Assembly: GCA_963674745.2 (NCBI GenBank)
Contig: CAXXDV010000003.1
Location: 736,001 to 800,000, forward strand
Length of the DNA: 64,000 nucleotides
Direction: 5' to 3'
Source of the DNA: Desulfosudaceae bacterium
GTDB taxonomy: Bacteria; Desulfobacterota; Desulfobacteria; Desulfobacterales; Desulfosudaceae
Positions 1 to 64,000 of the stretch are shown piece after piece (position 1 is the stretch's first letter; each line of letters begins with the position of its first letter). The notes below the pieces were generated by a model that was not told where the DNA came from, made no database searches, and was given only the letters and a program-made list of their open reading frames with translations. A program made the position numbers and the translations under genes.

Positions 1-462
1 GCTGGACTGGCTTCTCCAGTGTCGAACAACAAGATAAATGACGACCGGGGCCGTAATAAACGAAAAAAACCAGAACAGCAGGGAAACGATGGAGATGTGT
101 AAGGCCATATTATCATACAGGGTGCGCCGGGTCTCCAGGGTTTTGATGGATTTTGTTTTTGTACCGGTTTCCAGGCAGGCGGCACACAGGTGCCGACCGT
201 GCATTTCCAGATCACACAAAGCGCAGAGAAACCGGCCGCAGGATTCACAGGCGATAACGGCTTTTTTGTCGGGATGATAATAACACCCGGCATCATCATC
301 AAGGATCAGTCTTTCGCCGTTTTCTCCGGGGGTGACGTTCTGCAGGAGGGCGGGGAAGGCGTCGACCCGGATCGGCACGCCGCAGTTGGGGCAGGGCGAA
401 AGCTGATTTTTATTATAGATGTCCGCGTCAAGGGGCGAGGCGCATTTCGTGCATTTAATCAA
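1..462 (-). CDS. Zn-finger (CxxC pairs plus B-box-like) membrane protein, 3' end outside window
   Basis: Not in ORF track. Manual translation from TTG at 462 gives MIKCTKC...CPNCG...CYYHPDKKAVIACESCGRFLCALCD...HLCAACLE followed by a hydrophobic segment; frame open to base 1; AGGGAG upstream. Confidence 0.75.
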   Translation of the reverse strand, partial: MIKCTKCASPLDADIYNKNQLSPCPNCGVPIRVDAFPALLQNVTPGENGERLILDDDAGCYYHPDKKAVIACESCGRFLCALCDLEMHGRHLCAACLETGTKTKSIKTLETRRTLYDNMALHISIVSLLFWFFSFITAPVVIYLVVRHWRSQSS

Positions 463-478
463 ATCGGCAACTCCCTTT

Positions 479-1243
479 TTAGTCTTTGTATACCACCCGG
501 GTGTTGCACATGTGATCATGCAGGGCACGTTTCTGCCCGTCAAAGCCGGCCATGATAAAACCGATACCCAGGATGATAGAACTGACGAGCTTGCCGAAAT
601 AGCGTCCGAAAGCCAGTCCGTATCCGACTTTTTCGCCGTCGGATTTAATGACTTTTATTTTGCAGGCCATTTTTCCCGGGGTGGCGGCATATTTTCCCAC
701 GAACCATGTTTCATAGGCAATGGCGATGCCGAACTGAAGAAAAATCAAAAAAAACTGGAGGCCCATAAACAGACCTAAATTTTCAAAATTCTGATCTTCC
801 ATTTGATTAATATCGCCCATCATACCGGAAAGGATCAAGGTAAAGGGGGTTGTCACCACGATTTGAACGACCCAGAGAATGATACCGTCTATTATCGCTG
901 CCGCGGCACGGATCCAGAAGCCCGCGTAACGCAAGTCACCTGAAACATTTACGCCTTCTTTTAGTTTCTGCAGAAAAACCGGTTTGCACGAAGCGCATAC
1001 CCAGGCGTTTTCATACTGGATGACATCATCGGTGGAAAAATAGTTGCCGCATTCTGCGCAGGGCACACGACCGTCTGTCGCTTCTTCCCCGTCGGTCGTC
1101 TGTCTGAACTTTTCCCAGGCTTCCATGGTTTCGTTCCACACCAGCGTGTCCGGCTGAATCGTTCCGTTATCGATCAGCGCCTGAAAGTCTTCATCTGAAA
1201 CGGGCCCGATACGTTCATTGTCGACAACATAATACCAATCCAT
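479..1243 (-). CDS. GYF_2 (DUF4339) + Zn-ribbon + RDD family membrane protein
   Basis: N-terminal WYY...GPVS...TLVW..TMEAW, CxxC...CxxC, then RDD motifs YAGFWIRAAAAIID, TPGK, RALHD. ATG at 1243 (track start 1249). Confidence 0.85.
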   Translation of the reverse strand: MDWYYVVDNERIGPVSDEDFQALIDNGTIQPDTLVWNETMEAWEKFRQTTDGEEATDGRVPCAECGNYFSTDDVIQYENAWVCASCKPVFLQKLKEGVNVSGDLRYAGFWIRAAAAIIDGIILWVVQIVVTTPFTLILSGMMGDINQMEDQNFENLGLFMGLQFFLIFLQFGIAIAYETWFVGKYAATPGKMACKIKVIKSDGEKVGYGLAFGRYFGKLVSSIILGIGFIMAGFDGQKRALHDHMCNTRVVYKD

Positions 1244-1565
1244 AGTCAATTCTCTCCGTCAGGTGTCGTGTTGATTACGCCTGCGTGCTTCCAGTTCGCG
1301 TTTAGATACAGTGTGTTTTACGACGAATTTCAATGAAAGGTCTGGCGTCGTTTTATAATCAAAACGTTTTGTTGATTCCATTAAAAAAGACGCTGCCGGA
1401 CAGGGCTTTTTTCCTGTTATTTTTATGATGATGTTCGTATAAAAAAAGATCCGGACATCATCACAGCCTCCGGTCAAAACCTTCCCCCGATAACACAAAT
1501 TATCAACTTAATAACCTTTTAAGCGGATTTTGTCAACCGGCTTGAAAAGTATCCGGTCAATTACA

Positions 1566-1594
1566 TTGACACCGATTAAGGCTTTTTATACGAT
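1566..1594 (+). promoter_or_regulatory. Putative sigma70 promoter of ydbH operon
   Basis: TTGACA-17 bp-TACGAT; supports the ATG at 1668 over the track start at 1530. Confidence 0.55.
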
Positions 1595-1667
1595 GTTCAA
1601 AAGCTTCGAAAACACTTTCCGGTCCATTAAACGTCACAAAAGGCGCTTTTCACGAAACCAGCCAATC

Positions 1668-4253
1668 ATGAAAAAATTGTTTTTCGCCATACTGATCATT
1701 GTGTCGGCACTCTTCCTGGCAGGCCTGGCTGTGGATGTGCTTCTGACCCATTATATCACCTCTGTTCTTATCCCCCGAACGGCTGACCAGTACGGTATCG
1801 ACCGGGCATCCATTGATATCCTCAAACCAGGGCTGTTTGAAACCGTAGCCGGTCAGGTCAGGCTGGGCGACCGGAAAACCGATTTTCTGGAAATTGCATC
1901 AATTAAAATCTGCTATACACCAGTGGGACTGATCAACAGACATATCGAAACGGTGATCGTCAACGGGCTTGTGGTGAATGCCGTCTGGTCGGATAACAGC
2001 CTGGTGCTGCCGGGTTTTTCGCCCCCGGCACGGGTTGAAGAAGATAAAGACGATGTGTCTGATGGTACATGGCCGGTCACAATCGGCATGGTAGCGGTCA
2101 ACAATGTCATGATCAATGTCGCTCTGGGAGAGGACATTTTTCAGCTGCCGGTATCGTTGAACATGGTTTCGGACAACAGTAATATGCAACTCATCGACGG
2201 CACCCTTCGGCTTTATCCCCGGGGACAGGAGGTAACTGTCAACTTCCGGATGGACATAACCGGTAACAGCATATCCTCGCGGCTGGAGGCGCCCCATATC
2301 CGGTTGGGCAGCCTGGCTGACTGGATCGACCGGCTGGGCGTTACCGACGCAGACGGCCTGGCCGCTTTGTCGGCCCGGGCGGATTTGAAGATTGCCCCCC
2401 CGGAACTGCTGGCGGCGGGCTTTGATCTGGATCTGACAAGGGGCGGGATCGCATTTCAGGATGTTGCCCTGGGGCCGGTTGATGACCAAACACCCATATC
2501 AATCAGTGTGGCCGGATCAACTAAAAAGGGCTGGCAGGTTACCGGTTCGGCCATGACTGTTTCCGGTCCCTTTCCATTGCGGTTGTCCGGGTTTGACGGT
2601 TTCCTGTCAGCCGCGACGGTAAATGGTAAAAGGCAGGGCAATTTTTCAGTTGCCTTTGATCGGTCGATAAGAGCAACGCCTTCCGATTTTGGTTTGATGG
2701 TACCAATAAACGTTGACGGCGCCATTGACATGGAAAATACGGACGATTCATGGCGGATTGCCCTGTCCGGTCAACAATCCGCGCCGGATTCAGCCGTCTG
2801 CCAGTTTAAATCCGGTGACGTCGTTTTCAGGGCACCGGTTCCGGGGTTTACCCTGTCGGCAGAGGGCTCAGGTCCGCAAACCCGGGTCAAAACTGCTGTC
2901 GAGCTGTCGCAAGCAGACATGGATGCGGGGGGCGAAAAGATCGCGCTGTCAAACGCCGCCATACGGGTCGAGGCCGATATCACCCGGTCAACGGACAACA
3001 ACCCGGCTGTCTCAGGCAGCCTGCGGTTATCGTCCGGAAAAATATCAGCCGTAGGCCAACAGGCGGAAATCAAAAAAATCGAAATCGATTTGCCTTTTTG
3101 TTGGCCGGGATCAAGCCCGGACCGGGGGGGGCTTGCTGTAGGCCCTTTAGTGTGGCGGGATAAGGACCTGGGCGCGCTGACCGGAACGCTGCAGCAGAAG
3201 GGCAAAAGGGTTGAAATCAGCGGAATGTATAAACCCGGTCTTGTCCCCGGATTAAAAGGAGATTTATCCGGCACCCTGGGCATGGATGAGATCGATCCGG
3301 CCGTGGATATGACATTTCACCTGCGGCATCCGGCCGACGCGGCAGGCATTGACCTGGGCCGTTTCCTTCCGCAGGCCGCGGGAACAGTTGTAACCGGGGG
3401 GCTGGACGCAATCGTTGAGATCGCAATGGCTAACGGTCTGCCTGCCGGTCGCCTGACGTCCCGGATTGACAACGGCAACGTGCGTTCCGCTGAAAAGGGA
3501 TTTGATATCAGCGGTATAAAAGCCGACCTGAAAATTCCGGATCTGTTAAGCCTGAAAAGTGATCCTGACCAGAAACTTTCTTTTAACATGGCAACTCTTG
3601 GCGACATTCAGGTGACTGACGGTGAATTCGAGTTTCAACTGGAATCGACCAGGACGGTTTTTCTGGAAAAAAGCGGATTCAAGTGGTGCCGGGGCAGTGT
3701 ATATGCTGAGGGTATGCGGATTTCACCGGACAGGGATGTGTACGATCTGACGCTTTACAGCGATCGTTTGAACCTGGCCGATGTGTTAAGCCAGATCGGC
3801 GGTATTCAGGCCGAAGGTGAAGGAACGGTCAGCGGCCGCATTCCCATTCGCTATGCCGGCGGGGGGATCAGCATCAATAACGGGTTTCTGTTTTCAGCAC
3901 CCGGTGAAGGTGGTATTATCTATCTGAGCAAAACCGATATTCTGACCGCAGGCCTGCCGAAAAACAGCCCGCAATACACCCAGATCGATCTGGCCCGGGA
4001 GGCCTTGAAAAATTATCAGTATGACTGGGCCAAGGTACTGTTGAACTCAGAAGACGAAAACCTTTTGATCCGGCTGTCTTTTGACGGTAAGCCCAGACAA
4101 TCACTGCCTTTCATCCCGGATAAGAAGAAAGGCGGATTTGTCAGGGTCGAAAATGGACGAAACGGCTCGGAATTCATGGGCCTGAGTCTGGATGTGAATT
4201 TCAGGATTCCCTTGAACGAGCTGATCGGGTATAAAAGGGTGTTAAATATGTGA
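1668..4253 (+). CDS. YdbH-family (AsmA-like) intermembrane phospholipid bridge protein
   Basis: N-terminal TM anchor, long beta-rich body, C-terminal GTVSGRIPI...G.L....GG.I...ALKNYQY motif; followed by YnbE- and YdbL-like genes. Confidence 0.8.
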   Translation: MKKLFFAILIIVSALFLAGLAVDVLLTHYITSVLIPRTADQYGIDRASIDILKPGLFETVAGQVRLGDRKTDFLEIASIKICYTPVGLINRHIETVIVNGLVVNAVWSDNSLVLPGFSPPARVEEDKDDVSDGTWPVTIGMVAVNNVMINVALGEDIFQLPVSLNMVSDNSNMQLIDGTLRLYPRGQEVTVNFRMDITGNSISSRLEAPHIRLGSLADWIDRLGVTDADGLAALSARADLKIAPPELLAAGFDLDLTRGGIAFQDVALGPVDDQTPISISVAGSTKKGWQVTGSAMTVSGPFPLRLSGFDGFLSAATVNGKRQGNFSVAFDRSIRATPSDFGLMVPINVDGAIDMENTDDSWRIALSGQQSAPDSAVCQFKSGDVVFRAPVPGFTLSAEGSGPQTRVKTAVELSQADMDAGGEKIALSNAAIRVEADITRSTDNNPAVSGSLRLSSGKISAVGQQAEIKKIEIDLPFCWPGSSPDRGGLAVGPLVWRDKDLGALTGTLQQKGKRVEISGMYKPGLVPGLKGDLSGTLGMDEIDPAVDMTFHLRHPADAAGIDLGRFLPQAAGTVVTGGLDAIVEIAMANGLPAGRLTSRIDNGNVRSAEKGFDISGIKADLKIPDLLSLKSDPDQKLSFNMATLGDIQVTDGEFEFQLESTRTVFLEKSGFKWCRGSVYAEGMRISPDRDVYDLTLYSDRLNLADVLSQIGGIQAEGEGTVSGRIPIRYAGGGISINNGFLFSAPGEGGIIYLSKTDILTAGLPKNSPQYTQIDLAREALKNYQYDWAKVLLNSEDENLLIRLSFDGKPRQSLPFIPDKKKGGFVRVENGRNGSEFMGLSLDVNFRIPLNELIGYKRVLNM

Positions 4254-4364
4254 TCAAGGTGATTAAGTGGTCAGATGTTTAGGTGATTACGTTATTCGGC
4301 GGTTAGCATCCCTCCCGGGTGAGTCGCCTTAGACCCTTCTGTAAAACGCAGGTCACGAACTCAA

Positions 4365-4423
4365 GTAGGGGCATCCCCCTGTGGGTGCCCTTTCATCGGG
4401 CGGCCACAGGGGGCCGCCCCTAC
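4365..4423. repeat. GTAG-type REP-like palindromic element (copy 1)
   Basis: GTAGGGGCATCCCCCTGTGG...CCACAGGGGGCCGCCCCTAC; near reverse complement of 45427-45481. Confidence 0.8.
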
Positions 4424-4488
4424 AACTTGGAATCGTGTGTCTGGCTAATCGGGTGTGTAGCCCAATAATTAAATATAAGGAGTCGGAT

Positions 4489-4683
4489 ATGAGAAACAAA
4501 ATTATTTTTTGCGCGCTTGCCGCCGCCCTTTTGTTTCTGGTGGCTTGCACCCACCGGGTACAGGTTGACCCGATTCACATTACGGTGGATGTCAACATCA
4601 AGGTGGACAGGGCCCTGGATGATTTTTTCGGTGATATCGACCAGACCGGTGCCGCAGCCGAAACCGCGCCGGCAACGGATTGA
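4489..4683 (+). CDS. YnbE-like small lipoprotein
   Basis: AAGGAG RBS; lipobox LVAC; PIHITVDVNIKVDRALDDFF motif; lies between ydbH- and ydbL-like genes. Confidence 0.85.
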   Translation: MRNKIIFCALAAALLFLVACTHRVQVDPIHITVDVNIKVDRALDDFFGDIDQTGAAAETAPATD

Positions 4684-4724
4684 AAACGCTTAATACTGAA
4701 CGCATATTTTTCAAGGAGACTGTC

Positions 4725-5105
4725 ATGAAACATAGATCATATCTTTTTATCCTGCTGGCAGCCGGCTTCTGCCTGCTGAGTGTTTCTTCTCTTGCCGTGG
4801 CTGAAAGCGCCGGAGACATCAAGGCGCGTATGCTCGAACGCCTGCCGGTGATCAATGATTATAAAGCCCAGGGGACTGTGGGAGAAAACAACAAGGGCTT
4901 TTTACAGGTCATGGGTATTGATGGCGAGTGGTCCAAAGTGGTGGCCGCTGAAAACAATGATCGCAAAACGGTCTACCAGGCCATTGCCGCCAAGGCCGGC
5001 GCGCCCGCCGAAACCGTCGGTGCCAGGCGAGCCCTCCAGATTCGGGAAAGCGCCGCGCCCGGCACCTGGATCCAGGGAAAAGATGGCAAATGGGTGAAGA
5101 AATAG
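4725..5105 (+). CDS. YdbL family (DUF1318) periplasmic protein
   Basis: AAGGAG RBS; signal peptide; G.VGENNKGFL, ENNDRKTVY..IA, G.WIQ...G.W.KK motifs. Confidence 0.85.
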   Translation: MKHRSYLFILLAAGFCLLSVSSLAVAESAGDIKARMLERLPVINDYKAQGTVGENNKGFLQVMGIDGEWSKVVAAENNDRKTVYQAIAAKAGAPAETVGARRALQIRESAAPGTWIQGKDGKWVKK

Positions 5106-5119
5106 GACTGGAGAAACCA

Positions 5120-5827
5120 ATGATAAAAAAAAATATGGCAAAACATGATTTTATCCGGTTTTTGCTGGTTATGGCCATGAGCTTCTGTTTTTCTGCCGTA
5201 TCCTGCGACTTGACATATGCCCAAGAGTCGACGGAAACCAGGCAGCTCCGGCAGATAGCCGTCATGCCTTTTTTTAAAGGGAAAAAACCGGAAAAAATCG
5301 AAACCATCATGATGTGCCCAGTGGGTCGTTTATGCACGGAAGACGAAGCCGTGTTGCCGGGGGCTGAAAAGACCATGACATCTGTCCTGCAGAAAGCGAT
5401 GGCCGGGCGTTATGGTGATCGCGTGGTGCCGCAGGAGAAAACGGCGACGGCTTTTGACCAGGTGACCCTCGAGCAGATGGCCGGAAAGGGGGACGGACAG
5501 ACCATGCTGGACCTGGCCATGAAACTGGGCCGTGAAGTAAAAGCCGGTTACGTGGTCACCGGCAATGTCTGGCGGTTCACACAGCGTAGCGGGACCGCAC
5601 TCGGGTCGGAGATTCCGGCATCGGTGGCGTTCGATGTTCACCTGATAGATGTCGACAGGGGCGCAAGGGTATGGAAAGGATCGTTTGATAAAACCCAGCA
5701 GCCGCTGTCCGACAATCTCTTAAAACTTGGCGATTTTATAAAACATGATGGGCAATGGCTAACGGCCGAGGAGTTGGCCCGTCTGGGTATCAAAGAAGTA
5801 CTGAAAGCGTTTCCGGTAGGCAGGTAA
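5120..5827 (+). CDS. Exported protein / putative lipoprotein, CsgG/LpoB/PelC-like fold
   Basis: Signal peptide; IAVMPF...VVTGNVWRF...SVAFDVHLIDVDRGARVW pattern; start uncertain (5120 or 5135). Confidence 0.6.
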   Translation: MIKKNMAKHDFIRFLLVMAMSFCFSAVSCDLTYAQESTETRQLRQIAVMPFFKGKKPEKIETIMMCPVGRLCTEDEAVLPGAEKTMTSVLQKAMAGRYGDRVVPQEKTATAFDQVTLEQMAGKGDGQTMLDLAMKLGREVKAGYVVTGNVWRFTQRSGTALGSEIPASVAFDVHLIDVDRGARVWKGSFDKTQQPLSDNLLKLGDFIKHDGQWLTAEELARLGIKEVLKAFPVGR

Positions 5828-5832
5828 AGGTA

Positions 5833-7128
5833 TCAGCCGGCCCGGGCCAGCGGCAAATCCTGCCAGCGGGAGGTAAAGGCCGGTGAGGTGTGGCGGCGCT
5901 GCATTTCCCAGGCATGGTCCCGGCCGCTGGCCGCAAAGTACAGGACGTCCCGGCCGAAGCGTTCATTGATCCGGTCCAGGGTGGTCATCAACTGTTCATC
6001 GGCCCGTCTGTCGGTCACCAGATGCTCTTCGATGCAGGTCTGCCGGTGTTGTGCGTCCGTCAGCCCGGACAGCATGACCCCGGCTTTTTTGTACCCGTAG
6101 CCCGGGCGGTAAATATGGCGCAGCACTTTCAGCGCGGCCGTCAGCATGGCGGGGGTGCTGTTTGACGGCGGGCAGAGGCGGAGGAATTCGCAGGCCATGT
6201 ACTGGGGCAGGGGCCGGAAGCGGTCGGTCTGGAGAAACACGTGCAGGCAATGGGCCACCTGCCCGGATTGTCTCAGTTTCTCCGCGGCCCGGTGGGTGTG
6301 AACCGATACGGCCTGTTCAAGATCATTCCGGTCCGTCACCAGCCGGCCGAAAGATCGTGAGCGGATCAGGCTCTTGGCCGGCGCCGGCGCCGTGTTCAAT
6401 GCCAGGCAGGGCCGACCCGTAAGTTCCCGGACCATGCGTACCCCGTTGATGGTCATCCGTTTTCTTATCCATGATTCCGGCATGCGGACAAGCGCGCCGG
6501 CGGTGTGGATACCGTAGTGATGAAGCATTTTCGTGTACTGCCGGCCGATGCCCCAGATGTCGGCCACGGGGATGGTCTGCAGCAGACCGTCCAGGTCGGT
6601 GGCGTTGTCAATGCAGACGACCCCCCTGGTTTCCGGATTTTTTTTGGCGATTTTATTGGCTGCTTTGGCCAGGGTCTTGGTGGATGCCAGGCCGACGGAA
6701 ACCGGTATCCCGGTCCATTGCCGCACCACGGCCCGGATCTGGCGGGCCTGGGCTTCCAGGGCCGGCGACGATTTTCCGGTCAGGCACAAAAAAGCCTCGT
6801 CCTGGGAGTATATTTCCAGGTCCGGTGTCAGCATGCCCAGCACGGACATGACCCGGTCGGACATATCGGCGTAAAGGGTGTAGTTGGACGAAAACACCCG
6901 CACCCCGTAACGCCTGAAATCGGCTTTCATTTTAAAGGCCGGCGCGCCCATGGCAATGCCCAGGGCCTTGGCCTCGTTGGAGCGGGCGATGACACAGCCG
7001 TCATTGTTGGACAACACCACTACCGGACGGTTTTCCAGGCGGGGTTGAAAGACCCGTTCGCAGGAGACGTAAAAATTATTGCAGTCCACCAGGGCTGTCA
7101 AAGAACTGCTGTCATCCGGCCGGGGCAT
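5833..7128 (-). CDS. umuC: Y-family DNA polymerase V catalytic subunit UmuC
   Basis: [50 protein letters not shown] and C-terminal W.M.R...SP.FTSRW; probable ATG at 7128 (track 7164). Confidence 0.92.
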
Positions 7129-7519
7129 TTGTGATCCGGTGCTGCCGCAGGTTGTGAAGGACATAGGTGGCCACCCCCCAGACCATCAGTTCCGTGTCGC
7201 CATGGATGGCCAGGGGCGAGACGTCGGGGTTTTCGGCCAGCAGGCGGATCTGTCCGTTCCGGGACCAGAGCCTGCGGACCATCAGCTCGCCCTCGACCAC
7301 GGCCACGACCACATCCCGGTGCCCGGCGTTAAGGGCCCGGTCCACCACCAGGATGTCTCCGGAGTGGATGCCGGCCGCCTGCATGGCGTCCCCGGACACC
7401 CGCATGAAAAAGGTGGCCAGGGGGTGAGCGATGACCAGCTGGTTCAAGTCCAGCCGGCTTTCGGCAAAATCCCGGGCTGGCGACGGAAAACCGGTGTAAT
7501 TTAAACCAGTTCCCGACAT
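7112..7519 (-). CDS. umuD: UmuD-like S24 family protein lacking catalytic Ser/Lys (UmuD'-like)
   Basis: GFPSPA.D....LDLNQL..HP.ATFF..SGD.M...GI..GD..VVD aligns by eye to E. coli UmuD'; immediately upstream of umuC. Confidence 0.85.
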
Positions 7520-8139
7520 GTCCAGACCACCCTTCCGATAATCCGTACCCGGTTGATTTCTTCGTCCTGCAGGTAAACCGGCGCGTAACCGGTGTTGGCG
7601 CTGATCAGCACCAGGCGCCGGGGATGTTTCTCAACCCGTTTGACCATGACCGTGTCGTCGATGCCCACGGCATAGATACCGCCGGCATATATCTCCGTGC
7701 GGGACTGGTCCACCAGCACCGTATCGCCTTCTTCGATGACCGGGGACATGCTGTCGCCGATGACGTCCATGAGCACCATCTGTTCCGGGTTGCCCTTGCG
7801 GCGCAGCCAGGAGCGGCTGAAGGCGTAATATGATTCGATTTCCGGGCTGGTTTCAAAGGACCCACCGCCGGCGTGCAGCCGGGCCCGGACCCGGGGCACG
7901 GCCGTGGTCGCCTCGCGCATGACCGGCGGTCCGGATCCGGTTGATGCCAGCCACCCGGGATCAACATCAAAATGCCGGCCGAGCTTGACCAGCCAGGCGT
8001 CCGGGACCGTATTTTTGCGCTTGGCCTGGGTAATGGCCGAGCGGTGTACCCCCAGTATGGCGGCCAGTTCCGACTGGGAACGGATGCCCAGGCCCTGCCT
8101 GGCTTTTTCATAAAAAACGTCAAAAGGGATGATCGTCAT
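7501..8139 (-). CDS. CI/LexA-like repressor (phage-CI-type HTH + S24 peptidase)
   Basis: HTH SQSELAAILGVHRSAITQAK; Ala-Gly site (HAGGG); catalytic GDSM and MVKR; RIIGRVVW. Confidence 0.88.
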   Translation of the reverse strand: MTIIPFDVFYEKARQGLGIRSQSELAAILGVHRSAITQAKRKNTVPDAWLVKLGRHFDVDPGWLASTGSGPPVMREATTAVPRVRARLHAGGGSFETSPEIESYYAFSRSWLRRKGNPEQMVLMDVIGDSMSPVIEEGDTVLVDQSRTEIYAGGIYAVGIDDTVMVKRVEKHPRRLVLISANTGYAPVYLQDEEINRVRIIGRVVWTCRELV

Positions 8140-8170
8140 AATGATCTCTTTGTTTATCGAAAGCTATTTA

Positions 8171-8207
8171 TGTTTATTTATATAAACAATCTGTATATGG
8201 GTGTCAA
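8171..8207 (-). promoter_or_regulatory. Promoter with overlapping palindromic operator for repressor-umuDC
   Basis: Minus-strand TTGACA (8207-8202)-17 bp-TATATA (8184-8179); TGTTTA-N6-TAAACA at 8171-8188 covers the -10. Confidence 0.6.
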
Positions 8208-8317
8208 TTATTTTTTTGACGAAAGGGGGTTACCCGGTATATCAAGGACGAGAAGTCCGCTTCTGGAACGGGACTCCGGGCAGATTCGGAAGTTATACCG
8301 AAAGACAGGTTTACGAC

Positions 8318-9136
8318 TCAGACATCCACCCCGTGGCGGTGGGCCAGTTTGGTGAACATCTGGGCCAGGCCGGCGCCCAGGGCAAAGGCCGAACCGATGG
8401 AGAGGTTGTCTTCAACGCATTTGTCGAAGAAAAGGTTGATGGTGGATGCCATGCCTTCTTCGGGATACCAGTAGCAGATCATGACCGGCACCTTGGGCAT
8501 GGGGTAAAGCACCACCGAAATATCGGACTCGAATTCCTGCCCGACCTGTTTGCCGCTGAACATGTGCACCATGTCGTCAAACAGCTCGGGGTAGGCGTCG
8601 GCCACCCGCTTCATGGCTTCTTCGCAGCGTTTTTTGAACAGGGGGTAGCCTTCCCGTCCTTTTTTCAGTTCCCGGTAGGAGAGCCATTCGCCGGTGGGGT
8701 CGATGCCTTTGCTGAACAATACGTAGTCGAGGAAGGGACCGGCCACCCAGGGGTTGACATGGATGTCGGCGTAAAGCGTACCGTTTTTATCCACACTGAA
8801 GTCTTTTCCCATCACTTTGACGGTCAGTTTACCGTTGGCCAACCGGCCGCCGGTGCGCTGGGCCGCTTTTTCAAAATCCAGATCGGAGACGGCTTTTTTC
8901 AGCTCGTCGATCGTATTTTCCCGTTCATCGGTTGCGTTGGGCGCGGCTTTTTGAAGGCCGTAAGTCTCGGAAAATTCCCGCACGGTTTCCGGGTCCAGTC
9001 TGGGACATTCGGCAAGCGCGCGGTTGCCCTTGAATACCGCGGCGGCAAAGGCAAAACAGGTTTTTTCGCCGCATTCCCGGCAGTTGGACTGGTCCAGCAG
9101 TTTGACAATATCAAGTGTGGTGGCCTGTTTGGTCAT
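8318..9136 (-). CDS. AcsC-type 4Fe-4S domain + DUF3786 protein
   Basis: N-terminal LDQSNCRECGEKTCFAFA...CPRL; C-terminal W.SYREL..G...F and P.PKVP....W..EE motifs. Confidence 0.75.
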   Translation of the reverse strand: MTKQATTLDIVKLLDQSNCRECGEKTCFAFAAAVFKGNRALAECPRLDPETVREFSETYGLQKAAPNATDERENTIDELKKAVSDLDFEKAAQRTGGRLANGKLTVKVMGKDFSVDKNGTLYADIHVNPWVAGPFLDYVLFSKGIDPTGEWLSYRELKKGREGYPLFKKRCEEAMKRVADAYPELFDDMVHMFSGKQVGQEFESDISVVLYPMPKVPVMICYWYPEEGMASTINLFFDKCVEDNLSIGSAFALGAGLAQMFTKLAHRHGVDV

Positions 9137-9325
9137 AAAGCGCTCCTTTTCGTGTATTGAAACTTAAAGTTAAACAGCCAGGCCGTACTTGTCAACCCGG
9201 GGTTGATGGAAGAACCCACGACTTGATTATTCTATCCATATCTGCCAAAGTTTATTCGTGAGAGTTGTAACTGGCATGTGAACGCTCATTAAATCCGTTT
9301 ATAACAAACGCATGAGGCAGGTCAT

Positions 9326-9568
9326 ATGAGCCGCTGGGAAATTCAGACCAATCCCGATTTATGCACGGGCTGCATGCGCTGCATGCTGGTCTGTTCATGG
9401 CAGTATGAAAAGCAGTTCGCTTTAGCCGCAGCCCGGATCCAGGTGTCAGTCGCCGACGCAGAAATCATTGTTTCATTTCTGGATGACTGCGTGCAATGCG
9501 GCCTGTGCGCGGATAATTGTTTTTACGGGGCACTGATTAAAAAGGAAATAACGGAGGAGGCGTCATGA
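9326..9568 (+). CDS. Small 4Fe-4S dicluster ferredoxin (AOR partner)
   Basis: CTGCMRCMLVC and CVQCGLCADNC; overlaps AOR start by 4 nt. Confidence 0.85.
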   Translation: MSRWEIQTNPDLCTGCMRCMLVCSWQYEKQFALAAARIQVSVADAEIIVSFLDDCVQCGLCADNCFYGALIKKEITEEAS

Positions 9569-11421
9569 CGGTGGCCGGCGGTTTTTCCGGAACCATACTG
9601 CACGTTGACCTGGCGGCACAACAGGTCCGCCGGCAGGCACTGGATGAACGGATGGCCCGGGATTTTATCGGCGGGCTGGGCCTGACCTTCCGGCTGGCAC
9701 TTGATGCCATTACACCCGGTGTTGATCCTTTATCAGCGGACAACCCCATTGTTCTCGGTGCAGGCCCCCTGGTCGGTACGGACGTGCCTTCGTCATCCCG
9801 TATTTACGCCGTCAGCAGGGTTCCCGCCACGGGCACCATCGGCTGGAGCGGGGCCGGAGGCATGACCTTCGGCTGTAACCTGAAATATGCGGGGTATGAC
9901 AATCTCATCATTACCGGCCAAAGTGACCATCCGGTTTTTCTGGAAATAAACGATGACAGAATCCTGTTTCATGATGCCGCTGATCTGTGGGGCAAGGGCA
10001 TTGCCGAAACCACCCGGCAGGTTAACCGGGTGACAGGCGGAAGCAGCGGCGTTATCGCCATCGGTCCGGCCGGTGAAAACCGTTCGGTATTTTCCATGGC
10101 TTATGTGGACGGCGTGTCCACCCTGGGCCGGGGCGGTTTCGGTGCGGTTTTCGGGTCCAAAAACCTGAAAGCCATTGCGGTCCACGGCACCGGCGGCGTC
10201 CGGGTGGCGGATCAAAAGGCATACCGGTCGCTGAGAAACGAGCTGGTGGAAGAAATCCGCAACTACCGGTATTTAAAGGAATGGCAGCACATGGGCATGC
10301 TCAAGTCCTTTCCGGTGGCGCCCCTGGAAGTGTACGAGAAGATCAAAAAGCGCCGCCTGGCCTGTGTTTCCTGCCCGGTGGGATGTAAAGACCTGGTTGA
10401 GATCAAGGACGGGCCTTTTGCCGGTGAAACCTTTCGGTCCAGTTCGGCCATCAATCTTTTTACCCCCCTGATGTACGGTTTTACCGATTATCGCGAGGCG
10501 GCCAGGCTGATCTCGGTGCTCGATGATTTCGGGATGGACATGTTCGAGTTCTTCGGGGTCATGCGTTTTGCCGCCGCCCTGTTTGAACAAGGCATACTGC
10601 CGGCAGAAGAAAACGATCCGCCGATTGTCATTAATGACTTGTCTGCAATGACCGCCTGGGCCAAAAAAACAGCCCAAAGGCAGGGGGTCGGGGATGTGCT
10701 GGCCGACGGGTTTGCCGGCATGCTGTCCGCTTACGGCGAACAGGCCGCCGGTTGCGCACCCGCCCTGGTCAAGAACATGCACCCCTATACCGGCCCGGAA
10801 TCGGCCCTTCCCTGGGACCTGTTCGGCACCATGGAGCTGGGACAGATGATTGATCCCCGGGGACCTCATGTCGGCTCGGGTGGTTCGCCCACCTATTTTG
10901 CCCGGCGGCCCCTGGATGTCTTTCCCCGGCACATGAAACGCATGGGCGTTCCCGAACAGGCTGTCGGGCGTATCCTGCCGGAAAATGAAAACAACGAAAC
11001 CGGCCTGAACGTGGGGGCTTTGCTGGCTTACTCCCACCGCTGGTTTTCCATACTGGGTTCTCTTGGTGTCTGTGCCCGGGGCCAGGTCAACCGGTTTTAT
11101 AATGCCGAACGGTGCGCGGTGCTTTACCAGTCCGTGACCGGTATCGCGACGACGCTCGAGCAGTTGCAGCACCGGGCCGCGCGGGTCTGGACACTGTACA
11201 AGATGTTGAATGTCCGGGAAGGTGTCGGCCGCACAGCGGACGCGGTGCCGGAACGCTGGGTCACCCAACCGGGATTCAAAGACTATCTGACCGAAACCTC
11301 CCTGACACGGGAACAGATCGAAGCCATGGTCAGCGATTATTACCGGGAGCAAGGCTGGCATCCGGATACCGGGGTGCCTGAACCGGAGACATTGAAACGA
11401 CTGGCACTTGATTCGTTTTAA
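9565..11421 (+). CDS. Aldehyde:ferredoxin oxidoreductase family (W/Mo-pterin) protein
   Basis: IL.VDL, LKYAGYD, IGPAGEN, GRGG.GAV.GSKNLKAI, CxxCxxxC, DDFGMD, YY...GW...TG.P..ETL..L.L. Confidence 0.9.
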   Translation: MTVAGGFSGTILHVDLAAQQVRRQALDERMARDFIGGLGLTFRLALDAITPGVDPLSADNPIVLGAGPLVGTDVPSSSRIYAVSRVPATGTIGWSGAGGMTFGCNLKYAGYDNLIITGQSDHPVFLEINDDRILFHDAADLWGKGIAETTRQVNRVTGGSSGVIAIGPAGENRSVFSMAYVDGVSTLGRGGFGAVFGSKNLKAIAVHGTGGVRVADQKAYRSLRNELVEEIRNYRYLKEWQHMGMLKSFPVAPLEVYEKIKKRRLACVSCPVGCKDLVEIKDGPFAGETFRSSSAINLFTPLMYGFTDYREAARLISVLDDFGMDMFEFFGVMRFAAALFEQGILPAEENDPPIVINDLSAMTAWAKKTAQRQGVGDVLADGFAGMLSAYGEQAAGCAPALVKNMHPYTGPESALPWDLFGTMELGQMIDPRGPHVGSGGSPTYFARRPLDVFPRHMKRMGVPEQAVGRILPENENNETGLNVGALLAYSHRWFSILGSLGVCARGQVNRFYNAERCAVLYQSVTGIATTLEQLQHRAARVWTLYKMLNVREGVGRTADAVPERWVTQPGFKDYLTETSLTREQIEAMVSDYYREQGWHPDTGVPEPETLKRLALDSF

Positions 11422-11468
11422 AATGGCATCGATTCTTTCAACCTGGCGAATCCGCTGATGGTGAATTA

Positions 11469-13241
11469 TTATCCGGTTTGATCCAAGGCGGTCAGCGTTT
11501 TTTCAAGGTTTGTTTTTGCTGCTTTATCTTTCGGATCAGCCTGCAAGGCTTTTTGAAAAAACGGAATGGCCTTTTCATAATTTCCCGAAGAAGCCATCAC
11601 CGCCCCCAGACCATTATACGCGGGCGCATAATCAGAATTGATGCGAAGCGCTTCTGTATAATAATGCGCGGCTTCTTGTAATTTTCTCTGCCTTAAAAAA
11701 AGATTGCCCACATTGGTCAGGGCCGTTATATTTCCGGGTTTTATTTCCAGGCTCCGGGCATAGTTTTCAGCCGCTTTTTTTATGTCTCCCTGTTCGGAAA
11801 AAAGGACGCCTAAATTGAGATACGCTGTTTCAAAATCGGGGTTGATCTGAATCGCCTTCCGGTAATGCACAATGGCTTTGTCCGGCATGCCTTTTTCTTT
11901 GTAGGCAAGTCCCAGGTTGTTCTGCGCGACAAAATTTTCCGCTGTTACATCAAGGCTGTGCTTGAATAACGTTATGCTGTCTTTCCAATAATTCACCTGG
12001 ATTCTGCTGGCAAGGAGTAAAATGCCTATCAGCGACACGACGATAGTGCCGATATAGACATTTTTCAGGCGCCATTTTGTCGCCAGGGCCGTACCGCCCC
12101 ATGCAAATATGATAAATATGCCGATAAGGGGTATATATGTATATCGATCCGCCAGTCCCTGGGTGCCGACTTGAACGATGCCGATAACAGGTACCAGCGT
12201 ACCCGCAAACCATAACCATCCAACGATGAAGTACGGGTGTGTTTTGTATGTTTTAACGGCAATTGTGGATATGAGTGCCAAAATGATGCTGCAAATGGTG
12301 GCGTTTGTTAACGAAATGGTTTCCGGGTATGGATAAGCAATGGCAAGGTTGATGGGCAGCAAGGTCTTATACAGATAAAGAATATAGGAAACCAGCGCAT
12401 TTGCCAGACGGCCGACAAATGGATATGTCTGTATATTAGCCAAGGCCCCGCCCGTTTGTTGGGCGTAAATCGTCATCAGGCAGGATCCTGCCGACAGCAG
12501 CAGAAAAGGGACCTTTTCCAACAGAAGATTGATGCCGGCTGATTTTTCTCTTTCCCCCTTCCGGGTGTTTTCCGTAACAAATCGATAACGGCGGAGCGGC
12601 CAGTAATCAAGCAGCATCAGGACAAAGGGGAGCGTAACAACCATGGGCTTTGCCATCAATCCCAGGAAAAATAGTAAGAGCGTGCCCAGGTAACGAAGCA
12701 AACTCTCTTTCTCTGCATAAACCGCATAACCGTACAGGGTCAGTATCCAAAAGAAAGTGCTCAGGATATCCTTTCTTTCGGCAACCCATGCGACTGATTC
12801 CACGTGAAGCGGATGGACGGCAAATAATGCCGCGACAAAACCGCTTTGCCATACGGCACCTGACATCCTTTTGAGAACCGTGAACAGAAGCAGCGTGTTG
12901 ATGATATGAAAAAGCAGGTTCGTCAGGTGATGCATTCCGGGATCCAGACCGAAAAATTCAACATCAACCATGTGAGACAGCCAGGTTAGCGGGTGCCAGT
13001 TTGACCGGGATGTTGAGGTAAATGCCCAAAGGACGCTGTCTGTTGATAACCCCTCCCTGACGCTGATATTTTCGACAACATATTCATAATCGTCATAATT
13101 AATAAAATGGTGGTTCCATACCCCCCAATACGCGCAGAGGGTGATGCATACCAAAAGGCCATAGATGAACAGGCTTTTCGATGAACCCGGGCCGGATGCC
13201 CTGGCGGCGTTGCCGGAAATTGTAATGCGGTTTTTTTCCAT
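11469..13241 (-). CDS. TMTC-like GT-C membrane glycosyltransferase with C-terminal TPRs
   Basis: NYDD loop, NWHPLTW, HPLHVESVAWVAERKD, ADRYTY motifs; many TM helices; about four TPRs. Confidence 0.8.
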   Translation of the reverse strand: MEKNRITISGNAARASGPGSSKSLFIYGLLVCITLCAYWGVWNHHFINYDDYEYVVENISVREGLSTDSVLWAFTSTSRSNWHPLTWLSHMVDVEFFGLDPGMHHLTNLLFHIINTLLLFTVLKRMSGAVWQSGFVAALFAVHPLHVESVAWVAERKDILSTFFWILTLYGYAVYAEKESLLRYLGTLLLFFLGLMAKPMVVTLPFVLMLLDYWPLRRYRFVTENTRKGEREKSAGINLLLEKVPFLLLSAGSCLMTIYAQQTGGALANIQTYPFVGRLANALVSYILYLYKTLLPINLAIAYPYPETISLTNATICSIILALISTIAVKTYKTHPYFIVGWLWFAGTLVPVIGIVQVGTQGLADRYTYIPLIGIFIIFAWGGTALATKWRLKNVYIGTIVVSLIGILLLASRIQVNYWKDSITLFKHSLDVTAENFVAQNNLGLAYKEKGMPDKAIVHYRKAIQINPDFETAYLNLGVLFSEQGDIKKAAENYARSLEIKPGNITALTNVGNLFLRQRKLQEAAHYYTEALRINSDYAPAYNGLGAVMASSGNYEKAIPFFQKALQADPKDKAAKTNLEKTLTALDQTG

Positions 13242-13429
13242 ACCTTAACCATTCATGCGTTGGGGCATGGTCTGTCTTTTGTTTTTATATAATTTGTAGC
13301 AAGACCGGTTTTTTCTGTCAATGCTTTCCCTCTTGGTAATTCAACCGCGTTTTAAAAAAATCCGTTTTTACGGAGACCTGTCGCCGTCGCATGCTTTTGG
13401 GTGATGATAAACCGCCGACAATATCATTT

Positions 13430-13467
13430 TTCATTTATTTTTCACTTTGTTTTCATAATCGTTTCAT
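13430..13467 (+). promoter_or_regulatory. Four tandem cre-tag-like repeats (TTCAY, 11-bp period); putative CreB site
   Basis: TTCAT 13430, TTCAC 13441, TTCAT 13452, TTCAT 13463; matches TTCAC-N6-TTCAC geometry; creBC lie in the downstream operon. Confidence 0.75.
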
Positions 13468-13525
13468 TCTCTCCGTGCATCATGCAGGCAAATCACGAAA
13501 CATATTATCATAAGGAGGATGCGCC

Positions 13526-15523
13526 ATGAAACAAAACCAAACCATTTCGATCATGATCATCGTTGTTTGTCTGGCCCTGTTTGCGGGAACGGCGGCCATC
13601 GGGGCCACAGGCACGGACAAGACCCTGTCACCGTATTTTTTTGTTCAAACCGAAGAAAGCGGCACGGATCATTTCCCGTTGAAAGCCACGGATGTCAGGG
13701 CGGATATCTGTGGTGTCATCGCCGATGTGTCGGTCAAGCAGGTTTACGAAAATCAGGGCACTGAGGCGATCAACGCGCAGTATATTTTTCCGGCCTCCAC
13801 CCGGGCGGCGGTTCACGGCCTGACCATGAAGATCGGTGAACGAATCATTCATGCCAGGGTGAAGGAAAAGGAAGTCGCCAAAAAAACGTTTGAGAAAGCC
13901 AAAAAAGAGGGCAAAAGCGCTACCCTGCTGGAGCAGCAGCGTCCCAACGTGTTCAGCATGAACGTGGCCAACATCATGCCGGGCGATAACATTGAAATCG
14001 AACTTCGTTACACGGAACTGCTCGTACCAACCGACGGTGTCTATGAATTTGTTTATCCCACCGTGGTCGGTCCACGGTATTCGGATCAGACGGAAGCACT
14101 TGCCCCGGCATCGGAGCAATGGGTCAAGAATCCGTATTTGAAACAGGGCACGCCTGTTTCAACAACCTTTGATATGAACGTCAACCTGTCCACCGGTCTG
14201 CCGATTCAGGATTTACAGTGCCGGACCCATGAGACGGTCGTTGACTGGAATGGTGAGGCCCGGGCGGGTGTCCGCCTGAAGAATGCCGGTGATTTCGGCG
14301 GTGATCGGGACTATATCCTGAACTATCGCCTGAGCGGATCAAAAATCGAATCCGGACTGACGCTTTATGAAGGCGAAGATGAAAATTTTTTCCTGCTCAT
14401 GGTTCAGCCGCCTGAACGCGTCAAGCCCGAGGAAATCCCCGCCCGGGAGTATGTTTTTGTGGTGGATGTGTCCGGTTCCATGAGCGGTTTCCCACTAAAT
14501 ACGGCCAAGCGATTGATGCGCGATCTGGTGGGCGGCCTGAAGCCGACGGATACGTTTAATGTCCTTCTGTTTTCCGGCAGCTCGCGTTTGATGTCTAATA
14601 CCTCCATTCCGGCCACGGCCGACAATATCAGCCGGGCCGTCGCATTTCTGGAAAAGCAGCGGGGCGGTGGCGGAACCCGGCTGTACAGTGCGCTTGACAA
14701 GGCTTTGCAACTTCCCCGGCGAGAGGGGTGTTCGCGTACCATGGTTATTGTTACCGACGGATATATCCAGGCCGAACGAGATGTGTTTGAATTGATTCAG
14801 GATAATATGAACCGGACCAATGTGTTTGCCTTCGGGATCGGCAGCGGTGTCAACCGTTATCTTATCGAGGGCATGGCCAAAGCCGGTATGGGCGAACCCT
14901 TTGTGGTGACCGACAAGGATGAAGCGCCGAAAACCGCCAGGGCTTTCCGGGAGTATATTTCCGCGCCGGTGTTGACCGGGGCTTCGGTTCGGTTTGACGG
15001 GTTTGAAACATATGATGTCGAACCCCCGTCCATTCCGGATCTTTTCGCCAAAAGGCCGGTGATTGTTTTTGGAAAGTGGCGGGGTAAAGCCCGGGGCAAG
15101 GTCACGGTGACCGGAACCGGCGGTCAGGGAGCTTACAAGCAGGTGTTTGATGTCTCCAAAATAAAGCCGGCGGATGTGAACCGGGCGCAACGATATCTCT
15201 GGGCGCGGTCCCGCATTTCCAGGCTTTCGGATTTTCAGAAGGGCAAATCAGATCCGGACCGGAAAGCGGAAATCACCAGCCTCGGCCTGACTTATAACCT
15301 GCTGACGGCGTATACCTCATTTATAGCGGTCCTCGAGGAAGTTCGTAATCCGCAGGGCAACGCCAAAAACGTGAAACAACCGCTGCCCCTGCCCAAGGGG
15401 GTTTCCAACAATGCTGTCGGCGGATGTGCCACCGTTCCCGAACCGGGGTTGCTGTACCTGTTGGCGGGATTGGGGGGTATCGCGATACTGATAAATCGGA
15501 AAAGAATTCTAAACAGGGGATAG
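13526..15523 (+). CDS. Secreted VIT + vWA domain protein with C-terminal PEP-CTERM-type sorting signal
   Basis: AAGGAGG RBS; signal peptide; VIT (V.Q.YEN...EA.YIFP...LLEQQRPNVF..NVANI.PG); MIDAS DVSGS/T/TDG; C-terminus VPEP-hydrophobic-RKR. Confidence 0.9.
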   Translation: MKQNQTISIMIIVVCLALFAGTAAIGATGTDKTLSPYFFVQTEESGTDHFPLKATDVRADICGVIADVSVKQVYENQGTEAINAQYIFPASTRAAVHGLTMKIGERIIHARVKEKEVAKKTFEKAKKEGKSATLLEQQRPNVFSMNVANIMPGDNIEIELRYTELLVPTDGVYEFVYPTVVGPRYSDQTEALAPASEQWVKNPYLKQGTPVSTTFDMNVNLSTGLPIQDLQCRTHETVVDWNGEARAGVRLKNAGDFGGDRDYILNYRLSGSKIESGLTLYEGEDENFFLLMVQPPERVKPEEIPAREYVFVVDVSGSMSGFPLNTAKRLMRDLVGGLKPTDTFNVLLFSGSSRLMSNTSIPATADNISRAVAFLEKQRGGGGTRLYSALDKALQLPRREGCSRTMVIVTDGYIQAERDVFELIQDNMNRTNVFAFGIGSGVNRYLIEGMAKAGMGEPFVVTDKDEAPKTARAFREYISAPVLTGASVRFDGFETYDVEPPSIPDLFAKRPVIVFGKWRGKARGKVTVTGTGGQGAYKQVFDVSKIKPADVNRAQRYLWARSRISRLSDFQKGKSDPDRKAEITSLGLTYNLLTAYTSFIAVLEEVRNPQGNAKNVKQPLPLPKGVSNNAVGGCATVPEPGLLYLLAGLGGIAILINRKRILNRG

Positions 15524-15525
15524 CC

Positions 15526-16341
15526 ATGAGATCCTGGCAGCAATCCATCAGGCGTGACGCGGTTTTTTATCCGGTTGCCGTTTTGATGGCCCTGGCGGTC
15601 AAGCAACACTTCAGCCAGGCCCGGCCGGAGGACCTTATTTGGATTCTCAAACCCACGGCGGGCCTGGTTTCCCTGCTCAACGGGGATGTGTTTATCTTTG
15701 AAGCCGGGGCCGGTTATGCCTGTCATGTTCGAAACGTGATCATTGCCCCGGCCTGTGCGGGTGTCAATTTCATGCTTATGGCCTTCGGGATGGCGGTTTT
15801 TTCCGGGATGCGCCACATGCGCGGGTGGCGGCATGGTGCTGCCTGGCTGCTGTCATGCCTGCTCGCGTCCTATCTGCTGACCCTGGTTGTAAACGCCCTG
15901 CGCATCATGGTTTCCATTTATACGTATAATTCGGGCGCTTTTGTCGATGGCATGATGTGGGAACGAATTCATCGCCTGGAAGGGATCGTGATATATTTCT
16001 TTTTTCAATACCTGTTTTATTCTATGATACAGAAGATTGTCCGGAGATATTCGGCCGGTCAAGTCGGTCGAATAACAAAAAATCCCGTGATGCCAGGGGG
16101 TGGAACGATGCGGCTCCGGAAAATCCTTGCAAAGGGAATGATGCCCTGTGCCTGGTATCTGGGTGTAACACTGGCCGTGCCTTTTTTTAACCGGGCGGCC
16201 GCCAGATACGGCAGCCTGTTTTTCGAGCACGCGGCCATGGTACTCAGCCTGTGCCTGATGACCTGGACCGGCATAGCCGTTGTTGAGCTCTGCGGTCAGG
16301 GAATTCGCCTGTTATTTTACCGGGGGTTATCAAAACCATGA
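15526..16341 (+). CDS. xrtK: Exosortase (K-like)
   Basis: Multi-TM; Cys-Arg-His triad IAPACAGVNF / NALRI / IHRLEG; LKPT..LV.L..G..F..E...GY motif; starts 2 nt after the VPEP protein stop. Subfamily assigned from memory of motifs. Confidence 0.75.
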   Translation: MRSWQQSIRRDAVFYPVAVLMALAVKQHFSQARPEDLIWILKPTAGLVSLLNGDVFIFEAGAGYACHVRNVIIAPACAGVNFMLMAFGMAVFSGMRHMRGWRHGAAWLLSCLLASYLLTLVVNALRIMVSIYTYNSGAFVDGMMWERIHRLEGIVIYFFFQYLFYSMIQKIVRRYSAGQVGRITKNPVMPGGGTMRLRKILAKGMMPCAWYLGVTLAVPFFNRAAARYGSLFFEHAAMVLSLCLMTWTGIAVVELCGQGIRLLFYRGLSKP

Positions 16342-17021
16342 AATCCAGAGTCCTGATTGTTGAAGACGAGCCGGCCATTGCCGATACCATCCAGTACGCG
16401 CTGGAAACCGACGGATTTCATACCGCCCTGCTGACTGCCGGGCAGCCGGTGCTGCCTTATCTGGCAGCGGAAAAAGTCGATCTGATGATACTGGATATCG
16501 GCCTGCCGGACATCAACGGACTTGAATTATGCAAAAAAATTCGTGAACAGCATGACCTGCCGATTATTTTCCTGACCGCCCGTTCCGATGAAGTTGACCG
16601 GGTGGTCGGCCTTGAGATCGGGGGGGATGATTATGTGACCAAGCCCTTCAGCCCGCGGGAGTTGTCCGCCCGGGTTCGGGCGGTCCTCAGGCGCACCGGG
16701 AAAGGCCCGTCTTCCGCCCCACCGGCGTCATCCGCATTTCATATTGATGAGATGCGGCAGCGGATATCATTTTACGGTGAAGTGCTGGACCTCTCCCGTT
16801 ATGAATTTCGTCTGCTGAAGACATTTATTGATTCTCCCGGGCGGGTCTTTACGCGGGACCAGCTCATGGCAAATGCCTGGGATGAACCCGAAGCCAGCAT
16901 GGACAGGACGGTGGACGCTCATATCAAGAACCTGCGGGCCAAGCTCAGAGCCGTTGATCCGGAGATGGATCCCATTGTAACCCACCGGGGCACGGGCTAT
17001 TCATTGAAAGAGGGGATATGA
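16338..17021 (+). CDS. creB: OmpR-family response regulator CreB
   Basis: VEDEPAIADTIQYALETDGF, DIGLPDING, GGDDYVTKPFSPRE, DRTVDAHIKNLRAKL, THRG.GYSL. Confidence 0.88.
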   Translation: MKSRVLIVEDEPAIADTIQYALETDGFHTALLTAGQPVLPYLAAEKVDLMILDIGLPDINGLELCKKIREQHDLPIIFLTARSDEVDRVVGLEIGGDDYVTKPFSPRELSARVRAVLRRTGKGPSSAPPASSAFHIDEMRQRISFYGEVLDLSRYEFRLLKTFIDSPGRVFTRDQLMANAWDEPEASMDRTVDAHIKNLRAKLRAVDPEMDPIVTHRGTGYSLKEGI

Positions 17022-18478
17022 AACTCGGTATTCGCATCTTTTTTCTATATGTGACGATTTTCGTGATCTGTTTTTATTACCCCATCAATTGGACCTGGAC
17101 CAATCTCCGCTTCCGGTACCTGGAAGGCGTGGAGGACCCGCTGGTGGACCAGGCCAACATCCTGGCCGCCATTGTCGGCCACCAGATGCAAAGCGGCAGC
17201 TTCGATCCAAAAGCCTTTTACCGGGCATTTCAGAGTGTCTATGGCCGGCAGCTTAAAGCCCGGATTTATCAGTTTGATAAAGACCGGGTGGATATGCGGG
17301 TATATATTACGGACAAGGCCGGTCGGATTGTTTTTGATTCCGAGGACAACGGTCGTGTGGGTGAAGATTATGCCACCTGGCGGGATGTCCGCCTGACGCT
17401 GGATGGCGAATACGGGGCCCGGTCGACGCTCAAGGATCCGGAAGAGCCCACATCTTCCGTGCTGTATGTGGCGGCGCCGATCATGGTCAACGGTGAAACC
17501 GCCGGTGTCCTGACCGTGGCAAAACCGACCACGGCCGTCAACACCTTTCTGGAAAAAGCCAAACCCCGGATCGTCAGGATCGGGCTGCTTGCGGCCCTGG
17601 TCGCTATTGTTTTGAGCTTTCTCGTTTCTTATGCGGTTACCCTGCCCATCCGGCGGCTGACGCGTTACGCGAATGATATCAGCGCCGGTCGGCGATCTTC
17701 TTTTCCCCGGCTGGACACTAGCGAGATCGGTGATATGGGCAAAGCCTTTGAAAAGATGCAGGAGGCGCTGGAAGGTAAAAAATACGTGGAACAGTACGTC
17801 CAAAAGCTGACCCATGAAATCAAAAGCCCCTTGTCGGCTATCCGGGGGGCGGCCGAATTGCTCGAAGAGCAGATGGACGAGGCGCAGCGGGAGCGTTTTT
17901 TAGCCAATATTCATAATGAAGCCAATCGTATTCAGGACATTGTTGACCGCCTGCTGGAGCTGGCGTCACTGGAAAACCTGAAACAACTCAATAAGCGGGA
18001 AAGTATATCTATCGGCTCGCTGATACGGACAACCCTGGAAAGCATGCGTCCCATCATTGCCAAAAAAAAACTGACCGTTGTCAACCGGGTGCCGGAGGGT
18101 ATCATGGTCAGCGGCGATTCCTTTCTGCTGCATCGGGCCATTTCCAATCTGGTCCAGAATGCCGTGGACTTCAGTCCTGTCCATGGGCAGATCGAACTGG
18201 CGGCCACAAGAAGCAGCCAGGGCGTGGAATTGACCGTAGAGGATCACGGTCCGGGTATCCCTGATTATGCGGTCGGCAAGGTGTTTGATAAGTTCTTTTC
18301 CCTTCAACGGCCGGATACCGGCAGAAAAAGCACGGGTCTGGGATTGAATTTCGTAAAAGAAGTGGCCATGTTGCATAATGGTGACATAGGGCTACAGAAC
18401 AGGGCCGGGGGCGGCGCACGGGCCGTTTTGAGGCTGGAAAACAAGCCCCGCTCACCGGCCGTTCATCTTCCCTCCTGA
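17018..18478 (+). CDS. creC: Sensor histidine kinase CreC
   Basis: MKLGIRIF, E..LVD.ANILA, DY..WRDV.LTL.GEYGARST, LYVAAP, LEGKKYVEQYVQKLTHEIKSPL, FFSLQRP...KSTGLGL.FV.EVA.LH.G. Confidence 0.9.
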   Translation: MKLGIRIFFLYVTIFVICFYYPINWTWTNLRFRYLEGVEDPLVDQANILAAIVGHQMQSGSFDPKAFYRAFQSVYGRQLKARIYQFDKDRVDMRVYITDKAGRIVFDSEDNGRVGEDYATWRDVRLTLDGEYGARSTLKDPEEPTSSVLYVAAPIMVNGETAGVLTVAKPTTAVNTFLEKAKPRIVRIGLLAALVAIVLSFLVSYAVTLPIRRLTRYANDISAGRRSSFPRLDTSEIGDMGKAFEKMQEALEGKKYVEQYVQKLTHEIKSPLSAIRGAAELLEEQMDEAQRERFLANIHNEANRIQDIVDRLLELASLENLKQLNKRESISIGSLIRTTLESMRPIIAKKKLTVVNRVPEGIMVSGDSFLLHRAISNLVQNAVDFSPVHGQIELAATRSSQGVELTVEDHGPGIPDYAVGKVFDKFFSLQRPDTGRKSTGLGLNFVKEVAMLHNGDIGLQNRAGGGARAVLRLENKPRSPAVHLPS

Positions 18479-18605
18479 TTTTAATCATCAACCGTTTCCG
18501 GCTCAAAAGGTTCACAAAAAAGCAATCAGGGCCGGGGTCGTTAATGGATCGGACTCACGGGTGTCTACATAAAGACAGGCACATGTTTGAATAAAAACAA
18601 CCGGG

Positions 18606-18634
18606 TTGACTTTTTTCGGGGTTTCATTTATAAT
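18606..18634 (+). promoter_or_regulatory. Near-consensus sigma70 promoter
   Basis: TTGACT-17 bp-TATAAT, about 70 nt upstream of ATG 18703. Confidence 0.7.
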
Positions 18635-18702
18635 ATACTATATTTATTATATTTTGACGCCATTAAAAATTCCTTTTGTTTCTTTGGTTACAGGAAGGCG
18701 AT

Positions 18703-21471
18703 ATGTCCCCGACTTTACAACCCCAATCAGAAGAGTCCGCCCGACTGGAAGTGAACCTGGCGTTCGCAGCCCTTGAAAAAGGGGATCGGGAGGCGGCCCG
18801 GAGCCATTTCCACACAGCGGTGACAAGGCTTATCGACACGGGCCATTCAGAATCCAGCAGCCTGCTGATAACCGCTACGCTGGAGCTTTCCAAATTAAAT
18901 TTTATCGGCGGCAAAGGGTTCATCGAAGCCATTCCCTTTCTTCAGGCCAGCCTGAAAACCGCCCAATTTCTGGGTGACCTTCGTTCCATGGCCATGATCA
19001 AACTTCATCTGGGCCGACACTATTTTTTTGCCGGCAAACGGAAGAAAGCCACCGCTTTTTTCCAGGAGGGGAAGGATGAAGTAGAAGGCCTGGGCGATGA
19101 CGATATCCGGGACAGTGCGGCAGAGCTTATCGGCTTTTATTATTATCTTCAGGGACGGTTTGCCGAAGCCCTCGCCTATTTTGAAGTGGCCGTGGAACGA
19201 TTGGAAACGACCCGGGGCGTCCTGGTCCCCAGCCTTTCTGCTCCGGTATGGCTTGGATATTGTGCCGCTTACCTGGGGCAGTTTAATCGCGCCATCGGGA
19301 CCCTGGATTATTACCGTCGCATTCTGCGTGAGCGGGGAGATCGGACCCTGGCTGCCGTGACGCAGGCCCTGCTGGGTATCATCCTGCTGGAAATCAGAAA
19401 AAACAGTGAAGCTGTGACGCACCTTAAAGGCGCTATAGACGAGGCGGAAAAGACCGGAAATGTCATGGCGCTGTATTTCGCCACGGGCGGCATGGCCCTG
19501 TACTATTTTATCGACGGGAACATGGAGGCCTGTCGCCGTTGTGCCGCCGATACCCTTCAGATCGGTCAGGACGCCGGTATGTTCAGGCAATATATTACAC
19601 CGAATTTTCTGGAAATCGGATCCGCCTTTATCCGGGCGGGTGAATCCTTCCTGCCCGGTAAAGACGACCTTATCGAAATCGACCGTATCTTAAACGGTCC
19701 GAATGTTCATTTAAAAGGTGTTTTGCTGCGTCTGGTGGCGGAATATCGACTGTCGCTTGACGACAGCTTTGATCCGGAAAAAGATTTTCTGGCCAGCAAG
19801 CAGTACCTGAAAGAATCAGGCGATCCGATTCAACTGGCCAAAACCCGTTTTGCTTTGACGCGCAGTTATCTCAAGCAGGAAGACTTCATCAATGCCCGGG
19901 TTGAGGCCAGAAAAGCATGGAAAGAACTGGCCGGCTACGAAGAAACTTTTTTCCCCAAAGACCTTCTTTATCTGCTGGCAACGGAACCGGGCGTGGAACC
20001 GGCGCTGGAAACAAAAGAGGAGGTTCTGCTCCGGTTTATCGATATTATTACCGAGCTCATGCCGGTGCCGTCTCCTCACCGGCTGCTGACCCGGCTGGTT
20101 CAATCCACCAACCGGTTTTTCGGTGCGGAGCGGGGCGCGCTTTTCTGGTTTTCCGACACAACGAAAAAACCGCCCATGGTTCGGGCCGCCTGCAACCTGA
20201 CCGAAACAGACGCTTTTTCCGAGGGGTTCCGATCCAATCTGGCGCTGATCTTTGATGCTTACCGTGAGAACCGGCCGATATTGATACATGGCGCCCATAA
20301 GTCTCAGGAGCCTTACAAGGAAAAGGCGATACTCTGCCTTCCTTTTCAGATTCAAGACCGTACCAGGGGCGTCCTGTACCACGATAACGCCTATGTGACC
20401 GATCGTTTCAGCTCTCTTGACCAGATTCAGTTGCGCCGGTTGATCTACGCGCTCAGCAGCTATATTGAGCATGTCTGCGGTCTTTCCCGGGGGGTTGAAA
20501 AGTTTTCTTCAGAAACGACCGTGTCCAGGGGAACGGCCAGGGCCGCGGATATTATAGGTGAAAGCGATAAAATCAAGGCCATTCTGTCCAAGATTGCTCA
20601 GGTGGCCCCGGTTGACAGCAATATATTGATTCTGGGAGAAACCGGTGTCGGTAAAGAGCTGATCGCCCGTCGAATTCACGAGAAGAGCAATCGGCGTGAA
20701 GGCCCCATGGTCGTGGTGGATCCCACTGCCATTCCTGAAAGCCTGGTAGAGAGTGAACTGTTCGGTCATGAAAAAGGCGCTTTTACCGGCGCCGATTCCC
20801 GGAAAAAAGGGCTTCTGGAACTTGCCCATAAAGGCACCCTGTTCATTGATGAGGTGGGTGATATCCCCAAACAGGTTCAGGTTAAGCTGCTTCGGGTGCT
20901 CCAGGAAAAAACAACCATGCGTGTGGGCGGCATCAAATCCATTTTGACCGATTTCCGCCTGGTGTGCGCCACCAATCGCGACCTGGCCGAAGAGGTGGCG
21001 GCCGGCCGGTTTCGTGAAGACCTTTATTATCGATTGAATGTCATTCCCGTCAAGGTACCGGCTTTGCGGGAACGTAAAGAAGACATCATTCCCCTGGCCG
21101 TCTATTTTTTAAAACGCTATGCCATCCGCCACAACCGGCCTGTTCCCACCATGAGCCCCGAAGTAGAAACAAAACTGCTTACCTATCACTGGCCGGGAAA
21201 CGTTCGGGAACTGGAAAACATGATCGAACGCGGTATGCTGCTGTCCAAAGGTGAGGTGCTCGAACTGGACTTGCCCAGCAGCGACTCGCACCACACGGCC
21301 GACCCTTTTTTTGATCTGCCCACCCTGGACGAGGTGCAGCGACGCTACATTCAACATGTTCTGGAAAAGACCGGCGGCAGGGTCGGTGGGCCGGGCGGAT
21401 CGGCGGAAATTCTTGGCTTAAAACGTACTACCCTGTACAGTAAAATGAAGCGGCTTGATATCCGGTCATAA
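18703..21471 (+). CDS. Sigma-54-dependent transcriptional activator with TPR-like and GAF regions
   Basis: GETGVGKE, ESELFGHEKGAFTGA, LFIDE, FREDLYYRLNV, WPGNVRELEN, Fis-type HTH; GAF-like LCLP...GVLY.DN. Confidence 0.9.
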   Translation: MSPTLQPQSEESARLEVNLAFAALEKGDREAARSHFHTAVTRLIDTGHSESSSLLITATLELSKLNFIGGKGFIEAIPFLQASLKTAQFLGDLRSMAMIKLHLGRHYFFAGKRKKATAFFQEGKDEVEGLGDDDIRDSAAELIGFYYYLQGRFAEALAYFEVAVERLETTRGVLVPSLSAPVWLGYCAAYLGQFNRAIGTLDYYRRILRERGDRTLAAVTQALLGIILLEIRKNSEAVTHLKGAIDEAEKTGNVMALYFATGGMALYYFIDGNMEACRRCAADTLQIGQDAGMFRQYITPNFLEIGSAFIRAGESFLPGKDDLIEIDRILNGPNVHLKGVLLRLVAEYRLSLDDSFDPEKDFLASKQYLKESGDPIQLAKTRFALTRSYLKQEDFINARVEARKAWKELAGYEETFFPKDLLYLLATEPGVEPALETKEEVLLRFIDIITELMPVPSPHRLLTRLVQSTNRFFGAERGALFWFSDTTKKPPMVRAACNLTETDAFSEGFRSNLALIFDAYRENRPILIHGAHKSQEPYKEKAILCLPFQIQDRTRGVLYHDNAYVTDRFSSLDQIQLRRLIYALSSYIEHVCGLSRGVEKFSSETTVSRGTARAADIIGESDKIKAILSKIAQVAPVDSNILILGETGVGKELIARRIHEKSNRREGPMVVVDPTAIPESLVESELFGHEKGAFTGADSRKKGLLELAHKGTLFIDEVGDIPKQVQVKLLRVLQEKTTMRVGGIKSILTDFRLVCATNRDLAEEVAAGRFREDLYYRLNVIPVKVPALRERKEDIIPLAVYFLKRYAIRHNRPVPTMSPEVETKLLTYHWPGNVRELENMIERGMLLSKGEVLELDLPSSDSHHTADPFFDLPTLDEVQRRYIQHVLEKTGGRVGGPGGSAEILGLKRTTLYSKMKRLDIRS

Positions 21472-21582
21472 TTTCATAAACCGTTATGTTTTTTTGAGGC
21501 CCCGGTTTTTGTTTCTGTCAATGCCTTACGGTAACATACGTGACTCAGCTAATGGATAAAGTTGTGTCCATACAGGGGGCTG

Positions 21583-22317
21583 TCATCCCTGATGCCGGTC
21601 TCCAACTAACCACCGGGTCGCATTGCGGATGAATTCTTCCTGATGATGGACGGCCGTGATGCGATGATCGCCGCCTTCCTGGCGCAGCAGCCGTTTGGGG
21701 TGTTCGCAGGCGGCGTAAAGCCGATCCGCATTTTCATACGGTACCACCTGGTCGTTGTCACCGTGAACGATGAGAATATCTTTTAATCCTTTGACTTGTT
21801 TGCTGATATCAAAACGAAGGGAATGATCGAAAAATTCAGGGGGGATTTTTCCCAGCATCGGGTCCTGTGACTGCCGGATCGATTGTATCACCGGGCCGCT
21901 TTTCAGCGGTGCGGCCACCGTCACCAGCCGGACGGGTGGAAACTGCGCGGCTGAAGCCAGGACTACCGTACCGCCCATGCTGCTGCCGAAAAGGCCGGTC
22001 AAATGTCCTGTTTCAGGCCTGGCCTGCAATGTGGTCACGGCATCGACCAGGTCCCGGCATCTCGCCGGCAATGACGTGACCTTGACAAAATCACCGGCAC
22101 TCTCTCCGCAACCGCGATGATCAAACCGGAAATAGGCCACCCCGGCCCGGCAGCAGGCTTCGGCCAGGGCGATTTGTTTAGGGGATTCCTTGTCGGCAAA
22201 TAACCCGTGGCATCCGACCACAAACGGCACGGGCGTGGTGTCCGGCAGGTGGAGAACACCTTTTAATGTCAGGCCATCTGAGGTAAAGGCAAGGGGTATT
22301 GTTTCAAATAAGGCCAT
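21583..22317 (-). CDS. Alpha/beta hydrolase
   Basis: HG, RFDHRGCGESAG, GSSMGG nucleophile, HGDNDQVV, GGDH. Confidence 0.85.
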   Translation of the reverse strand: MALFETIPLAFTSDGLTLKGVLHLPDTTPVPFVVGCHGLFADKESPKQIALAEACCRAGVAYFRFDHRGCGESAGDFVKVTSLPARCRDLVDAVTTLQARPETGHLTGLFGSSMGGTVVLASAAQFPPVRLVTVAAPLKSGPVIQSIRQSQDPMLGKIPPEFFDHSLRFDISKQVKGLKDILIVHGDNDQVVPYENADRLYAACEHPKRLLRQEGGDHRITAVHHQEEFIRNATRWLVGDRHQG

Positions 22318-22319
22318 AA

Positions 22320-24602
22320 TTAGTCTTTTTGTTTCCCCGTCATTTTAGATCTGTAATGTTTCAACCGGCTCTGAAAATAGTCTGTAGCCGTATCCTGGCC
22401 GGCATCGGTGGTGATGCGCAACCCTTTTCGGGCAAGGGCCGTGGCCCTTGGAAAGTCTCCCGCAGCCGCGTATGCATCGGCCAGCGTGCCGATATATAAA
22501 GGCTGCTGGTAGTCCGTCAGTCGGCAGGCTTTTGCGGCTGATATAATCGCTTCGGTTGCATACCGGGGGTTTTGATCCCGGGCAGTGATTAAAAGCCGGG
22601 CCAGATAGTCAAGAACCCGGGGCAATCGGGGATGGTATTCCAACAGCTGCCGCAATTCGCTGATGGCCTCTTCCTTTCTGCCACTGTCGGCCAGGGCAAC
22701 CGCCAGGTTAAAACGCGGCTGCTGTTCATAAGGACGAAGCCGGATAGCCTCATGGAAACGGTTGGTCGCCTGTTCAATATCACCCCGTTCCGCCAGGGCC
22801 ACGGCCAGGGAATTGTAAGCTTCGAAAAAATCATCATCGATTTGCACCGCGGCGTTCAAATGGTTGATGGCATCTTCCAGTTTTCCCCGGGAAAATAAAA
22901 TGTTGCCGAGGTTATAGTGCGCCTCGGGGTAACGCGGGTTCAACGCTATCGCCCTGGAATAATGTTCGAGGGCCCGGTCGGTTTCATTGATGCCGGCCAG
23001 GGCCGAGGCCAGGTTGTTGTGGACTTCGGCGGCACTGTCGTCTTGTTCCAGAGCGATATTAAAATGTTTGATCGCTTCTTGATAACGCCCCTTGCGGGTT
23101 AATGCCATCCCCAGGTTGCCGTGTGCTGAAGGGAAGTTAAATTTTAATGCCAGGGCGTAGTCCAGGTGCACGATCGCCTGATCCGTCCGACCGCGCCTTA
23201 ACGCTTCTTCTCCCGTGTCGGCGTATAATTCAGCCTCGTAGTTGATCTCTTCTTCGGGAAACGGGCCCGGCAGCGTCGAAACCAGAACCACGACGGCCAT
23301 GACGGTACCCGTGATCCAAAAAAGTCTGGGATTTGATGCACCTATCAACTCTTTTAATCTCAACAGCCCTGCGGTCGCGACAACAGACATAACCGGGATA
23401 AGGGGGATCCGATAACGGGCGGTGACAAAAATCAGTATCAACAGAAGCGGATTTAAAAATAGATATATTTTCAGCAACACGGGAATGCGTTGCCAGCAGA
23501 GGATCAACCCTGCCAGCGTCAGGGGCAGCAGCACGCCGAAAGGAAAACCGAAGCCGTTCACTTTCCAGGTCAGCTGTCCAAGCAGCCATGACCATTGGCG
23601 GAAGAGGTAGATATCCACGTTTCTCGGTATCTCTCGCGAGTTGAAAAGCCGGACGGTTTTACCGGCCAGTCCCCGCATAAAGAGGACCGGTTGTGATCGC
23701 ACAAAATCTTTAAAACGCTTGAAATAATACTCCTGCCGGGTCCACATGTCGCCGGAACCCCCGTTTTGACCGGCCAGGTTGGTTATTTTCCGCCAGTCCC
23801 GTCCGGGACGGGCGGTCAATGTTCCGGTGGCATCCGGGTTGTTGCCGATATACAGGTTGATTCCGCCGCCGGCGGATACGATTCCGTAGTGACCGGTTAT
23901 TTTTTTGTTTTTTTCAGCCACGGGCAGGGCGATCAGGCAGAAACCGGCCAGGATAAGGAACAGTTTGAGTATCGGATGATTGACCGGGTTTTCCCGTTGA
24001 AAAAAACGTATTATCAGCCAGATCGTCCCGGCCATAAAGAACGGAAGAAAAACAGGCCGGGTTAAAATGCTTAAAGCGCCGCAAACACCCAGAACCATAC
24101 ATACCCACCATTTTCCCCTGTCGGCCGCGTCCAGGAACAGCAGCATAAGAGCCAGAGACCAGAATACGGCCCAGCCGCAGGCCAGCAGTTCCTGTTCAAA
24201 AAAAATCAACGGGCCATAGGCCGCCACCATAATGCCGCTGATGATGCCGACGGCAGGCTTGAAAATATTTCTTCCCAGCCGGTATGTCAGCAGGCAGCAG
24301 AAACTGCCCAATATTGCCTGGACCAGTTTGGCCAGAAGGATTGAGTTGTTGCTGATCGCATAGACCAGGGCCAGGAAGGCCGGGTAAAAGGGGGGTTGCC
24401 AGAAGAAATTATGATAATAGTTTACGCCTTTACCGGCTGCCATCATGCGGGCGGTGATGTCATAGACACCCGCATCGACAACCGGTGTTGTAAAGGTCGG
24501 GCCGGATGTGCTCTGATAGAGGTAAATCAGACGTAACATCAGAGCCAGTAGAAAAATTCCGGCCTGAATACCCAACTCTTTCTTAAAAGACACGCCCTTC
24601 AA
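22320..24602 (-). CDS. GT39/PMT-like GT-C membrane glycosyltransferase with TPR tail
   Basis: VDAGVYD loop, PPFYP.FLA, NLYIGNNP, ARYRIP motifs; multiple TM helices; C-terminal TPRs. Confidence 0.78.
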   Translation of the reverse strand: MKGVSFKKELGIQAGIFLLALMLRLIYLYQSTSGPTFTTPVVDAGVYDITARMMAAGKGVNYYHNFFWQPPFYPAFLALVYAISNNSILLAKLVQAILGSFCCLLTYRLGRNIFKPAVGIISGIMVAAYGPLIFFEQELLACGWAVFWSLALMLLFLDAADRGKWWVCMVLGVCGALSILTRPVFLPFFMAGTIWLIIRFFQRENPVNHPILKLFLILAGFCLIALPVAEKNKKITGHYGIVSAGGGINLYIGNNPDATGTLTARPGRDWRKITNLAGQNGGSGDMWTRQEYYFKRFKDFVRSQPVLFMRGLAGKTVRLFNSREIPRNVDIYLFRQWSWLLGQLTWKVNGFGFPFGVLLPLTLAGLILCWQRIPVLLKIYLFLNPLLLILIFVTARYRIPLIPVMSVVATAGLLRLKELIGASNPRLFWITGTVMAVVVLVSTLPGPFPEEEINYEAELYADTGEEALRRGRTDQAIVHLDYALALKFNFPSAHGNLGMALTRKGRYQEAIKHFNIALEQDDSAAEVHNNLASALAGINETDRALEHYSRAIALNPRYPEAHYNLGNILFSRGKLEDAINHLNAAVQIDDDFFEAYNSLAVALAERGDIEQATNRFHEAIRLRPYEQQPRFNLAVALADSGRKEEAISELRQLLEYHPRLPRVLDYLARLLITARDQNPRYATEAIISAAKACRLTDYQQPLYIGTLADAYAAAGDFPRATALARKGLRITTDAGQDTATDYFQSRLKHYRSKMTGKQKD

Positions 24603-24758
24603 CGTTGAAACATTCTCCTTTTACGGTCATATACATTATGAAAACGGGTTTATCATAGCACTTCATGTTTTGAAAACTCAATTACGGTTGCTTCACCGTC
24701 AAATATGTTTATATTATAAAAAGTATATATATAACCACTTTCAACCGGTGATTTTTTC

Positions 24759-25805
24759 ATGTACCTGGCCAGAAAGAAAATCGGGCACAGGATTCATTTT
24801 TTCCTGCGACAGAGCGTTTCAGACGGACAAACCATACGCAGCCGTGAGTTGTTTGATCTTGGCTGTCATCCCGAAGTCTATATTATTTATCCGGATAACG
24901 GTAATAACTTTTATTTTGATGACGGGTTGTGCGCGGCCATCAAAGCCAGGGGAGTGGAGCCGGATAACGACCTTCTGGAAACGGTCTTCTGGCCCTTTTT
25001 CACCCCTGAAACCCGTCGCCTGCTCGAAGGGGTCTCCCGCACACCGGCCGGGCGGGCAGGGCGTCTGGCAGAGGCGCGTAAAAGAAGCGAAGTCGAGGCG
25101 TTTCATATGTTTGACCGGCGGCGCATGCATTTTCTGCGTTTTGGTGAAATTGATCAATCCGGACTGGCCAGAGTACCCAAAAAAATCTTTCGTAAATTGC
25201 TGGATAAGTCCCGGGATGAAATCGAACAGCAGTTCATGACCATGGAACAAGTGCTGCAGCCGCACGAAAAAAAGAACTACGTCTTTGCAGTTTTCAATAT
25301 CGCCGGCCATTTTCAAAGTGAAATTGCCAGAAAGTTTCCCATGGCGCTGTCCGAGGAAAAGGTGGATGATTGTTTTATGGCGGAACTCTGCCGACTGAAC
25401 GCCGATGCCGCTTTCTGGGTGGATCTGCCCATGAGCGACTTTCTCCACGAATATCTGGTCCGCTATGCCTGCTGGTTCTATGATACGGCCTTTGCCGGGG
25501 ACGGCTACCTGGATGACCTGGTCTGGCAGTTCAAAAGCCGTCACCACGGGTTCCGGCCGCCGCCGCCCCGCAGCCATATGCCTGAAGAAGAGGCCCTGGC
25601 GGTACTGGGAATTGATCCTTCTGAACTCAACGGCATGACAATAAAAAATCTGACCCGCCATTACCGGCGCATGGCCAAACAGCATCATCCTGACCGGGGG
25701 GGCGGGCATGACGCTTTTATCCGCCTAAATCAGGCTTTTGAAGATGTGTTGCGTCGTATCAAAACAGGCAATAAGCCGCCGCGTTATCGTACCCGCCGGG
25801 GTTGA
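24759..25805 (+). CDS. Protein with C-terminal J domain
   Basis: EALAVLG...YRRMAKQHHPDRGG..FIRLNQAF (HPD motif); N-terminal region unrecognised. Confidence 0.75.
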   Translation: MYLARKKIGHRIHFFLRQSVSDGQTIRSRELFDLGCHPEVYIIYPDNGNNFYFDDGLCAAIKARGVEPDNDLLETVFWPFFTPETRRLLEGVSRTPAGRAGRLAEARKRSEVEAFHMFDRRRMHFLRFGEIDQSGLARVPKKIFRKLLDKSRDEIEQQFMTMEQVLQPHEKKNYVFAVFNIAGHFQSEIARKFPMALSEEKVDDCFMAELCRLNADAAFWVDLPMSDFLHEYLVRYACWFYDTAFAGDGYLDDLVWQFKSRHHGFRPPPPRSHMPEEEALAVLGIDPSELNGMTIKNLTRHYRRMAKQHHPDRGGGHDAFIRLNQAFEDVLRRIKTGNKPPRYRTRRG

Positions 25806-25933
25806 CAGCGGAAACATCTGGACACATTAAAGCAGTAACTGTAAAATTCGATCAACCTTTGTCTTTTAAACAGAATCAGTGACGTCTGATAACGCATAGC
25901 TGATATAAACGGTCCGTTCCCGGGAACCGGAAA

Positions 25934-27544
25934 ATGAATGACAATGACCGATACAAGAAAAGCGCATTATGGTATATGTCGTTGTCCGTTGTCGTCATGA
26001 CGATGATTGCCCTGATGACCCGGATGCAAGGGCTTAATCCGCCTTCTCTTTTTATCGACGATCTCTGGCAGGGCCTTTTGTCCGGTGCCTCCCTGCCGGA
26101 TCAATTCAGGTTACGTTCTTCAGCCCCCATTGCTTTTACGGCGCTTTTGGGAACGGCTTTACGTCTTATACCTGACCCGGAATTGAGCCTGCAGCTGGTT
26201 CCTTTTCTGGCCGGTCTGGCGCTGATCCCGCTTATGGCCTGGGTCGTCTACCGGTTGACCAAAAATCCCCCGGCAGCGGTTCTGGCGGCCGCCATGATCA
26301 CCTTTGCCCCGCAGGTGGCTGAGCTTTCCATCCGCGTCAAACAGTATGCCCTTGACGCGTTGCTGGTGGCTGTCCTTCTACTGCTGGCGATCATTGTCTG
26401 TGAAGAAAAGAAATATTTTACCCTGCTGGTTGTCGCCGCGTTGACGTCCCTTCTTTTTTCATTCAGTTCCGCGGTTGTGTCCGTACTGTTGATCAGCGCC
26501 TTTGCCGTTTCCCATTGGCGGGGCCTTCTGAAGAAGGCGAAAAACCGGTGGATACTTGTCAACCTGGCTGTGTTTTTTATCTGTACCGGTCTATATTACG
26601 GTTTTGTCTTAAGCGGGCAGAAAAATCTGGGTCTGGAAGTGTTCTGGCGGGGCTGTTTTCCTGATTCGTTTCAGGGCTTTTTTTCCGGACTGACGGCCCT
26701 TTTTAAAGCGCTTGTACCGAAACCTGAAAATCTGTCTTCACAATGGGTCGAGCCTTTTCGTCAGGCGCTGTCTTTTGTTTATATCGGTCTTGCCGCTTTC
26801 GGGGCGTTAATGATTGTTCGCAAGCCTGCTTACCGGTGGCTGGGCATCTGTCTTGTGTGCCTGTACCCGGTGCTGTGCATGATGGCTTTTCTGCACTTAT
26901 ATCCGCTGGGGGGTGGGCGGACGGATCTGTTCACCTATCCGGTAACCATTTTATTAATATCGTCTGGCCTGGCCGGGCTGTTTGAGAGTCTGAAAAGAAA
27001 AATATGGCGGATGGATCGAATGCTCATCGTTTGCGCTGTTTTCGTCCTGCCATTCTGCATACCATCGATTCTGGGCCCCAAAATTTATTATCGGACCGGT
27101 GGTAAATTACCTGAGATGGTTTCTAGCGCGCAGGCTGCCATGCGCCCTGATGACGGCCTCATTGTTTATCCCCATTGCGCTTTCTGCTTTGCTTATTACA
27201 GTAACTGGCCTGTATTTCTTGAACCCTGTGACTATTACGCTGCCGGTTTTAACCCGGTGATCAAGCAGGGCAATGTGCATGTTCTTCCCGGGGAGATTGG
27301 ATATACCGATCATCCGGAAATTCTTGTCCCGGAACTACAGGCGATAATAGACCGCGGTTATCCCGGTCTGGTTTTTTTTACCATGGCTGTGCCCGCCAGT
27401 GATCATTTCAATCGTTATGTCAACAATCACTTGAAAAGTTGCGGATATTTTCCGATCGGAAAAATTCAAGACCGGGCCATTGCTGCAATAATAATTTACC
27501 GCGCTGATATGGACGGACCGTCCCGGGAACCGGAAAATGAGTGA
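25934..27544 (+). CDS. GT-C (ArnT/PMT_2-like) membrane glycosyltransferase, copy A
   Basis: SLFIDD loop, VKQY..D, YPLGG.R motifs; more than 10 hydrophobic helices; soluble C-terminal domain. Confidence 0.72.
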   Translation: MNDNDRYKKSALWYMSLSVVVMTMIALMTRMQGLNPPSLFIDDLWQGLLSGASLPDQFRLRSSAPIAFTALLGTALRLIPDPELSLQLVPFLAGLALIPLMAWVVYRLTKNPPAAVLAAAMITFAPQVAELSIRVKQYALDALLVAVLLLLAIIVCEEKKYFTLLVVAALTSLLFSFSSAVVSVLLISAFAVSHWRGLLKKAKNRWILVNLAVFFICTGLYYGFVLSGQKNLGLEVFWRGCFPDSFQGFFSGLTALFKALVPKPENLSSQWVEPFRQALSFVYIGLAAFGALMIVRKPAYRWLGICLVCLYPVLCMMAFLHLYPLGGGRTDLFTYPVTILLISSGLAGLFESLKRKIWRMDRMLIVCAVFVLPFCIPSILGPKIYYRTGGKLPEMVSSAQAAMRPDDGLIVYPHCAFCFAYYSNWPVFLEPCDYYAAGFNPVIKQGNVHVLPGEIGYTDHPEILVPELQAIIDRGYPGLVFFTMAVPASDHFNRYVNNHLKSCGYFPIGKIQDRAIAAIIIYRADMDGPSREPENE

Positions 27545-28555
27545 CAACGACCGGTACAAGAAAACCGCGATACGGTTTATGCTGTTGTCCGTTGCGGTAA
27601 TGACCGTGATTGCCCTGATGACCCGGATGCAAGGGCTTAATCCGCCTTCTCTTTTTATCGACGATCTCTGGCAGGGCCTTTTGTCCGGTGCCTCCCTGCC
27701 GGATCAATTCAGGTTACGTTCTTCAGCCCCCATTGCTTTTACGGCGCTTTTGGGAACGGCTTTACGTCTTATACCTGACCCGGAATTGAGCCTGCAGCTG
27801 GTTCCTTTTCTGGCCGGTCTGGCGCTGATCCCGCTTATGGCCTGGGTCGTCTACCGGTTGACCAAAAATCCCCCGGCAGCGGTTCTGGCGGCCGCCATGA
27901 TCACCTTTGCCCCGCAGGTGGCTGAGCTTTCCATCCGCGTCAAACAGTATACCCTTGACGCGTTGCTGGTGGCTGTCCTTCTACTGCTGGCGATCATTGT
28001 CTGTGAAGAAAAGAAATATTTTACCCTGCTGGTTGTCGCCGCGTTGACGTCCCTTCTTTTTTCATTCAGTTCCGCGGTTGTGTCCGTACTGTTGATCAGC
28101 GCCTTTGCCGTTTCCCATTGGCGGGGCCTTCTGAAGAAGGCGGAAAACCGGTGGATACTTGTCAACCTGGCTGTATTTTTTGTCAGTACCGGTATATATT
28201 ACGGTTTTGTCTTAAGCGGGCAGAAAAATCTGGGTCTGGAAGTGTTCTGGCGGGGCTGTTTTCCTGATTCGTTTCAGGGCTTTTTTTCCGGACTGACGGC
28301 CCTTTTTAAAGCGCTTGTACCGAAACCTGAAAATCTGTCTTCACAATGGGTCGAGCCTTTTCGTCAGGCGCTGTCTTTTGTTTATATCGGTCTTGCCGCT
28401 TTCGGGGCGTTAATGATTGTTCGCAAGCCTGCTTACCGGTGGCTGGGCATCTGTCTTGTGTGCCTGTACCCGGTGCTGTGCATGATGGCTTTTCTGCACT
28501 TATATCCGCTGGGGGGTGGGCGGACGGATCTGTTCACCTATCCGGTAACCATTTT
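26004..28555 (+). repeat. Near-identical direct repeat 26004-26952 / 27607-28555 (offset 1603)
   Basis: About 950 bp with roughly six mismatches counted by eye; flanking parts homologous but clearly diverged. Confidence 0.95.
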
Positions 28556-29102
28556 GTTGTTGTCATCCTGTCTGGTCCGGTTGTTTGAGAGTATGTCCAA
28601 AAGAAAATGGCGGTCAGACTGGACGACGCTTGTGTGCGGCTTGATTGCGCTGCCTTTTTGTCTGCCCTCGCTACTGGCACCAGGTATCTCTTATCCGACG
28701 GGCGGTAAACTGCCGGAAATGGTTTCCCGGGCCGAAGCGGCATTGCGCGCAGATGACGGTCTTATTATTATTCCCCACTGCTCTTTTTGTTTTGCCTACT
28801 ACTGCGATTGGCCTGTTTCTCTTGAGCCCAGCGACTTTTATGCTGCCGGCTTCAACCCGGTGATCAATCGGGCCAATGTGCATGTTCTGTCCGGTTTCAA
28901 GGACTATGGTGAACGTCCCGGCGTACTTTCCAGTGAAATTAAGGCCATTATAGACCGCGGTTATCGTGGCCTGGTATTTTTTACGATGGATATGCCGGCC
29001 AGTGATTATATCCAAAAATATTTGATTCGTTACGGATATTGTCCCATAGAAACAATTGAAGATCAGGCTATTGTTTCAATAATTGTTTTTCGACGAAAGT
29101 GA
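27537..29102 (+). CDS. GT-C membrane glycosyltransferase, copy B (tandem paralog)
   Basis: Same motifs as copy A; divergent C-terminal third. Confidence 0.72.
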   Translation: MSDNDRYKKTAIRFMLLSVAVMTVIALMTRMQGLNPPSLFIDDLWQGLLSGASLPDQFRLRSSAPIAFTALLGTALRLIPDPELSLQLVPFLAGLALIPLMAWVVYRLTKNPPAAVLAAAMITFAPQVAELSIRVKQYTLDALLVAVLLLLAIIVCEEKKYFTLLVVAALTSLLFSFSSAVVSVLLISAFAVSHWRGLLKKAENRWILVNLAVFFVSTGIYYGFVLSGQKNLGLEVFWRGCFPDSFQGFFSGLTALFKALVPKPENLSSQWVEPFRQALSFVYIGLAAFGALMIVRKPAYRWLGICLVCLYPVLCMMAFLHLYPLGGGRTDLFTYPVTILLLSSCLVRLFESMSKRKWRSDWTTLVCGLIALPFCLPSLLAPGISYPTGGKLPEMVSRAEAALRADDGLIIIPHCSFCFAYYCDWPVSLEPSDFYAAGFNPVINRANVHVLSGFKDYGERPGVLSSEIKAIIDRGYRGLVFFTMDMPASDYIQKYLIRYGYCPIETIEDQAIVSIIVFRRK

Positions 29103-29148
29103 CGGCATTCCCGGTCGGCATGGCCATGGATGTCATACCGTGAATGGT

Positions 29149-30222
29149 TTATTTCCTGCAGAAATAATGCAGGTTGAAACTGTCTTCGGGTACGGGGGTA
29201 ACGTGGCAATCCGTGAATCCGGCCGACTGGAGCATTTCTATCGCCAGCTGTTTTCCCCACATCATACCCAGCCCCCGGCCGTTGTCGGCCAGCCCCACCG
29301 GCAGGCAGTGCATGAGGCTGACGGTATACAGGAACGGGCCCATGGGGTGTGACAGGTTCTCAGAAAGACGGGTGTCGGCCGCAATATCCACCATGGAAAA
29401 GGCACCCCCGGGTTTGAGCATGGCGTAAACGCCGAGCAGCGCCTCCTGAGGCCGGTTCTGATCATGAATGGCATCAAAGGCGGTTATGTAATCAAACGAG
29501 GCTTCATATTTTTTCCATGTCTCCGCGTCGGCGGCGTCCAGGTGGTGGAATTCAATATTTTCCAGTCCTTTTTCCGCGGCCCGCTGGCCGGCCAGTTGAA
29601 TCACTTCCCGCGACAGGTCGATGCCGACAAATGTGCTGGCGGGAAAGGCTTCGGCCATCAGTATCAGGGCCACGCCCTCGGCGCACCCCAGGTCACAGAC
29701 CCGGATACCCTCTGTCAACCGTTCCATCATGCGGCCATCATCCACCGAGGGTAGAAATACATTTACCAGAACGGCCTGGTGTTTGGCATTGGCCAGCTGG
29801 GTCATGAAGGCCTGAAACCGGGGGTAGTGCTCATAAGCGACGCCCTGTCCGGTGTGAAAGCCATCAAACACCGGCTCCATGGCACACTGGGTGAGGAGAG
29901 GGATTTCCTGGGTATATACGCCCAGGTTGGCGTTGCCCGCCCGCCGGGTCAGCAAATCGGCATGGGCCGGCGGCAGAAAGAACAGGTCCGTTCCCTCGGG
30001 GCTTTCTGACAGTTCGATAATTTCACCGGTTACCATGACACCCAGCCATTCGCGCACATAGCGCTGGTTAAGGCCGGCCTTTTGGACAATAACGCTTACC
30101 GGTTGCGGCGTTTCAAACGTATCCATGACATCAAAGAGCCGGGTGCGATAACCCAAAGCCATGGCCAGATTCAAAGAACCGTAATTTAATATGTCCGTCA
30201 TTTTTTCCGCGAATGTTTTCAT
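29149..30222 (-). CDS. Class I SAM-dependent methyltransferase with N-terminal winged helix (Rv2258c-like)
   Basis: RYVREWL, VCDLGCAEG, FDAIHDQ, LKPGG, YTVSLMHC, GLGMMWG. Confidence 0.85.
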   Translation of the reverse strand: MKTFAEKMTDILNYGSLNLAMALGYRTRLFDVMDTFETPQPVSVIVQKAGLNQRYVREWLGVMVTGEIIELSESPEGTDLFFLPPAHADLLTRRAGNANLGVYTQEIPLLTQCAMEPVFDGFHTGQGVAYEHYPRFQAFMTQLANAKHQAVLVNVFLPSVDDGRMMERLTEGIRVCDLGCAEGVALILMAEAFPASTFVGIDLSREVIQLAGQRAAEKGLENIEFHHLDAADAETWKKYEASFDYITAFDAIHDQNRPQEALLGVYAMLKPGGAFSMVDIAADTRLSENLSHPMGPFLYTVSLMHCLPVGLADNGRGLGMMWGKQLAIEMLQSAGFTDCHVTPVPEDSFNLHYFCRK

Positions 30223-30302
30223 CGAACCTCCATTCCGGTTATCCTTTTTATGCTTTTCCTTAAATGGCCTATTCTCAGGCAGCCAACCCGGGAAATTTCT
30301 GA

Positions 30303-30830
30303 TTAATCTTCTTGTGGGGAAAAGGCCTGTTTATCTTTTGTGGCAACAACGATCAACAGCAGGATATTGGCAACAATCCAGAGCAGGCTGCCCACGATCA
30401 AGCCCATTCCCATGAATGACAGGACGGCCATGAACAATATCGATTTCAGCAGGCTGAAACCAATGGAAACGCCCGCGGCCGTATAAAACAACCGGATGGC
30501 CGTGGGGCTGATCTGAAGAAGCCGTATACAGGAAAAAATATAAAATATGCATACCGCAGTCGAGGCGACACCGGTAATCAGGCAGAATGTATTGAACCAG
30601 TCGGGGATGTCCCACATCTGTTCCATCCGCTGCATCATTTCCGCTGGAGGCATCTGATCGGGATCGGTGATATCGTATTCTTCCATGGACGTCTTCGTAT
30701 CCGTCCAGAGATTTTTCTGAATGTCGATCATTTTGGGCGTCATAATTGTCAGCCCGCCCCCGAAAAATCCCAGGCACCCGATAAGGATGCCGATCACGCC
30801 AACCATCGTTGCCCATGTCGGTCGTTTCAT
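30303..30830 (-). CDS. Hypothetical membrane protein
   Basis: About four hydrophobic segments; AAGGGA upstream; same strand as neighbours. Confidence 0.7.
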   Translation of the reverse strand: MKRPTWATMVGVIGILIGCLGFFGGGLTIMTPKMIDIQKNLWTDTKTSMEEYDITDPDQMPPAEMMQRMEQMWDIPDWFNTFCLITGVASTAVCIFYIFSCIRLLQISPTAIRLFYTAAGVSIGFSLLKSILFMAVLSFMGMGLIVGSLLWIVANILLLIVVATKDKQAFSPQED

Positions 30831-30860
30831 TTAAAAAGTCCCTTCTTGCCTGTTCGCCGA

Positions 30861-31739
30861 TCAATTATTGCCAAGCAGAAATTTCAGCGGTATATGCACC
30901 CGTTTCCGCCAGGCCCGTTCGGAATGCGCCGCCCCTTCGAAACAATGTGTTACCCAATCCTGATTTTGGCCATATCCCTTGGCTCGCATTATCTTATCGA
31001 CTTTTGTTTGATAGGGTTCATACAGGGCGTCCAGCGTTTTTGTGCCGTGATCAAAATAGATCCGATGCCTTCCCGGTTCCGGAAGGGCATCTTTCAAATA
31101 TTCCACCATGACGCCGTCACCGGCCGGCCAGTGCGTGGAAAGGCAGCCCGCACCACCGAACACTTCCGGGTACTCACACAGGGCGTAAAGAGAAAGGAGC
31201 GCGCCCATACTTGACCCCATGATAAAAGTATGTTCCCGTCCAATAAGGGTGGTGAATTCACCATCTATCATCGGTTTTAACTCTTCTGTCAAAAAATGCA
31301 GGTATTGATCGGAAACCGGCGGGCCGCCGTTTTCGCTAACAAAACGGGCTGTGCTCTCCTGGTCGGCCATTTCCATGGCTTTCCGGGGCATATACTCCCG
31401 GAACCGCCGGGCCGTGTCCCAGACGCCGACAACAACCGCCGGCGGGATATCACCGCTGTCCGTCAGGCGCGTCACCGCCCGATCCATGGCCCAGATTTCA
31501 CCGCCATTGGAGACGTACGGGTCAAACAGATTATGCCCGTCCTGCATGTAAATCACCGGCAATGAACGCTTTCCGTCATATTGGGGCGGAAGCCAGATGT
31601 CGACATGTCGCGAGGCAACAAACGCCGAAGAGACATGTTCGTATCGTTTTAATGTGCCGGTCATGGTTTTATGCACGATGCCCTGCCTTCCATCAATTAT
31701 CGGTTTCTGATTCTGGACGATATTTATTTCTCCTGCCAA
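30861..31739 (-). CDS. Esterase, alpha/beta hydrolase family
   Basis: IWLPPQY, YMQDGHNLF, GSSMGA, YFDHGT, AAHSERAW; true start may be 31664. Confidence 0.85.
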   Translation of the reverse strand: MAGEINIVQNQKPIIDGRQGIVHKTMTGTLKRYEHVSSAFVASRHVDIWLPPQYDGKRSLPVIYMQDGHNLFDPYVSNGGEIWAMDRAVTRLTDSGDIPPAVVVGVWDTARRFREYMPRKAMEMADQESTARFVSENGGPPVSDQYLHFLTEELKPMIDGEFTTLIGREHTFIMGSSMGALLSLYALCEYPEVFGGAGCLSTHWPAGDGVMVEYLKDALPEPGRHRIYFDHGTKTLDALYEPYQTKVDKIMRAKGYGQNQDWVTHCFEGAAHSERAWRKRVHIPLKFLLGNN

Positions 31740-31924
31740 TTACAAGCGAATTTATAAAAACAGCCTCCGGAACAGCGTATTGATAAAATGCCTGTGTCGT
31801 CAATAATATGGCTATACTTTTTGATCATGATATCGTATAATAAAAAAAATTATTCAAAAGAATCCGTCAGGGCTCATTCTAAAAAAGGCCGTTAGCAACA
31901 ACATTCAAATCCAGGCCGGGCATC

Positions 31925-33325
31925 ATGACCAGACCTATCCGCAATGAAAAAGACAGCCTGGGGGAAAAAGAAATTCCACAGGACAAGTATTACGGTATTC
32001 AGACGGTTCGCGCTGCGGAGAATTTTCCTGTTTCCGGCGTCCCCAACCACGCCGGTATTATCAATGCTTACGCTGTGATCAAAAAAGCGGCGGCCCTGGC
32101 CAACATGGAGGTCGGCTGGCTCGATGAGGCCGTCGGTCAGGCCATTGTCCAGGCAGCAGACGAGGTGTTGGCCGGCGAGATGGCCGATCAGTTTATCGTG
32201 GACCAGTTCCAGGCCGGGGCCGGTACATCGACCAACATGAACGTAAACGAGGTACTTGCCAACCGTGCCCTGGAAATTATCGGCCAGGAGCGGGGCCGTT
32301 ACGATGTTATTTCTCCCAATGATCATGTCAACATGGCCCAGTCCACCAACGACACCTTCCCCACGGCCATGCACATAGCGGTTTACACCGAGGCCATGGC
32401 GCTGGTTGAGGTGCTTGAATCACTGGCGCTTGCTTTCAGCGATAAGTCACAGGAATTTGACCGGTTCATCAAGCCCGGAAGGACCCATTTGCAGGATGCC
32501 ATGCCGGTTACACTGGGTATGGAGTTTACCGCCTATGCCGCTGCTTTGGACAGAAGCGGTCAGAATCTGACCCAGCGGGCGGCCGGACTGCTGGCGCTTC
32601 CCCTGGGAGGGACTGCCACCGGAACGGGTATTAACACCCATCCGGAATACAGGGATAGGGCCGTTACCCATATCGCCCGGATTACCAATCAACCGTTTAC
32701 CGCCAACCCGCAGATGCGTGAAGCCATGCAATCCATGACCCGGGTGGTGGCGGTTTCATCTGTCTGCCGTGAGCTGGCCGTTGATCTTTGCCGCATTGCC
32801 AATGATCTGCGGCTGATGGCGTCCGGGCCCACCGCCGGGCTGGCGGACATCGAGCTTCCGGCCGTTCAGCCGGGATCGTCGATTATGCCGGGTAAGGTCA
32901 ATCCGGTCATGGCCGAGTGTCTGAACATGATCTGCTTTGTGGTTATGGGTAATGACGCGGCAGTTGCCCAGGCCGGAGCCGCCGGGCAGATGGAACTGAA
33001 CGTCATGATGCCGATGATGGCCAACGTTCTGTTGAGAACATTCGACTACCTGATCAATTATCTGCCGGTGTTTGAAACAAAATGCGTACAGGGAATTACG
33101 GCCAATGCCGACCGGTTGAAAGAACGGGTGATGCAGAATCCCGCTTTGGCCACATTGCTCAACCGGAAAATCGGATACCTGGCGGCAGCCAAAGTCGCCA
33201 AGGAGTCGATCAGGACCGGTCGGCCGGTGGCTGAATTGGTGGTGACAAACGGCTTGCTTTCCCGGGCCGAGGCGGATGAGTTGTTCAGCCTGGAAGCCAT
33301 GGTCAATCGATCTTTCGAGAAATGA
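31925..33325 (+). CDS. aspA: Aspartate ammonia-lyase (fumarase/aspartase family)
   Basis: YYGIQTVRAAENF, GAGTSTNMN.NEV, QSTND.FPTA, GRTHLQDA, GSSIMPGKVNP; FumC not excluded. Confidence 0.75.
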   Translation: MTRPIRNEKDSLGEKEIPQDKYYGIQTVRAAENFPVSGVPNHAGIINAYAVIKKAAALANMEVGWLDEAVGQAIVQAADEVLAGEMADQFIVDQFQAGAGTSTNMNVNEVLANRALEIIGQERGRYDVISPNDHVNMAQSTNDTFPTAMHIAVYTEAMALVEVLESLALAFSDKSQEFDRFIKPGRTHLQDAMPVTLGMEFTAYAAALDRSGQNLTQRAAGLLALPLGGTATGTGINTHPEYRDRAVTHIARITNQPFTANPQMREAMQSMTRVVAVSSVCRELAVDLCRIANDLRLMASGPTAGLADIELPAVQPGSSIMPGKVNPVMAECLNMICFVVMGNDAAVAQAGAAGQMELNVMMPMMANVLLRTFDYLINYLPVFETKCVQGITANADRLKERVMQNPALATLLNRKIGYLAAAKVAKESIRTGRPVAELVVTNGLLSRAEADELFSLEAMVNRSFEK

Positions 33326-33505
33326 AAAGACGCCCGGACAGGACGGGTGATGATAAGGGTATTTTGAAGAATATACGATGGATGGAGACGGCTGGATGTG
33401 AGGGGAGGGCCTTTTGTCCGGGCCCGGTCAGGTTCGCCATCCAATTCCGGACCATGGTCCGGAAAAATCTGACCGGGTAACCGGATAAAACCTGGAGGCG
33501 TAAGT

Positions 33506-34420
33506 ATGGATAGAAGAACTTTTTTAAAACAGGTGGCCCTTTGGTATGCTGGGGTTGTTACGACCGTGCCGGTGTTTCGACTGGTATCCGGGGCTATGGC
33601 TGAAACAACCGTCAAGCCGGAGATCATGGTTGCCAAAGGTGACGATTACGCCGGGATCACTGCCGCGGTTGTCGAAAAGATGGGCGGTATCAGCCGGTTT
33701 GTCAAAACCGGCGCCAGGGTTGTGGTAAAGCCGAACATCGGCTGGGACAGAAGACCGGAACAGGCAGCAGATACCCATCCACTGGTGGTGCGGGCCCTGG
33801 TTGAAATGGCGCTTGATGCCGGTGCTGCTTCCGTCCAGGTGTTTGACCGGACCTGCAATGAGGAAAGACGATGCTACCAGAACAGCGGTATCAAGCCGGA
33901 ACTGGAAAAAATCAAAGACAAACGTGTCAAATGTGAATTTATCGATGACCGCAAGTTTGTGCCGGTCAAAATCGAACATGGGCGGGCGCTTCGTGAGTGG
34001 TCGTTTTATAAAGACGCCCTGGAGGCGGACTGCTATATCAATGTGCCCATAGCCAAGCATCACGGCCTGTCCGGCCTGACGCTGGGGCTGAAAAACGTCA
34101 TGGGGGTCATTGGCGGCCGGCGGGGAAAAATCCATCATGACATGGCCCAGAACCTGGCTGATCTGAACACGGTTATCCGGCCGACATTGACCGTGGTGGA
34201 TGCCACCCGTATGCTGTTGAGAAGCGGACCCCAGGGAGGGAGTCTGGATGATGTCAGCGTGCGCAACACGGTGCTGGCTTCGACCGATCCCGTGGCTACC
34301 GATGCCTATGCCACCACGCTTTTTGATGTCAAACCCGATATGCTGCCTTCCACGGTGGCGGCTTATAAGATGGGCCTGGGGGAGATGGATCTTGGCAAAT
34401 GCCGCGTCACTGAACTGTAA
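33506..34420 (+). CDS. Tat-exported DUF362 Fe-S protein
   Basis: DRRTFLK twin-arginine signal; VVVKPNI.W, INVPIAKHH, LGLKNVMG, DPVATD. Confidence 0.85.
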   Translation: MDRRTFLKQVALWYAGVVTTVPVFRLVSGAMAETTVKPEIMVAKGDDYAGITAAVVEKMGGISRFVKTGARVVVKPNIGWDRRPEQAADTHPLVVRALVEMALDAGAASVQVFDRTCNEERRCYQNSGIKPELEKIKDKRVKCEFIDDRKFVPVKIEHGRALREWSFYKDALEADCYINVPIAKHHGLSGLTLGLKNVMGVIGGRRGKIHHDMAQNLADLNTVIRPTLTVVDATRMLLRSGPQGGSLDDVSVRNTVLASTDPVATDAYATTLFDVKPDMLPSTVAAYKMGLGEMDLGKCRVTEL

Positions 34421-34422
34421 AG

Positions 34423-35976
34423 ATGAATAAAAAGGTGTTCACCCGCCGGGCGCGGCAGGTCTGTCAGCTCTTGTTTCTGGCGCTGTTTTTGTTTCTTTTC
34501 CGGCAGACCGATTACACCGGTCAGGACACGATTCCTTACGCGGTCAATATTTTTTTCCGATGGGACCCGCTGGTGGCGGCCACGGTGACGTTGGCCACCC
34601 GTACGTTGATATTTTTGCTGCTTCCCGCCTTTTTTGTTGTCGGGTTGACGGTTCTTTTCGGCCGGGTTTTCTGCGGCTGGATCTGCCCCCTGGGTACGCT
34701 GCTGGACGGTGCCGGTCATGTGATCAAGCCGGTTCGGCATCCCGTCCGCCCCAAACGTTATTTGAAATACATTGTTCTGACAATCGTCCTGGTATCGGCG
34801 GGATTTGGTATGCAGCTGGCCGGGTGGGTGGATCCGTTCGCCATCCTGGTCCGTGGAATGGTGATTGCCGTCGACCCGCTGGTTAACGCTCTGGTGACAT
34901 CCGGGTTTGACGCCATTTATTTCCATGGCCCGGATTGGATGACGGCTGTCAGTGAACCCGTGTATGATGTTTTCAAGGATGTTGTTCTGCCTTACAAGCA
35001 GTCCTATTTTTTGTGGCCGGTGATTTCTTTTGCCATTCTGGCCGGGGTTTTCGCCCTGGAAATCCTGGGCAGGCGTTTCTGGTGCCGGAATGTCTGTCCG
35101 CTGGGCGCCATGCTGGCCCTGATTTCACGGTTTTCTTTTTTCCGGCGCAAGCCTTTAATGGCCTGTAAAGGGTGTGGCGATTGCAGGGAAAAATGCCGCA
35201 TGCAGGCCTTTGATGACAGGCACCGCATGATGGCCGAAGAATGTAGCCTCTGTCTGGATTGCCTTGAATTCTGCCCCAAAAAAATCACCACCTTCAAATT
35301 TTCCATGCCGGTCAACAAAGCGCCCATGGATGTGCCCCGGCGTCATCTGCTCGGGGCCGGGTTGACCGGTTTGTTTCTGCCGGTTCTGGTAAAACTTGAT
35401 GCCAAAGCCGGTAACCCTTCGAACCGCATACTAAGACCCCCCGGCGCCCTGAAAGAAACCGACTTTCTTAAAACCTGCGTGCGATGCGGTGAGTGCATGA
35501 AAGTCTGTATTCAAAACGCGCTTCAGCCGGTCTTTTTTGAACAGGGGCTGGACGGTATCTTCACCCCCCGGCTGGTGCCCCGGCTGGGATACTGTGAATT
35601 CAACTGCACCCTGTGCGGTCAGGTCTGTCCCACCGGCGCCCTCGAACAACTGCCCCTGGCTGAAAAACATGCCTTTGTCATCGGGCGGGCGGTGTTTGAC
35701 AAAAATCGTTGCCTGCCCTATGCCGCGGCCACTCCCTGTATCGTCTGTGAAGAACATTGTCCTACCTCGGAAAAAGCCATCCAGTTCGAGCAGGTGAGGG
35801 CCACCGGCCCGGATGGCCGAACGGTAATGCTCAAACGGCCTTTTGTGGTGATTGATCGTTGTATCGGCTGTGGTATCTGCGAAAAGGTATGCCCGGTACC
35901 CGGCCCGGCGGCGGTTCGGGTATATCCGGCAGACGTGGAGCAGTCTGCGTCGTTACTGTCTGGGTATGGTTACTGA
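34423..35976 (+). CDS. Membrane polyferredoxin (NapH/MauN-like + NapG/MauM-like fusion)
   Basis: GRVFCGWICPLG, RFWCRNVCPLG, LRPPGA...CVRCGECMKVC, several further Cys clusters. Confidence 0.85.
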   Translation: MNKKVFTRRARQVCQLLFLALFLFLFRQTDYTGQDTIPYAVNIFFRWDPLVAATVTLATRTLIFLLLPAFFVVGLTVLFGRVFCGWICPLGTLLDGAGHVIKPVRHPVRPKRYLKYIVLTIVLVSAGFGMQLAGWVDPFAILVRGMVIAVDPLVNALVTSGFDAIYFHGPDWMTAVSEPVYDVFKDVVLPYKQSYFLWPVISFAILAGVFALEILGRRFWCRNVCPLGAMLALISRFSFFRRKPLMACKGCGDCREKCRMQAFDDRHRMMAEECSLCLDCLEFCPKKITTFKFSMPVNKAPMDVPRRHLLGAGLTGLFLPVLVKLDAKAGNPSNRILRPPGALKETDFLKTCVRCGECMKVCIQNALQPVFFEQGLDGIFTPRLVPRLGYCEFNCTLCGQVCPTGALEQLPLAEKHAFVIGRAVFDKNRCLPYAAATPCIVCEEHCPTSEKAIQFEQVRATGPDGRTVMLKRPFVVIDRCIGCGICEKVCPVPGPAAVRVYPADVEQSASLLSGYGY

Positions 35977-37509
35977 CGGGAAACGGGATACGTCCGTGTG
36001 GGGCAGGAACTTCGCAGCGCTGAAGCGGTTCATGAAATCCTGGTTGACGTTCAGTTCCAGATAGGTCAGCCGGTCCGTTATCCCTGGTATTTGCTCGATC
36101 GACGTTCGGTCGGTCAGAACCATGGTCGCTCCTTCCAGGGAACTGTTGCCGAGCACGTTGAATATGGACAACGGCAAATCCGGCAGCATACCGATGGCGA
36201 TGGCTGAACGGGGATTGATGAACGAACCGAATGTGCCGGCCACGTTAAAGGTGTTGATGTCGGAAAAGGTCAGGCCGACCGTTGTGGTCAGGGTTCTTAA
36301 TATGGTATACATGGCCGCCTTGGAGCGGATCAGGTTGTCGATGTCGGGCTGGCTCAGGCTGAGGGCTTTATCGGTGGCAGAGGATTCTTCCGGAACGACC
36401 ACAAATTCTTTGATGCCGTCCTTGTTTTTGATCCGGCCATGCCGGTCTTCGGTCAACTTGCCGCGGATGTCGATAATGCCGGCCTGAAACAGCCCGGCAA
36501 CCAGGTCGATAAAGGCCGAACCGCAGATACCCCGGGGAGGCAGGTTGTCGATGGTTTCCATGGTCAGCAATTGCGTTTCGGGATCAAGCTCAAGGCGGTG
36601 AATCACGCCCGGGCCGGCCTTGGCCCCGATTTCCGTTACCCCGCCTTCTAAGGCCGGTCCGGCCGCGCCGGCACAGGCGATCAGCCAGTCTTTATTGCCC
36701 AGCACGACTTCGGCGTTGGTACCGACGTCGACCAGCAGCATGGTCTGTTCGCTTTCGGCCATACCGGAATAAAGGATTCCGGAAACGAGATCACCACCGA
36801 AGTAACTGCCGATATTGGGAAACCCATAGATTTCGGCCAACGGGGCGGCTGATATGCCGATGTCTGCGGCCTTAATCATGCCCGGGTGGTTACAGGCCGG
36901 AATGTAAGGCTCGCGAATGATCCAGTGCGGGTTGAGTTTCAAAAAAAAATGGGTCATGGTGGTGTTGCCGGCCACGGCCAGAAGATAAAGTTTTTCCGCA
37001 GACAGGCCGCAGACGGCGCACAATTCATTAATGGCGTTGTTTAACCCTTCTACGATCACCTGATGCATCTGTTCCAGGCCGCCGGGTTCCCGGTCGGTAA
37101 AATGAATACGGGTCAGGATATCATCACCGAAGGCGGTCTGCGGATTCTCAAACGACGTTTCCGCCAGCGCCTGTCCGGTTTCAAGCTCGATCAGCCGGGT
37201 AACCACCCTGGTCGTGCCGAGATCAACGGCCAGGCCGGTGATCGGCGTTTCATCCGCGGCGTCGGTTACGCCGATCAGGCGTGTGATCGTGCCATCGGAG
37301 AACAGAACGCAACGGACATCATAATGCCATTGTCGAAGGTTATCAGGAAGCAGACGGATCAGTTCTATATCCGCTACCATATTTTTGACATGAAACTTTT
37401 TTTTCAGGGTGTTCAGCAGCCGGTCCGTGTCGGCCAGGTTATCGGACAGGGAGGGAGGCGAAAGCGTGATGCGTTCAACCCAGGAGGCGCTTGGCGTTGT
37501 CATACCCAT
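35953..37509 (-). CDS. ASKHA-domain (DUF4445) corrinoid reductive-activator-like ATPase
   Basis: GLAVDLGTT, NPQ..FG.DI.TRI, AGNTTM, DVGTNAE, AAGPALEG, GICGS, AG.FG, GNSSL.GA; no N-terminal 2Fe-2S motif. Confidence 0.85.
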   Translation of the reverse strand: MGMTTPSASWVERITLSPPSLSDNLADTDRLLNTLKKKFHVKNMVADIELIRLLPDNLRQWHYDVRCVLFSDGTITRLIGVTDAADETPITGLAVDLGTTRVVTRLIELETGQALAETSFENPQTAFGDDILTRIHFTDREPGGLEQMHQVIVEGLNNAINELCAVCGLSAEKLYLLAVAGNTTMTHFFLKLNPHWIIREPYIPACNHPGMIKAADIGISAAPLAEIYGFPNIGSYFGGDLVSGILYSGMAESEQTMLLVDVGTNAEVVLGNKDWLIACAGAAGPALEGGVTEIGAKAGPGVIHRLELDPETQLLTMETIDNLPPRGICGSAFIDLVAGLFQAGIIDIRGKLTEDRHGRIKNKDGIKEFVVVPEESSATDKALSLSQPDIDNLIRSKAAMYTILRTLTTTVGLTFSDINTFNVAGTFGSFINPRSAIAIGMLPDLPLSIFNVLGNSSLEGATMVLTDRTSIEQIPGITDRLTYLELNVNQDFMNRFSAAKFLPHTDVSRFPSVTIPRQ

Positions 37510-37518
37510 GCCACCGGA

Positions 37519-38358
37519 TTAAAGCTCAAATGACATACCGCAGTCAACAGCCACACATTGCAGGGATTTGCCCTGCTCATCAATAATGTTGTGGCAGACA
37601 TTCAGGATCGTATCCATCTGGCGGTCTGTCCGGTTCTGGTTGAGGTGAAAGAGGCCCAGGGTGGTCACATTGGCCTCGATGGCCAGAGAAAGCGTGTCGG
37701 TGTAAACCGAATGTCCCCAATCGATCTGGTTGTCGTATTCTTCCGGTGTATATTCGGCATCATGAATCAGAAGGTCCGCGTCCCGGGAAAATTCAAGATA
37801 GTCTTCGTAAGCCAGGCCGCCGTCATGGACGTAGCCAAGTTCATTGTCCGTCAGGAAAACAAATGTTTTACCGTCTTCGGTGAGCTTGTAACCGCTGCCG
37901 CCGCCGGGGTGACTGAGGTGGATGGGCATAATAGACACGGATCCGATCTGAAATTCATCGGGGCAGCCTTTTTTATAGTTGATACCGGCTTTGAGATCAT
38001 CGTATCGGATCGGGAAATGGGGTGGGGTCATAACTTTGGAGATCATCTGTTCGACATATTTTCCCGGATTGGGACAACGATAAACATCAATAACCGTATT
38101 TTCCAGAAAAAGCGGTTTGAAAAAAGGCAACCCCATCAGGTGGTCCCAATGGGCGTGGGTAAACAGCAGGTGATAGTGAAACCGCTGCTGTTCAACCAGC
38201 ATATTCCCCAGTCGGCGGATGCCGGTACCGGCATCAATGATGATAATATCATTGCTCTTGGTCGTAATTTGTATACAGGTGGTGTCACCGCCGTATTTAA
38301 TGTACTCAGGCCCCGACACCGGTATGGAGCCTCTTGATCCCCAGGATTTGATAATCAT
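37519..38358 (-). CDS. MBL-fold metallo-hydrolase
   Basis: WGSRGSIP, YGGDTTC, DAGTG, THAHWDH, TDNE, HDAEY, WGHS. Confidence 0.88.
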   Translation of the reverse strand: MIIKSWGSRGSIPVSGPEYIKYGGDTTCIQITTKSNDIIIIDAGTGIRRLGNMLVEQQRFHYHLLFTHAHWDHLMGLPFFKPLFLENTVIDVYRCPNPGKYVEQMISKVMTPPHFPIRYDDLKAGINYKKGCPDEFQIGSVSIMPIHLSHPGGGSGYKLTEDGKTFVFLTDNELGYVHDGGLAYEDYLEFSRDADLLIHDAEYTPEEYDNQIDWGHSVYTDTLSLAIEANVTTLGLFHLNQNRTDRQMDTILNVCHNIIDEQGKSLQCVAVDCGMSFEL

Positions 38359-38365
38359 TGAACCG

Positions 38366-39274
38366 TTACCTTAACTGGTTATGTCCTTGATCGGGTAGTT
38401 CAACCCCCTGTTTCCCCAAAATGGTGTACCAGATCTGATTACTATTCCAAATATTTAAAATGTCAACAGATAAATTATTTAATCGCTTGAGGATTTTTTT
38501 CACCGGTGTTCGCAGCAGGCCGGACAGGATGAACCACCGGCTGTTAAGAAACAGGGGTGAATCGATCAGCGTGTCCATAATCTCGTAGTGGATATTGGCC
38601 ATCAGCAGGTCAACCCGTTTATAAGCCGGTTCCATGGCCGAACCTTTTATAATCAGAACCCGATCGTTCACGTTATTAATCATAACATTGTGCCTGGCGG
38701 TTTGAGCCGCCAGCAAATTGTTGTCTACCCCGACAATTCTTTCAACGCCCCTTAATGCCGCGGCTATGGAAAGCATGCCGGTCCCCGTGCCGATATCAAG
38801 GGCCGTTTTTACATTTTTACTATTATAGCACATTAAGGACAATGCTTCAAGGCAGTCATGGGTTGTGGCATGAAACCCGCTGCCGAAAACCAGTCCCGGA
38901 TCCAGTAACAGGTGTGTGCCCTCGCTCGATTCGATCGGGGGATCCCAGGGCGGGTAGATATTAAATCCCCCGGCGGTAAGCGGCAGGCCGTCCATGGGTT
39001 GCCATTCCCTGTAAGGCATATCAAATATGTCGGCCAGGGTCAGCATCGGTCGCTCATTCAAGAATTTTCGAACCGCTTCTTCAGCCGGGGCAGTAAAAAA
39101 AAGAAACGAGCAGTCCGCTTCTTCCCAGTTGCCGATAAAGTCAGGGCCCAGATTCGCCTGGCAGGTATCCGCCCTGCCTTTAAGATAGTAGATATAAATA
39201 TGTTCGCCGGGAACAAGTGGTAGGGCTGTTCCGGTTTCTACCGGTTGCGACATTTGTCGGGCCGTGTTGTTCAT
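38366..39274 (-). CDS. PrmA-like SAM-dependent protein methyltransferase
   Basis: DPGLVFGSGFHATT, LDIGTGTGMLSI, ANI, ILSG; atypical N-terminus. Confidence 0.75.
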   Translation of the reverse strand: MNNTARQMSQPVETGTALPLVPGEHIYIYYLKGRADTCQANLGPDFIGNWEEADCSFLFFTAPAEEAVRKFLNERPMLTLADIFDMPYREWQPMDGLPLTAGGFNIYPPWDPPIESSEGTHLLLDPGLVFGSGFHATTHDCLEALSLMCYNSKNVKTALDIGTGTGMLSIAAALRGVERIVGVDNNLLAAQTARHNVMINNVNDRVLIIKGSAMEPAYKRVDLLMANIHYEIMDTLIDSPLFLNSRWFILSGLLRTPVKKILKRLNNLSVDILNIWNSNQIWYTILGKQGVELPDQGHNQLR

Positions 39275-40017
39275 AATATCTGATCAAAAATCTTATAAGC
39301 AGCCGCAATAGCGGGGTTTTCCTGGGGCAGCTCGACGGTGGGGCGGCCTTTAAAGTCGAAATCGTACACCGTATCATCGGCCGGAATACATCCCGCCAGT
39401 GTCAGATTGTTTTCAGCGATGATGGCCTTGACTTCATCAGAAGGGTCTTCCTTGACCCGGTTAAAAATGAGAAAGGATTTCTCCACCCCGATGTTTAAAT
39501 TCCGGGCCAGGTCGTTGATCCTGATCGCGGCCTGAAGCCCGCGGCGGGAAGCGTCTGATATGATTAGCAGGACATCCACGTTTCTGGTGGTCAGCCGGCT
39601 GATATGTTCCATGCCGGCCTCGTTGTCAATGACGATCCAGGGATAATTGTCCGAAAGTTTTTCCAGAAAATTGATCAGCAGGGTGTTGGCGGCACAATAG
39701 CAACCGGTTCCCTCCGGCTGGCCCATGACAATCAGGTCATACCCGTCGGCTTCGGAAATTGATTCTTCCATTTTCATGGAGATAAAAATGTCCTTGGTCA
39801 TGCCCGAAGGAACACTGCCTTTTTTCATGTCTTCCCGCGCCTGTCCCAGGGTTCCGGATACTTCCATACCCAGCACTTCGTTCAGGTTGGCGTTGGAGTC
39901 GGCGTCAACCGCCAGTATCGGCACCTTTCCTTTAAGGGTTAAGTAATTGATCAGCATGCCCGCGATAGTGGTTTTGCCTGTTCCGCCTTTTCCGGCCAGT
40001 GCAATTGAAAAAGCCAT
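39271..40017 (-). CDS. cooC: CooC/AcsF-type nickel-insertion ATPase
   Basis: GKGGTGKTT, DADSNANL, GCYC, DNEAGMEH.SR. Confidence 0.85.
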   Translation of the reverse strand: MAFSIALAGKGGTGKTTIAGMLINYLTLKGKVPILAVDADSNANLNEVLGMEVSGTLGQAREDMKKGSVPSGMTKDIFISMKMEESISEADGYDLIVMGQPEGTGCYCAANTLLINFLEKLSDNYPWIVIDNEAGMEHISRLTTRNVDVLLIISDASRRGLQAAIRINDLARNLNIGVEKSFLIFNRVKEDPSDEVKAIIAENNLTLAGCIPADDTVYDFDFKGRPTVELPQENPAIAAAYKIFDQIL

Positions 40018-40199
40018 AATTTTTAATCCTTATACGTAAAGCAATTATTTTATTTCAAGAACGCACATATTTCTGAATATAATTTTTTTAACATAATATG
40101 AAATAGATCTTTGTTCAAGAGAGATTCTGCTCTGGATTTTTTGCAATCCCTGGAAAAATATGTTAGGTCATTTTAAACAACAAAACAGGGGGAATAGGT

Positions 40200-40796
40200 G
40201 TGATGATAACCATAAGAACCATGACACGGTTAATTTTGATGGTGGTTTGCCTGTTTGTCATGAGCGCAGTTCTGCAAACACCTGTTTGCGCTGCGGAGCA
40301 GGTCGGTTTTTTAAACGATTCCATTAAAATCATGATGCGGTCCGGGAAAGGCTCTGATTATCGGATTATCGCCATGCCGACGCTGGGGCAGAAGATAACC
40401 GTTCTGGAAGAAGCGGACGGGTGGGTGAAAATAAGAACGGACGCGGGAACCGAAGGATGGGTCCTGAGCCGTTTTGTCGGCTATGAAGTACCTTACCGGA
40501 TTCGTTTTGACGCGCTCCACAAAGAATACAAGGAAATTTCCGAAAAACGCGCTGCCGTTGAAAAGGAGAACAGCCGGCTGACCAGAGAGAACAAAGAGAT
40601 GGCCAAACGGCTGAACACCGGGATGGGTGAGATGACAGCTCAGATCGAGAAACTCACCAAGGAGAACCGGCTTCTTCGGGATGAGGTCTCCAACCGGCTG
40701 ATCAAATGGTTTCTGACCGGTGCCGGGGTCTTGTTTTTCGGGTTTTTTATCGGTTACCTGACCAAACGGGAGCGCCGGCGGTCTTACCTTTTATAA
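40200..40796 (+). CDS. SH3b domain / coiled-coil / TM protein (YgiM-like)
   Basis: Signal peptide, MRSG.G..YRII, EGWV..RF, coiled coil, WFLTGAGV TM, basic tail. Confidence 0.85.
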   Translation: MMITIRTMTRLILMVVCLFVMSAVLQTPVCAAEQVGFLNDSIKIMMRSGKGSDYRIIAMPTLGQKITVLEEADGWVKIRTDAGTEGWVLSRFVGYEVPYRIRFDALHKEYKEISEKRAAVEKENSRLTRENKEMAKRLNTGMGEMTAQIEKLTKENRLLRDEVSNRLIKWFLTGAGVLFFGFFIGYLTKRERRRSYLL

Positions 40797-40802
40797 ATTT
40801 TT

Positions 40803-42440
40803 TTGAAAGCAAACCAATTGATGGAAATTAAAACGGATTTTCTGATTGTCGGAAGCGGTATAGCAGGGCTTAAATTCGCTCTTAAAGCAGCGGAAGTGGG
40901 CCGGGTTACAATTGTGACCAAAAAATCGGTTGATGACAGCAGCACCAACCGTGCCCAGGGGGGTATCGCTGCGGTCATCAGTGGGCTGGATTCTTTTGAT
41001 TATCATATAGAAGATACCCTGGCTTCGGGTGACGGCCTTTGCGATAAGAAGGTCGTGGACATGGTGATCAAACAGGGCCCTGACGCGGTTCGGGAACTGG
41101 CTTCTCTTGGCATTAATTTTACCACAACCCCGGCCGGGCAAAAGGATTTTGATCTCGGGCGGGAGGGCGGACATTCGCACAATCGGATTGTTCACGCCAA
41201 AGACCTGACCGGTAAGGAAATCGAGCAGGCCCTGGTTGGTTTGGCCAAAGCGAACAAAAACATTACCATTTATGAAGACCATATCGCCGTCGATCTGATT
41301 ACACATTCCACCCGGGTTAAAAAAGGGCCGGTGGTTAAAACCCGGGACGTTTACTGTTGCGGTGCCTATGTCCTTGATATTAAGAATGATCAAGTAAATA
41401 CCTTCAGTTCCATGATTACCATGCTGGCCACCGGCGGAGCCGGCAAGGTGTATGCCTATACCAGTAATCCCGATATCGCCACCGGCGATGGTATTGCCAT
41501 GGCCTACCGCGCCGGATGCACGGTGGCCAACCTGGAATTTGTTCAGTTCCATCCCACCTGCCTGTTTCATCCGGCTGCAAAGAATTTTCTGATTTCAGAA
41601 GCCGTCAGGGGCGAAGGCGGGGTGCTGATTAATTCCGCCGGTGAACCGTTTATGGGAAAATACGATCCGGCCAAAGACCTGGCCTGTCGTGACGTTGTGG
41701 CCCGGGCCATTGACACCGAGATTAAGGCCAGGGGAGATGATTGTGTGTTTCTGGACCTGACCCACCGCAAGGCGGATTTTATCAAAGACCGGTTCCCCAA
41801 TTTATACGCCAACTGTTTGAATTACGGCATTGACATGACGACGGATCCCGTTCCGGTCGTTCCCGCCGCTCACTACATGTGCGGTGGTGTTGTGACCGAC
41901 ATGAGCGGCAGGACCAACATCGACCGGCTGTATGCCGTTGGAGAATCCGCCTGTACCGGTCTTCATGGCGCCAATCGGCTGGCCAGTAATTCGCTGCTGG
42001 AAGCAGTTGTCTATGCCAATAAAGCGGTTGAATGCGCTATTGCGCAATGGCGGGAATTACCCCGCGGTGAAAACGACCTGCCGGTATGGGATGAAGCCGG
42101 TACGACGGACAGCAATGAAGCCATTACGGTATCTCAGAACTGGGATGAAATACGGCTGTTTATGTGGAACTATGTCGGCATCGTCCGTTCCGACAAGCGG
42201 CTGAAACGGGCCAAAAACCGCATTGATCTGATCATGGGAGAGATCAAGGAGTACTACTGGAATTTCCGTGTGACCGCTGATTTGCTCGAATTGCGGAATA
42301 TCGCCACGGTAGCGGATCTTATCATTACCTGCGCCATGATGCGGAAGGAAAGCCGGGGGCTTCATTATAATATCGATTATAATTTTAAAGACGACGCCAA
42401 CTGGTTGAAGGATACGGTCATCAGTATGCAGGATGACTAA
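40803..42440 (+). CDS. nadB: L-aspartate oxidase
   Basis: GSGIAGL, AQGGIA, REGGHS..RIVH, EFVQFHPT, LISEAVRGEG, HY.CGG, GLHGANRLASNSLLE; start may be 40821. Confidence 0.95.
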   Translation: MKANQLMEIKTDFLIVGSGIAGLKFALKAAEVGRVTIVTKKSVDDSSTNRAQGGIAAVISGLDSFDYHIEDTLASGDGLCDKKVVDMVIKQGPDAVRELASLGINFTTTPAGQKDFDLGREGGHSHNRIVHAKDLTGKEIEQALVGLAKANKNITIYEDHIAVDLITHSTRVKKGPVVKTRDVYCCGAYVLDIKNDQVNTFSSMITMLATGGAGKVYAYTSNPDIATGDGIAMAYRAGCTVANLEFVQFHPTCLFHPAAKNFLISEAVRGEGGVLINSAGEPFMGKYDPAKDLACRDVVARAIDTEIKARGDDCVFLDLTHRKADFIKDRFPNLYANCLNYGIDMTTDPVPVVPAAHYMCGGVVTDMSGRTNIDRLYAVGESACTGLHGANRLASNSLLEAVVYANKAVECAIAQWRELPRGENDLPVWDEAGTTDSNEAITVSQNWDEIRLFMWNYVGIVRSDKRLKRAKNRIDLIMGEIKEYYWNFRVTADLLELRNIATVADLIITCAMMRKESRGLHYNIDYNFKDDANWLKDTVISMQDD

Positions 42441-42513
42441 GGGCACCCTCAGGGGTATGCCCGATAAAGCATTAAGTTGTTTTAACATGTAAGGGTTGAG
42501 GGAGTTAGGCTTG

Positions 42514-42656
42514 AACATCGAACATTGAACGTCCAACGTCGAATTTTGAATAATGCATTCTGTCAATTTCAAAAAATTTCGTAATCAAGATGCTTTTTAA
42601 AAATAGACAGAATGCCTCATTGGATGTTCGACGTTGGACGTTCAATGTTCAACGTT
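42514..42656. repeat. Long imperfect inverted repeat with heptamer-repeat arms (MITE-like)
   Basis: About 63-bp arms AACATCGAACATTGAACGTCCAACGTCGAA...GCATTCTGTC / GACAGAATGC...TTCGACGTTGGACGTTCAATGTTCAACGTT with a short spacer. Confidence 0.85.
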
Positions 42657-42745
42657 TATTCTAAAAAAAACAAATTAGCGATTTATGGGGGGCCTCCATC
42701 GCGTCCTGCACCTTGACCGCGACCCCCAATTTTAATTTTTACTAT

Positions 42746-42773
42746 GTAGGGGCGACCGGCGGGTCGCCCCTAC
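42746..42773. repeat. GTAG-type REP-like hairpin (short copy)
   Basis: GTAGGGGCGACC-GGCG-GGTCGCCCCTAC, perfect 12-bp stem. Confidence 0.8.
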
Positions 42774-42907
42774 GCCCGTGGCACCCGTTTTTATTATTAC
42801 CCCTTGACGTCTCACCCTCAATCAGGTTATTGACAACCAGCCTTCAGGTATTATTTTATATTATTAATCTGAGAAGATACGTTTTCCCAGGCATCAAGCA
42901 GAGAGGT

Positions 42908-44017
42908 ATGATGGAAAAGCGATGTTATTACGAGATTCTCGGTGTTTCCAGAGAAGTGACCGAGGTGGAACTGAAAAAGTGCTACCGCAAAATCGCGCTG
43001 AAGTATCATCCGGACAAAAATCCGGGTGATAAAGAAGCCGAAGAAAAATTCAAGGAAGCGTCGGAAGCCTACAGCGTGCTTTGTGATTCTGAAAAGCGCC
43101 GTGTTTATGATCAGTTCGGACATGCCGGTTTAAACGGTTTTGGTGGCGGACATGGTACCGGTTTTGAAGATGTTTTTTCCAGTTTCGGCGATATATTTGA
43201 AGATTTTTTCGGGTTTGGCGGCGGTCGCCGAGGTGGCCGGCGGACCCGTCGCGGGGATGACCTGAGATATGATTTAACCATTGATTTTTTACAGGCCGCC
43301 TTTGGTCATGAAACGGAAATCCAGCTGGAAAAACTGGCCCCGTGTTCAAAATGTGAAGGCAGCGGATGCAAACCCGGCACGCAGCCCGAAACATGCCGGC
43401 AATGTAACGGTACCGGCCAGATGACCCGTTCCCAGGGCTTTTTCATGGTTAAAACCACCTGTTCCGCCTGCCGGGGAAGCGGGCGATATATCGCTTCGCC
43501 CTGCCCCAAGTGCAAGGGCAGGGGGCAGGAAATGGCCAAGAAAACCGTGGCCCTGAAAATCCCGGCCGGGGTTGACAACGGCTCAAAACTACGCCTGACA
43601 GGTGAAGGTGAAGCCGGTCCGGACGGGGCGCCTCCCGGAGACCTGTACGTGTTCATCAATGTTCGGCCCCACAAGTTTTTTCAGCGAAATCAGAACGATG
43701 TGATCTGCCTTATGGAGATATCCTTTGTCCAGGCCGCCCTGGGCGATACCATCATGGTACCCACCCTGGACGGTGAAAAGCCGCTGGACATTCCCAAAGG
43801 CACTCAATATGGAGATACCTTCCGGTTTGTCGGGGAAGGTATACCGTCTTTGCGAACCAAACAGCGAGGGGACCAGATCATTCAAGTTGACGTCAAGACC
43901 CCGGTCAACCTGAGCAAGAAACAGGAAGAACTGCTCCAGGAGTTTGCTTCCTTTGAAAAGGAAAAATTTTCCAACAAACTGAAAAACCTTCTAAAAAAGA
44001 GCGCCGGCTTTCGGTGA
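42908..44017 (+). CDS. dnaJ: Chaperone DnaJ
   Basis: J domain with HPD, G/F region, four CxxCxGxG repeats, C-terminal domain; GAGG RBS before ATG 42908. Confidence 0.95.
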
Positions 44018-44052
44018 TAACCGGCTGATCTGAAAAACAGGGAAATAAATAT

Positions 44053-44424
44053 ATGTTTGAATTAAAAATTTTGACGGACTTTGCTGCCGCTCACCAGTTG
44101 ACCATGGTCACTGAGAAATGCGAGAACCTGCACGGCCATAACTGGCAGGTGGAAGTTTGCGTGGCCGGAAAAGAACTGAACAGCGCCGGTGTTTTGATCG
44201 ACTTCGGTGAACTCAAAGCCCTTGTAGGGGAAATCGTGGCCGATCTTGACCACAAATTTTTAAATGATCTGGCCGTATTCAACAACAATCCCTCTTCCGA
44301 GCGGATCGCTGTTTATATTGCCGACAGGCTGTCCAGCATGCTGCCCGACAACGGAATCCATGTCTCCCGCATAGCGGTCTGGGAATCCAACGATGCCTGC
44401 GCCACCTATACCCCCGGGCAGTAG
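44053..44424 (+). CDS. queD: 6-carboxytetrahydropterin synthase
   Basis: FAAAH, CENLHGHNW, IDF, LDHKFLN, PSSE, VWES. Confidence 0.92.
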   Translation: MFELKILTDFAAAHQLTMVTEKCENLHGHNWQVEVCVAGKELNSAGVLIDFGELKALVGEIVADLDHKFLNDLAVFNNNPSSERIAVYIADRLSSMLPDNGIHVSRIAVWESNDACATYTPGQ

Positions 44425-44435
44425 GAGGCCATTTT

Positions 44436-45341
44436 TTGATTATTCGGCAATCAAGCGAGATTTTTCCGGGCTTTTTCGCCCTGTATCCCATTGATGTGCC
44501 GGCTTTTCTACTTGACGGCCGTTATCCTGCTGTTTTTGACGCCGGCTTTTCCTGCCTGGGGGGCTGGTATGCCGACCAGATCAATAACCTTCTGGAAGGG
44601 CGCAGCCCCGGTTTCTGCTTTATCACCCATTCCCATTTTGATCACCTGGGTGCCGTATCTGTTTTAAAGAACCGTTTCCCGGACATGCGGATTTGCGCTC
44701 ATGAGAATGTGGGCCGGATCCTGGAAAAAGATTCGGCCGTGGAGCGGATCCGTATGTTGAATAAAGCCGGCCTTGAATCCGTGGCGTCATACGGTGTTGA
44801 AACGATAAGCCGTGAACCGTTTGAACCGTTTACCGTGGACCAGTGCCTGGCGGCTGGTGATGAAATTAAAATAGCCGACGACCTGACAATCCGTGTGTTT
44901 CATACACCAGGTCATACCCGGGATTGCCTGAGTTATTACATCCCGGAAAAAAAGACATTGATCGCCTCCGAGGCCCTGGGTATTCCCGACTATACGGGCT
45001 ATGTGGTCACGGATTTTCTGGTGGATTATGACCTTTATCTGGATTCCATGAGAAGCCTGATGGATCTTGATGTCGAGGTCCTGTGCTTCGGTCACGGCTA
45101 TGTTTATACGGGTGAAGATGCCGCCGAACATATTCCCCGGGCCATGAAATACGCGGAAGAATTTTTCAGCCTGGTCCAAACCTGCCTGGCGGAAGAAGCG
45201 GGTGACCTGGAGCGGGTCATCCAGCGGGTCAAAGCCGTGGAGTATGACTGTAAAACCGGCTCCAAGCAGCCGGAGCCCGCTTACCTGTTGAACCTTCAGG
45301 CCAGGATAGCGGCGGTTCAGCGGCGGCTGGGGCACGGTTAA
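44436..45341 (+). CDS. MBL-fold metallo-hydrolase
   Basis: THSHFDH, HTPGHT, CFGHG; AGGAGG RBS before TTG. Confidence 0.85.
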   Translation: MIIRQSSEIFPGFFALYPIDVPAFLLDGRYPAVFDAGFSCLGGWYADQINNLLEGRSPGFCFITHSHFDHLGAVSVLKNRFPDMRICAHENVGRILEKDSAVERIRMLNKAGLESVASYGVETISREPFEPFTVDQCLAAGDEIKIADDLTIRVFHTPGHTRDCLSYYIPEKKTLIASEALGIPDYTGYVVTDFLVDYDLYLDSMRSLMDLDVEVLCFGHGYVYTGEDAAEHIPRAMKYAEEFFSLVQTCLAEEAGDLERVIQRVKAVEYDCKTGSKQPEPAYLLNLQARIAAVQRRLGHG

Positions 45342-45426
45342 TTCCGAAAGATTTTACCCCTCTAGAGACGCCTTGAACCTGGTCCCCTGGCACCTTCTGC
45401 TGTGTTGCAGGCCGCTCGCCAATGCT

Positions 45427-45481
45427 GTAGGGGCGGCCCCCTGTGGCCGCCCGATGAAAGGACACAGGGGGGTGCCCCTAC
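45427..45481. repeat. GTAG-type REP-like palindromic element (copy 2)
   Basis: GTAGGGGCGGCCCCCTGTGGCCGCCCGATGAAAGG...GCCCCTAC; inverted copy of 4365-4423. Confidence 0.8.
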
Positions 45482-45626
45482 GTGATTTGGCGTCCTGCGC
45501 CTTTCAGGATGGGGCAAGAGGCAACACGTTTTTCGATTGTCTTGGACAATAATGAAAAATGATGTTTATATATCGCTCAAGAAAATATGGTGCGCTTTCG
45601 CGGGCTTTTGAAAGAAAGGAAAAACC

Positions 45627-46538
45627 GTGAGTCATCTGGAAGTCGATATCAATGGCTTGACCCTGACCAACCCGGTCATGACCGCCTCGGGAACTTTTGG
45701 CTATGGACGCGAGTTTGACGACCTGATGGATCTGGACCGTCTGGGCGGAATCGTCGTCAAGGGTATTTCCCTGAAACCTTCACCCGGCAACCCGCCCCCC
45801 CGAATCGTTGAAACCGCCGCCGGTATGCTCAATGCCATCGGCCTGGAAAACGTCGGCCTGGAAGCCTTTATCAAAGAAAAACTGCCTTTTCTAAAAACCC
45901 TGGCCCCCAGAATTTTTGTCAACATTTACGGCAGGCAGATTGAAGATTACGCGGCCCTGGCCGGTGAACTGGATGGTCTGGATGGCATCCACGGCCTGGA
46001 GGTCAATATCTCCTGTCCCAATGTCAAATCCGGCGGTATTGCTTTTGGCGTGGACCCGATCGAAGCCGCCCGCGTGGTCACGGCCGTCAGAAAAATGACG
46101 ACCCGTCACGTGATGGTCAAGCTTTCCCCTAACGTGTCGGATATCACGGCCATTGCCCGTAGCGTGGCCGATGCCGGCGCGGATTCCGTGTCCCTGATCA
46201 ACACCCTGACCGGTATGGCCATAGATGTTGCCACCCGGCGGCCCAGGCTGGCCAATATCACCGGCGGCCTGTCCGGTCCGGCCATCAAACCGGTTGCCCT
46301 GCGCATGGTCTGGGAAACCGCCCGCAACGTCGATATCCCGGTCATTGGCATCGGCGGCATCATGACCGCTGAAGATGCCCTGGAATTTCTCATTGCCGGC
46401 GCCATGGCCGTTCAGATCGGCACCGCCAACTTCATCAATCCCCGTACGACTACAGATGCTCTGGATGGTATCGAGCGCTACCTGGAAGAGAATAACATCT
46501 CTTCAGTTAAAGAGATTATCGGTACCCTGGAAACCTGA
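45627..46538 (+). CDS. pyrD: Dihydroorotate dehydrogenase family 1B catalytic subunit
   Basis: NPVMTASGTFG, MLNAIGLEN, NISCPN, VKLSPNV, INTL, GGLSG.AIKP. Confidence 0.93.
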   Translation: MSHLEVDINGLTLTNPVMTASGTFGYGREFDDLMDLDRLGGIVVKGISLKPSPGNPPPRIVETAAGMLNAIGLENVGLEAFIKEKLPFLKTLAPRIFVNIYGRQIEDYAALAGELDGLDGIHGLEVNISCPNVKSGGIAFGVDPIEAARVVTAVRKMTTRHVMVKLSPNVSDITAIARSVADAGADSVSLINTLTGMAIDVATRRPRLANITGGLSGPAIKPVALRMVWETARNVDIPVIGIGGIMTAEDALEFLIAGAMAVQIGTANFINPRTTTDALDGIERYLEENNISSVKEIIGTLET

Positions 46539-46626
46539 TTCAGTGATAAAAGAACATGGAATTTGTGTAAAAAATCATAACGCTTGCAGGACTTGGCAAG
46601 CGGTATGCCCGTCCAGGCCTGTAGGC

Positions 46627-47418
46627 TTATTCTCCGAGATCGGGCTGGGTGCCGCAGGTGATGGTGGCATAAGCGCTGTGGTTATGAATAGACTCGAAAT
46701 TTTCAACGCTTATGGAAAACCAGGTAATGTTGGTGTCCTCTTTCAGTTCAATGGCAATATCCCGTACAATATCTTCAACAAACTTGGGGTTGCTATAACC
46801 TTTGTCGGTTACGTATTTTTCGTCCGAGCGTTTTAATACCGAGTAAAGTTCACATGAAGCCGCCCGTTCAACCAGTTCGATCATATCCTCGATCCAGATA
46901 AATTTTTTAAACCGGATGGCCAGCTTGACAACGCCCCGCTGATTGTGGGCGCCGCCGCTGCTTATCTCCTTTGAACAGGGACAGACCGAAGAGATGGGAA
47001 CGATGATTTCTGACACAAGGTCGACTTTGGCATTGGCTTTGCTGGTTCCCAGCAGCCGGCAGGTGTATTCCATGTAAGCCGGTGTTTTGCTGATCGGTGC
47101 CTCTTTTTCGATGAAATAGGGGAAGGTCACTTCCATATGGGCGGACTGGGCCTCAAGATCCTGTTTCATCTGATCCAGAATGACGGCAAAGGTTTTTAAT
47201 GAGATTTCCGGCTGGAACATGTGCAGCAGTTCCACAAAACGGCTCATATGCGTGCCCTTGCTGTAATGGGGAAGGTCCACGTACATGTTGATGGAAGCCA
47301 CTGTCCGCTGGAAGCCGTTTTTTCGGTCAAGTACCCGGATAGGGTACTTCAGATTTTTGATGCCCACGTTGTCAATGGGCATTACCCTGTAATCACGGGC
47401 TTTCTGAATGTCTTTCAT
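46627..47418 (-). CDS. folE2: GTP cyclohydrolase IB
   Basis: KGTHMSRF, CPCSKEIS..GAHNQR, LKR.DEK, NPKFVED, ESIHNH. Confidence 0.95.
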   Translation of the reverse strand: MKDIQKARDYRVMPIDNVGIKNLKYPIRVLDRKNGFQRTVASINMYVDLPHYSKGTHMSRFVELLHMFQPEISLKTFAVILDQMKQDLEAQSAHMEVTFPYFIEKEAPISKTPAYMEYTCRLLGTSKANAKVDLVSEIIVPISSVCPCSKEISSGGAHNQRGVVKLAIRFKKFIWIEDMIELVERAASCELYSVLKRSDEKYVTDKGYSNPKFVEDIVRDIAIELKEDTNITWFSISVENFESIHNHSAYATITCGTQPDLGE

Positions 47419-48164
47419 TATATGTTTTTTACCTTGTCACTTTTTAACATATAGTCTGTTTTGATGTTTCCCATGGCCCTGAAGATGTTCCCTTTCACTT
47501 TCCGGTTGCTTTTGTACAGCTGTTCCAGTAACAGCTTGATCTCATGACGCCGGGATGTCTTCGCCGTCGGGCAGGGGTTTTCAAATTCCTCGAACCCGAG
47601 TTCCGCCACAAATTTTCTTATATCATGTTCTTCAACGAATGCAAGTGGCCGGATGATGGTAATCTCTCCGCCGAACATGGACAGGCTGGGTTGCATGGCA
47701 CTAATTTCGCCGGCATAACACATATTCAAAAACAGGGATTCGATGATGTCATCTTTGTTGTGACCCAGGGCGAGTTTGTTGCAACCCAGTTCGGCGGAGA
47801 TTTCAAAAAGTCTTTTGCGACGTATCCGCGAACAGAGAAAGCAGGGGTTCTCTCGGTTAATCTCACTGTGGGCGACAACACCACAATCAGAATAGTCTAC
47901 GCGAAGTGCCCACCCGTTTTCCCGACAGTAAGACAGGAGTTCTTCAGCAAAACCGTTTTCAAATCCCGGATCGATATAGCAGGGAAAAAGCTCGTAGGTT
48001 ATCGGTATCCGGGAAAGCCGTTCCGAAAGCAGCCACAACATGGCCAGGCTGTCTTTCCCACCGGACAGGGCGACGCAGATTCTGTCCCGGTCATGGAGCA
48101 TGTCATAACGGTGAATCGCTTTGCCGACAGCGCGGTTGATACGTTTTGGTCTGCTGGCGGGCAT
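47418..48164 (-). CDS. ttcA: TtcA-family tRNA 2-thiocytidine biosynthesis ATPase
   Basis: SGGKDS PP-loop, C.LCSR.RR, ALGH..DD, IRPL. Confidence 0.75.
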   Translation of the reverse strand: MPASRPKRINRAVGKAIHRYDMLHDRDRICVALSGGKDSLAMLWLLSERLSRIPITYELFPCYIDPGFENGFAEELLSYCRENGWALRVDYSDCGVVAHSEINRENPCFLCSRIRRKRLFEISAELGCNKLALGHNKDDIIESLFLNMCYAGEISAMQPSLSMFGGEITIIRPLAFVEEHDIRKFVAELGFEEFENPCPTAKTSRRHEIKLLLEQLYKSNRKVKGNIFRAMGNIKTDYMLKSDKVKNI

Positions 48165-48173
48165 GGAATTCAG

Positions 48174-48542
48174 TTATAATTCGTCGTCGTAGTTCTCTTC
48201 TTCAGTGGCGTCGAAGTTTTCGTCTGCATCCTCAACTTCATCACTGTCTTCCACGGCGACTATTTTCTCTTTGAATTCACTCGCAATTTCAGCCAGGTCC
48301 TCTTCCGGTAAGGCATCCATGTCAGTGCTGAACAGGGCCCTTTTGGCTTTTTCCATGTTTTCCATGGTGATTTTGCCGGCCGCAATTTCCCTGAGCGCGA
48401 CAACGATATCCTCGTTTTTAGGCGAAATTACCAGGTATTCAGATCCTTCCCGAATCTGCCGGACGCGCTGTGCCGCCAGGTGAACCAGTTCAAAACGGGA
48501 TGGCACTTTTCTCAAGCAGTCTTCAACAGTTATTCTTGCCAC
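48174..48542 (-). CDS. rpoZ: RNA polymerase omega subunit with acidic tail
   Basis: MARITVEDCL...SRFELV..AAQR.RQ...ALREIAAG; GGAGG RBS. Confidence 0.93.
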   Translation of the reverse strand: MARITVEDCLRKVPSRFELVHLAAQRVRQIREGSEYLVISPKNEDIVVALREIAAGKITMENMEKAKRALFSTDMDALPEEDLAEIASEFKEKIVAVEDSDEVEDADENFDATEEENYDDEL

Positions 48543-48563
48543 GTTTAATCCTCCGGTATATTT

Positions 48564-49031
48564 TTATAAAATTTCCACAAGTTCATATTTACGCTGGCCG
48601 CCGGGTGCCTGAAGTGTAATCTCCTGTCCCGGCTCTTTGCCCAGGATGGCTTTTCCCAGTGGTGAAGTAATTGAAATCAGTCCCTTGTCGATATCAGATT
48701 CATCCGGTCCAACCAGTTGATAGGTGACCTCTTCTCCTGTATCCATATTTTCCAGCAGGACCGTAGTGCCGAACATGGCCTTATCTCTGATAGCCGTCTC
48801 CGGATCGATCACATTCACATCAGCCAGCTTGCTGGACAGTTCATTGATTCGGCCTTCAAGAAAGGACTGTCGCTCCCTTGCGGCGTGATACTCGGCGTTT
48901 TCCGACAGGTCACCGTGGGCGCGGGCTTCGGCGATGGCCATGATGGTTTTCGGCCGCTCTATGGATTTAAGCATTTCCAGTTCTTTTTTCATGGCTTCAT
49001 AGCCGTTTCGGGTAATCGGAATAGATCCCAC
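48564..49031 (-). CDS. greA: Transcription elongation factor GreA
   Basis: EARAHGDLSENAEYHAARE, IS..SPLGKA.LG. Confidence 0.95.
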   Translation of the reverse strand: MGSIPITRNGYEAMKKELEMLKSIERPKTIMAIAEARAHGDLSENAEYHAARERQSFLEGRINELSSKLADVNVIDPETAIRDKAMFGTTVLLENMDTGEEVTYQLVGPDESDIDKGLISITSPLGKAILGKEPGQEITLQAPGGQRKYELVEIL

Positions 49032-49046
49032 TTCAGACTCCTTAAA

Positions 49047-50069
49047 TTAAAAGTGATCGGAAACTAAAATTTGACCGATCTGGATGGCATTGGTGGCCGC
49101 ACCCTTGCGGATGTTGTCAGCAACGATCCACATGTCAATGCCGTTGGGAACAGAAACGTCCTGGCGGATTCTGCCGACCAGTGTCATATCCTGCCCGGCG
49201 GCGTCAATCGCCAGCGGATATTCATTCTGCCCGGGATTGTCCACCAGGCGCACATTGGGTTGTTTTTCAAGCAGCGCTCTCACTTCTTCCGGGGTAATCG
49301 GCTTTTCCGTTTCTATGTTGACGGACTCGGAATGGCCGAAGAAAACCGGTACCCTGACAGTGGTGGCGGAAACGACAATGGTGTCGTCCTCAAGGATTTT
49401 GCGGGTTTCGTTGACCATCTTCATTTCTTCCTCGGTGTAGCCGTTTTCCAGGAAAGGGCCGATGTGGGGCAGGCAGTTGAAGGCGATCTGGTGAGGATAA
49501 ACCTTGCTGACCATTTCTTCTTCTTTGACGTAGGCGCGGACCTGTGCGTCCAGCTCATCCACCGCTGCTTTGCCGGTGCCGGAAACCGCCTGGTAGGTTG
49601 AAACCACGATACGTTTGATCTTGGCCTGACGATGTATCGGTGCCAGTGCCACCACCATCTGGATGGTGGAGCAGTTGGGGTTGGCGATGATATGCTTGCT
49701 TTTGTAGCCGGCAGTGGCGTGGGGATTCACTTCCGGTACCACCAGCGGAACGTCCGGGTCCATGCGCCAGGCACTGGAATTATCAATTACAACGCATCCT
49801 GAACGGGCGGCATGGGGGGCGAATTTTTTGCTGGTGGAGCCGCCGGCTGAAAAGAAAGCAACATCCACGCCCTCAAAAGAGTTTTCAGTCAACTCCTCGA
49901 CGACAAACTGCTCTCCCCTGAATGTGATCGTCTTGCCTGCTGAACGGGAAGACGCCAGCATTTTAATGCCGGCAATGGGAAAATTCATCTCTTCCAGGCA
50001 GACCAGCATCTGATTTCCTACAACACCGGTAGCCCCGGCGACTGCAACGTTAACTCTTTTTTCAGCCAT
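49047..50069 (-). CDS. asd: Aspartate-semialdehyde dehydrogenase
   Basis: GATG.VG, IDNSSAWR, IIANPNCSTIQ, STYQAVSG, RVPVFFGHS, DNIRKGAA.NA. Confidence 0.96.
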   Translation of the reverse strand: MAEKRVNVAVAGATGVVGNQMLVCLEEMNFPIAGIKMLASSRSAGKTITFRGEQFVVEELTENSFEGVDVAFFSAGGSTSKKFAPHAARSGCVVIDNSSAWRMDPDVPLVVPEVNPHATAGYKSKHIIANPNCSTIQMVVALAPIHRQAKIKRIVVSTYQAVSGTGKAAVDELDAQVRAYVKEEEMVSKVYPHQIAFNCLPHIGPFLENGYTEEEMKMVNETRKILEDDTIVVSATTVRVPVFFGHSESVNIETEKPITPEEVRALLEKQPNVRLVDNPGQNEYPLAIDAAGQDMTLVGRIRQDVSVPNGIDMWIVADNIRKGAATNAIQIGQILVSDHF

Positions 50070-50105
50070 GATGTTTCATGCTCCTTTTTATCGGTAATGT
50101 CCGAC

Positions 50106-51173
50106 TCAGGCGTTGTTGATATAGTTTGCGATGGTATCTCCGACCTGGCTGGTGGCCATGCCCATCTTTTTGGCTTCCACGCTTTTTAAGTCATCTTTGA
50201 CGGTTTTTATGACCGCCCGTTCAATCATTTCAGCTGCGTTCTTTTCTCCCAGATGATCCAGCATCAGACTGCCGGCCATGATAGCCGCCACCGGATTGAT
50301 AACGCCCAGACCGGTATACTTGGGAGCGGAGCCACCGATGGGCTCAAACATGGATAATCCTTCGGGATTAATGTTGCCACCCGCTGCAACGCCCATGCCG
50401 CCCTGAATCATGGCGCCAAGGTCTGTGATGATGTCGCCGAACATGTTATCCGTGACAATCACATCAAACCATTCGGGATTTTTAATCATCCACATGCAGA
50501 TGGCATCCACGTGTGCGTAATCGGTCGTGATATCCGGATATTCTTTGGCGACTTCATTGAATGTCCGCTCCCAGAGATCAAAAGCGAATGTCAGGACGTT
50601 GGTCTTGCCGCAAAGGGTCAGCTTTTTGCCCTTGTTTCTGGCTCTGGTATATTCGAAAGCATAACGAATGCAACGCTCTACGCCTTTTCTGGTGTTGATC
50701 GATTCCTGGATGGCGACTTCATCGGCCGTGCCTTTTTTCAGGGTGCCGCCGGCACCGGCATAGAGCCCCTCGGTGTTTTCCCTGATTACCGTGAAATCAA
50801 TCTCATCCGGTCCTTTTTCCTTGATGGGCGTGTAAACACCTTCATAAAGTTTTACGGGGCGCAGGTTGATGTACTGATCACAGGTAAAACGAAGCTTCAG
50901 CAGCAGACCCTTTTCAAGGATGCCGGGTTTGACATCCGGGTGCCCGATGGCGCCAAGCAAAATGGCGTCCGCTGTTTTGAGCTGTTCAATGGTCTCGTCA
51001 TTCAATATCTCTCCGGTTTGCTGATAGTGGTCTCCACCCAGAGGGAAAGGGGTGTAATTCAGTGCAAAACCGCATTTGGCTGCAACGGCGTCAAGCACTT
51101 TAATGCTCTCGTCAACAACTTCCGGGCCTGTTCCGTCCCCGGGAATTACGGCGATGTTGTACTTACTGGTCAT
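50106..51173 (-). CDS. leuB: 3-isopropylmalate dehydrogenase
   Basis: [39 protein letters not shown]; adjacent to asd. Confidence 0.88.
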
Positions 51174-51273
51174 TCGCAACGCTCCTTCATTACTGTGTAC
51201 ATCATACGGTGATTCTCACCGATGACGTTTTAAGCAGTTAATGTTTATCGTTCTGTAGTCGGTTATTGGATTT

Positions 51274-52104
51274 TCAGATATAAGGTGTACTCTGCCGATC
51301 CCTGCCGGGAGGTTCCGTTTCCGGATGTTCCGCAAGATCATCGTGGTCTTCTTCTTCAGCGGAATGCCGACGAAGGGTGCTGACCGGTCCGGATATTATA
51401 TACAAAAGCCCCAGTGTGAACAGGGTCACCATCGGTTCCAGGACGATGAAAACCAGCAGCAGAACGGCAATGACCAGCAGGTTAAAATTTTTCGCATGGA
51501 CCAGGATCGGCGGCAGTTTTTTAAAACTGACATATTTAATGGCGCTGACCATCAAAAACGAAAGAACATAAAGGCCGAACAACATCACATAAATTAAAAA
51601 TGACTCCGGCGCTTTCAGGCCGATTCTGGAGAACAGCAAAATAGTTGTCGCCACCATTCCGGCCGCGGCCGGAATGGGCAGGCCGGTGAACCACCTGTTG
51701 TCCGTGGTGCCCGCGGTTGTGTTGAACCGGGCCAGTCGCAGGGCGCCGCAGGCAAGAAAGATCAGGGCCGCAATCCAGCCCAGCTTCCCCAGCGGTTTTA
51801 AAGCCCATAGATACATCATTAACCCCGGTGCCAACCCGAAGGAGATAAGATCCGCCAGGGAATCGTATTCCACACCAAAACGGCTGGTCGTGCGGGTGGC
51901 CCTGGCCACCTTTCCATCAAGAACGTCAAAAACCATGCTGGCCAGGATTAACAGTGCGCTTTTGGTAAAGGCACCTTCAATGGCCGCGATGATTGCAGTA
52001 AAGCCGCAAAACAGGTTCATGGTGGTGAAAATGTTCGGAAGGATATAGATCCCCTTATGCCAGCGGTCTTTTTCAGCGTGTTCCGTTTTTCTTTTTCTTT
52101 TCAT
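51274..52104 (-). CDS. pssA: CDP-diacylglycerol--serine O-phosphatidyltransferase
   Basis: LPN.FT, D.LDG.VAR...S.FG.E.DSLAD..SFG, LRLARFN, F.GLP.P. Confidence 0.93.
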   Translation of the reverse strand: MKRKRKTEHAEKDRWHKGIYILPNIFTTMNLFCGFTAIIAAIEGAFTKSALLILASMVFDVLDGKVARATRTTSRFGVEYDSLADLISFGLAPGLMMYLWALKPLGKLGWIAALIFLACGALRLARFNTTAGTTDNRWFTGLPIPAAAGMVATTILLFSRIGLKAPESFLIYVMLFGLYVLSFLMVSAIKYVSFKKLPPILVHAKNFNLLVIAVLLLVFIVLEPMVTLFTLGLLYIISGPVSTLRRHSAEEEDHDDLAEHPETEPPGRDRQSTPYI

Positions 52105-52772
52105 AGTAATGTCCCCAAAACAGAGGTTCCTGCCTGAACTTTGTCACCCAGGGTGACGCGCAGCTTTGTGTCGGCCGGCAGGTATACGTCAAGTCGTGAA
52201 CCGAAGCAGATCATGCCGAATCGTTGTCCCCGGATAACTGTTTCATCACCGGACAGGTGGCAGATGATCCGGCGGGCGACCAGGCCTGCTATCTGGACAA
52301 AACATATCCGCTGATTGTTTTCCGTCCGCAGAAAAATCTTGTTGTGTTCATTTTCGGCCGATGCCTTGTCAAGGTTGGCGGAAAAGAATTTTCCCGGATG
52401 ATAATCGATTCCGGTTATGTTGCCGTCGCAGGGCACACGGTTGACATGTACATTGAATATGGACATAAAAATACTGACTTTTAAGCAGGGTTCCTTTCCC
52501 AGCGGGCTGTCTGAAACAGGCGCCATGGCAACGACTTTTCCGTCCGCCGGTGATACTACCAGTCCGTTGCCGTCAGGGATTACACGGTCGGGGTCCCTGA
52601 AAAAACAGCAGGTAAAAACGGTCATGATGAGCGCAATAACCGTTAGAAAGGTCAGCCCGATTAATGCCAGCACAGCCGTTATGAAGGCAAAGGCGAAAAT
52701 GAACGGGTATCCCGCTTTGGCAATCGGAAATGCGGTTCCGCTCTGTGGATCAGCCCAGTTGTATTTTTCCAT
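52101..52772 (-). CDS. psd: Phosphatidylserine decarboxylase (short type)
   Basis: FFRDP.R, SPADG, IFMS.FNVHVNR.P, QIAG.VARRI, FGSR.D. Confidence 0.93.
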   Translation of the reverse strand: MEKYNWADPQSGTAFPIAKAGYPFIFAFAFITAVLALIGLTFLTVIALIMTVFTCCFFRDPDRVIPDGNGLVVSPADGKVVAMAPVSDSPLGKEPCLKVSIFMSIFNVHVNRVPCDGNITGIDYHPGKFFSANLDKASAENEHNKIFLRTENNQRICFVQIAGLVARRIICHLSGDETVIRGQRFGMICFGSRLDVYLPADTKLRVTLGDKVQAGTSVLGTLL

Positions 52773-53011
52773 AAGTATTTTAATCTCAAGGGATTATTTA
52801 AGTGTCCCAAATCCGACAATTTATAGTTCTTATCAGCATTAATGTCAATCTTTTTTCAGCCCTGAAATTGAAAATTTAAATTAAAATCGACTTTTTACGG
52901 TGATCCGATCCGGCCTACGTACTTGTGGCAGGGAGAACATTCGAGCAAGATGCCGGCAAAGGGACTGAAGTGATTGTTGAACGGAAGATCGGGGCCTTGA
53001 TTGAACGCCAT

Positions 53012-53419
53012 TTACCTGCGGCCGGCGGATTCCTCACGGTTAGCGGCGGCGTCCTCTATTAAGTCGTAAAATTCCCTCATAATTTTACTTTCATTTCCTT
53101 CGTTGTATCCGACCACGCTGCGAAGATGAATAAAAGACTCAACATCTATTTCTTTGAACAGGATGGCCAGGCCGTTTTGATCACAGCGCACGACGCTGCC
53201 CTTCATATTGAGGGTCAAAGAGGAAGAACTGCCGGACAGATAGATGGTGATCGTCAGCTCGGTGTTTTCCGGAACCGTCGTGTCTATATCGACCAGCATG
53301 CCTTTTAAACTGAGATTGCGCACTTCTCCGCGAATCGTCTCATCACCGTAGGACAGTTCTGCATTAACATTAAACCTGACGCGGGTGCCGCGCCTTTTAT
53401 TCTGTGCGTCTTGTGTCAT
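53012..53419 (-). CDS. PilZ domain protein
   Basis: KRRGTR (RxxxR) and NLSLKG (D/NxSxxG). Confidence 0.85.
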   Translation of the reverse strand: MTQDAQNKRRGTRVRFNVNAELSYGDETIRGEVRNLSLKGMLVDIDTTVPENTELTITIYLSGSSSSLTLNMKGSVVRCDQNGLAILFKEIDVESFIHLRSVVGYNEGNESKIMREFYDLIEDAAANREESAGRR

Positions 53420-53561
53420 GAATGTATTATTTTTCTCAGTTGATTGTGTTACCCTTCTATTTTGTTACCACAATATGGTTTTGCCTTCAAGCAAATACGT
53501 AAATTTCATTTGTTGATGATTTATTTGCAAGCCGCCGATTGATGGTGTAGGCTTTGCAATT

Positions 53562-54419
53562 ATGAAAACGTATATTGACTGTATTCCGTGCCTTGTCCAG
53601 CAATCGCTCAGCGCGGTTCGGCTGGCCCGGGCGGACGAAGTGGTCCAGGAGCGTGCTCTTAGGGAAATTCTTATTAAAATCAGTAATATGGATATGCATT
53701 CATCTCCGCCGGAGATGGGCGCTGAAATACATCGTCTGATCAGACAGCAGACCGGTCAGAATGATCCCTACCTGGATTTAAAGCATCAGTATAACTGTTT
53801 CGCGATGGACGCATACCCCCGTTTGAAGCGGATCATATCCGATTCCCCCAGTCCGTTGGAAACGGCGGTCAGGTTGGCCATAGCCGGTAACATTATCGAT
53901 TTCGGCGCCAATTTGAATATTAATCAAACGGTTGTTGACCAAACCATTGAGCAGTCCCTTACGGAACCTTTATTCGGTGATATAGACGAATTTTCCAGGG
54001 CTGTATCAGGAGCCGATAATATTTTATATCTTGCTGACAACACCGGAGAAATCGTTTTTGATCGCCTTTTGATTGAAGCACTCGGGCCTGATCGGATAAC
54101 ATTGGCTGTCAGAGGCGGACCGGTCATTAATGACGCCACCATGGATGACGCCCGGTTTTGTGGATTGACCGATCTGGTTAACGTTATCGATAATGGAACC
54201 GATATACCGGGAACTGTTCTGAATGCCTGTTCGCAGGCATTTGTGCGGGCCTTTGCTGATGCGGATCTGGTCGTTGCCAAAGGGCAGGGCAATTATGAAA
54301 CCCTTTCGGAAACAACCGATCATTCAAATATATTTTTTCTGTTTAAGACAAAGTGTCCGGTTGCCGCCCGTGATATCGGTTGTGAAGTGGGCCGGCTGGT
54401 GGCTAAAAAGAAAGCCTGA
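53562..54419 (+). CDS. DUF89/ARMT1-like damage-control phosphatase
   Basis: CIPC, DPY...K, AIAGNIIDFG, DN.GE..FD, INDAT, KGQGNYE.L, KC. Confidence 0.9.
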   Translation: MKTYIDCIPCLVQQSLSAVRLARADEVVQERALREILIKISNMDMHSSPPEMGAEIHRLIRQQTGQNDPYLDLKHQYNCFAMDAYPRLKRIISDSPSPLETAVRLAIAGNIIDFGANLNINQTVVDQTIEQSLTEPLFGDIDEFSRAVSGADNILYLADNTGEIVFDRLLIEALGPDRITLAVRGGPVINDATMDDARFCGLTDLVNVIDNGTDIPGTVLNACSQAFVRAFADADLVVAKGQGNYETLSETTDHSNIFFLFKTKCPVAARDIGCEVGRLVAKKKA

Positions 54420-54500
54420 ACCCTTGACACTTCACACCTTGAATCCTGTAAACTAATTGAACAAAAAGACGCATCGATAATCAGGTCCAAAGGAAAAACG

Positions 54501-54938
54501 ATGAACGAGCAAACAACCGTTACAATGACACCCATTGGCTTTCTGCACACGGACGCCCGTGAGATACCCAGGCACTGGTCTTTGTCTCAGGTAAGGGGAA
54601 CAATTGTTCTTGACACAACCTATGTTGACGGTCTGGTAGATATCAAGCCGGGACAGAAAATCGTGGTACTGTTCTGGTTCCACAAGAGTCCTGATTTTTC
54701 GGCCCGATTTCTTCGCCAGACACCACCACACCGCGATCAAGCGCTGGGTGTCTTTTCAATTTGTTCTCCCAAAAGGCCCAATCCCATCGGCTTGTCTGTG
54801 TTGACCGTATGCGATATACATGGGGGGACAATTAATGTCGAAGGCGTTGATATGCTGGACGGTACTCCCATTCTAGATATAAAACCATATATCACCGGAA
54901 AAGAAGATTGCCCCAGTTACGGAGAGTGTACCTCATAA
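54501..54938 (+). CDS. tsaA: tRNA (N6-threonylcarbamoyladenosine37)-methyltransferase TrmO-like
   Basis: PIG, LFWFH, GVF...SP.RPNPIGLS, DMLDGTPILDIKPY. Confidence 0.88.
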   Translation: MNEQTTVTMTPIGFLHTDAREIPRHWSLSQVRGTIVLDTTYVDGLVDIKPGQKIVVLFWFHKSPDFSARFLRQTPPHRDQALGVFSICSPKRPNPIGLSVLTVCDIHGGTINVEGVDMLDGTPILDIKPYITGKEDCPSYGECTS

Positions 54939-54994
54939 AATACCCATAGAGGCCATAGCGATAAATGATATCCAGATATTTAGGTGGAAAATCA

Positions 54995-57283
54995 ATGAAG
55001 TGGATTTTGCCGGTTGTTTTGATCGCGACGGTTTTATTTTTTGCTGTCTCAGGATGCGGCCCGGACCAGGATCGTCCCGATACCCTTTTGAAAAATGCTG
55101 CAGCGCTTTATGACAAAAAAGATTACCATCGAGCCGCTGACAGTTACCGCCAGGTGATTGCAGACTATCCTGACTCCATAGAAGCCTGGACAGGACTGGC
55201 CAGGACCAGAATTCAACGCGGCGATATCAAAGGGGCATCCGAAGCCTATCAGCGCATTGTTGACATTCAACCCGACCATGTCGAGGCATTGTTAAAGCTT
55301 GCCAGGTTTGACCTGCTGGCAGGCAACCTGACGTCCGCGGAACAGAAAACAGATGATGTCCTGAGGAAAAATCCTGATAACACAGAAGCGTTGTTTCTGC
55401 TGACAGATCTGTATTCCGAAACGAACCGTCTTGACAAGGCCAGAGCGACGCTTGAACGGATACTGCCGCTGGTTTCTGACAAGACGGACACGCTGACCGG
55501 TCTTGCCCGTATCCAGGCCAGGGCAGGTGACCTGACCGCCGCGCTGAAGAGTCTTGAAAAGGCCGTTACTTTAGCGCCGAACGCCCTGGAGCCGAGACTG
55601 CTGCTGTTTAATTATTTTTATGGGCAGGGCGATTTTCCAAATGCCGAGAATACCCTTTTGCAAGCCATAGAGGCTAATCCGGGAAATGCCACGCTTCAGA
55701 TGCTGCTGGGGCAATATTATTTAAATCAGCATCAGCCGGCCGAAGCGGAATCGGCTTTTTTGGAAGCCGTCAGGCTGGAACCTGACCAGGCCAGGGCTTA
55801 CCTGATTGCCGGTAATTTCTACAGTTCGAATCAAAATCCGGAAGCCGCCTTGAAAATGTTTCAAAAGGCCGGCCGTTTGAATCCTCAGGATGTCAAAATT
55901 GCCATCCTCCTGGCTGAGTTTTACCTGGAAAACAATTCTCTGGAACTTGCCAGTCAGGCCATCACTCAAATCCAAAATGAGCATCCCGGATATTTTCCGG
56001 CTCGTTTGCTGGAAATAAAACTATTGCTGGCTCAAAAAAAATATGAGCAGGCCATTTTACTGAGTGACACGTATCTTAAAAGTAATCCTGCGGCAGACCA
56101 GCTCCTTGTATTGAAAGGCGTGGCGCACGTTCGCAAAGGGGAACTTGAACAGGCGGAAGAAGTACTGTCAGAGGCAGTCAAAACAGCCCCGGCCAATATT
56201 AATGCCAAGTTCAGGCTGCTTGACGTTTATCTGAAACAGGGAAAAATTGAACAGGCCCAGCAGTTAAATCGGAATATCTTCAGCTACCTGCATGAGAACT
56301 TCGATGTGGCGGTTGTCCTGGGTGATACTGAACTGAACAAGGAAAAAACGCAAAAAGGACTGGATTCTCTGGATTCATTTTCCCGGTTCGCATCCGCCAA
56401 TCCTTTTGACCGGTTCAGACCGGAACATCTGGAAAAATTGCGGTCTGAATATGCCCGGTTAATGGGAGAATTCAACCGGATTCTTGAAAAGCGACCGGGC
56501 CTGATCGGTGTTTTTGAAAATGTTATTCTGCTTCATGCCGCCAGAAAAGAGTATGATATTGCCCTGGCCAAATGTGATCAGCAGATAAAACGGTTGAAAG
56601 ACACGCCATATCTGGCGGCGGAAATTTATAACATCAAGGCCGGGTTATACCTGGCACAGAACAATATCGGCCAGGCGGAAACATCGTTCAAGCAGGCCAT
56701 AAACCTGGCACCGGATTTCCTGAAACCTTATTACGGATTGGCCAAAGTTTATATTATCAACAAAGATATTAAAAACGCCATTACCCAGTATGAAGCCCTG
56801 GTCGGTAGAGCCCCGGAACAAGCACAAGCGGTTCCCTATCTTCTTCTGGGGGCCCTGAGTAAAATGCAGAGGGATTTTCAGGCGGCGGAAGATTATTACC
56901 GCAAGGCACTGGCCATAGATGGCGACTTTGTCCCGGCCGCCAACAACCTGGCCTATCTTCTGGCAGAACAGAAAAAAAACCTGGATGAAGCTTTAACGCT
57001 CGTGCTTCATGCCAGAAAGCTCAAGCCGGATGACCCCTATATCCTGGATACGCTGGGCTGGATCTATTATCAAAAAGGGGCCTATGATGATGCCGTGCGG
57101 GAACTGAACCGGGCGTTGGCCCTGATGCCTGAAATCGCGACGGTAAACTACCATCTGGGTATGGCATATTATAAAAAGGGGAATGATATTCAGGCCAGGC
57201 AGCATCTGGAAAAGGTCCTGCAACTGGAAAGTGACTTCAACGAGGCGGACAAGATCAGGAATACGCTGAAAAAAATATACTAA
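54995..57283 (+). CDS. Large TPR-repeat lipoprotein (PrsT-like)
   Basis: Lipobox VSGC; TPRs throughout; C-terminal AANNLAY...DTLGWIYY...YHLGMA. Confidence 0.78.
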   Translation: MKWILPVVLIATVLFFAVSGCGPDQDRPDTLLKNAAALYDKKDYHRAADSYRQVIADYPDSIEAWTGLARTRIQRGDIKGASEAYQRIVDIQPDHVEALLKLARFDLLAGNLTSAEQKTDDVLRKNPDNTEALFLLTDLYSETNRLDKARATLERILPLVSDKTDTLTGLARIQARAGDLTAALKSLEKAVTLAPNALEPRLLLFNYFYGQGDFPNAENTLLQAIEANPGNATLQMLLGQYYLNQHQPAEAESAFLEAVRLEPDQARAYLIAGNFYSSNQNPEAALKMFQKAGRLNPQDVKIAILLAEFYLENNSLELASQAITQIQNEHPGYFPARLLEIKLLLAQKKYEQAILLSDTYLKSNPAADQLLVLKGVAHVRKGELEQAEEVLSEAVKTAPANINAKFRLLDVYLKQGKIEQAQQLNRNIFSYLHENFDVAVVLGDTELNKEKTQKGLDSLDSFSRFASANPFDRFRPEHLEKLRSEYARLMGEFNRILEKRPGLIGVFENVILLHAARKEYDIALAKCDQQIKRLKDTPYLAAEIYNIKAGLYLAQNNIGQAETSFKQAINLAPDFLKPYYGLAKVYIINKDIKNAITQYEALVGRAPEQAQAVPYLLLGALSKMQRDFQAAEDYYRKALAIDGDFVPAANNLAYLLAEQKKNLDEALTLVLHARKLKPDDPYILDTLGWIYYQKGAYDDAVRELNRALALMPEIATVNYHLGMAYYKKGNDIQARQHLEKVLQLESDFNEADKIRNTLKKIY

Positions 57284-57303
57284 TTGAGAATCAGACGACA
57301 GGC

Positions 57304-58449
57304 ATGAAGTATTTTCCATTAAAAATATTATTGCTGCTGCTCATCATGACGGTGACGGCCCATTTTGTTACGGTCAACCTGCTGGAAAAATATCTGGCGC
57401 ATACCTATACCCGTGACATTGAGAATATTTATATCGGGAATACAAAACCGTTGTTCGAGGGGCAACTTCCTTTAAGTGAGGCCATCAGCAACAATATTGA
57501 CGCTTTTTTCCAGGAAAAGTCGCTGATATTGAGCGGCGCAAGCGTGGATGCGCGTGTCGTCTCCGGTAATAATACCTGGGTTTACCCTTCTCCCCTGGAC
57601 CTTAACACCGAAAGGCTATCACCACCGTCGGCGGCGGAAATCGCCGCTGAGAATTACCGGCTGATGAACCGTGGCATGTCCGTGTCGGTTAAAATCATCC
57701 TGGGTTGGAATTCGTTTCCGGTAGTCATTATTTTTATTGTTTATGTTTTTTGCGCGGCGGGTGTGTTTGTCTTTTTTTATCTGGCCGGAGCTCGCAAGGC
57801 AAAACGGGAAGCCGAAAAAAAAGAGCGGGAAATCCGTCGTTTGCGGGAGCTTGAAAAACATCATCAGGGCCTTGCGGAGGAACTGAATAAGGAAAAAGAA
57901 CTGCTGGAGCAGGATATTGAGGAAACTAAAAAATCACTTCTGGAATATAAGGTAAGTGCTGACAAGAATGAAGAGGCCATGATTGATGAAATTATTTCCC
58001 TGGAGGAAAAAATTCAGAAAAACATGGAACTGGCCGAAACCCTGCGTGAACAGAACCAGGCTTTGCAGGATATCACCCAGCGTTTTGAAAAGGAAAAACA
58101 ACGCGGCGCCAAAAAATCTTCTGTTTACGGCAATATCGAGAAGCGGTTTAAAACACTTTACAAAAACGTACTGTTTCATAAGCGTTTTTTTGACGGGTTT
58201 ATCGATCTTGTGGACGACATGAAAATAAAGGCCGAAGAGGTCGTCCGGCAGTTGAACGATGACTTTGGCGGTGTAAAAATCAAGCGCAAGGTCGAACTCC
58301 AGAAGAGCCGGGAAAAGATATTTGAGATCATTTTTGCTTATAACGGCCGATTGTATTTTCGCAACACCAAAGATGGCAAAGTCGAGATACTGGTTGTCGG
58401 CACAAAAAATACACAGGTGAAGGATCTGGGTTTTCTGGATACATTATAA
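57304..58449 (+). CDS. Two-TM coiled-coil protein with possible C-terminal RelE/ParE-like domain
   Basis: Two hydrophobic helices flank a ~110-aa loop; E/K-rich coiled coil; C-terminal FE....NGRLYF...VEILVVG.KNTQ.KD. Confidence 0.6.
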   Translation: MKYFPLKILLLLLIMTVTAHFVTVNLLEKYLAHTYTRDIENIYIGNTKPLFEGQLPLSEAISNNIDAFFQEKSLILSGASVDARVVSGNNTWVYPSPLDLNTERLSPPSAAEIAAENYRLMNRGMSVSVKIILGWNSFPVVIIFIVYVFCAAGVFVFFYLAGARKAKREAEKKEREIRRLRELEKHHQGLAEELNKEKELLEQDIEETKKSLLEYKVSADKNEEAMIDEIISLEEKIQKNMELAETLREQNQALQDITQRFEKEKQRGAKKSSVYGNIEKRFKTLYKNVLFHKRFFDGFIDLVDDMKIKAEEVVRQLNDDFGGVKIKRKVELQKSREKIFEIIFAYNGRLYFRNTKDGKVEILVVGTKNTQVKDLGFLDTL

Positions 58450-58477
58450 GTTTAGACTTTTTACGAGTGTATCATAT

Positions 58478-59647
58478 ATGAACACGAAGAATTCAAAACG
58501 GATGATATCCGAACGGGCGCAGCAGATATCGCCCTTTCTGGTGATGGATATACTCGAACGGGCCAGCGTAATGGAGAATGAGGGGGTTGACGTCATCCAC
58601 CTTGAGGTGGGCGAACCGGACTTCCCTGTCCCGCCGTCAGTTAAAGATGCCACGATTGAAGCACTTCAGGGGGATTTTACCTGCTATACACACAGTCTGG
58701 GAGACATCAGGCTGAGGAAAGCGATCTGCCGACATTATGGCGACAGGTACGGCGTTGCCGTGTCCCCTGACAGGGTAATGGTCACTGCCGGCACCTCACC
58801 GGCCATGCTGCTGATTTTTGCGGCCCTTCTGGAGCCGGGTGATGAGGTCCTTCTGTCCGACCCCCATTACGCCTGTTATCCCAATTTTGTCCGGTTTTCC
58901 GGCGGAAATCCCGTTATGGTGAAAGTCTTTGAAGAAGACGGATTCCAGTTGTCCCCAAAGGCCGTTGAACATGCTTTAACTGCCGCGACCCGGGCCATTA
59001 TCATAAATTCCCCGGCCAATCCGACCGGTGCGGTATTATCCGAACAGCGAATGAATGAGATAGCTGACCTGCCGGCGTATATTATTTCAGATGAAGTATA
59101 TCACGGCCTGGTTTACGAGGGAGAAGAACATTCCATTCTTGAATTTACTGATAACGCCTTTGTGCTGAACGGATTCTCCAAGTGTTATGCCATGACCGGC
59201 CTGCGCCTGGGGTATGTTATCATGCCGGAGGCTTTTGTCAGGACAGTCCAGGTGCTGCACCAGAATTTTATGATATCCGCCAATTCACTGGCCCAGCAGG
59301 CAGGTATCGCGGCCCTGGAAAAAGCGGCAGGAGATGTCGCCGGAATGCGGGAAACCTACGACAGGCGCCGTCGCTATATGATAAAACGCCTGAAAGATAT
59401 GGGTTTCGGGCTGGCGGTGGAACCGACCGGTGCTTTTTATGTGTTTGTAAATGCCGCTCATATTGAGAATGACTCACTCCGTCTGGCATTTGATATTCTC
59501 GAGAAAGCCCATGTGGGTGTCACCCCGGGCATTGATTTCGGTAGTAACGGTGAAGGCTACCTGCGGTTTTCTTACGCTAATTCAATGGAAAATATAACCA
59601 GAGGCCTTGATCGGGTGGAACGCTATCTGGCGCAGAAAAAGGATTGA
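58478..59647 (+). CDS. Class I PLP-dependent aminotransferase (AspC-like)
   Basis: GEPDF, NSPANPTG, ISDEVY, NGFSKCYAMTGLRLGY, GAFY, LRFSYA. Confidence 0.92.
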   Translation: MNTKNSKRMISERAQQISPFLVMDILERASVMENEGVDVIHLEVGEPDFPVPPSVKDATIEALQGDFTCYTHSLGDIRLRKAICRHYGDRYGVAVSPDRVMVTAGTSPAMLLIFAALLEPGDEVLLSDPHYACYPNFVRFSGGNPVMVKVFEEDGFQLSPKAVEHALTAATRAIIINSPANPTGAVLSEQRMNEIADLPAYIISDEVYHGLVYEGEEHSILEFTDNAFVLNGFSKCYAMTGLRLGYVIMPEAFVRTVQVLHQNFMISANSLAQQAGIAALEKAAGDVAGMRETYDRRRRYMIKRLKDMGFGLAVEPTGAFYVFVNAAHIENDSLRLAFDILEKAHVGVTPGIDFGSNGEGYLRFSYANSMENITRGLDRVERYLAQKKD

Positions 59648-59653
59648 CTTGAT

Positions 59654-61084
59654 ATGGAAAGCGTCATGCCGGAAGACAGCCCGGTGAGAATTAAAAAAGG
59701 CGAATGTGTCACGCTGGATGTCGAGTCTCTGGCTTTCGGCGGGCGCGGGGTGGCAAGGATAAACGGCCTGGCCGTTTTTATAGACGGTGCTGTTCCTCAG
59801 GACAGGGTTGTGGCCAGGATCGTAAAAAAGAAAAAACGGTTTGCCGAAGCCCGTCTGATGGACGTGATAAGGCCTTCCCCTTTTCGCATGGCCCCCCGAT
59901 GCCGTTATAGCGGTTTCTGCGGGGGATGCCGCCTTCAAATTCTCGCTTACGACAAGCAGCTTGAATACAAAAGACAGCACGTCGTTGATTCTCTGGCTCA
60001 CATTGCCCTGATGCCGGACATTACCGTTCATCCGGTTATGCCGGCGCAACCGGTTTTTGAATATCGCAATAAGATGGAATTCTCCTGTTCAGATCGGCGG
60101 TGGCTGCTGCCCCAGGAAATGGGACAAGATGATATTGAAGCCGGCTTTGCCCTGGGATTGCATGTGCCCGGCACGTTTAATAAAATTCTGGACATTGAAC
60201 AATGCCTGCTTTTTCCGGATTATGGTAATCAGCTTCTGTCCGAAGCGCGGAATTATATCCGGCAATCACCGCAGCCGGTGTATGGATTGCGGTCCCATAC
60301 CGGTTTCTGGCGTTTTGTCATGCTGCGGCACACGGTGGCCCTGGACCAATGGATGGTCAACATTATTACCGCGTTTGAAGATCGTGAAGCGGTTCAGCCC
60401 CTGGCGGACAAGATTGCGGAAAAGTATTCCCGGGTTGTCTCGGTGATCAATAATATCAATACCCGGAAAGCCGCCATCGCAGTCGGGGAACGGGAAATAT
60501 TACTTTACGGTGATGCCGTTATTGAAGACCGGTTGGGTGATTTTTGTTTTGATATTTCGGCCAACTCTTTTTTTCAGACCAACACCCGTGGCGCGGAAAA
60601 GTTGTACCGGATGGTCGAATCTTACGCCGGGTTGACCGGAACGGAAACGGTGATCGATCTTTATTGCGGAACCGGAACCATCGCTATCTGGCTGGCCGGA
60701 AAAGCCCGGCATGTGGTCGGCCTGGAAATAAACGATGCCTGTGTCGCCGATGCCGAGCGGAACCGCGAAAAAAACAATGTGCGGAACGTCGAATTCATCA
60801 CCGGCGATATTAGGGACACCTTTTCCCGGCTCGATCGGCGGGCCGATGTCATGATTATTGATCCCCCCCGGGCGGGCATGCACCAGGATGTCGTAAAACA
60901 GGTGCTGGACATGGCCCCGCCGAAAATCGTCTATGTCTCCTGCAATCCCGCCACCCTTGCCCGGGATATCGGCCTGTTAAAGGAAAAATACAACGTAGCT
61001 GAAGTACAGCCGGTGGACATGTTTCCCCATACCCCGCATATCGAATGTGTCGCCAGGCTGATACGGAGAGATATAGATGAATGA
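59654..61084 (+). CDS. rlmD: 23S rRNA m5U1939 methyltransferase
   Basis: TRAM domain, C....CGGC..Q, YRNKMEF, SFFQTN, DLYCG.G, DPPR.G, YVSCNPAT.ARD, DMFP.T.H.E. Confidence 0.92.
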   Translation: MESVMPEDSPVRIKKGECVTLDVESLAFGGRGVARINGLAVFIDGAVPQDRVVARIVKKKKRFAEARLMDVIRPSPFRMAPRCRYSGFCGGCRLQILAYDKQLEYKRQHVVDSLAHIALMPDITVHPVMPAQPVFEYRNKMEFSCSDRRWLLPQEMGQDDIEAGFALGLHVPGTFNKILDIEQCLLFPDYGNQLLSEARNYIRQSPQPVYGLRSHTGFWRFVMLRHTVALDQWMVNIITAFEDREAVQPLADKIAEKYSRVVSVINNINTRKAAIAVGEREILLYGDAVIEDRLGDFCFDISANSFFQTNTRGAEKLYRMVESYAGLTGTETVIDLYCGTGTIAIWLAGKARHVVGLEINDACVADAERNREKNNVRNVEFITGDIRDTFSRLDRRADVMIIDPPRAGMHQDVVKQVLDMAPPKIVYVSCNPATLARDIGLLKEKYNVAEVQPVDMFPHTPHIECVARLIRRDIDE

Positions 61085-61712
61085 AACACATATTAACGGA
61101 TCGTTGATTCTGGCCTCCAAGTCTCCCCGGCGAAAATATTTACTGGAACAGGCCGGCCTGGACTTTTCGGTGGTTGTCAGCCGGGTCAGCGAATCCGCCA
61201 TACCATGGTCTGATCCGGAGACCTATACCCGTGAGTTAGCCTTGGCCAAGGCCCGGGAAGTAGCCGGGCGGTTCCCGGATAGCTGGGTCATTGGGGCGGA
61301 CACCATTGTCATGGCAGGTGACGATCTGCTGGAGAAACCGGAATCCAGGGATGACGCCCGGCGGATGCTGACTCGCTTGAGCGGTGCCGTGCATCAGGTT
61401 TTTACGGGCTTTTCCGTGATGCATAAGGATAAGGTTCATGTTCATGCCGAAACCATACGGTCGGATGTCCGTTTTAAACCCTTGTCAACCGGGGAAATCG
61501 AATGGTATGTTCATACCGACGAGCCTTATGACAAGGCCGGCGCCTATGCCATTCAGGGGCTGGGTTCGTTTCTGGTTCAATCGGTCAACGGTTCGTATAC
61601 AAATGTAGTGGGGCTGCCGGTCTGCGAGGTAATGGATTATCTTTTACATCATAATATTGTTCAGCGGAAAGTGGTAGCGGATAACCAGGGGCCGGGGAGG
61701 GACGGTGTCTGA
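61077..61712 (+). CDS. maf: Maf family nucleotide pyrophosphatase
   Basis: LILASKSPRR, IGADT, KP, DKAGAYAIQG, GSY.NVVGLP. Confidence 0.93.
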   Translation: MNETHINGSLILASKSPRRKYLLEQAGLDFSVVVSRVSESAIPWSDPETYTRELALAKAREVAGRFPDSWVIGADTIVMAGDDLLEKPESRDDARRMLTRLSGAVHQVFTGFSVMHKDKVHVHAETIRSDVRFKPLSTGEIEWYVHTDEPYDKAGAYAIQGLGSFLVQSVNGSYTNVVGLPVCEVMDYLLHHNIVQRKVVADNQGPGRDGV

Positions 61713-62406
61713 AGACAACTCAATCCGGGAAAAGTTATCATTGATCCGGAAGCGTATCCGGGCCGCGGCGGTCGATTGCGGTCGATCGCCGGAAGAGATC
61801 AGGCTGGTGGCGGTCAGCAAAACCAAATCCGTGGAAACAGTGGCCCGGGGGATCGCCGCCGGCATAACCGACCTGGGTGAAAATTACATCCAGGAGGCCA
61901 GAGAGAAGATAGCCGCTCTGTCCTCTCACGATGTAACCTGGCATTTTATCGGCCACCTGCAGTCCAATAAAGCAAGGTACGCGGTCGGCCTGTTTGACCT
62001 GATCCACACCATTGATTCCGTTAAGCTGGCCCATGAAGTAAACAGGCAGGCCCTTCGCCAGGGAATCGTGCAGAAAGTACTCATCCAGGTGAATATCGGA
62101 CAGGAAGCGACCAAATCGGGTGTCCTTGCTGAAGAGACGACTGCTCTGGCCCTGGCCGTCAGTTCGCTGGACAACCTTTCTCTTGAGGGGTTGATGACAC
62201 TGCCGCCCATGTTTAACGCCCCGGAACAGGCGCGCCCCTGTTTCGCTGCCGTGCGCAAACTGGCCGAAAAGATCGCTGCTGAACAGATACCGAATATCCG
62301 GATGGCCGAGCTTTCCATGGGCATGACCGGTGATTTCGAGGCGGCCATTGCGGAAGGGGCAACCATTGTCCGTGTCGGCACCGCCATTTTCGGAGAGCGA
62401 CAATGA
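61705..62406 (+). CDS. yggS: PLP homeostasis protein YggS
   Basis: LVAVSK, GENY.QE, WHFIG.LQ.NK, GLMT, LSMGMT.D, VRVGTAIFG.R. Confidence 0.93.
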   Translation: MSEDNSIREKLSLIRKRIRAAAVDCGRSPEEIRLVAVSKTKSVETVARGIAAGITDLGENYIQEAREKIAALSSHDVTWHFIGHLQSNKARYAVGLFDLIHTIDSVKLAHEVNRQALRQGIVQKVLIQVNIGQEATKSGVLAEETTALALAVSSLDNLSLEGLMTLPPMFNAPEQARPCFAAVRKLAEKIAAEQIPNIRMAELSMGMTGDFEAAIAEGATIVRVGTAIFGERQ

Positions 62407-62942
62407 AAATCCTGCTTCATATCTGCTGTGCGCCCTGTGCCATCTATCCCGTAAATTTATTAAGAGAACGGGATATAACCGTCATGGGCTATTTCCATAA
62501 AAGCAATATTCATCCTTACAGCGAGTGCCTGAAGCGGCAGCAGGCACTGGAAGAATACAGCGCGGACATTGACCTTCGGGTGATCTATCAGGACGGGTAT
62601 GACATGGAAACCTTTATCCGTAATGTCGTTTTCAGGGAGGCCGAACGCTGTCGTTACTGTTATCATGACCGGCTCAGAGCAACCGCACTTACGGCCCGGC
62701 ACGGCAAATTTGATGGTTTTTCATCCACCCTTCTTTACAGCAAGTTCCAGAAACATGAGCTGATCCGGGAGATCGGTGAGTCTGTCGGCCGGGAAACGGG
62801 TGTGCGTTTCTACTATGAAGATTTTCGCCCGGGCTGGAAAGAGGGGATTGAAGCGTCAAAGCAGTCAGGGCTATATCGCCAGCAGTATTGTGGCTGCGTT
62901 TACAGTGAGAAGGAGCGCTTTTATCACCCGGAAAAAAAGTGA
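62403..62942 (+). CDS. queH: Epoxyqueuosine reductase QueH (DUF208)
   Basis: LLHICCAPC, NIHP..E, RC..CY..RL, STL..S..Q, YRQ.YCGC.YS. Confidence 0.9.
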   Translation: MKILLHICCAPCAIYPVNLLRERDITVMGYFHKSNIHPYSECLKRQQALEEYSADIDLRVIYQDGYDMETFIRNVVFREAERCRYCYHDRLRATALTARHGKFDGFSSTLLYSKFQKHELIREIGESVGRETGVRFYYEDFRPGWKEGIEASKQSGLYRQQYCGCVYSEKERFYHPEKK

Positions 62943-63074
62943 TAAGCGCACGATTCAAAATAAAAAAGGATCTTCTTCAATTTAGCGGGAGTACAGGGTT
63001 CAAGGGGTTCTTATCCAGGACCGTTGACTGAATTGAAAATTATGCTATCCATGTACTACCACTAATCGCGAGAT

Positions 63075-64000
63075 TCAGTGGGGCGTGTTTTCCAGGTAGT
63101 GCTCAGCCGTGTGGGTCGCCATGGCGGCGTCTCCGACCGAGGTGGTTATCTGCCTTAAGGCAGTTGATCGGACATCTCCGGCCGCAAACACACCGGGAAC
63201 CGATGTGTTCATTTCCTGATCGGTGATAATAAAACCGTAATCGTCGGTCTTTACGGCCTCGCCCAGAAACTCGGCGTTGGGCTTAATGCCCACCCAGATA
63301 AAACAGCCGTTGACATCAATGTCCCGGGTCTGATCGGTCTTGACGTTCTTCACGGTGACTTTTTCCACGTTGGTCAGGCCGCCCCCGATTTCAGTGACGA
63401 CGCTGTCCCAGACCATTTCGATTTTGTCGTTGGCCAAAGCCCGTTCTTGGAGGATCTTCGTTGCCCGGAGTTGATCCCGACGATGAATCAGGTAGACTTT
63501 TTGAGCGAATTTCGTTAGGTAAAGCGCTTCCTGAACGGCTGTGTCGCCGCCGCCCACGGCCGCTACGATTTTATCACGGTAAAAAGGCGCGTCGCAGGTG
63601 GCACAGAAGGAGATTCCCTTACCGTAAAAACGATCTTCACCGGGTACTCCCAGTCGGTTGGGAGAGGCGCCGGTGGCAACGATAACCGCCCGGCAGGTGA
63701 TGGTGCCGGAATCGGTTGTTATCTTTTTGATGTCCTGTGAGAAATCGACAGCCGTTACTTCCGCTGATTCAATGGGAACATTCAGATTGCCGGCCTGTTC
63801 ACTCATTTTCATGACCAGATCCGCCCCACTGATACCGTCCGGAAATCCGGGATAATTTTCAATCCAGTCGGTTGTCAGAACCTGACCGCCGGGGGTGATT
63901 TTTTCAAGCAGCACCGCGTCCAATCGGGCCCGTGCCGCGTAAATACCTGCAGTCAGTCCGGCCGGGCCGCCGCCGATAATAACCAGTTCATGATCTGTTG
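63075..64000 (-). CDS. trxB: Thioredoxin-disulfide reductase, 5' end outside window
   Basis: Frame continues to window edge with IIGGGPAGLTAGIYAAR; ENYPGF, CATCD, GGGD.A, HRRD, FAAGD. Confidence 0.95.
   Translation of the reverse strand, partial: TDHELVIIGGGPAGLTAGIYAARARLDAVLLEKITPGGQVLTTDWIENYPGFPDGISGADLVMKMSEQAGNLNVPIESAEVTAVDFSQDIKKITTDSGTITCRAVIVATGASPNRLGVPGEDRFYGKGISFCATCDAPFYRDKIVAAVGGGDTAVQEALYLTKFAQKVYLIHRRDQLRATKILQERALANDKIEMVWDSVVTEIGGGLTNVEKVTVKNVKTDQTRDIDVNGCFIWVGIKPNAEFLGEAVKTDDYGFIITDQEMNTSVPGVFAAGDVRSTALRQITTSVGDAAMATHTAEHYLENTPH

Follow-up and report, generated by a model that had tools for sequence, protein, structure and literature searches.

What does the CreBC pair control when its genes close an operon led by a VIT-vWA protein and an exosortase? 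CreBC is a widely conserved signalling pair, whose stimulus and physiological output are, to our knowledge, poorly defined outside a few gammaproteobacteria. The locus that raises the question (positions 13526-18478, plus strand) lies in a stretch of 64,000 nucleotides, hereafter the window, and consists of four tightly packed genes for a VIT-vWA cargo, an exosortase, CreB and CreC (Table 1). The tight order claimed in an earlier note on this DNA was confirmed, with one 2-nt gap and two 4-nt ATGA overlaps, and the four genes are translationally coupled. A longer reading frame for the exosortase, starting at 15424, was set aside as unnecessary and as overlapping with the cargo gene. The exosortase, the PEP-CTERM match and CreC each occur once in the 5.5-Mb genome, all of them in this locus. 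Altogether, it is probably a CreB-activated, self-contained operon, that is, a dedicated one-enzyme, one-substrate exosortase system equipped with its own regulator pair. A literature search returned no paper describing such a CreBC/exosortase/VIT-vWA unit, and no link between XrtK and CreBC was found in the papers searched.

Table 1. Features of the four-gene locus, in window coordinates, and of the unlinked creD of the same genome (G000), in contig coordinates.
Feature	Position	Strand	Remarks
Array TTCAT-N6-TTCAC-N6-TTCAT-N6-TTCAT	13430-13467	+	predicted CreB site, extended cre-tag
GCATCAT block	13477-13483	+	candidate -10 element, ~10 nt after last half-site
Ribosome-binding site AAGGAGG	13512-13518	+	read from sequence
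Cargo ORF	13526-15523	+	665 aa, stop TAG
VIT domain	13679-14011	+	PF08487, 118.1 bits
vWA domain	14453-14923	+	VWA families 50-66 bits, over cut-offs
DVSGS of MIDAS	14465-14479	+	aa 314-318
VPEP	15434-15445	+	aa 637-640
Hydrophobic membrane helix of cargo	15446-15493	+	aa 641-656
Basic cluster NRKRILNRG	15494-15520	+	aa 657-665, extreme C-terminus
XrtK-type exosortase	15526-16341	+	271 aa, ATG at 15526, 2-nt gap after cargo
Cys77	15754-15756	+	exosortase, catalytic-type residue
Arg126	15901-15903	+	exosortase, catalytic-type residue
His149	15970-15972	+	exosortase, catalytic-type residue
creB	16338-17021	+	OmpR/PhoB-type response regulator, ATGA overlap with exosortase gene
creC	17018-18478	+	sensor histidine kinase, ATGA overlap with creB
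creD, full-length	G000:C1:1743273-1744529		548.8 bits

The cargo was described in the earlier note as a secreted VIT-vWA(MIDAS)-VPEP-TM-RKR protein, and family scans together with direct reading of the sequence bear this out. A signal-peptide-like segment, read from the sequence, is found at the N-terminus, and the VIT domain is followed by a vWA domain whose MIDAS motif reads as complete (DVSGS, T384 and D411), an ITIH-like architecture. The C-terminus carries a tripartite tail of the PEP-CTERM type, with PEP motif, helix and basic cluster, and a PEP tail motif is present in 74 of 78 cargo homologues. The match to PF07589 is borderline overall, reaching 17.0 bits for the protein against a gathering score of 20.7, and 23 bits, over the cut-off, in a six-frame scan of the genome where the cargo is the sole PEP-CTERM match. 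The neighbouring enzyme, for which a family classification had been asked, is of the XrtK type (TIGR04287, 114.6 bits, cut-off 55; exosortase/archaeosortase signature TIGR04178, 34.1 bits, cut-off 23), and the tested orthologues also exceed the XrtK cut-off (91.9-123.3 bits). The Cys/Arg/His triad reported for it was located at Cys77, Arg126 and His149, and all 81 aligned relatives carry these residues; for Cys77 the invariance is by construction, because the Cys motif was the search pattern, while Arg and His were not selected for. These three residues fit either release or transfer of the substrate. No match of the MSEP-CTERM model TIGR04286 to the cargo, whose tail motif is VPEP, was obtained at E ≤ 0.01.

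In excerpts of Haft and Varghese (PMC3237569), a dedicated sorting system means that a genome has a single sorting enzyme and a single target, encoded side by side. This is the situation found here, with a single exosortase-family match and a single PEP-CTERM match in 5.5 Mb, separated by 2 nt. In the proposed scheme, Sec would export the cargo, which its C-terminal helix and RKR anchor would hold in the inner membrane until the exosortase, through Cys77, Arg126 and His149, cuts it at VPEP. The VIT-vWA ectodomain may then be passed to an envelope acceptor, by analogy with sortases and archaeosortase, and its MIDAS could bind a ligand in a metal-dependent manner, serving adhesion or the cross-bracing of matrix or envelope. 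Alternatively, the exosortase might do no more than clip the membrane anchor from the ectodomain, without joining the latter covalently to an acceptor, which would leave a soluble periplasmic or extracellular protein. In line with release, no acceptor-making genes (glycosyltransferase, EpsI-like) are conserved in the unit, nor are its flanking genes conserved, but sortases and archaeosortase A act as transpeptidases, and release without transfer, though possible, appears rather unlikely to us.

Regarding regulation, both signalling proteins exceed the equivalog cut-offs of their families. CreB scores 328.8 bits against NF008296 (cut-off 273) and CreC 592.4 bits against NF008312 (cut-off 356); of the genome's 67 kinase-like matches CreC alone passes this cut-off, the next-best kinase reaching 167 bits. 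The published cre/blr tag TTCACN6TTCAC, which lies upstream of creD, at -80 to -65 in S. maltophilia, is described in excerpts of PMC4689548 as critical for CreB/BlrA binding. As for the cre-tags said to precede the first gene of the operon, four TTCAY half-sites with an 11-bp period are found 59-96 nt before the cargo start, but the exact published tag is absent from this array, each adjacent pair of half-sites being one mismatch away. Such one-mismatch pairs are no more frequent in the window than expected by chance (3 matches versus 3.7), and the 10 perfect tags in the genome approximate the base-composition expectation in a hand estimate. When both strands of the 5.5 Mb were scanned for strict phased triples, three overlapping matches were obtained at two loci, the upstream regions of the operon and of creD, whereas controls gave 0-2 matches for nine other spacings and 0-1 for ten scrambled half-sites; the phased triple is far rarer than chance. 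The array is kept in close relatives and the sequence 5′ of it is not. Downstream of the last half-site, GCATC.T is kept in four of four aligned relatives, and a simple sigma-70 scan of the intergenic region gave no promoter match.

The arrangement is not unique to this genome. Among the loci of the 80 best exosortase relatives, 78 of which are informative for the neighbouring creB(C), the regulatory genes adjoin the exosortase in 68/78, and the unit recurs in many uncultured anaerobes. All four genes occur together in 63 of the 80; the cargo sits beside the exosortase in 78, and in the other two it falls off the contig end. Moreover, all 57 kinases tested pass the CreC cut-off. Of the creBC-linked loci, 56 could be assessed, and in 41 of them at least three half-sites stand before the cargo gene; the other 15, notably from Binatia and Thermoanaerobaculia, show two strict half-sites or fewer, one of them being masked by N and another having an array that the scanned stretch narrowly misses. 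Only four further arrays of three or more sites were seen at other places in the 80 loci; among these, one lies slightly past the end of the scanned stretch and another precedes a second paralogue of the cargo. Cargo-exosortase modules that bear an array with no adjacent creBC have a CreC elsewhere in two of three genomes (in the third, the MAG of locus L078, CreC was not found), and for array-less modules CreC was not found in six of six genomes.

These counts also bear on the idea that the processed VIT-vWA protein belongs to the input side, sensing together with CreC or modulating it in the periplasm, and is not its output. The conserved order of cargo, enzyme, regulator and kinase would suit such a role, and the proteobacterial dedicated sortase (Pds) system, in which a VIT-vWA cargo is independently combined with a two-component pair, hints at a tie beyond simple regulation. 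On the other hand, besides the six array-less cases a further module (L135) was found with no CreC in its genome, CreBC lacks a module in genomes G124 and G190, and in G049 the module and creBC lie on different contigs with the array kept by the module. Modules lacking CreC and CreBC pairs lacking a module indicate that each part works alone, and a sensory role is therefore judged unlikely.

The locus had also been proposed to carry the exosortase in place of CreD. No creD lies within the 64-kb window, as claimed, but replacement is not supported for this genome: a single PF06123 match, on contig C1, is a full-length creD preceded at ~80 nt by TTCAC-N6-TTCAT-N6-TTCAT, the kind of finding that the earlier note had named as refuting its claim, and therefore the module accompanies CreD here. 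The wider expectation that module and creD exclude each other is met by a mixed picture. In 39 of the 50 genomes that bear the module, including the complete one of Desulfosarcina widdelii, creD was not found (most of the genomes are MAGs of unstated completeness), nor was it found in G126 or in G016, a single contig of 99% completeness; yet it was detected in the remaining 11 of the 50, and the two are not mutually exclusive, because G034 and G049 carry both. In the phylum sample, the upstream flank of creBC is the module in four genomes, creD in two and neither in G049, where ZIP/CDF transporter genes are found. Inside one CreC clade the neighbour is either module or creD, and in a quick tree the creD-linked CreCs nest among the module-linked ones. 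Before creD in other genomes (n=14), at least three strict sites are found in six cases, two in three and no array in five, and in G049 the promoters of creD and of the VIT-vWA/XrtQ-like cassette look alike over ~170 nt (by eye, with no alignment). The absences and the exchangeable flank would fit a VIT-vWA/exosortase pair that substitutes functionally for CreD as CreBC effector. Against this, the two coexist as described, under the same array in the source genome, and share no architecture, one being a polytopic inner-membrane protein and the other a secreted ectodomain, which makes the substitution doubtful.

That the TTCAY array arose by chance as an AT-rich repeat, or serves a different regulator of the OmpR type, with the operon controlled otherwise, is very improbable: a looser 3-of-4 rule does reveal a third array, with a gap and 3 of 4 slots filled, before another two-component locus (G000:C3:1010386), and period-12 controls give 3 matches under that rule, but the strict triples are confined to operon and creD, the half-site is identical to that of the published tag as excerpted (PMC4689548), and the array is kept across phyla while the flanks diverge, its presence tracking that of CreC. 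A single operon-like unit, as the earlier note had it, is supported, with CreB control probable. In a CreB-activated operon of this kind, CreC would phosphorylate CreB on an envelope or metabolic cue, and two head-to-tail CreB dimers may fill the array beside a weak -10 element, as the pho box does. CreB would then switch on cargo, exosortase, creB and creC, a positive feedback, and probably also creD in trans.

If so, the comparative data would give CreBC a conserved target set, made of a sorted VIT-vWA protein and its exosortase, plus creD where present, with a recognisable operator array. A unit with one enzyme, one substrate and an on-switch is well suited to working out the chemistry of exosortases (cleavage site, acceptor). 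Were the cargo indeed anchored covalently, this single-cargo unit would be the simplest available model for finding the attachment target of an exosortase, and a cultured carrier exists in Desulfosarcina widdelii PP31 (locus L100). A bolder proposal, which we consider a long shot, is that in many anaerobic lineages CreBC has a conserved direct output other than CreD: on induction, a private exosortase would fix a VIT-vWA protein covalently to an envelope polymer. Cargos of the VIT-vWA type would then have been wired independently at least twice to a sorting enzyme and a two-component pair (sortase/PdsRS and exosortase/CreBC), echoing the C-terminal glycan attachment of animal ITIH heavy chains.

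Several known systems share parts of this design. XrtK pairs with an MSEP-CTERM target and its range is the Bacteroidota, according to the NCBIfam description. Both that pairing (TIGR04287/TIGR04286) and the present unit join a small exosortase to a single neighbouring cargo, but the target motifs differ (MSEP versus VPEP). With the CreBC-CreD/BlrAB-BlrD regulon of E. coli, Aeromonas, Pseudomonas and Stenotrophomonas, the unit shares equivalog-level CreB and CreC and a creD with a direct-repeat tag that keeps both half-site and 11-bp register and lies ~60-100 nt upstream of the start codon, as is also described for S. maltophilia (PMC4689548, in excerpt). In contrast, creD is here unlinked, creBC closes an operon whose first gene encodes a sorted surface protein, and 3-5 TTCAY half-sites replace the two TTCAC half-sites. 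A link to exosortase Q cassettes (NF012182) is provided by G049, in which a cargo of this type, 58% identical and with a VPEPE tail, stands beside an XrtQ-like exosortase and carries an array of five half-sites resembling the one of the creD in that genome; at 183 bits this enzyme stays short of the XrtQ cut-off (270) and belongs to another subfamily than ours, and the cassette continues with an XrtT-tail-like protein and VanZ genes, not adjacent to creBC. Among solved structures in the PDB, the cargo sequence matches PARP4 (E 2.3e-30, aa 47-548) and ITIH4 (E 1e-21), which share its VIT-vWA order and MIDAS motif; these proteins are eukaryotic, whereas the cargo is bacterial and is equipped with signal peptide and exosortase tail. 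ITIH heavy chains are linked through a C-terminal ester to glycosaminoglycan, a likeness by analogy only.

The closest parallel is the Pds system (sortase TIGR03784, target TIGR03788, regulator TIGR03787, kinase TIGR03785), which likewise combines a VIT-vWA cargo, an adjacent dedicated enzyme and a two-component pair. In excerpts of Haft and Varghese 2011 (PMC3237569), VIT/vWA homologues are described with GlyGly-CTERM, PEP-CTERM or LPXTG tails, those with LPXTG having an adjacent dedicated sortase. The ectodomains are homologous, TIGR03788 matching aa 55-631 of the cargo at 417.1 bits, under its cut-off of 551.65. Membership in Pds was rejected, as CreB (134.6 versus 335.7) and CreC (139.4 versus 612.2) also stay under the equivalog cut-offs and are not PdsR/PdsS, and an exosortase and a VPEP-TM-RKR tail take the place of sortase and LPXTG. 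The unit is best read as a counterpart of Pds built on an exosortase instead of a sortase, a parallel which suggests that VIT-vWA proteins may generally need inducible, covalent placement in the envelope.

The four plus-strand open reading frames at 13526-18478 of the window follow one another with almost zero spacing (see the table), which shows their coupling, and profile matches settle their identities. The first product, here called the cargo, starts with a signal-peptide-like segment, continues with VIT (118 bits) and vWA domains (Pfam/NCBIfam), the latter with a complete MIDAS motif (DVSGS 314-318, T384, D411), and ends with a tail in which VPEP (637-640) is followed by a 16-residue hydrophobic helix and NRKRILNRG. 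The PEP-CTERM model is borderline for this protein, scoring 17.0 bits on the protein itself (below cut-off) and 23 bits in the genome scan (above cut-off), and the solved PARP4 and ITIH4 also match the ectodomain. The second product is an XrtK-type exosortase (TIGR04287, 114.6 bits against a cut-off of 55; exosortase signature TIGR04178, 34.1 against 23), for which no match to a solved structure was found, and whose reading frame as listed reaches back to 15424, within the cargo gene. The two-component pair is formed by CreB (NF008296, 328.8 bits, cut-off 273) and CreC (NF008312, 592.4 bits, cut-off 356).

Features of the operon, its surroundings and the distant creD locus (G000, genome of the window; C1, contig; L001, fetched locus)
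Feature	Position	Strand	Remarks
TPR/PMT_2 protein	11469-13241	-	no matches beside the module in 80 loci
Array TTCAT, TTCAC, TTCAT, TTCAT	13430-13467	+	11 bp apart, read from the sequence
VIT-vWA cargo, 665 aa	13526-15523	+	ORF, Pfam and NCBIfam
Exosortase, 271 aa	ATG 15526-16341	+	2-nt gap after cargo gene
creB, 227 aa	16338-17021	+	ATGA overlap with exosortase gene
creC, 486 aa	17018-18478	+	ATGA overlap with creB
TPR-GAF-AAA+ sigma-54 activator	18676-21471	+	directly 3' of creC; two AAA-domain matches in 80 loci
TTCAC-N6-TTCAT-N6-TTCAT	G000:C1:1743106-1743132		about 80 nt before creD; only strict triple besides the operon's
creD	G000:C1:1743273-1744529 (L001 about 1334-2784)		PF06123, 548.8 bits; only creD in genome

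Within the whole genome (5.5 Mb, 99.96% complete), the exosortase signature matches only the enzyme of the operon and PEP-CTERM only the tail of the gene adjoining it, a one-to-one pair of enzyme and substrate; similarly, a single kinase out of 67 kinase-like matches lies above the CreC cut-off. Haft and Varghese use "dedicated system" for one sorting enzyme and one target placed side by side (PMC3237569), a description that the operon fits since its exosortase and its PEP-CTERM target are adjoining and the only ones in the genome.

Upstream of the cargo gene lies an array of phased TTCAY half-sites, the predicted CreB site. The cre/blr tag is given as TTCACN6TTCAC in the literature (PMC4689548), and this exact sequence is not present in the array. 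The exact tag was dropped as evidence because its 10 perfect copies in the genome about equal a hand estimate from base composition; one-mismatch matches in the window were likewise at chance level. Runs of three consecutive TTCAY half-sites separated by N6 are much less frequent than chance would give, and when both strands of the genome were scanned, strict triples occurred in just two places, the operon and C1:1743106 (nine control spacings gave 0-2 matches and ten scrambled half-sites 0-1). A looser rule of three out of four slots adds one gapped array, which precedes another two-component locus. This array (C3:1010386, in locus L003, which begins at C3:1010259) may have arisen by chance or may mark an additional CreB target; the kinase of that two-component locus ranks second among the CreC-like matches (167 bits). 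Alignment of the upstream regions of the window and its three closest relatives revealed that conservation begins only at the array, with four TTTTCAY units and then a conserved GCATC.T some 10 nt past the last unit, which may be read as a pho-box-like arrangement abutting a candidate -10 element. A simple sigma-70 scan of 13242-13525 gave zero promoter matches.

The second strict triple stands before creD, so that the operon and the only creD of the genome have in common an array specific to them. The earlier note had proposed that the VIT-vWA/exosortase pair stands in for CreD as the CreBC effector, naming a cre-tagged creD elsewhere as evidence to the contrary; such a gene was looked for and found. 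Replacement of CreD therefore does not hold in this genome, where the operon accompanies CreD, unlinked and array-tagged, instead of replacing it.

In a phylum sample of 301 genomes including G000 (G plus number for its genomes; five candidates per genome scored in the CreC search), CreC scored above cut-off in seven. A VIT-vWA gene and an XrtK-type exosortase flank creBC in G000, G126, G034 and G016, creD does so directly in G124, creD plus a radical-SAM gene in G190, and ZIP/CDF transporter genes in G049. Elsewhere in their genomes, G034 and G049 hold a creD; searches of G016 (one contig, 99% complete), G126 (93% complete) and G148 found none. The radical-SAM gene of G190 is of the B12-binding type and is inserted between creD and creBC (locus L013, 1686-6789); the congeneric G016 carries the VIT-vWA/exosortase pair instead, with no detectable creD. 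A recent local swap between these two genomes is not supported, as their CreCs are not sisters in a quick tree. In G049, the promoters of creD and of a VIT-vWA/XrtQ-like pair resemble each other over about 170 nt, judged by eye with no alignment, including an array of four to five units; creBC lies on a third contig, apart from both.

VIT-vWA homologues (E <= 1e-60) occur in 54 of the 301 genomes at 58 places, and 43 of the 57 places outside G000 were fetched, leaving out fourteen that were short, split or congeneric. A PEP-type tail was present in 6 of these 43 (that of G034 read from the same contig in the wider sample), and wherever DNA was available an exosortase adjoined the PEP-tailed gene, XrtK-type in G126, G034, G016 and G148 and XrtQ-like in G049 (183 bits, below the cut-off of 270); the contig of G200 is too short to show this neighbour. 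The remaining 37 have longer, different C-terminal domains, the only one tested (L017) resembling AgmX/PglI at 36.6 bits, below the cut-off of 40, and no exosortase was detected beside any of them with the operon's enzyme (P0002) as query at 60 bits or more. The cargo gene of G034 (contig C37, locus L011, about 9152-11068) has one in-frame TGA separating VIT from vWA; the gene may be a pseudogene or be recoded, or the sequence may contain an error.

A wider search with an exosortase alignment, in which each GTDB species was represented by one genome, confirmed 171 relatives, of which the best 80 were kept. These include many Desulfobacterales and Desulfobacteraceae, Desulfosarcina widdelii PP31 (complete genome) and Desulfosudis oleivorans, together with Smithella, Desulfatiglans, Syntrophorhabdus, Binatia, Thermoanaerobaculia, Blastocatellia, Moduliflexus/UASB14 and a Myxococcota MAG; three loci are contigs of the phylum sample (L104 = L010, L118 = L011, L112 = L021). 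All four genes were found in 63 of the 80, counting L109, with creBC on the opposite strand, and L086, with fragmentary genes. Exosortase, creB and creC with the cargo beyond the contig end were seen in two loci, a creB cut by the contig end in three, and no creBC within at least 1.7 kb downstream in ten; two more break off directly behind the exosortase and cannot be informative here. Altogether, creB(C) adjoins the exosortase in 68 of 78 informative loci, L107 and L115 having been classed by eye. The CreC cut-off was passed by all 57 kinases tested in NCBIfam (530-622 bits), six truncated or split ones among the 63 matches being left out, and CreB was identified by tblastn alone (46-81% identity to P0003, the CreB of the operon). 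Moreover, the PEP motif is kept in 74 of 78 cargo tails (consensus VPEP[E/G/D], helix, R/K), and exosortase residues Cys77, Asn123, Arg126 and His149 in 81 of 81 sequences, which had been searched for by the Cys motif. The operon is a real, conserved unit of the dedicated sorting-system kind, with gene order and array both conserved. Some modules, those of L098 (81-1997 and 2375-3676) and L115 (5529-6833), have an additional VIT-vWA paralogue that has diverged to about 38% identity.

Genomes of 50 of the 68 creBC-linked loci were searched for creD, which was found in 11, the complete D. widdelii genome not being one of them; completeness of the MAGs is unstated and "not found" does not equal "absent". 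Only in L087 does creD lie near the module. Among 14 assessable creD upstream regions, strict phased half-sites numbered at least three in six, two plus a degenerate third in three, and one or none in five.

The array was scanned in 67 loci having at least 150 nt 5' of the cargo gene. In the best four-slot register, the 56 with an adjacent creB(C) showed four strict half-sites in 23 cases, three in 18, two in nine, one in five and none in one, low scorers including L061, masked by N, and L071, whose four-site array about 430 nt upstream falls just beyond the scanned stretch. As background, at least three half-sites were reached in 1 of 3704 non-overlapping 430-nt windows of the same loci; beyond the stretch covered, arrays turned up in four loci by a sliding scan, one of them (L098, three sites, at 2267) preceding a second cargo paralogue. 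Nine assessable loci lack an adjacent creBC, and the array was present in three (L078, L094, L095) and not in six. CreC was found elsewhere in two of the three array-bearing genomes (not for L078) and in none of the six array-less ones, nor for L135, with an upstream region that is not assessable, nor in G148, which holds the array-less module of the phylum sample. Array presence thus tracks CreC presence. Six Thermoanaerobaculia loci (L122, L124, L130, L132, L134, L137) carry, 80-90 nt 5' of the cargo gene and replacing the array, two direct half-sites and an inverted copy (...TTCAT-N6-TTCAT...(A/G)TGAAC), which suggests a different operator geometry. A four-site phased array in L110 (10260-10320), about 240 nt 3' of creC, precedes a gene other than creD, possibly a further regulon member. 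In the quick CreC tree, unrooted, with no outgroup and with long branches for L013, L014, L015 and L139, the two creD-linked kinases fall inside the module-linked ones (SH-aLRT 97 and 90).

The genes flanking the operon, the TPR/PMT_2 protein and the sigma-54 activator, were not counted as members of the system, since their presence next to the module is not conserved. An 11-of-12 sigma-70-like promoter match precedes the activator at 18606-18634. PMT_2 (GT-C glycosyltransferase-like) membrane proteins are encoded around the operon at 11469-13241 (-), 22320-24602 (-) and 27537-29102 (+), two of the three fused to long TPR arrays, and a 536-aa ORF (25934-27544) stands among these genes. An aldehyde:ferredoxin oxidoreductase gene (AFOR_N, AFOR_C; 9565-11421, +) is consistent with an anaerobic lifestyle.

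As a working mechanism, phosphorylated CreB would bind the array and switch on the operon, its own gene and that of CreC included, plus creD in trans. Sec would export the cargo, whose tail would anchor it, the exosortase would cut at VPEP, with the ectodomain transferred or released, and the MIDAS site could provide metal-dependent binding.

By HMM, the enzyme belongs to exosortase K, which is described with targets of the MSEP-CTERM family, to which the cargo does not belong. In the literature searched, exosortase K, XrtK, MSEP-CTERM and XrtN are named in no paper, and no paper links an exosortase with CreBC, a co-occurrence of "exosortase" and "crec" being a false match to an author's name. 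Neither an operon of XrtK-type exosortase and CreBC nor an operator common with creD was found described there, and the regulatory link of a dedicated sorting unit to CreBC is apparently undescribed. A PEP-tailed VIT-vWA protein by itself is not new, since VIT/vWA homologues had already been seen to swap GlyGly-CTERM, PEP-CTERM and LPXTG tails, as Haft and Varghese 2011 report (PMC3237569). By its logic, the nearest known system is the proteobacterial dedicated sortase system (Pds; TIGR03784/85/87/88), whose target is homologous to the cargo ectodomain (TIGR03788, 417 bits over aa 55-631, below the cut-off of 551.65), but whose enzyme class, tail and two-component pair all differ from those of the operon.
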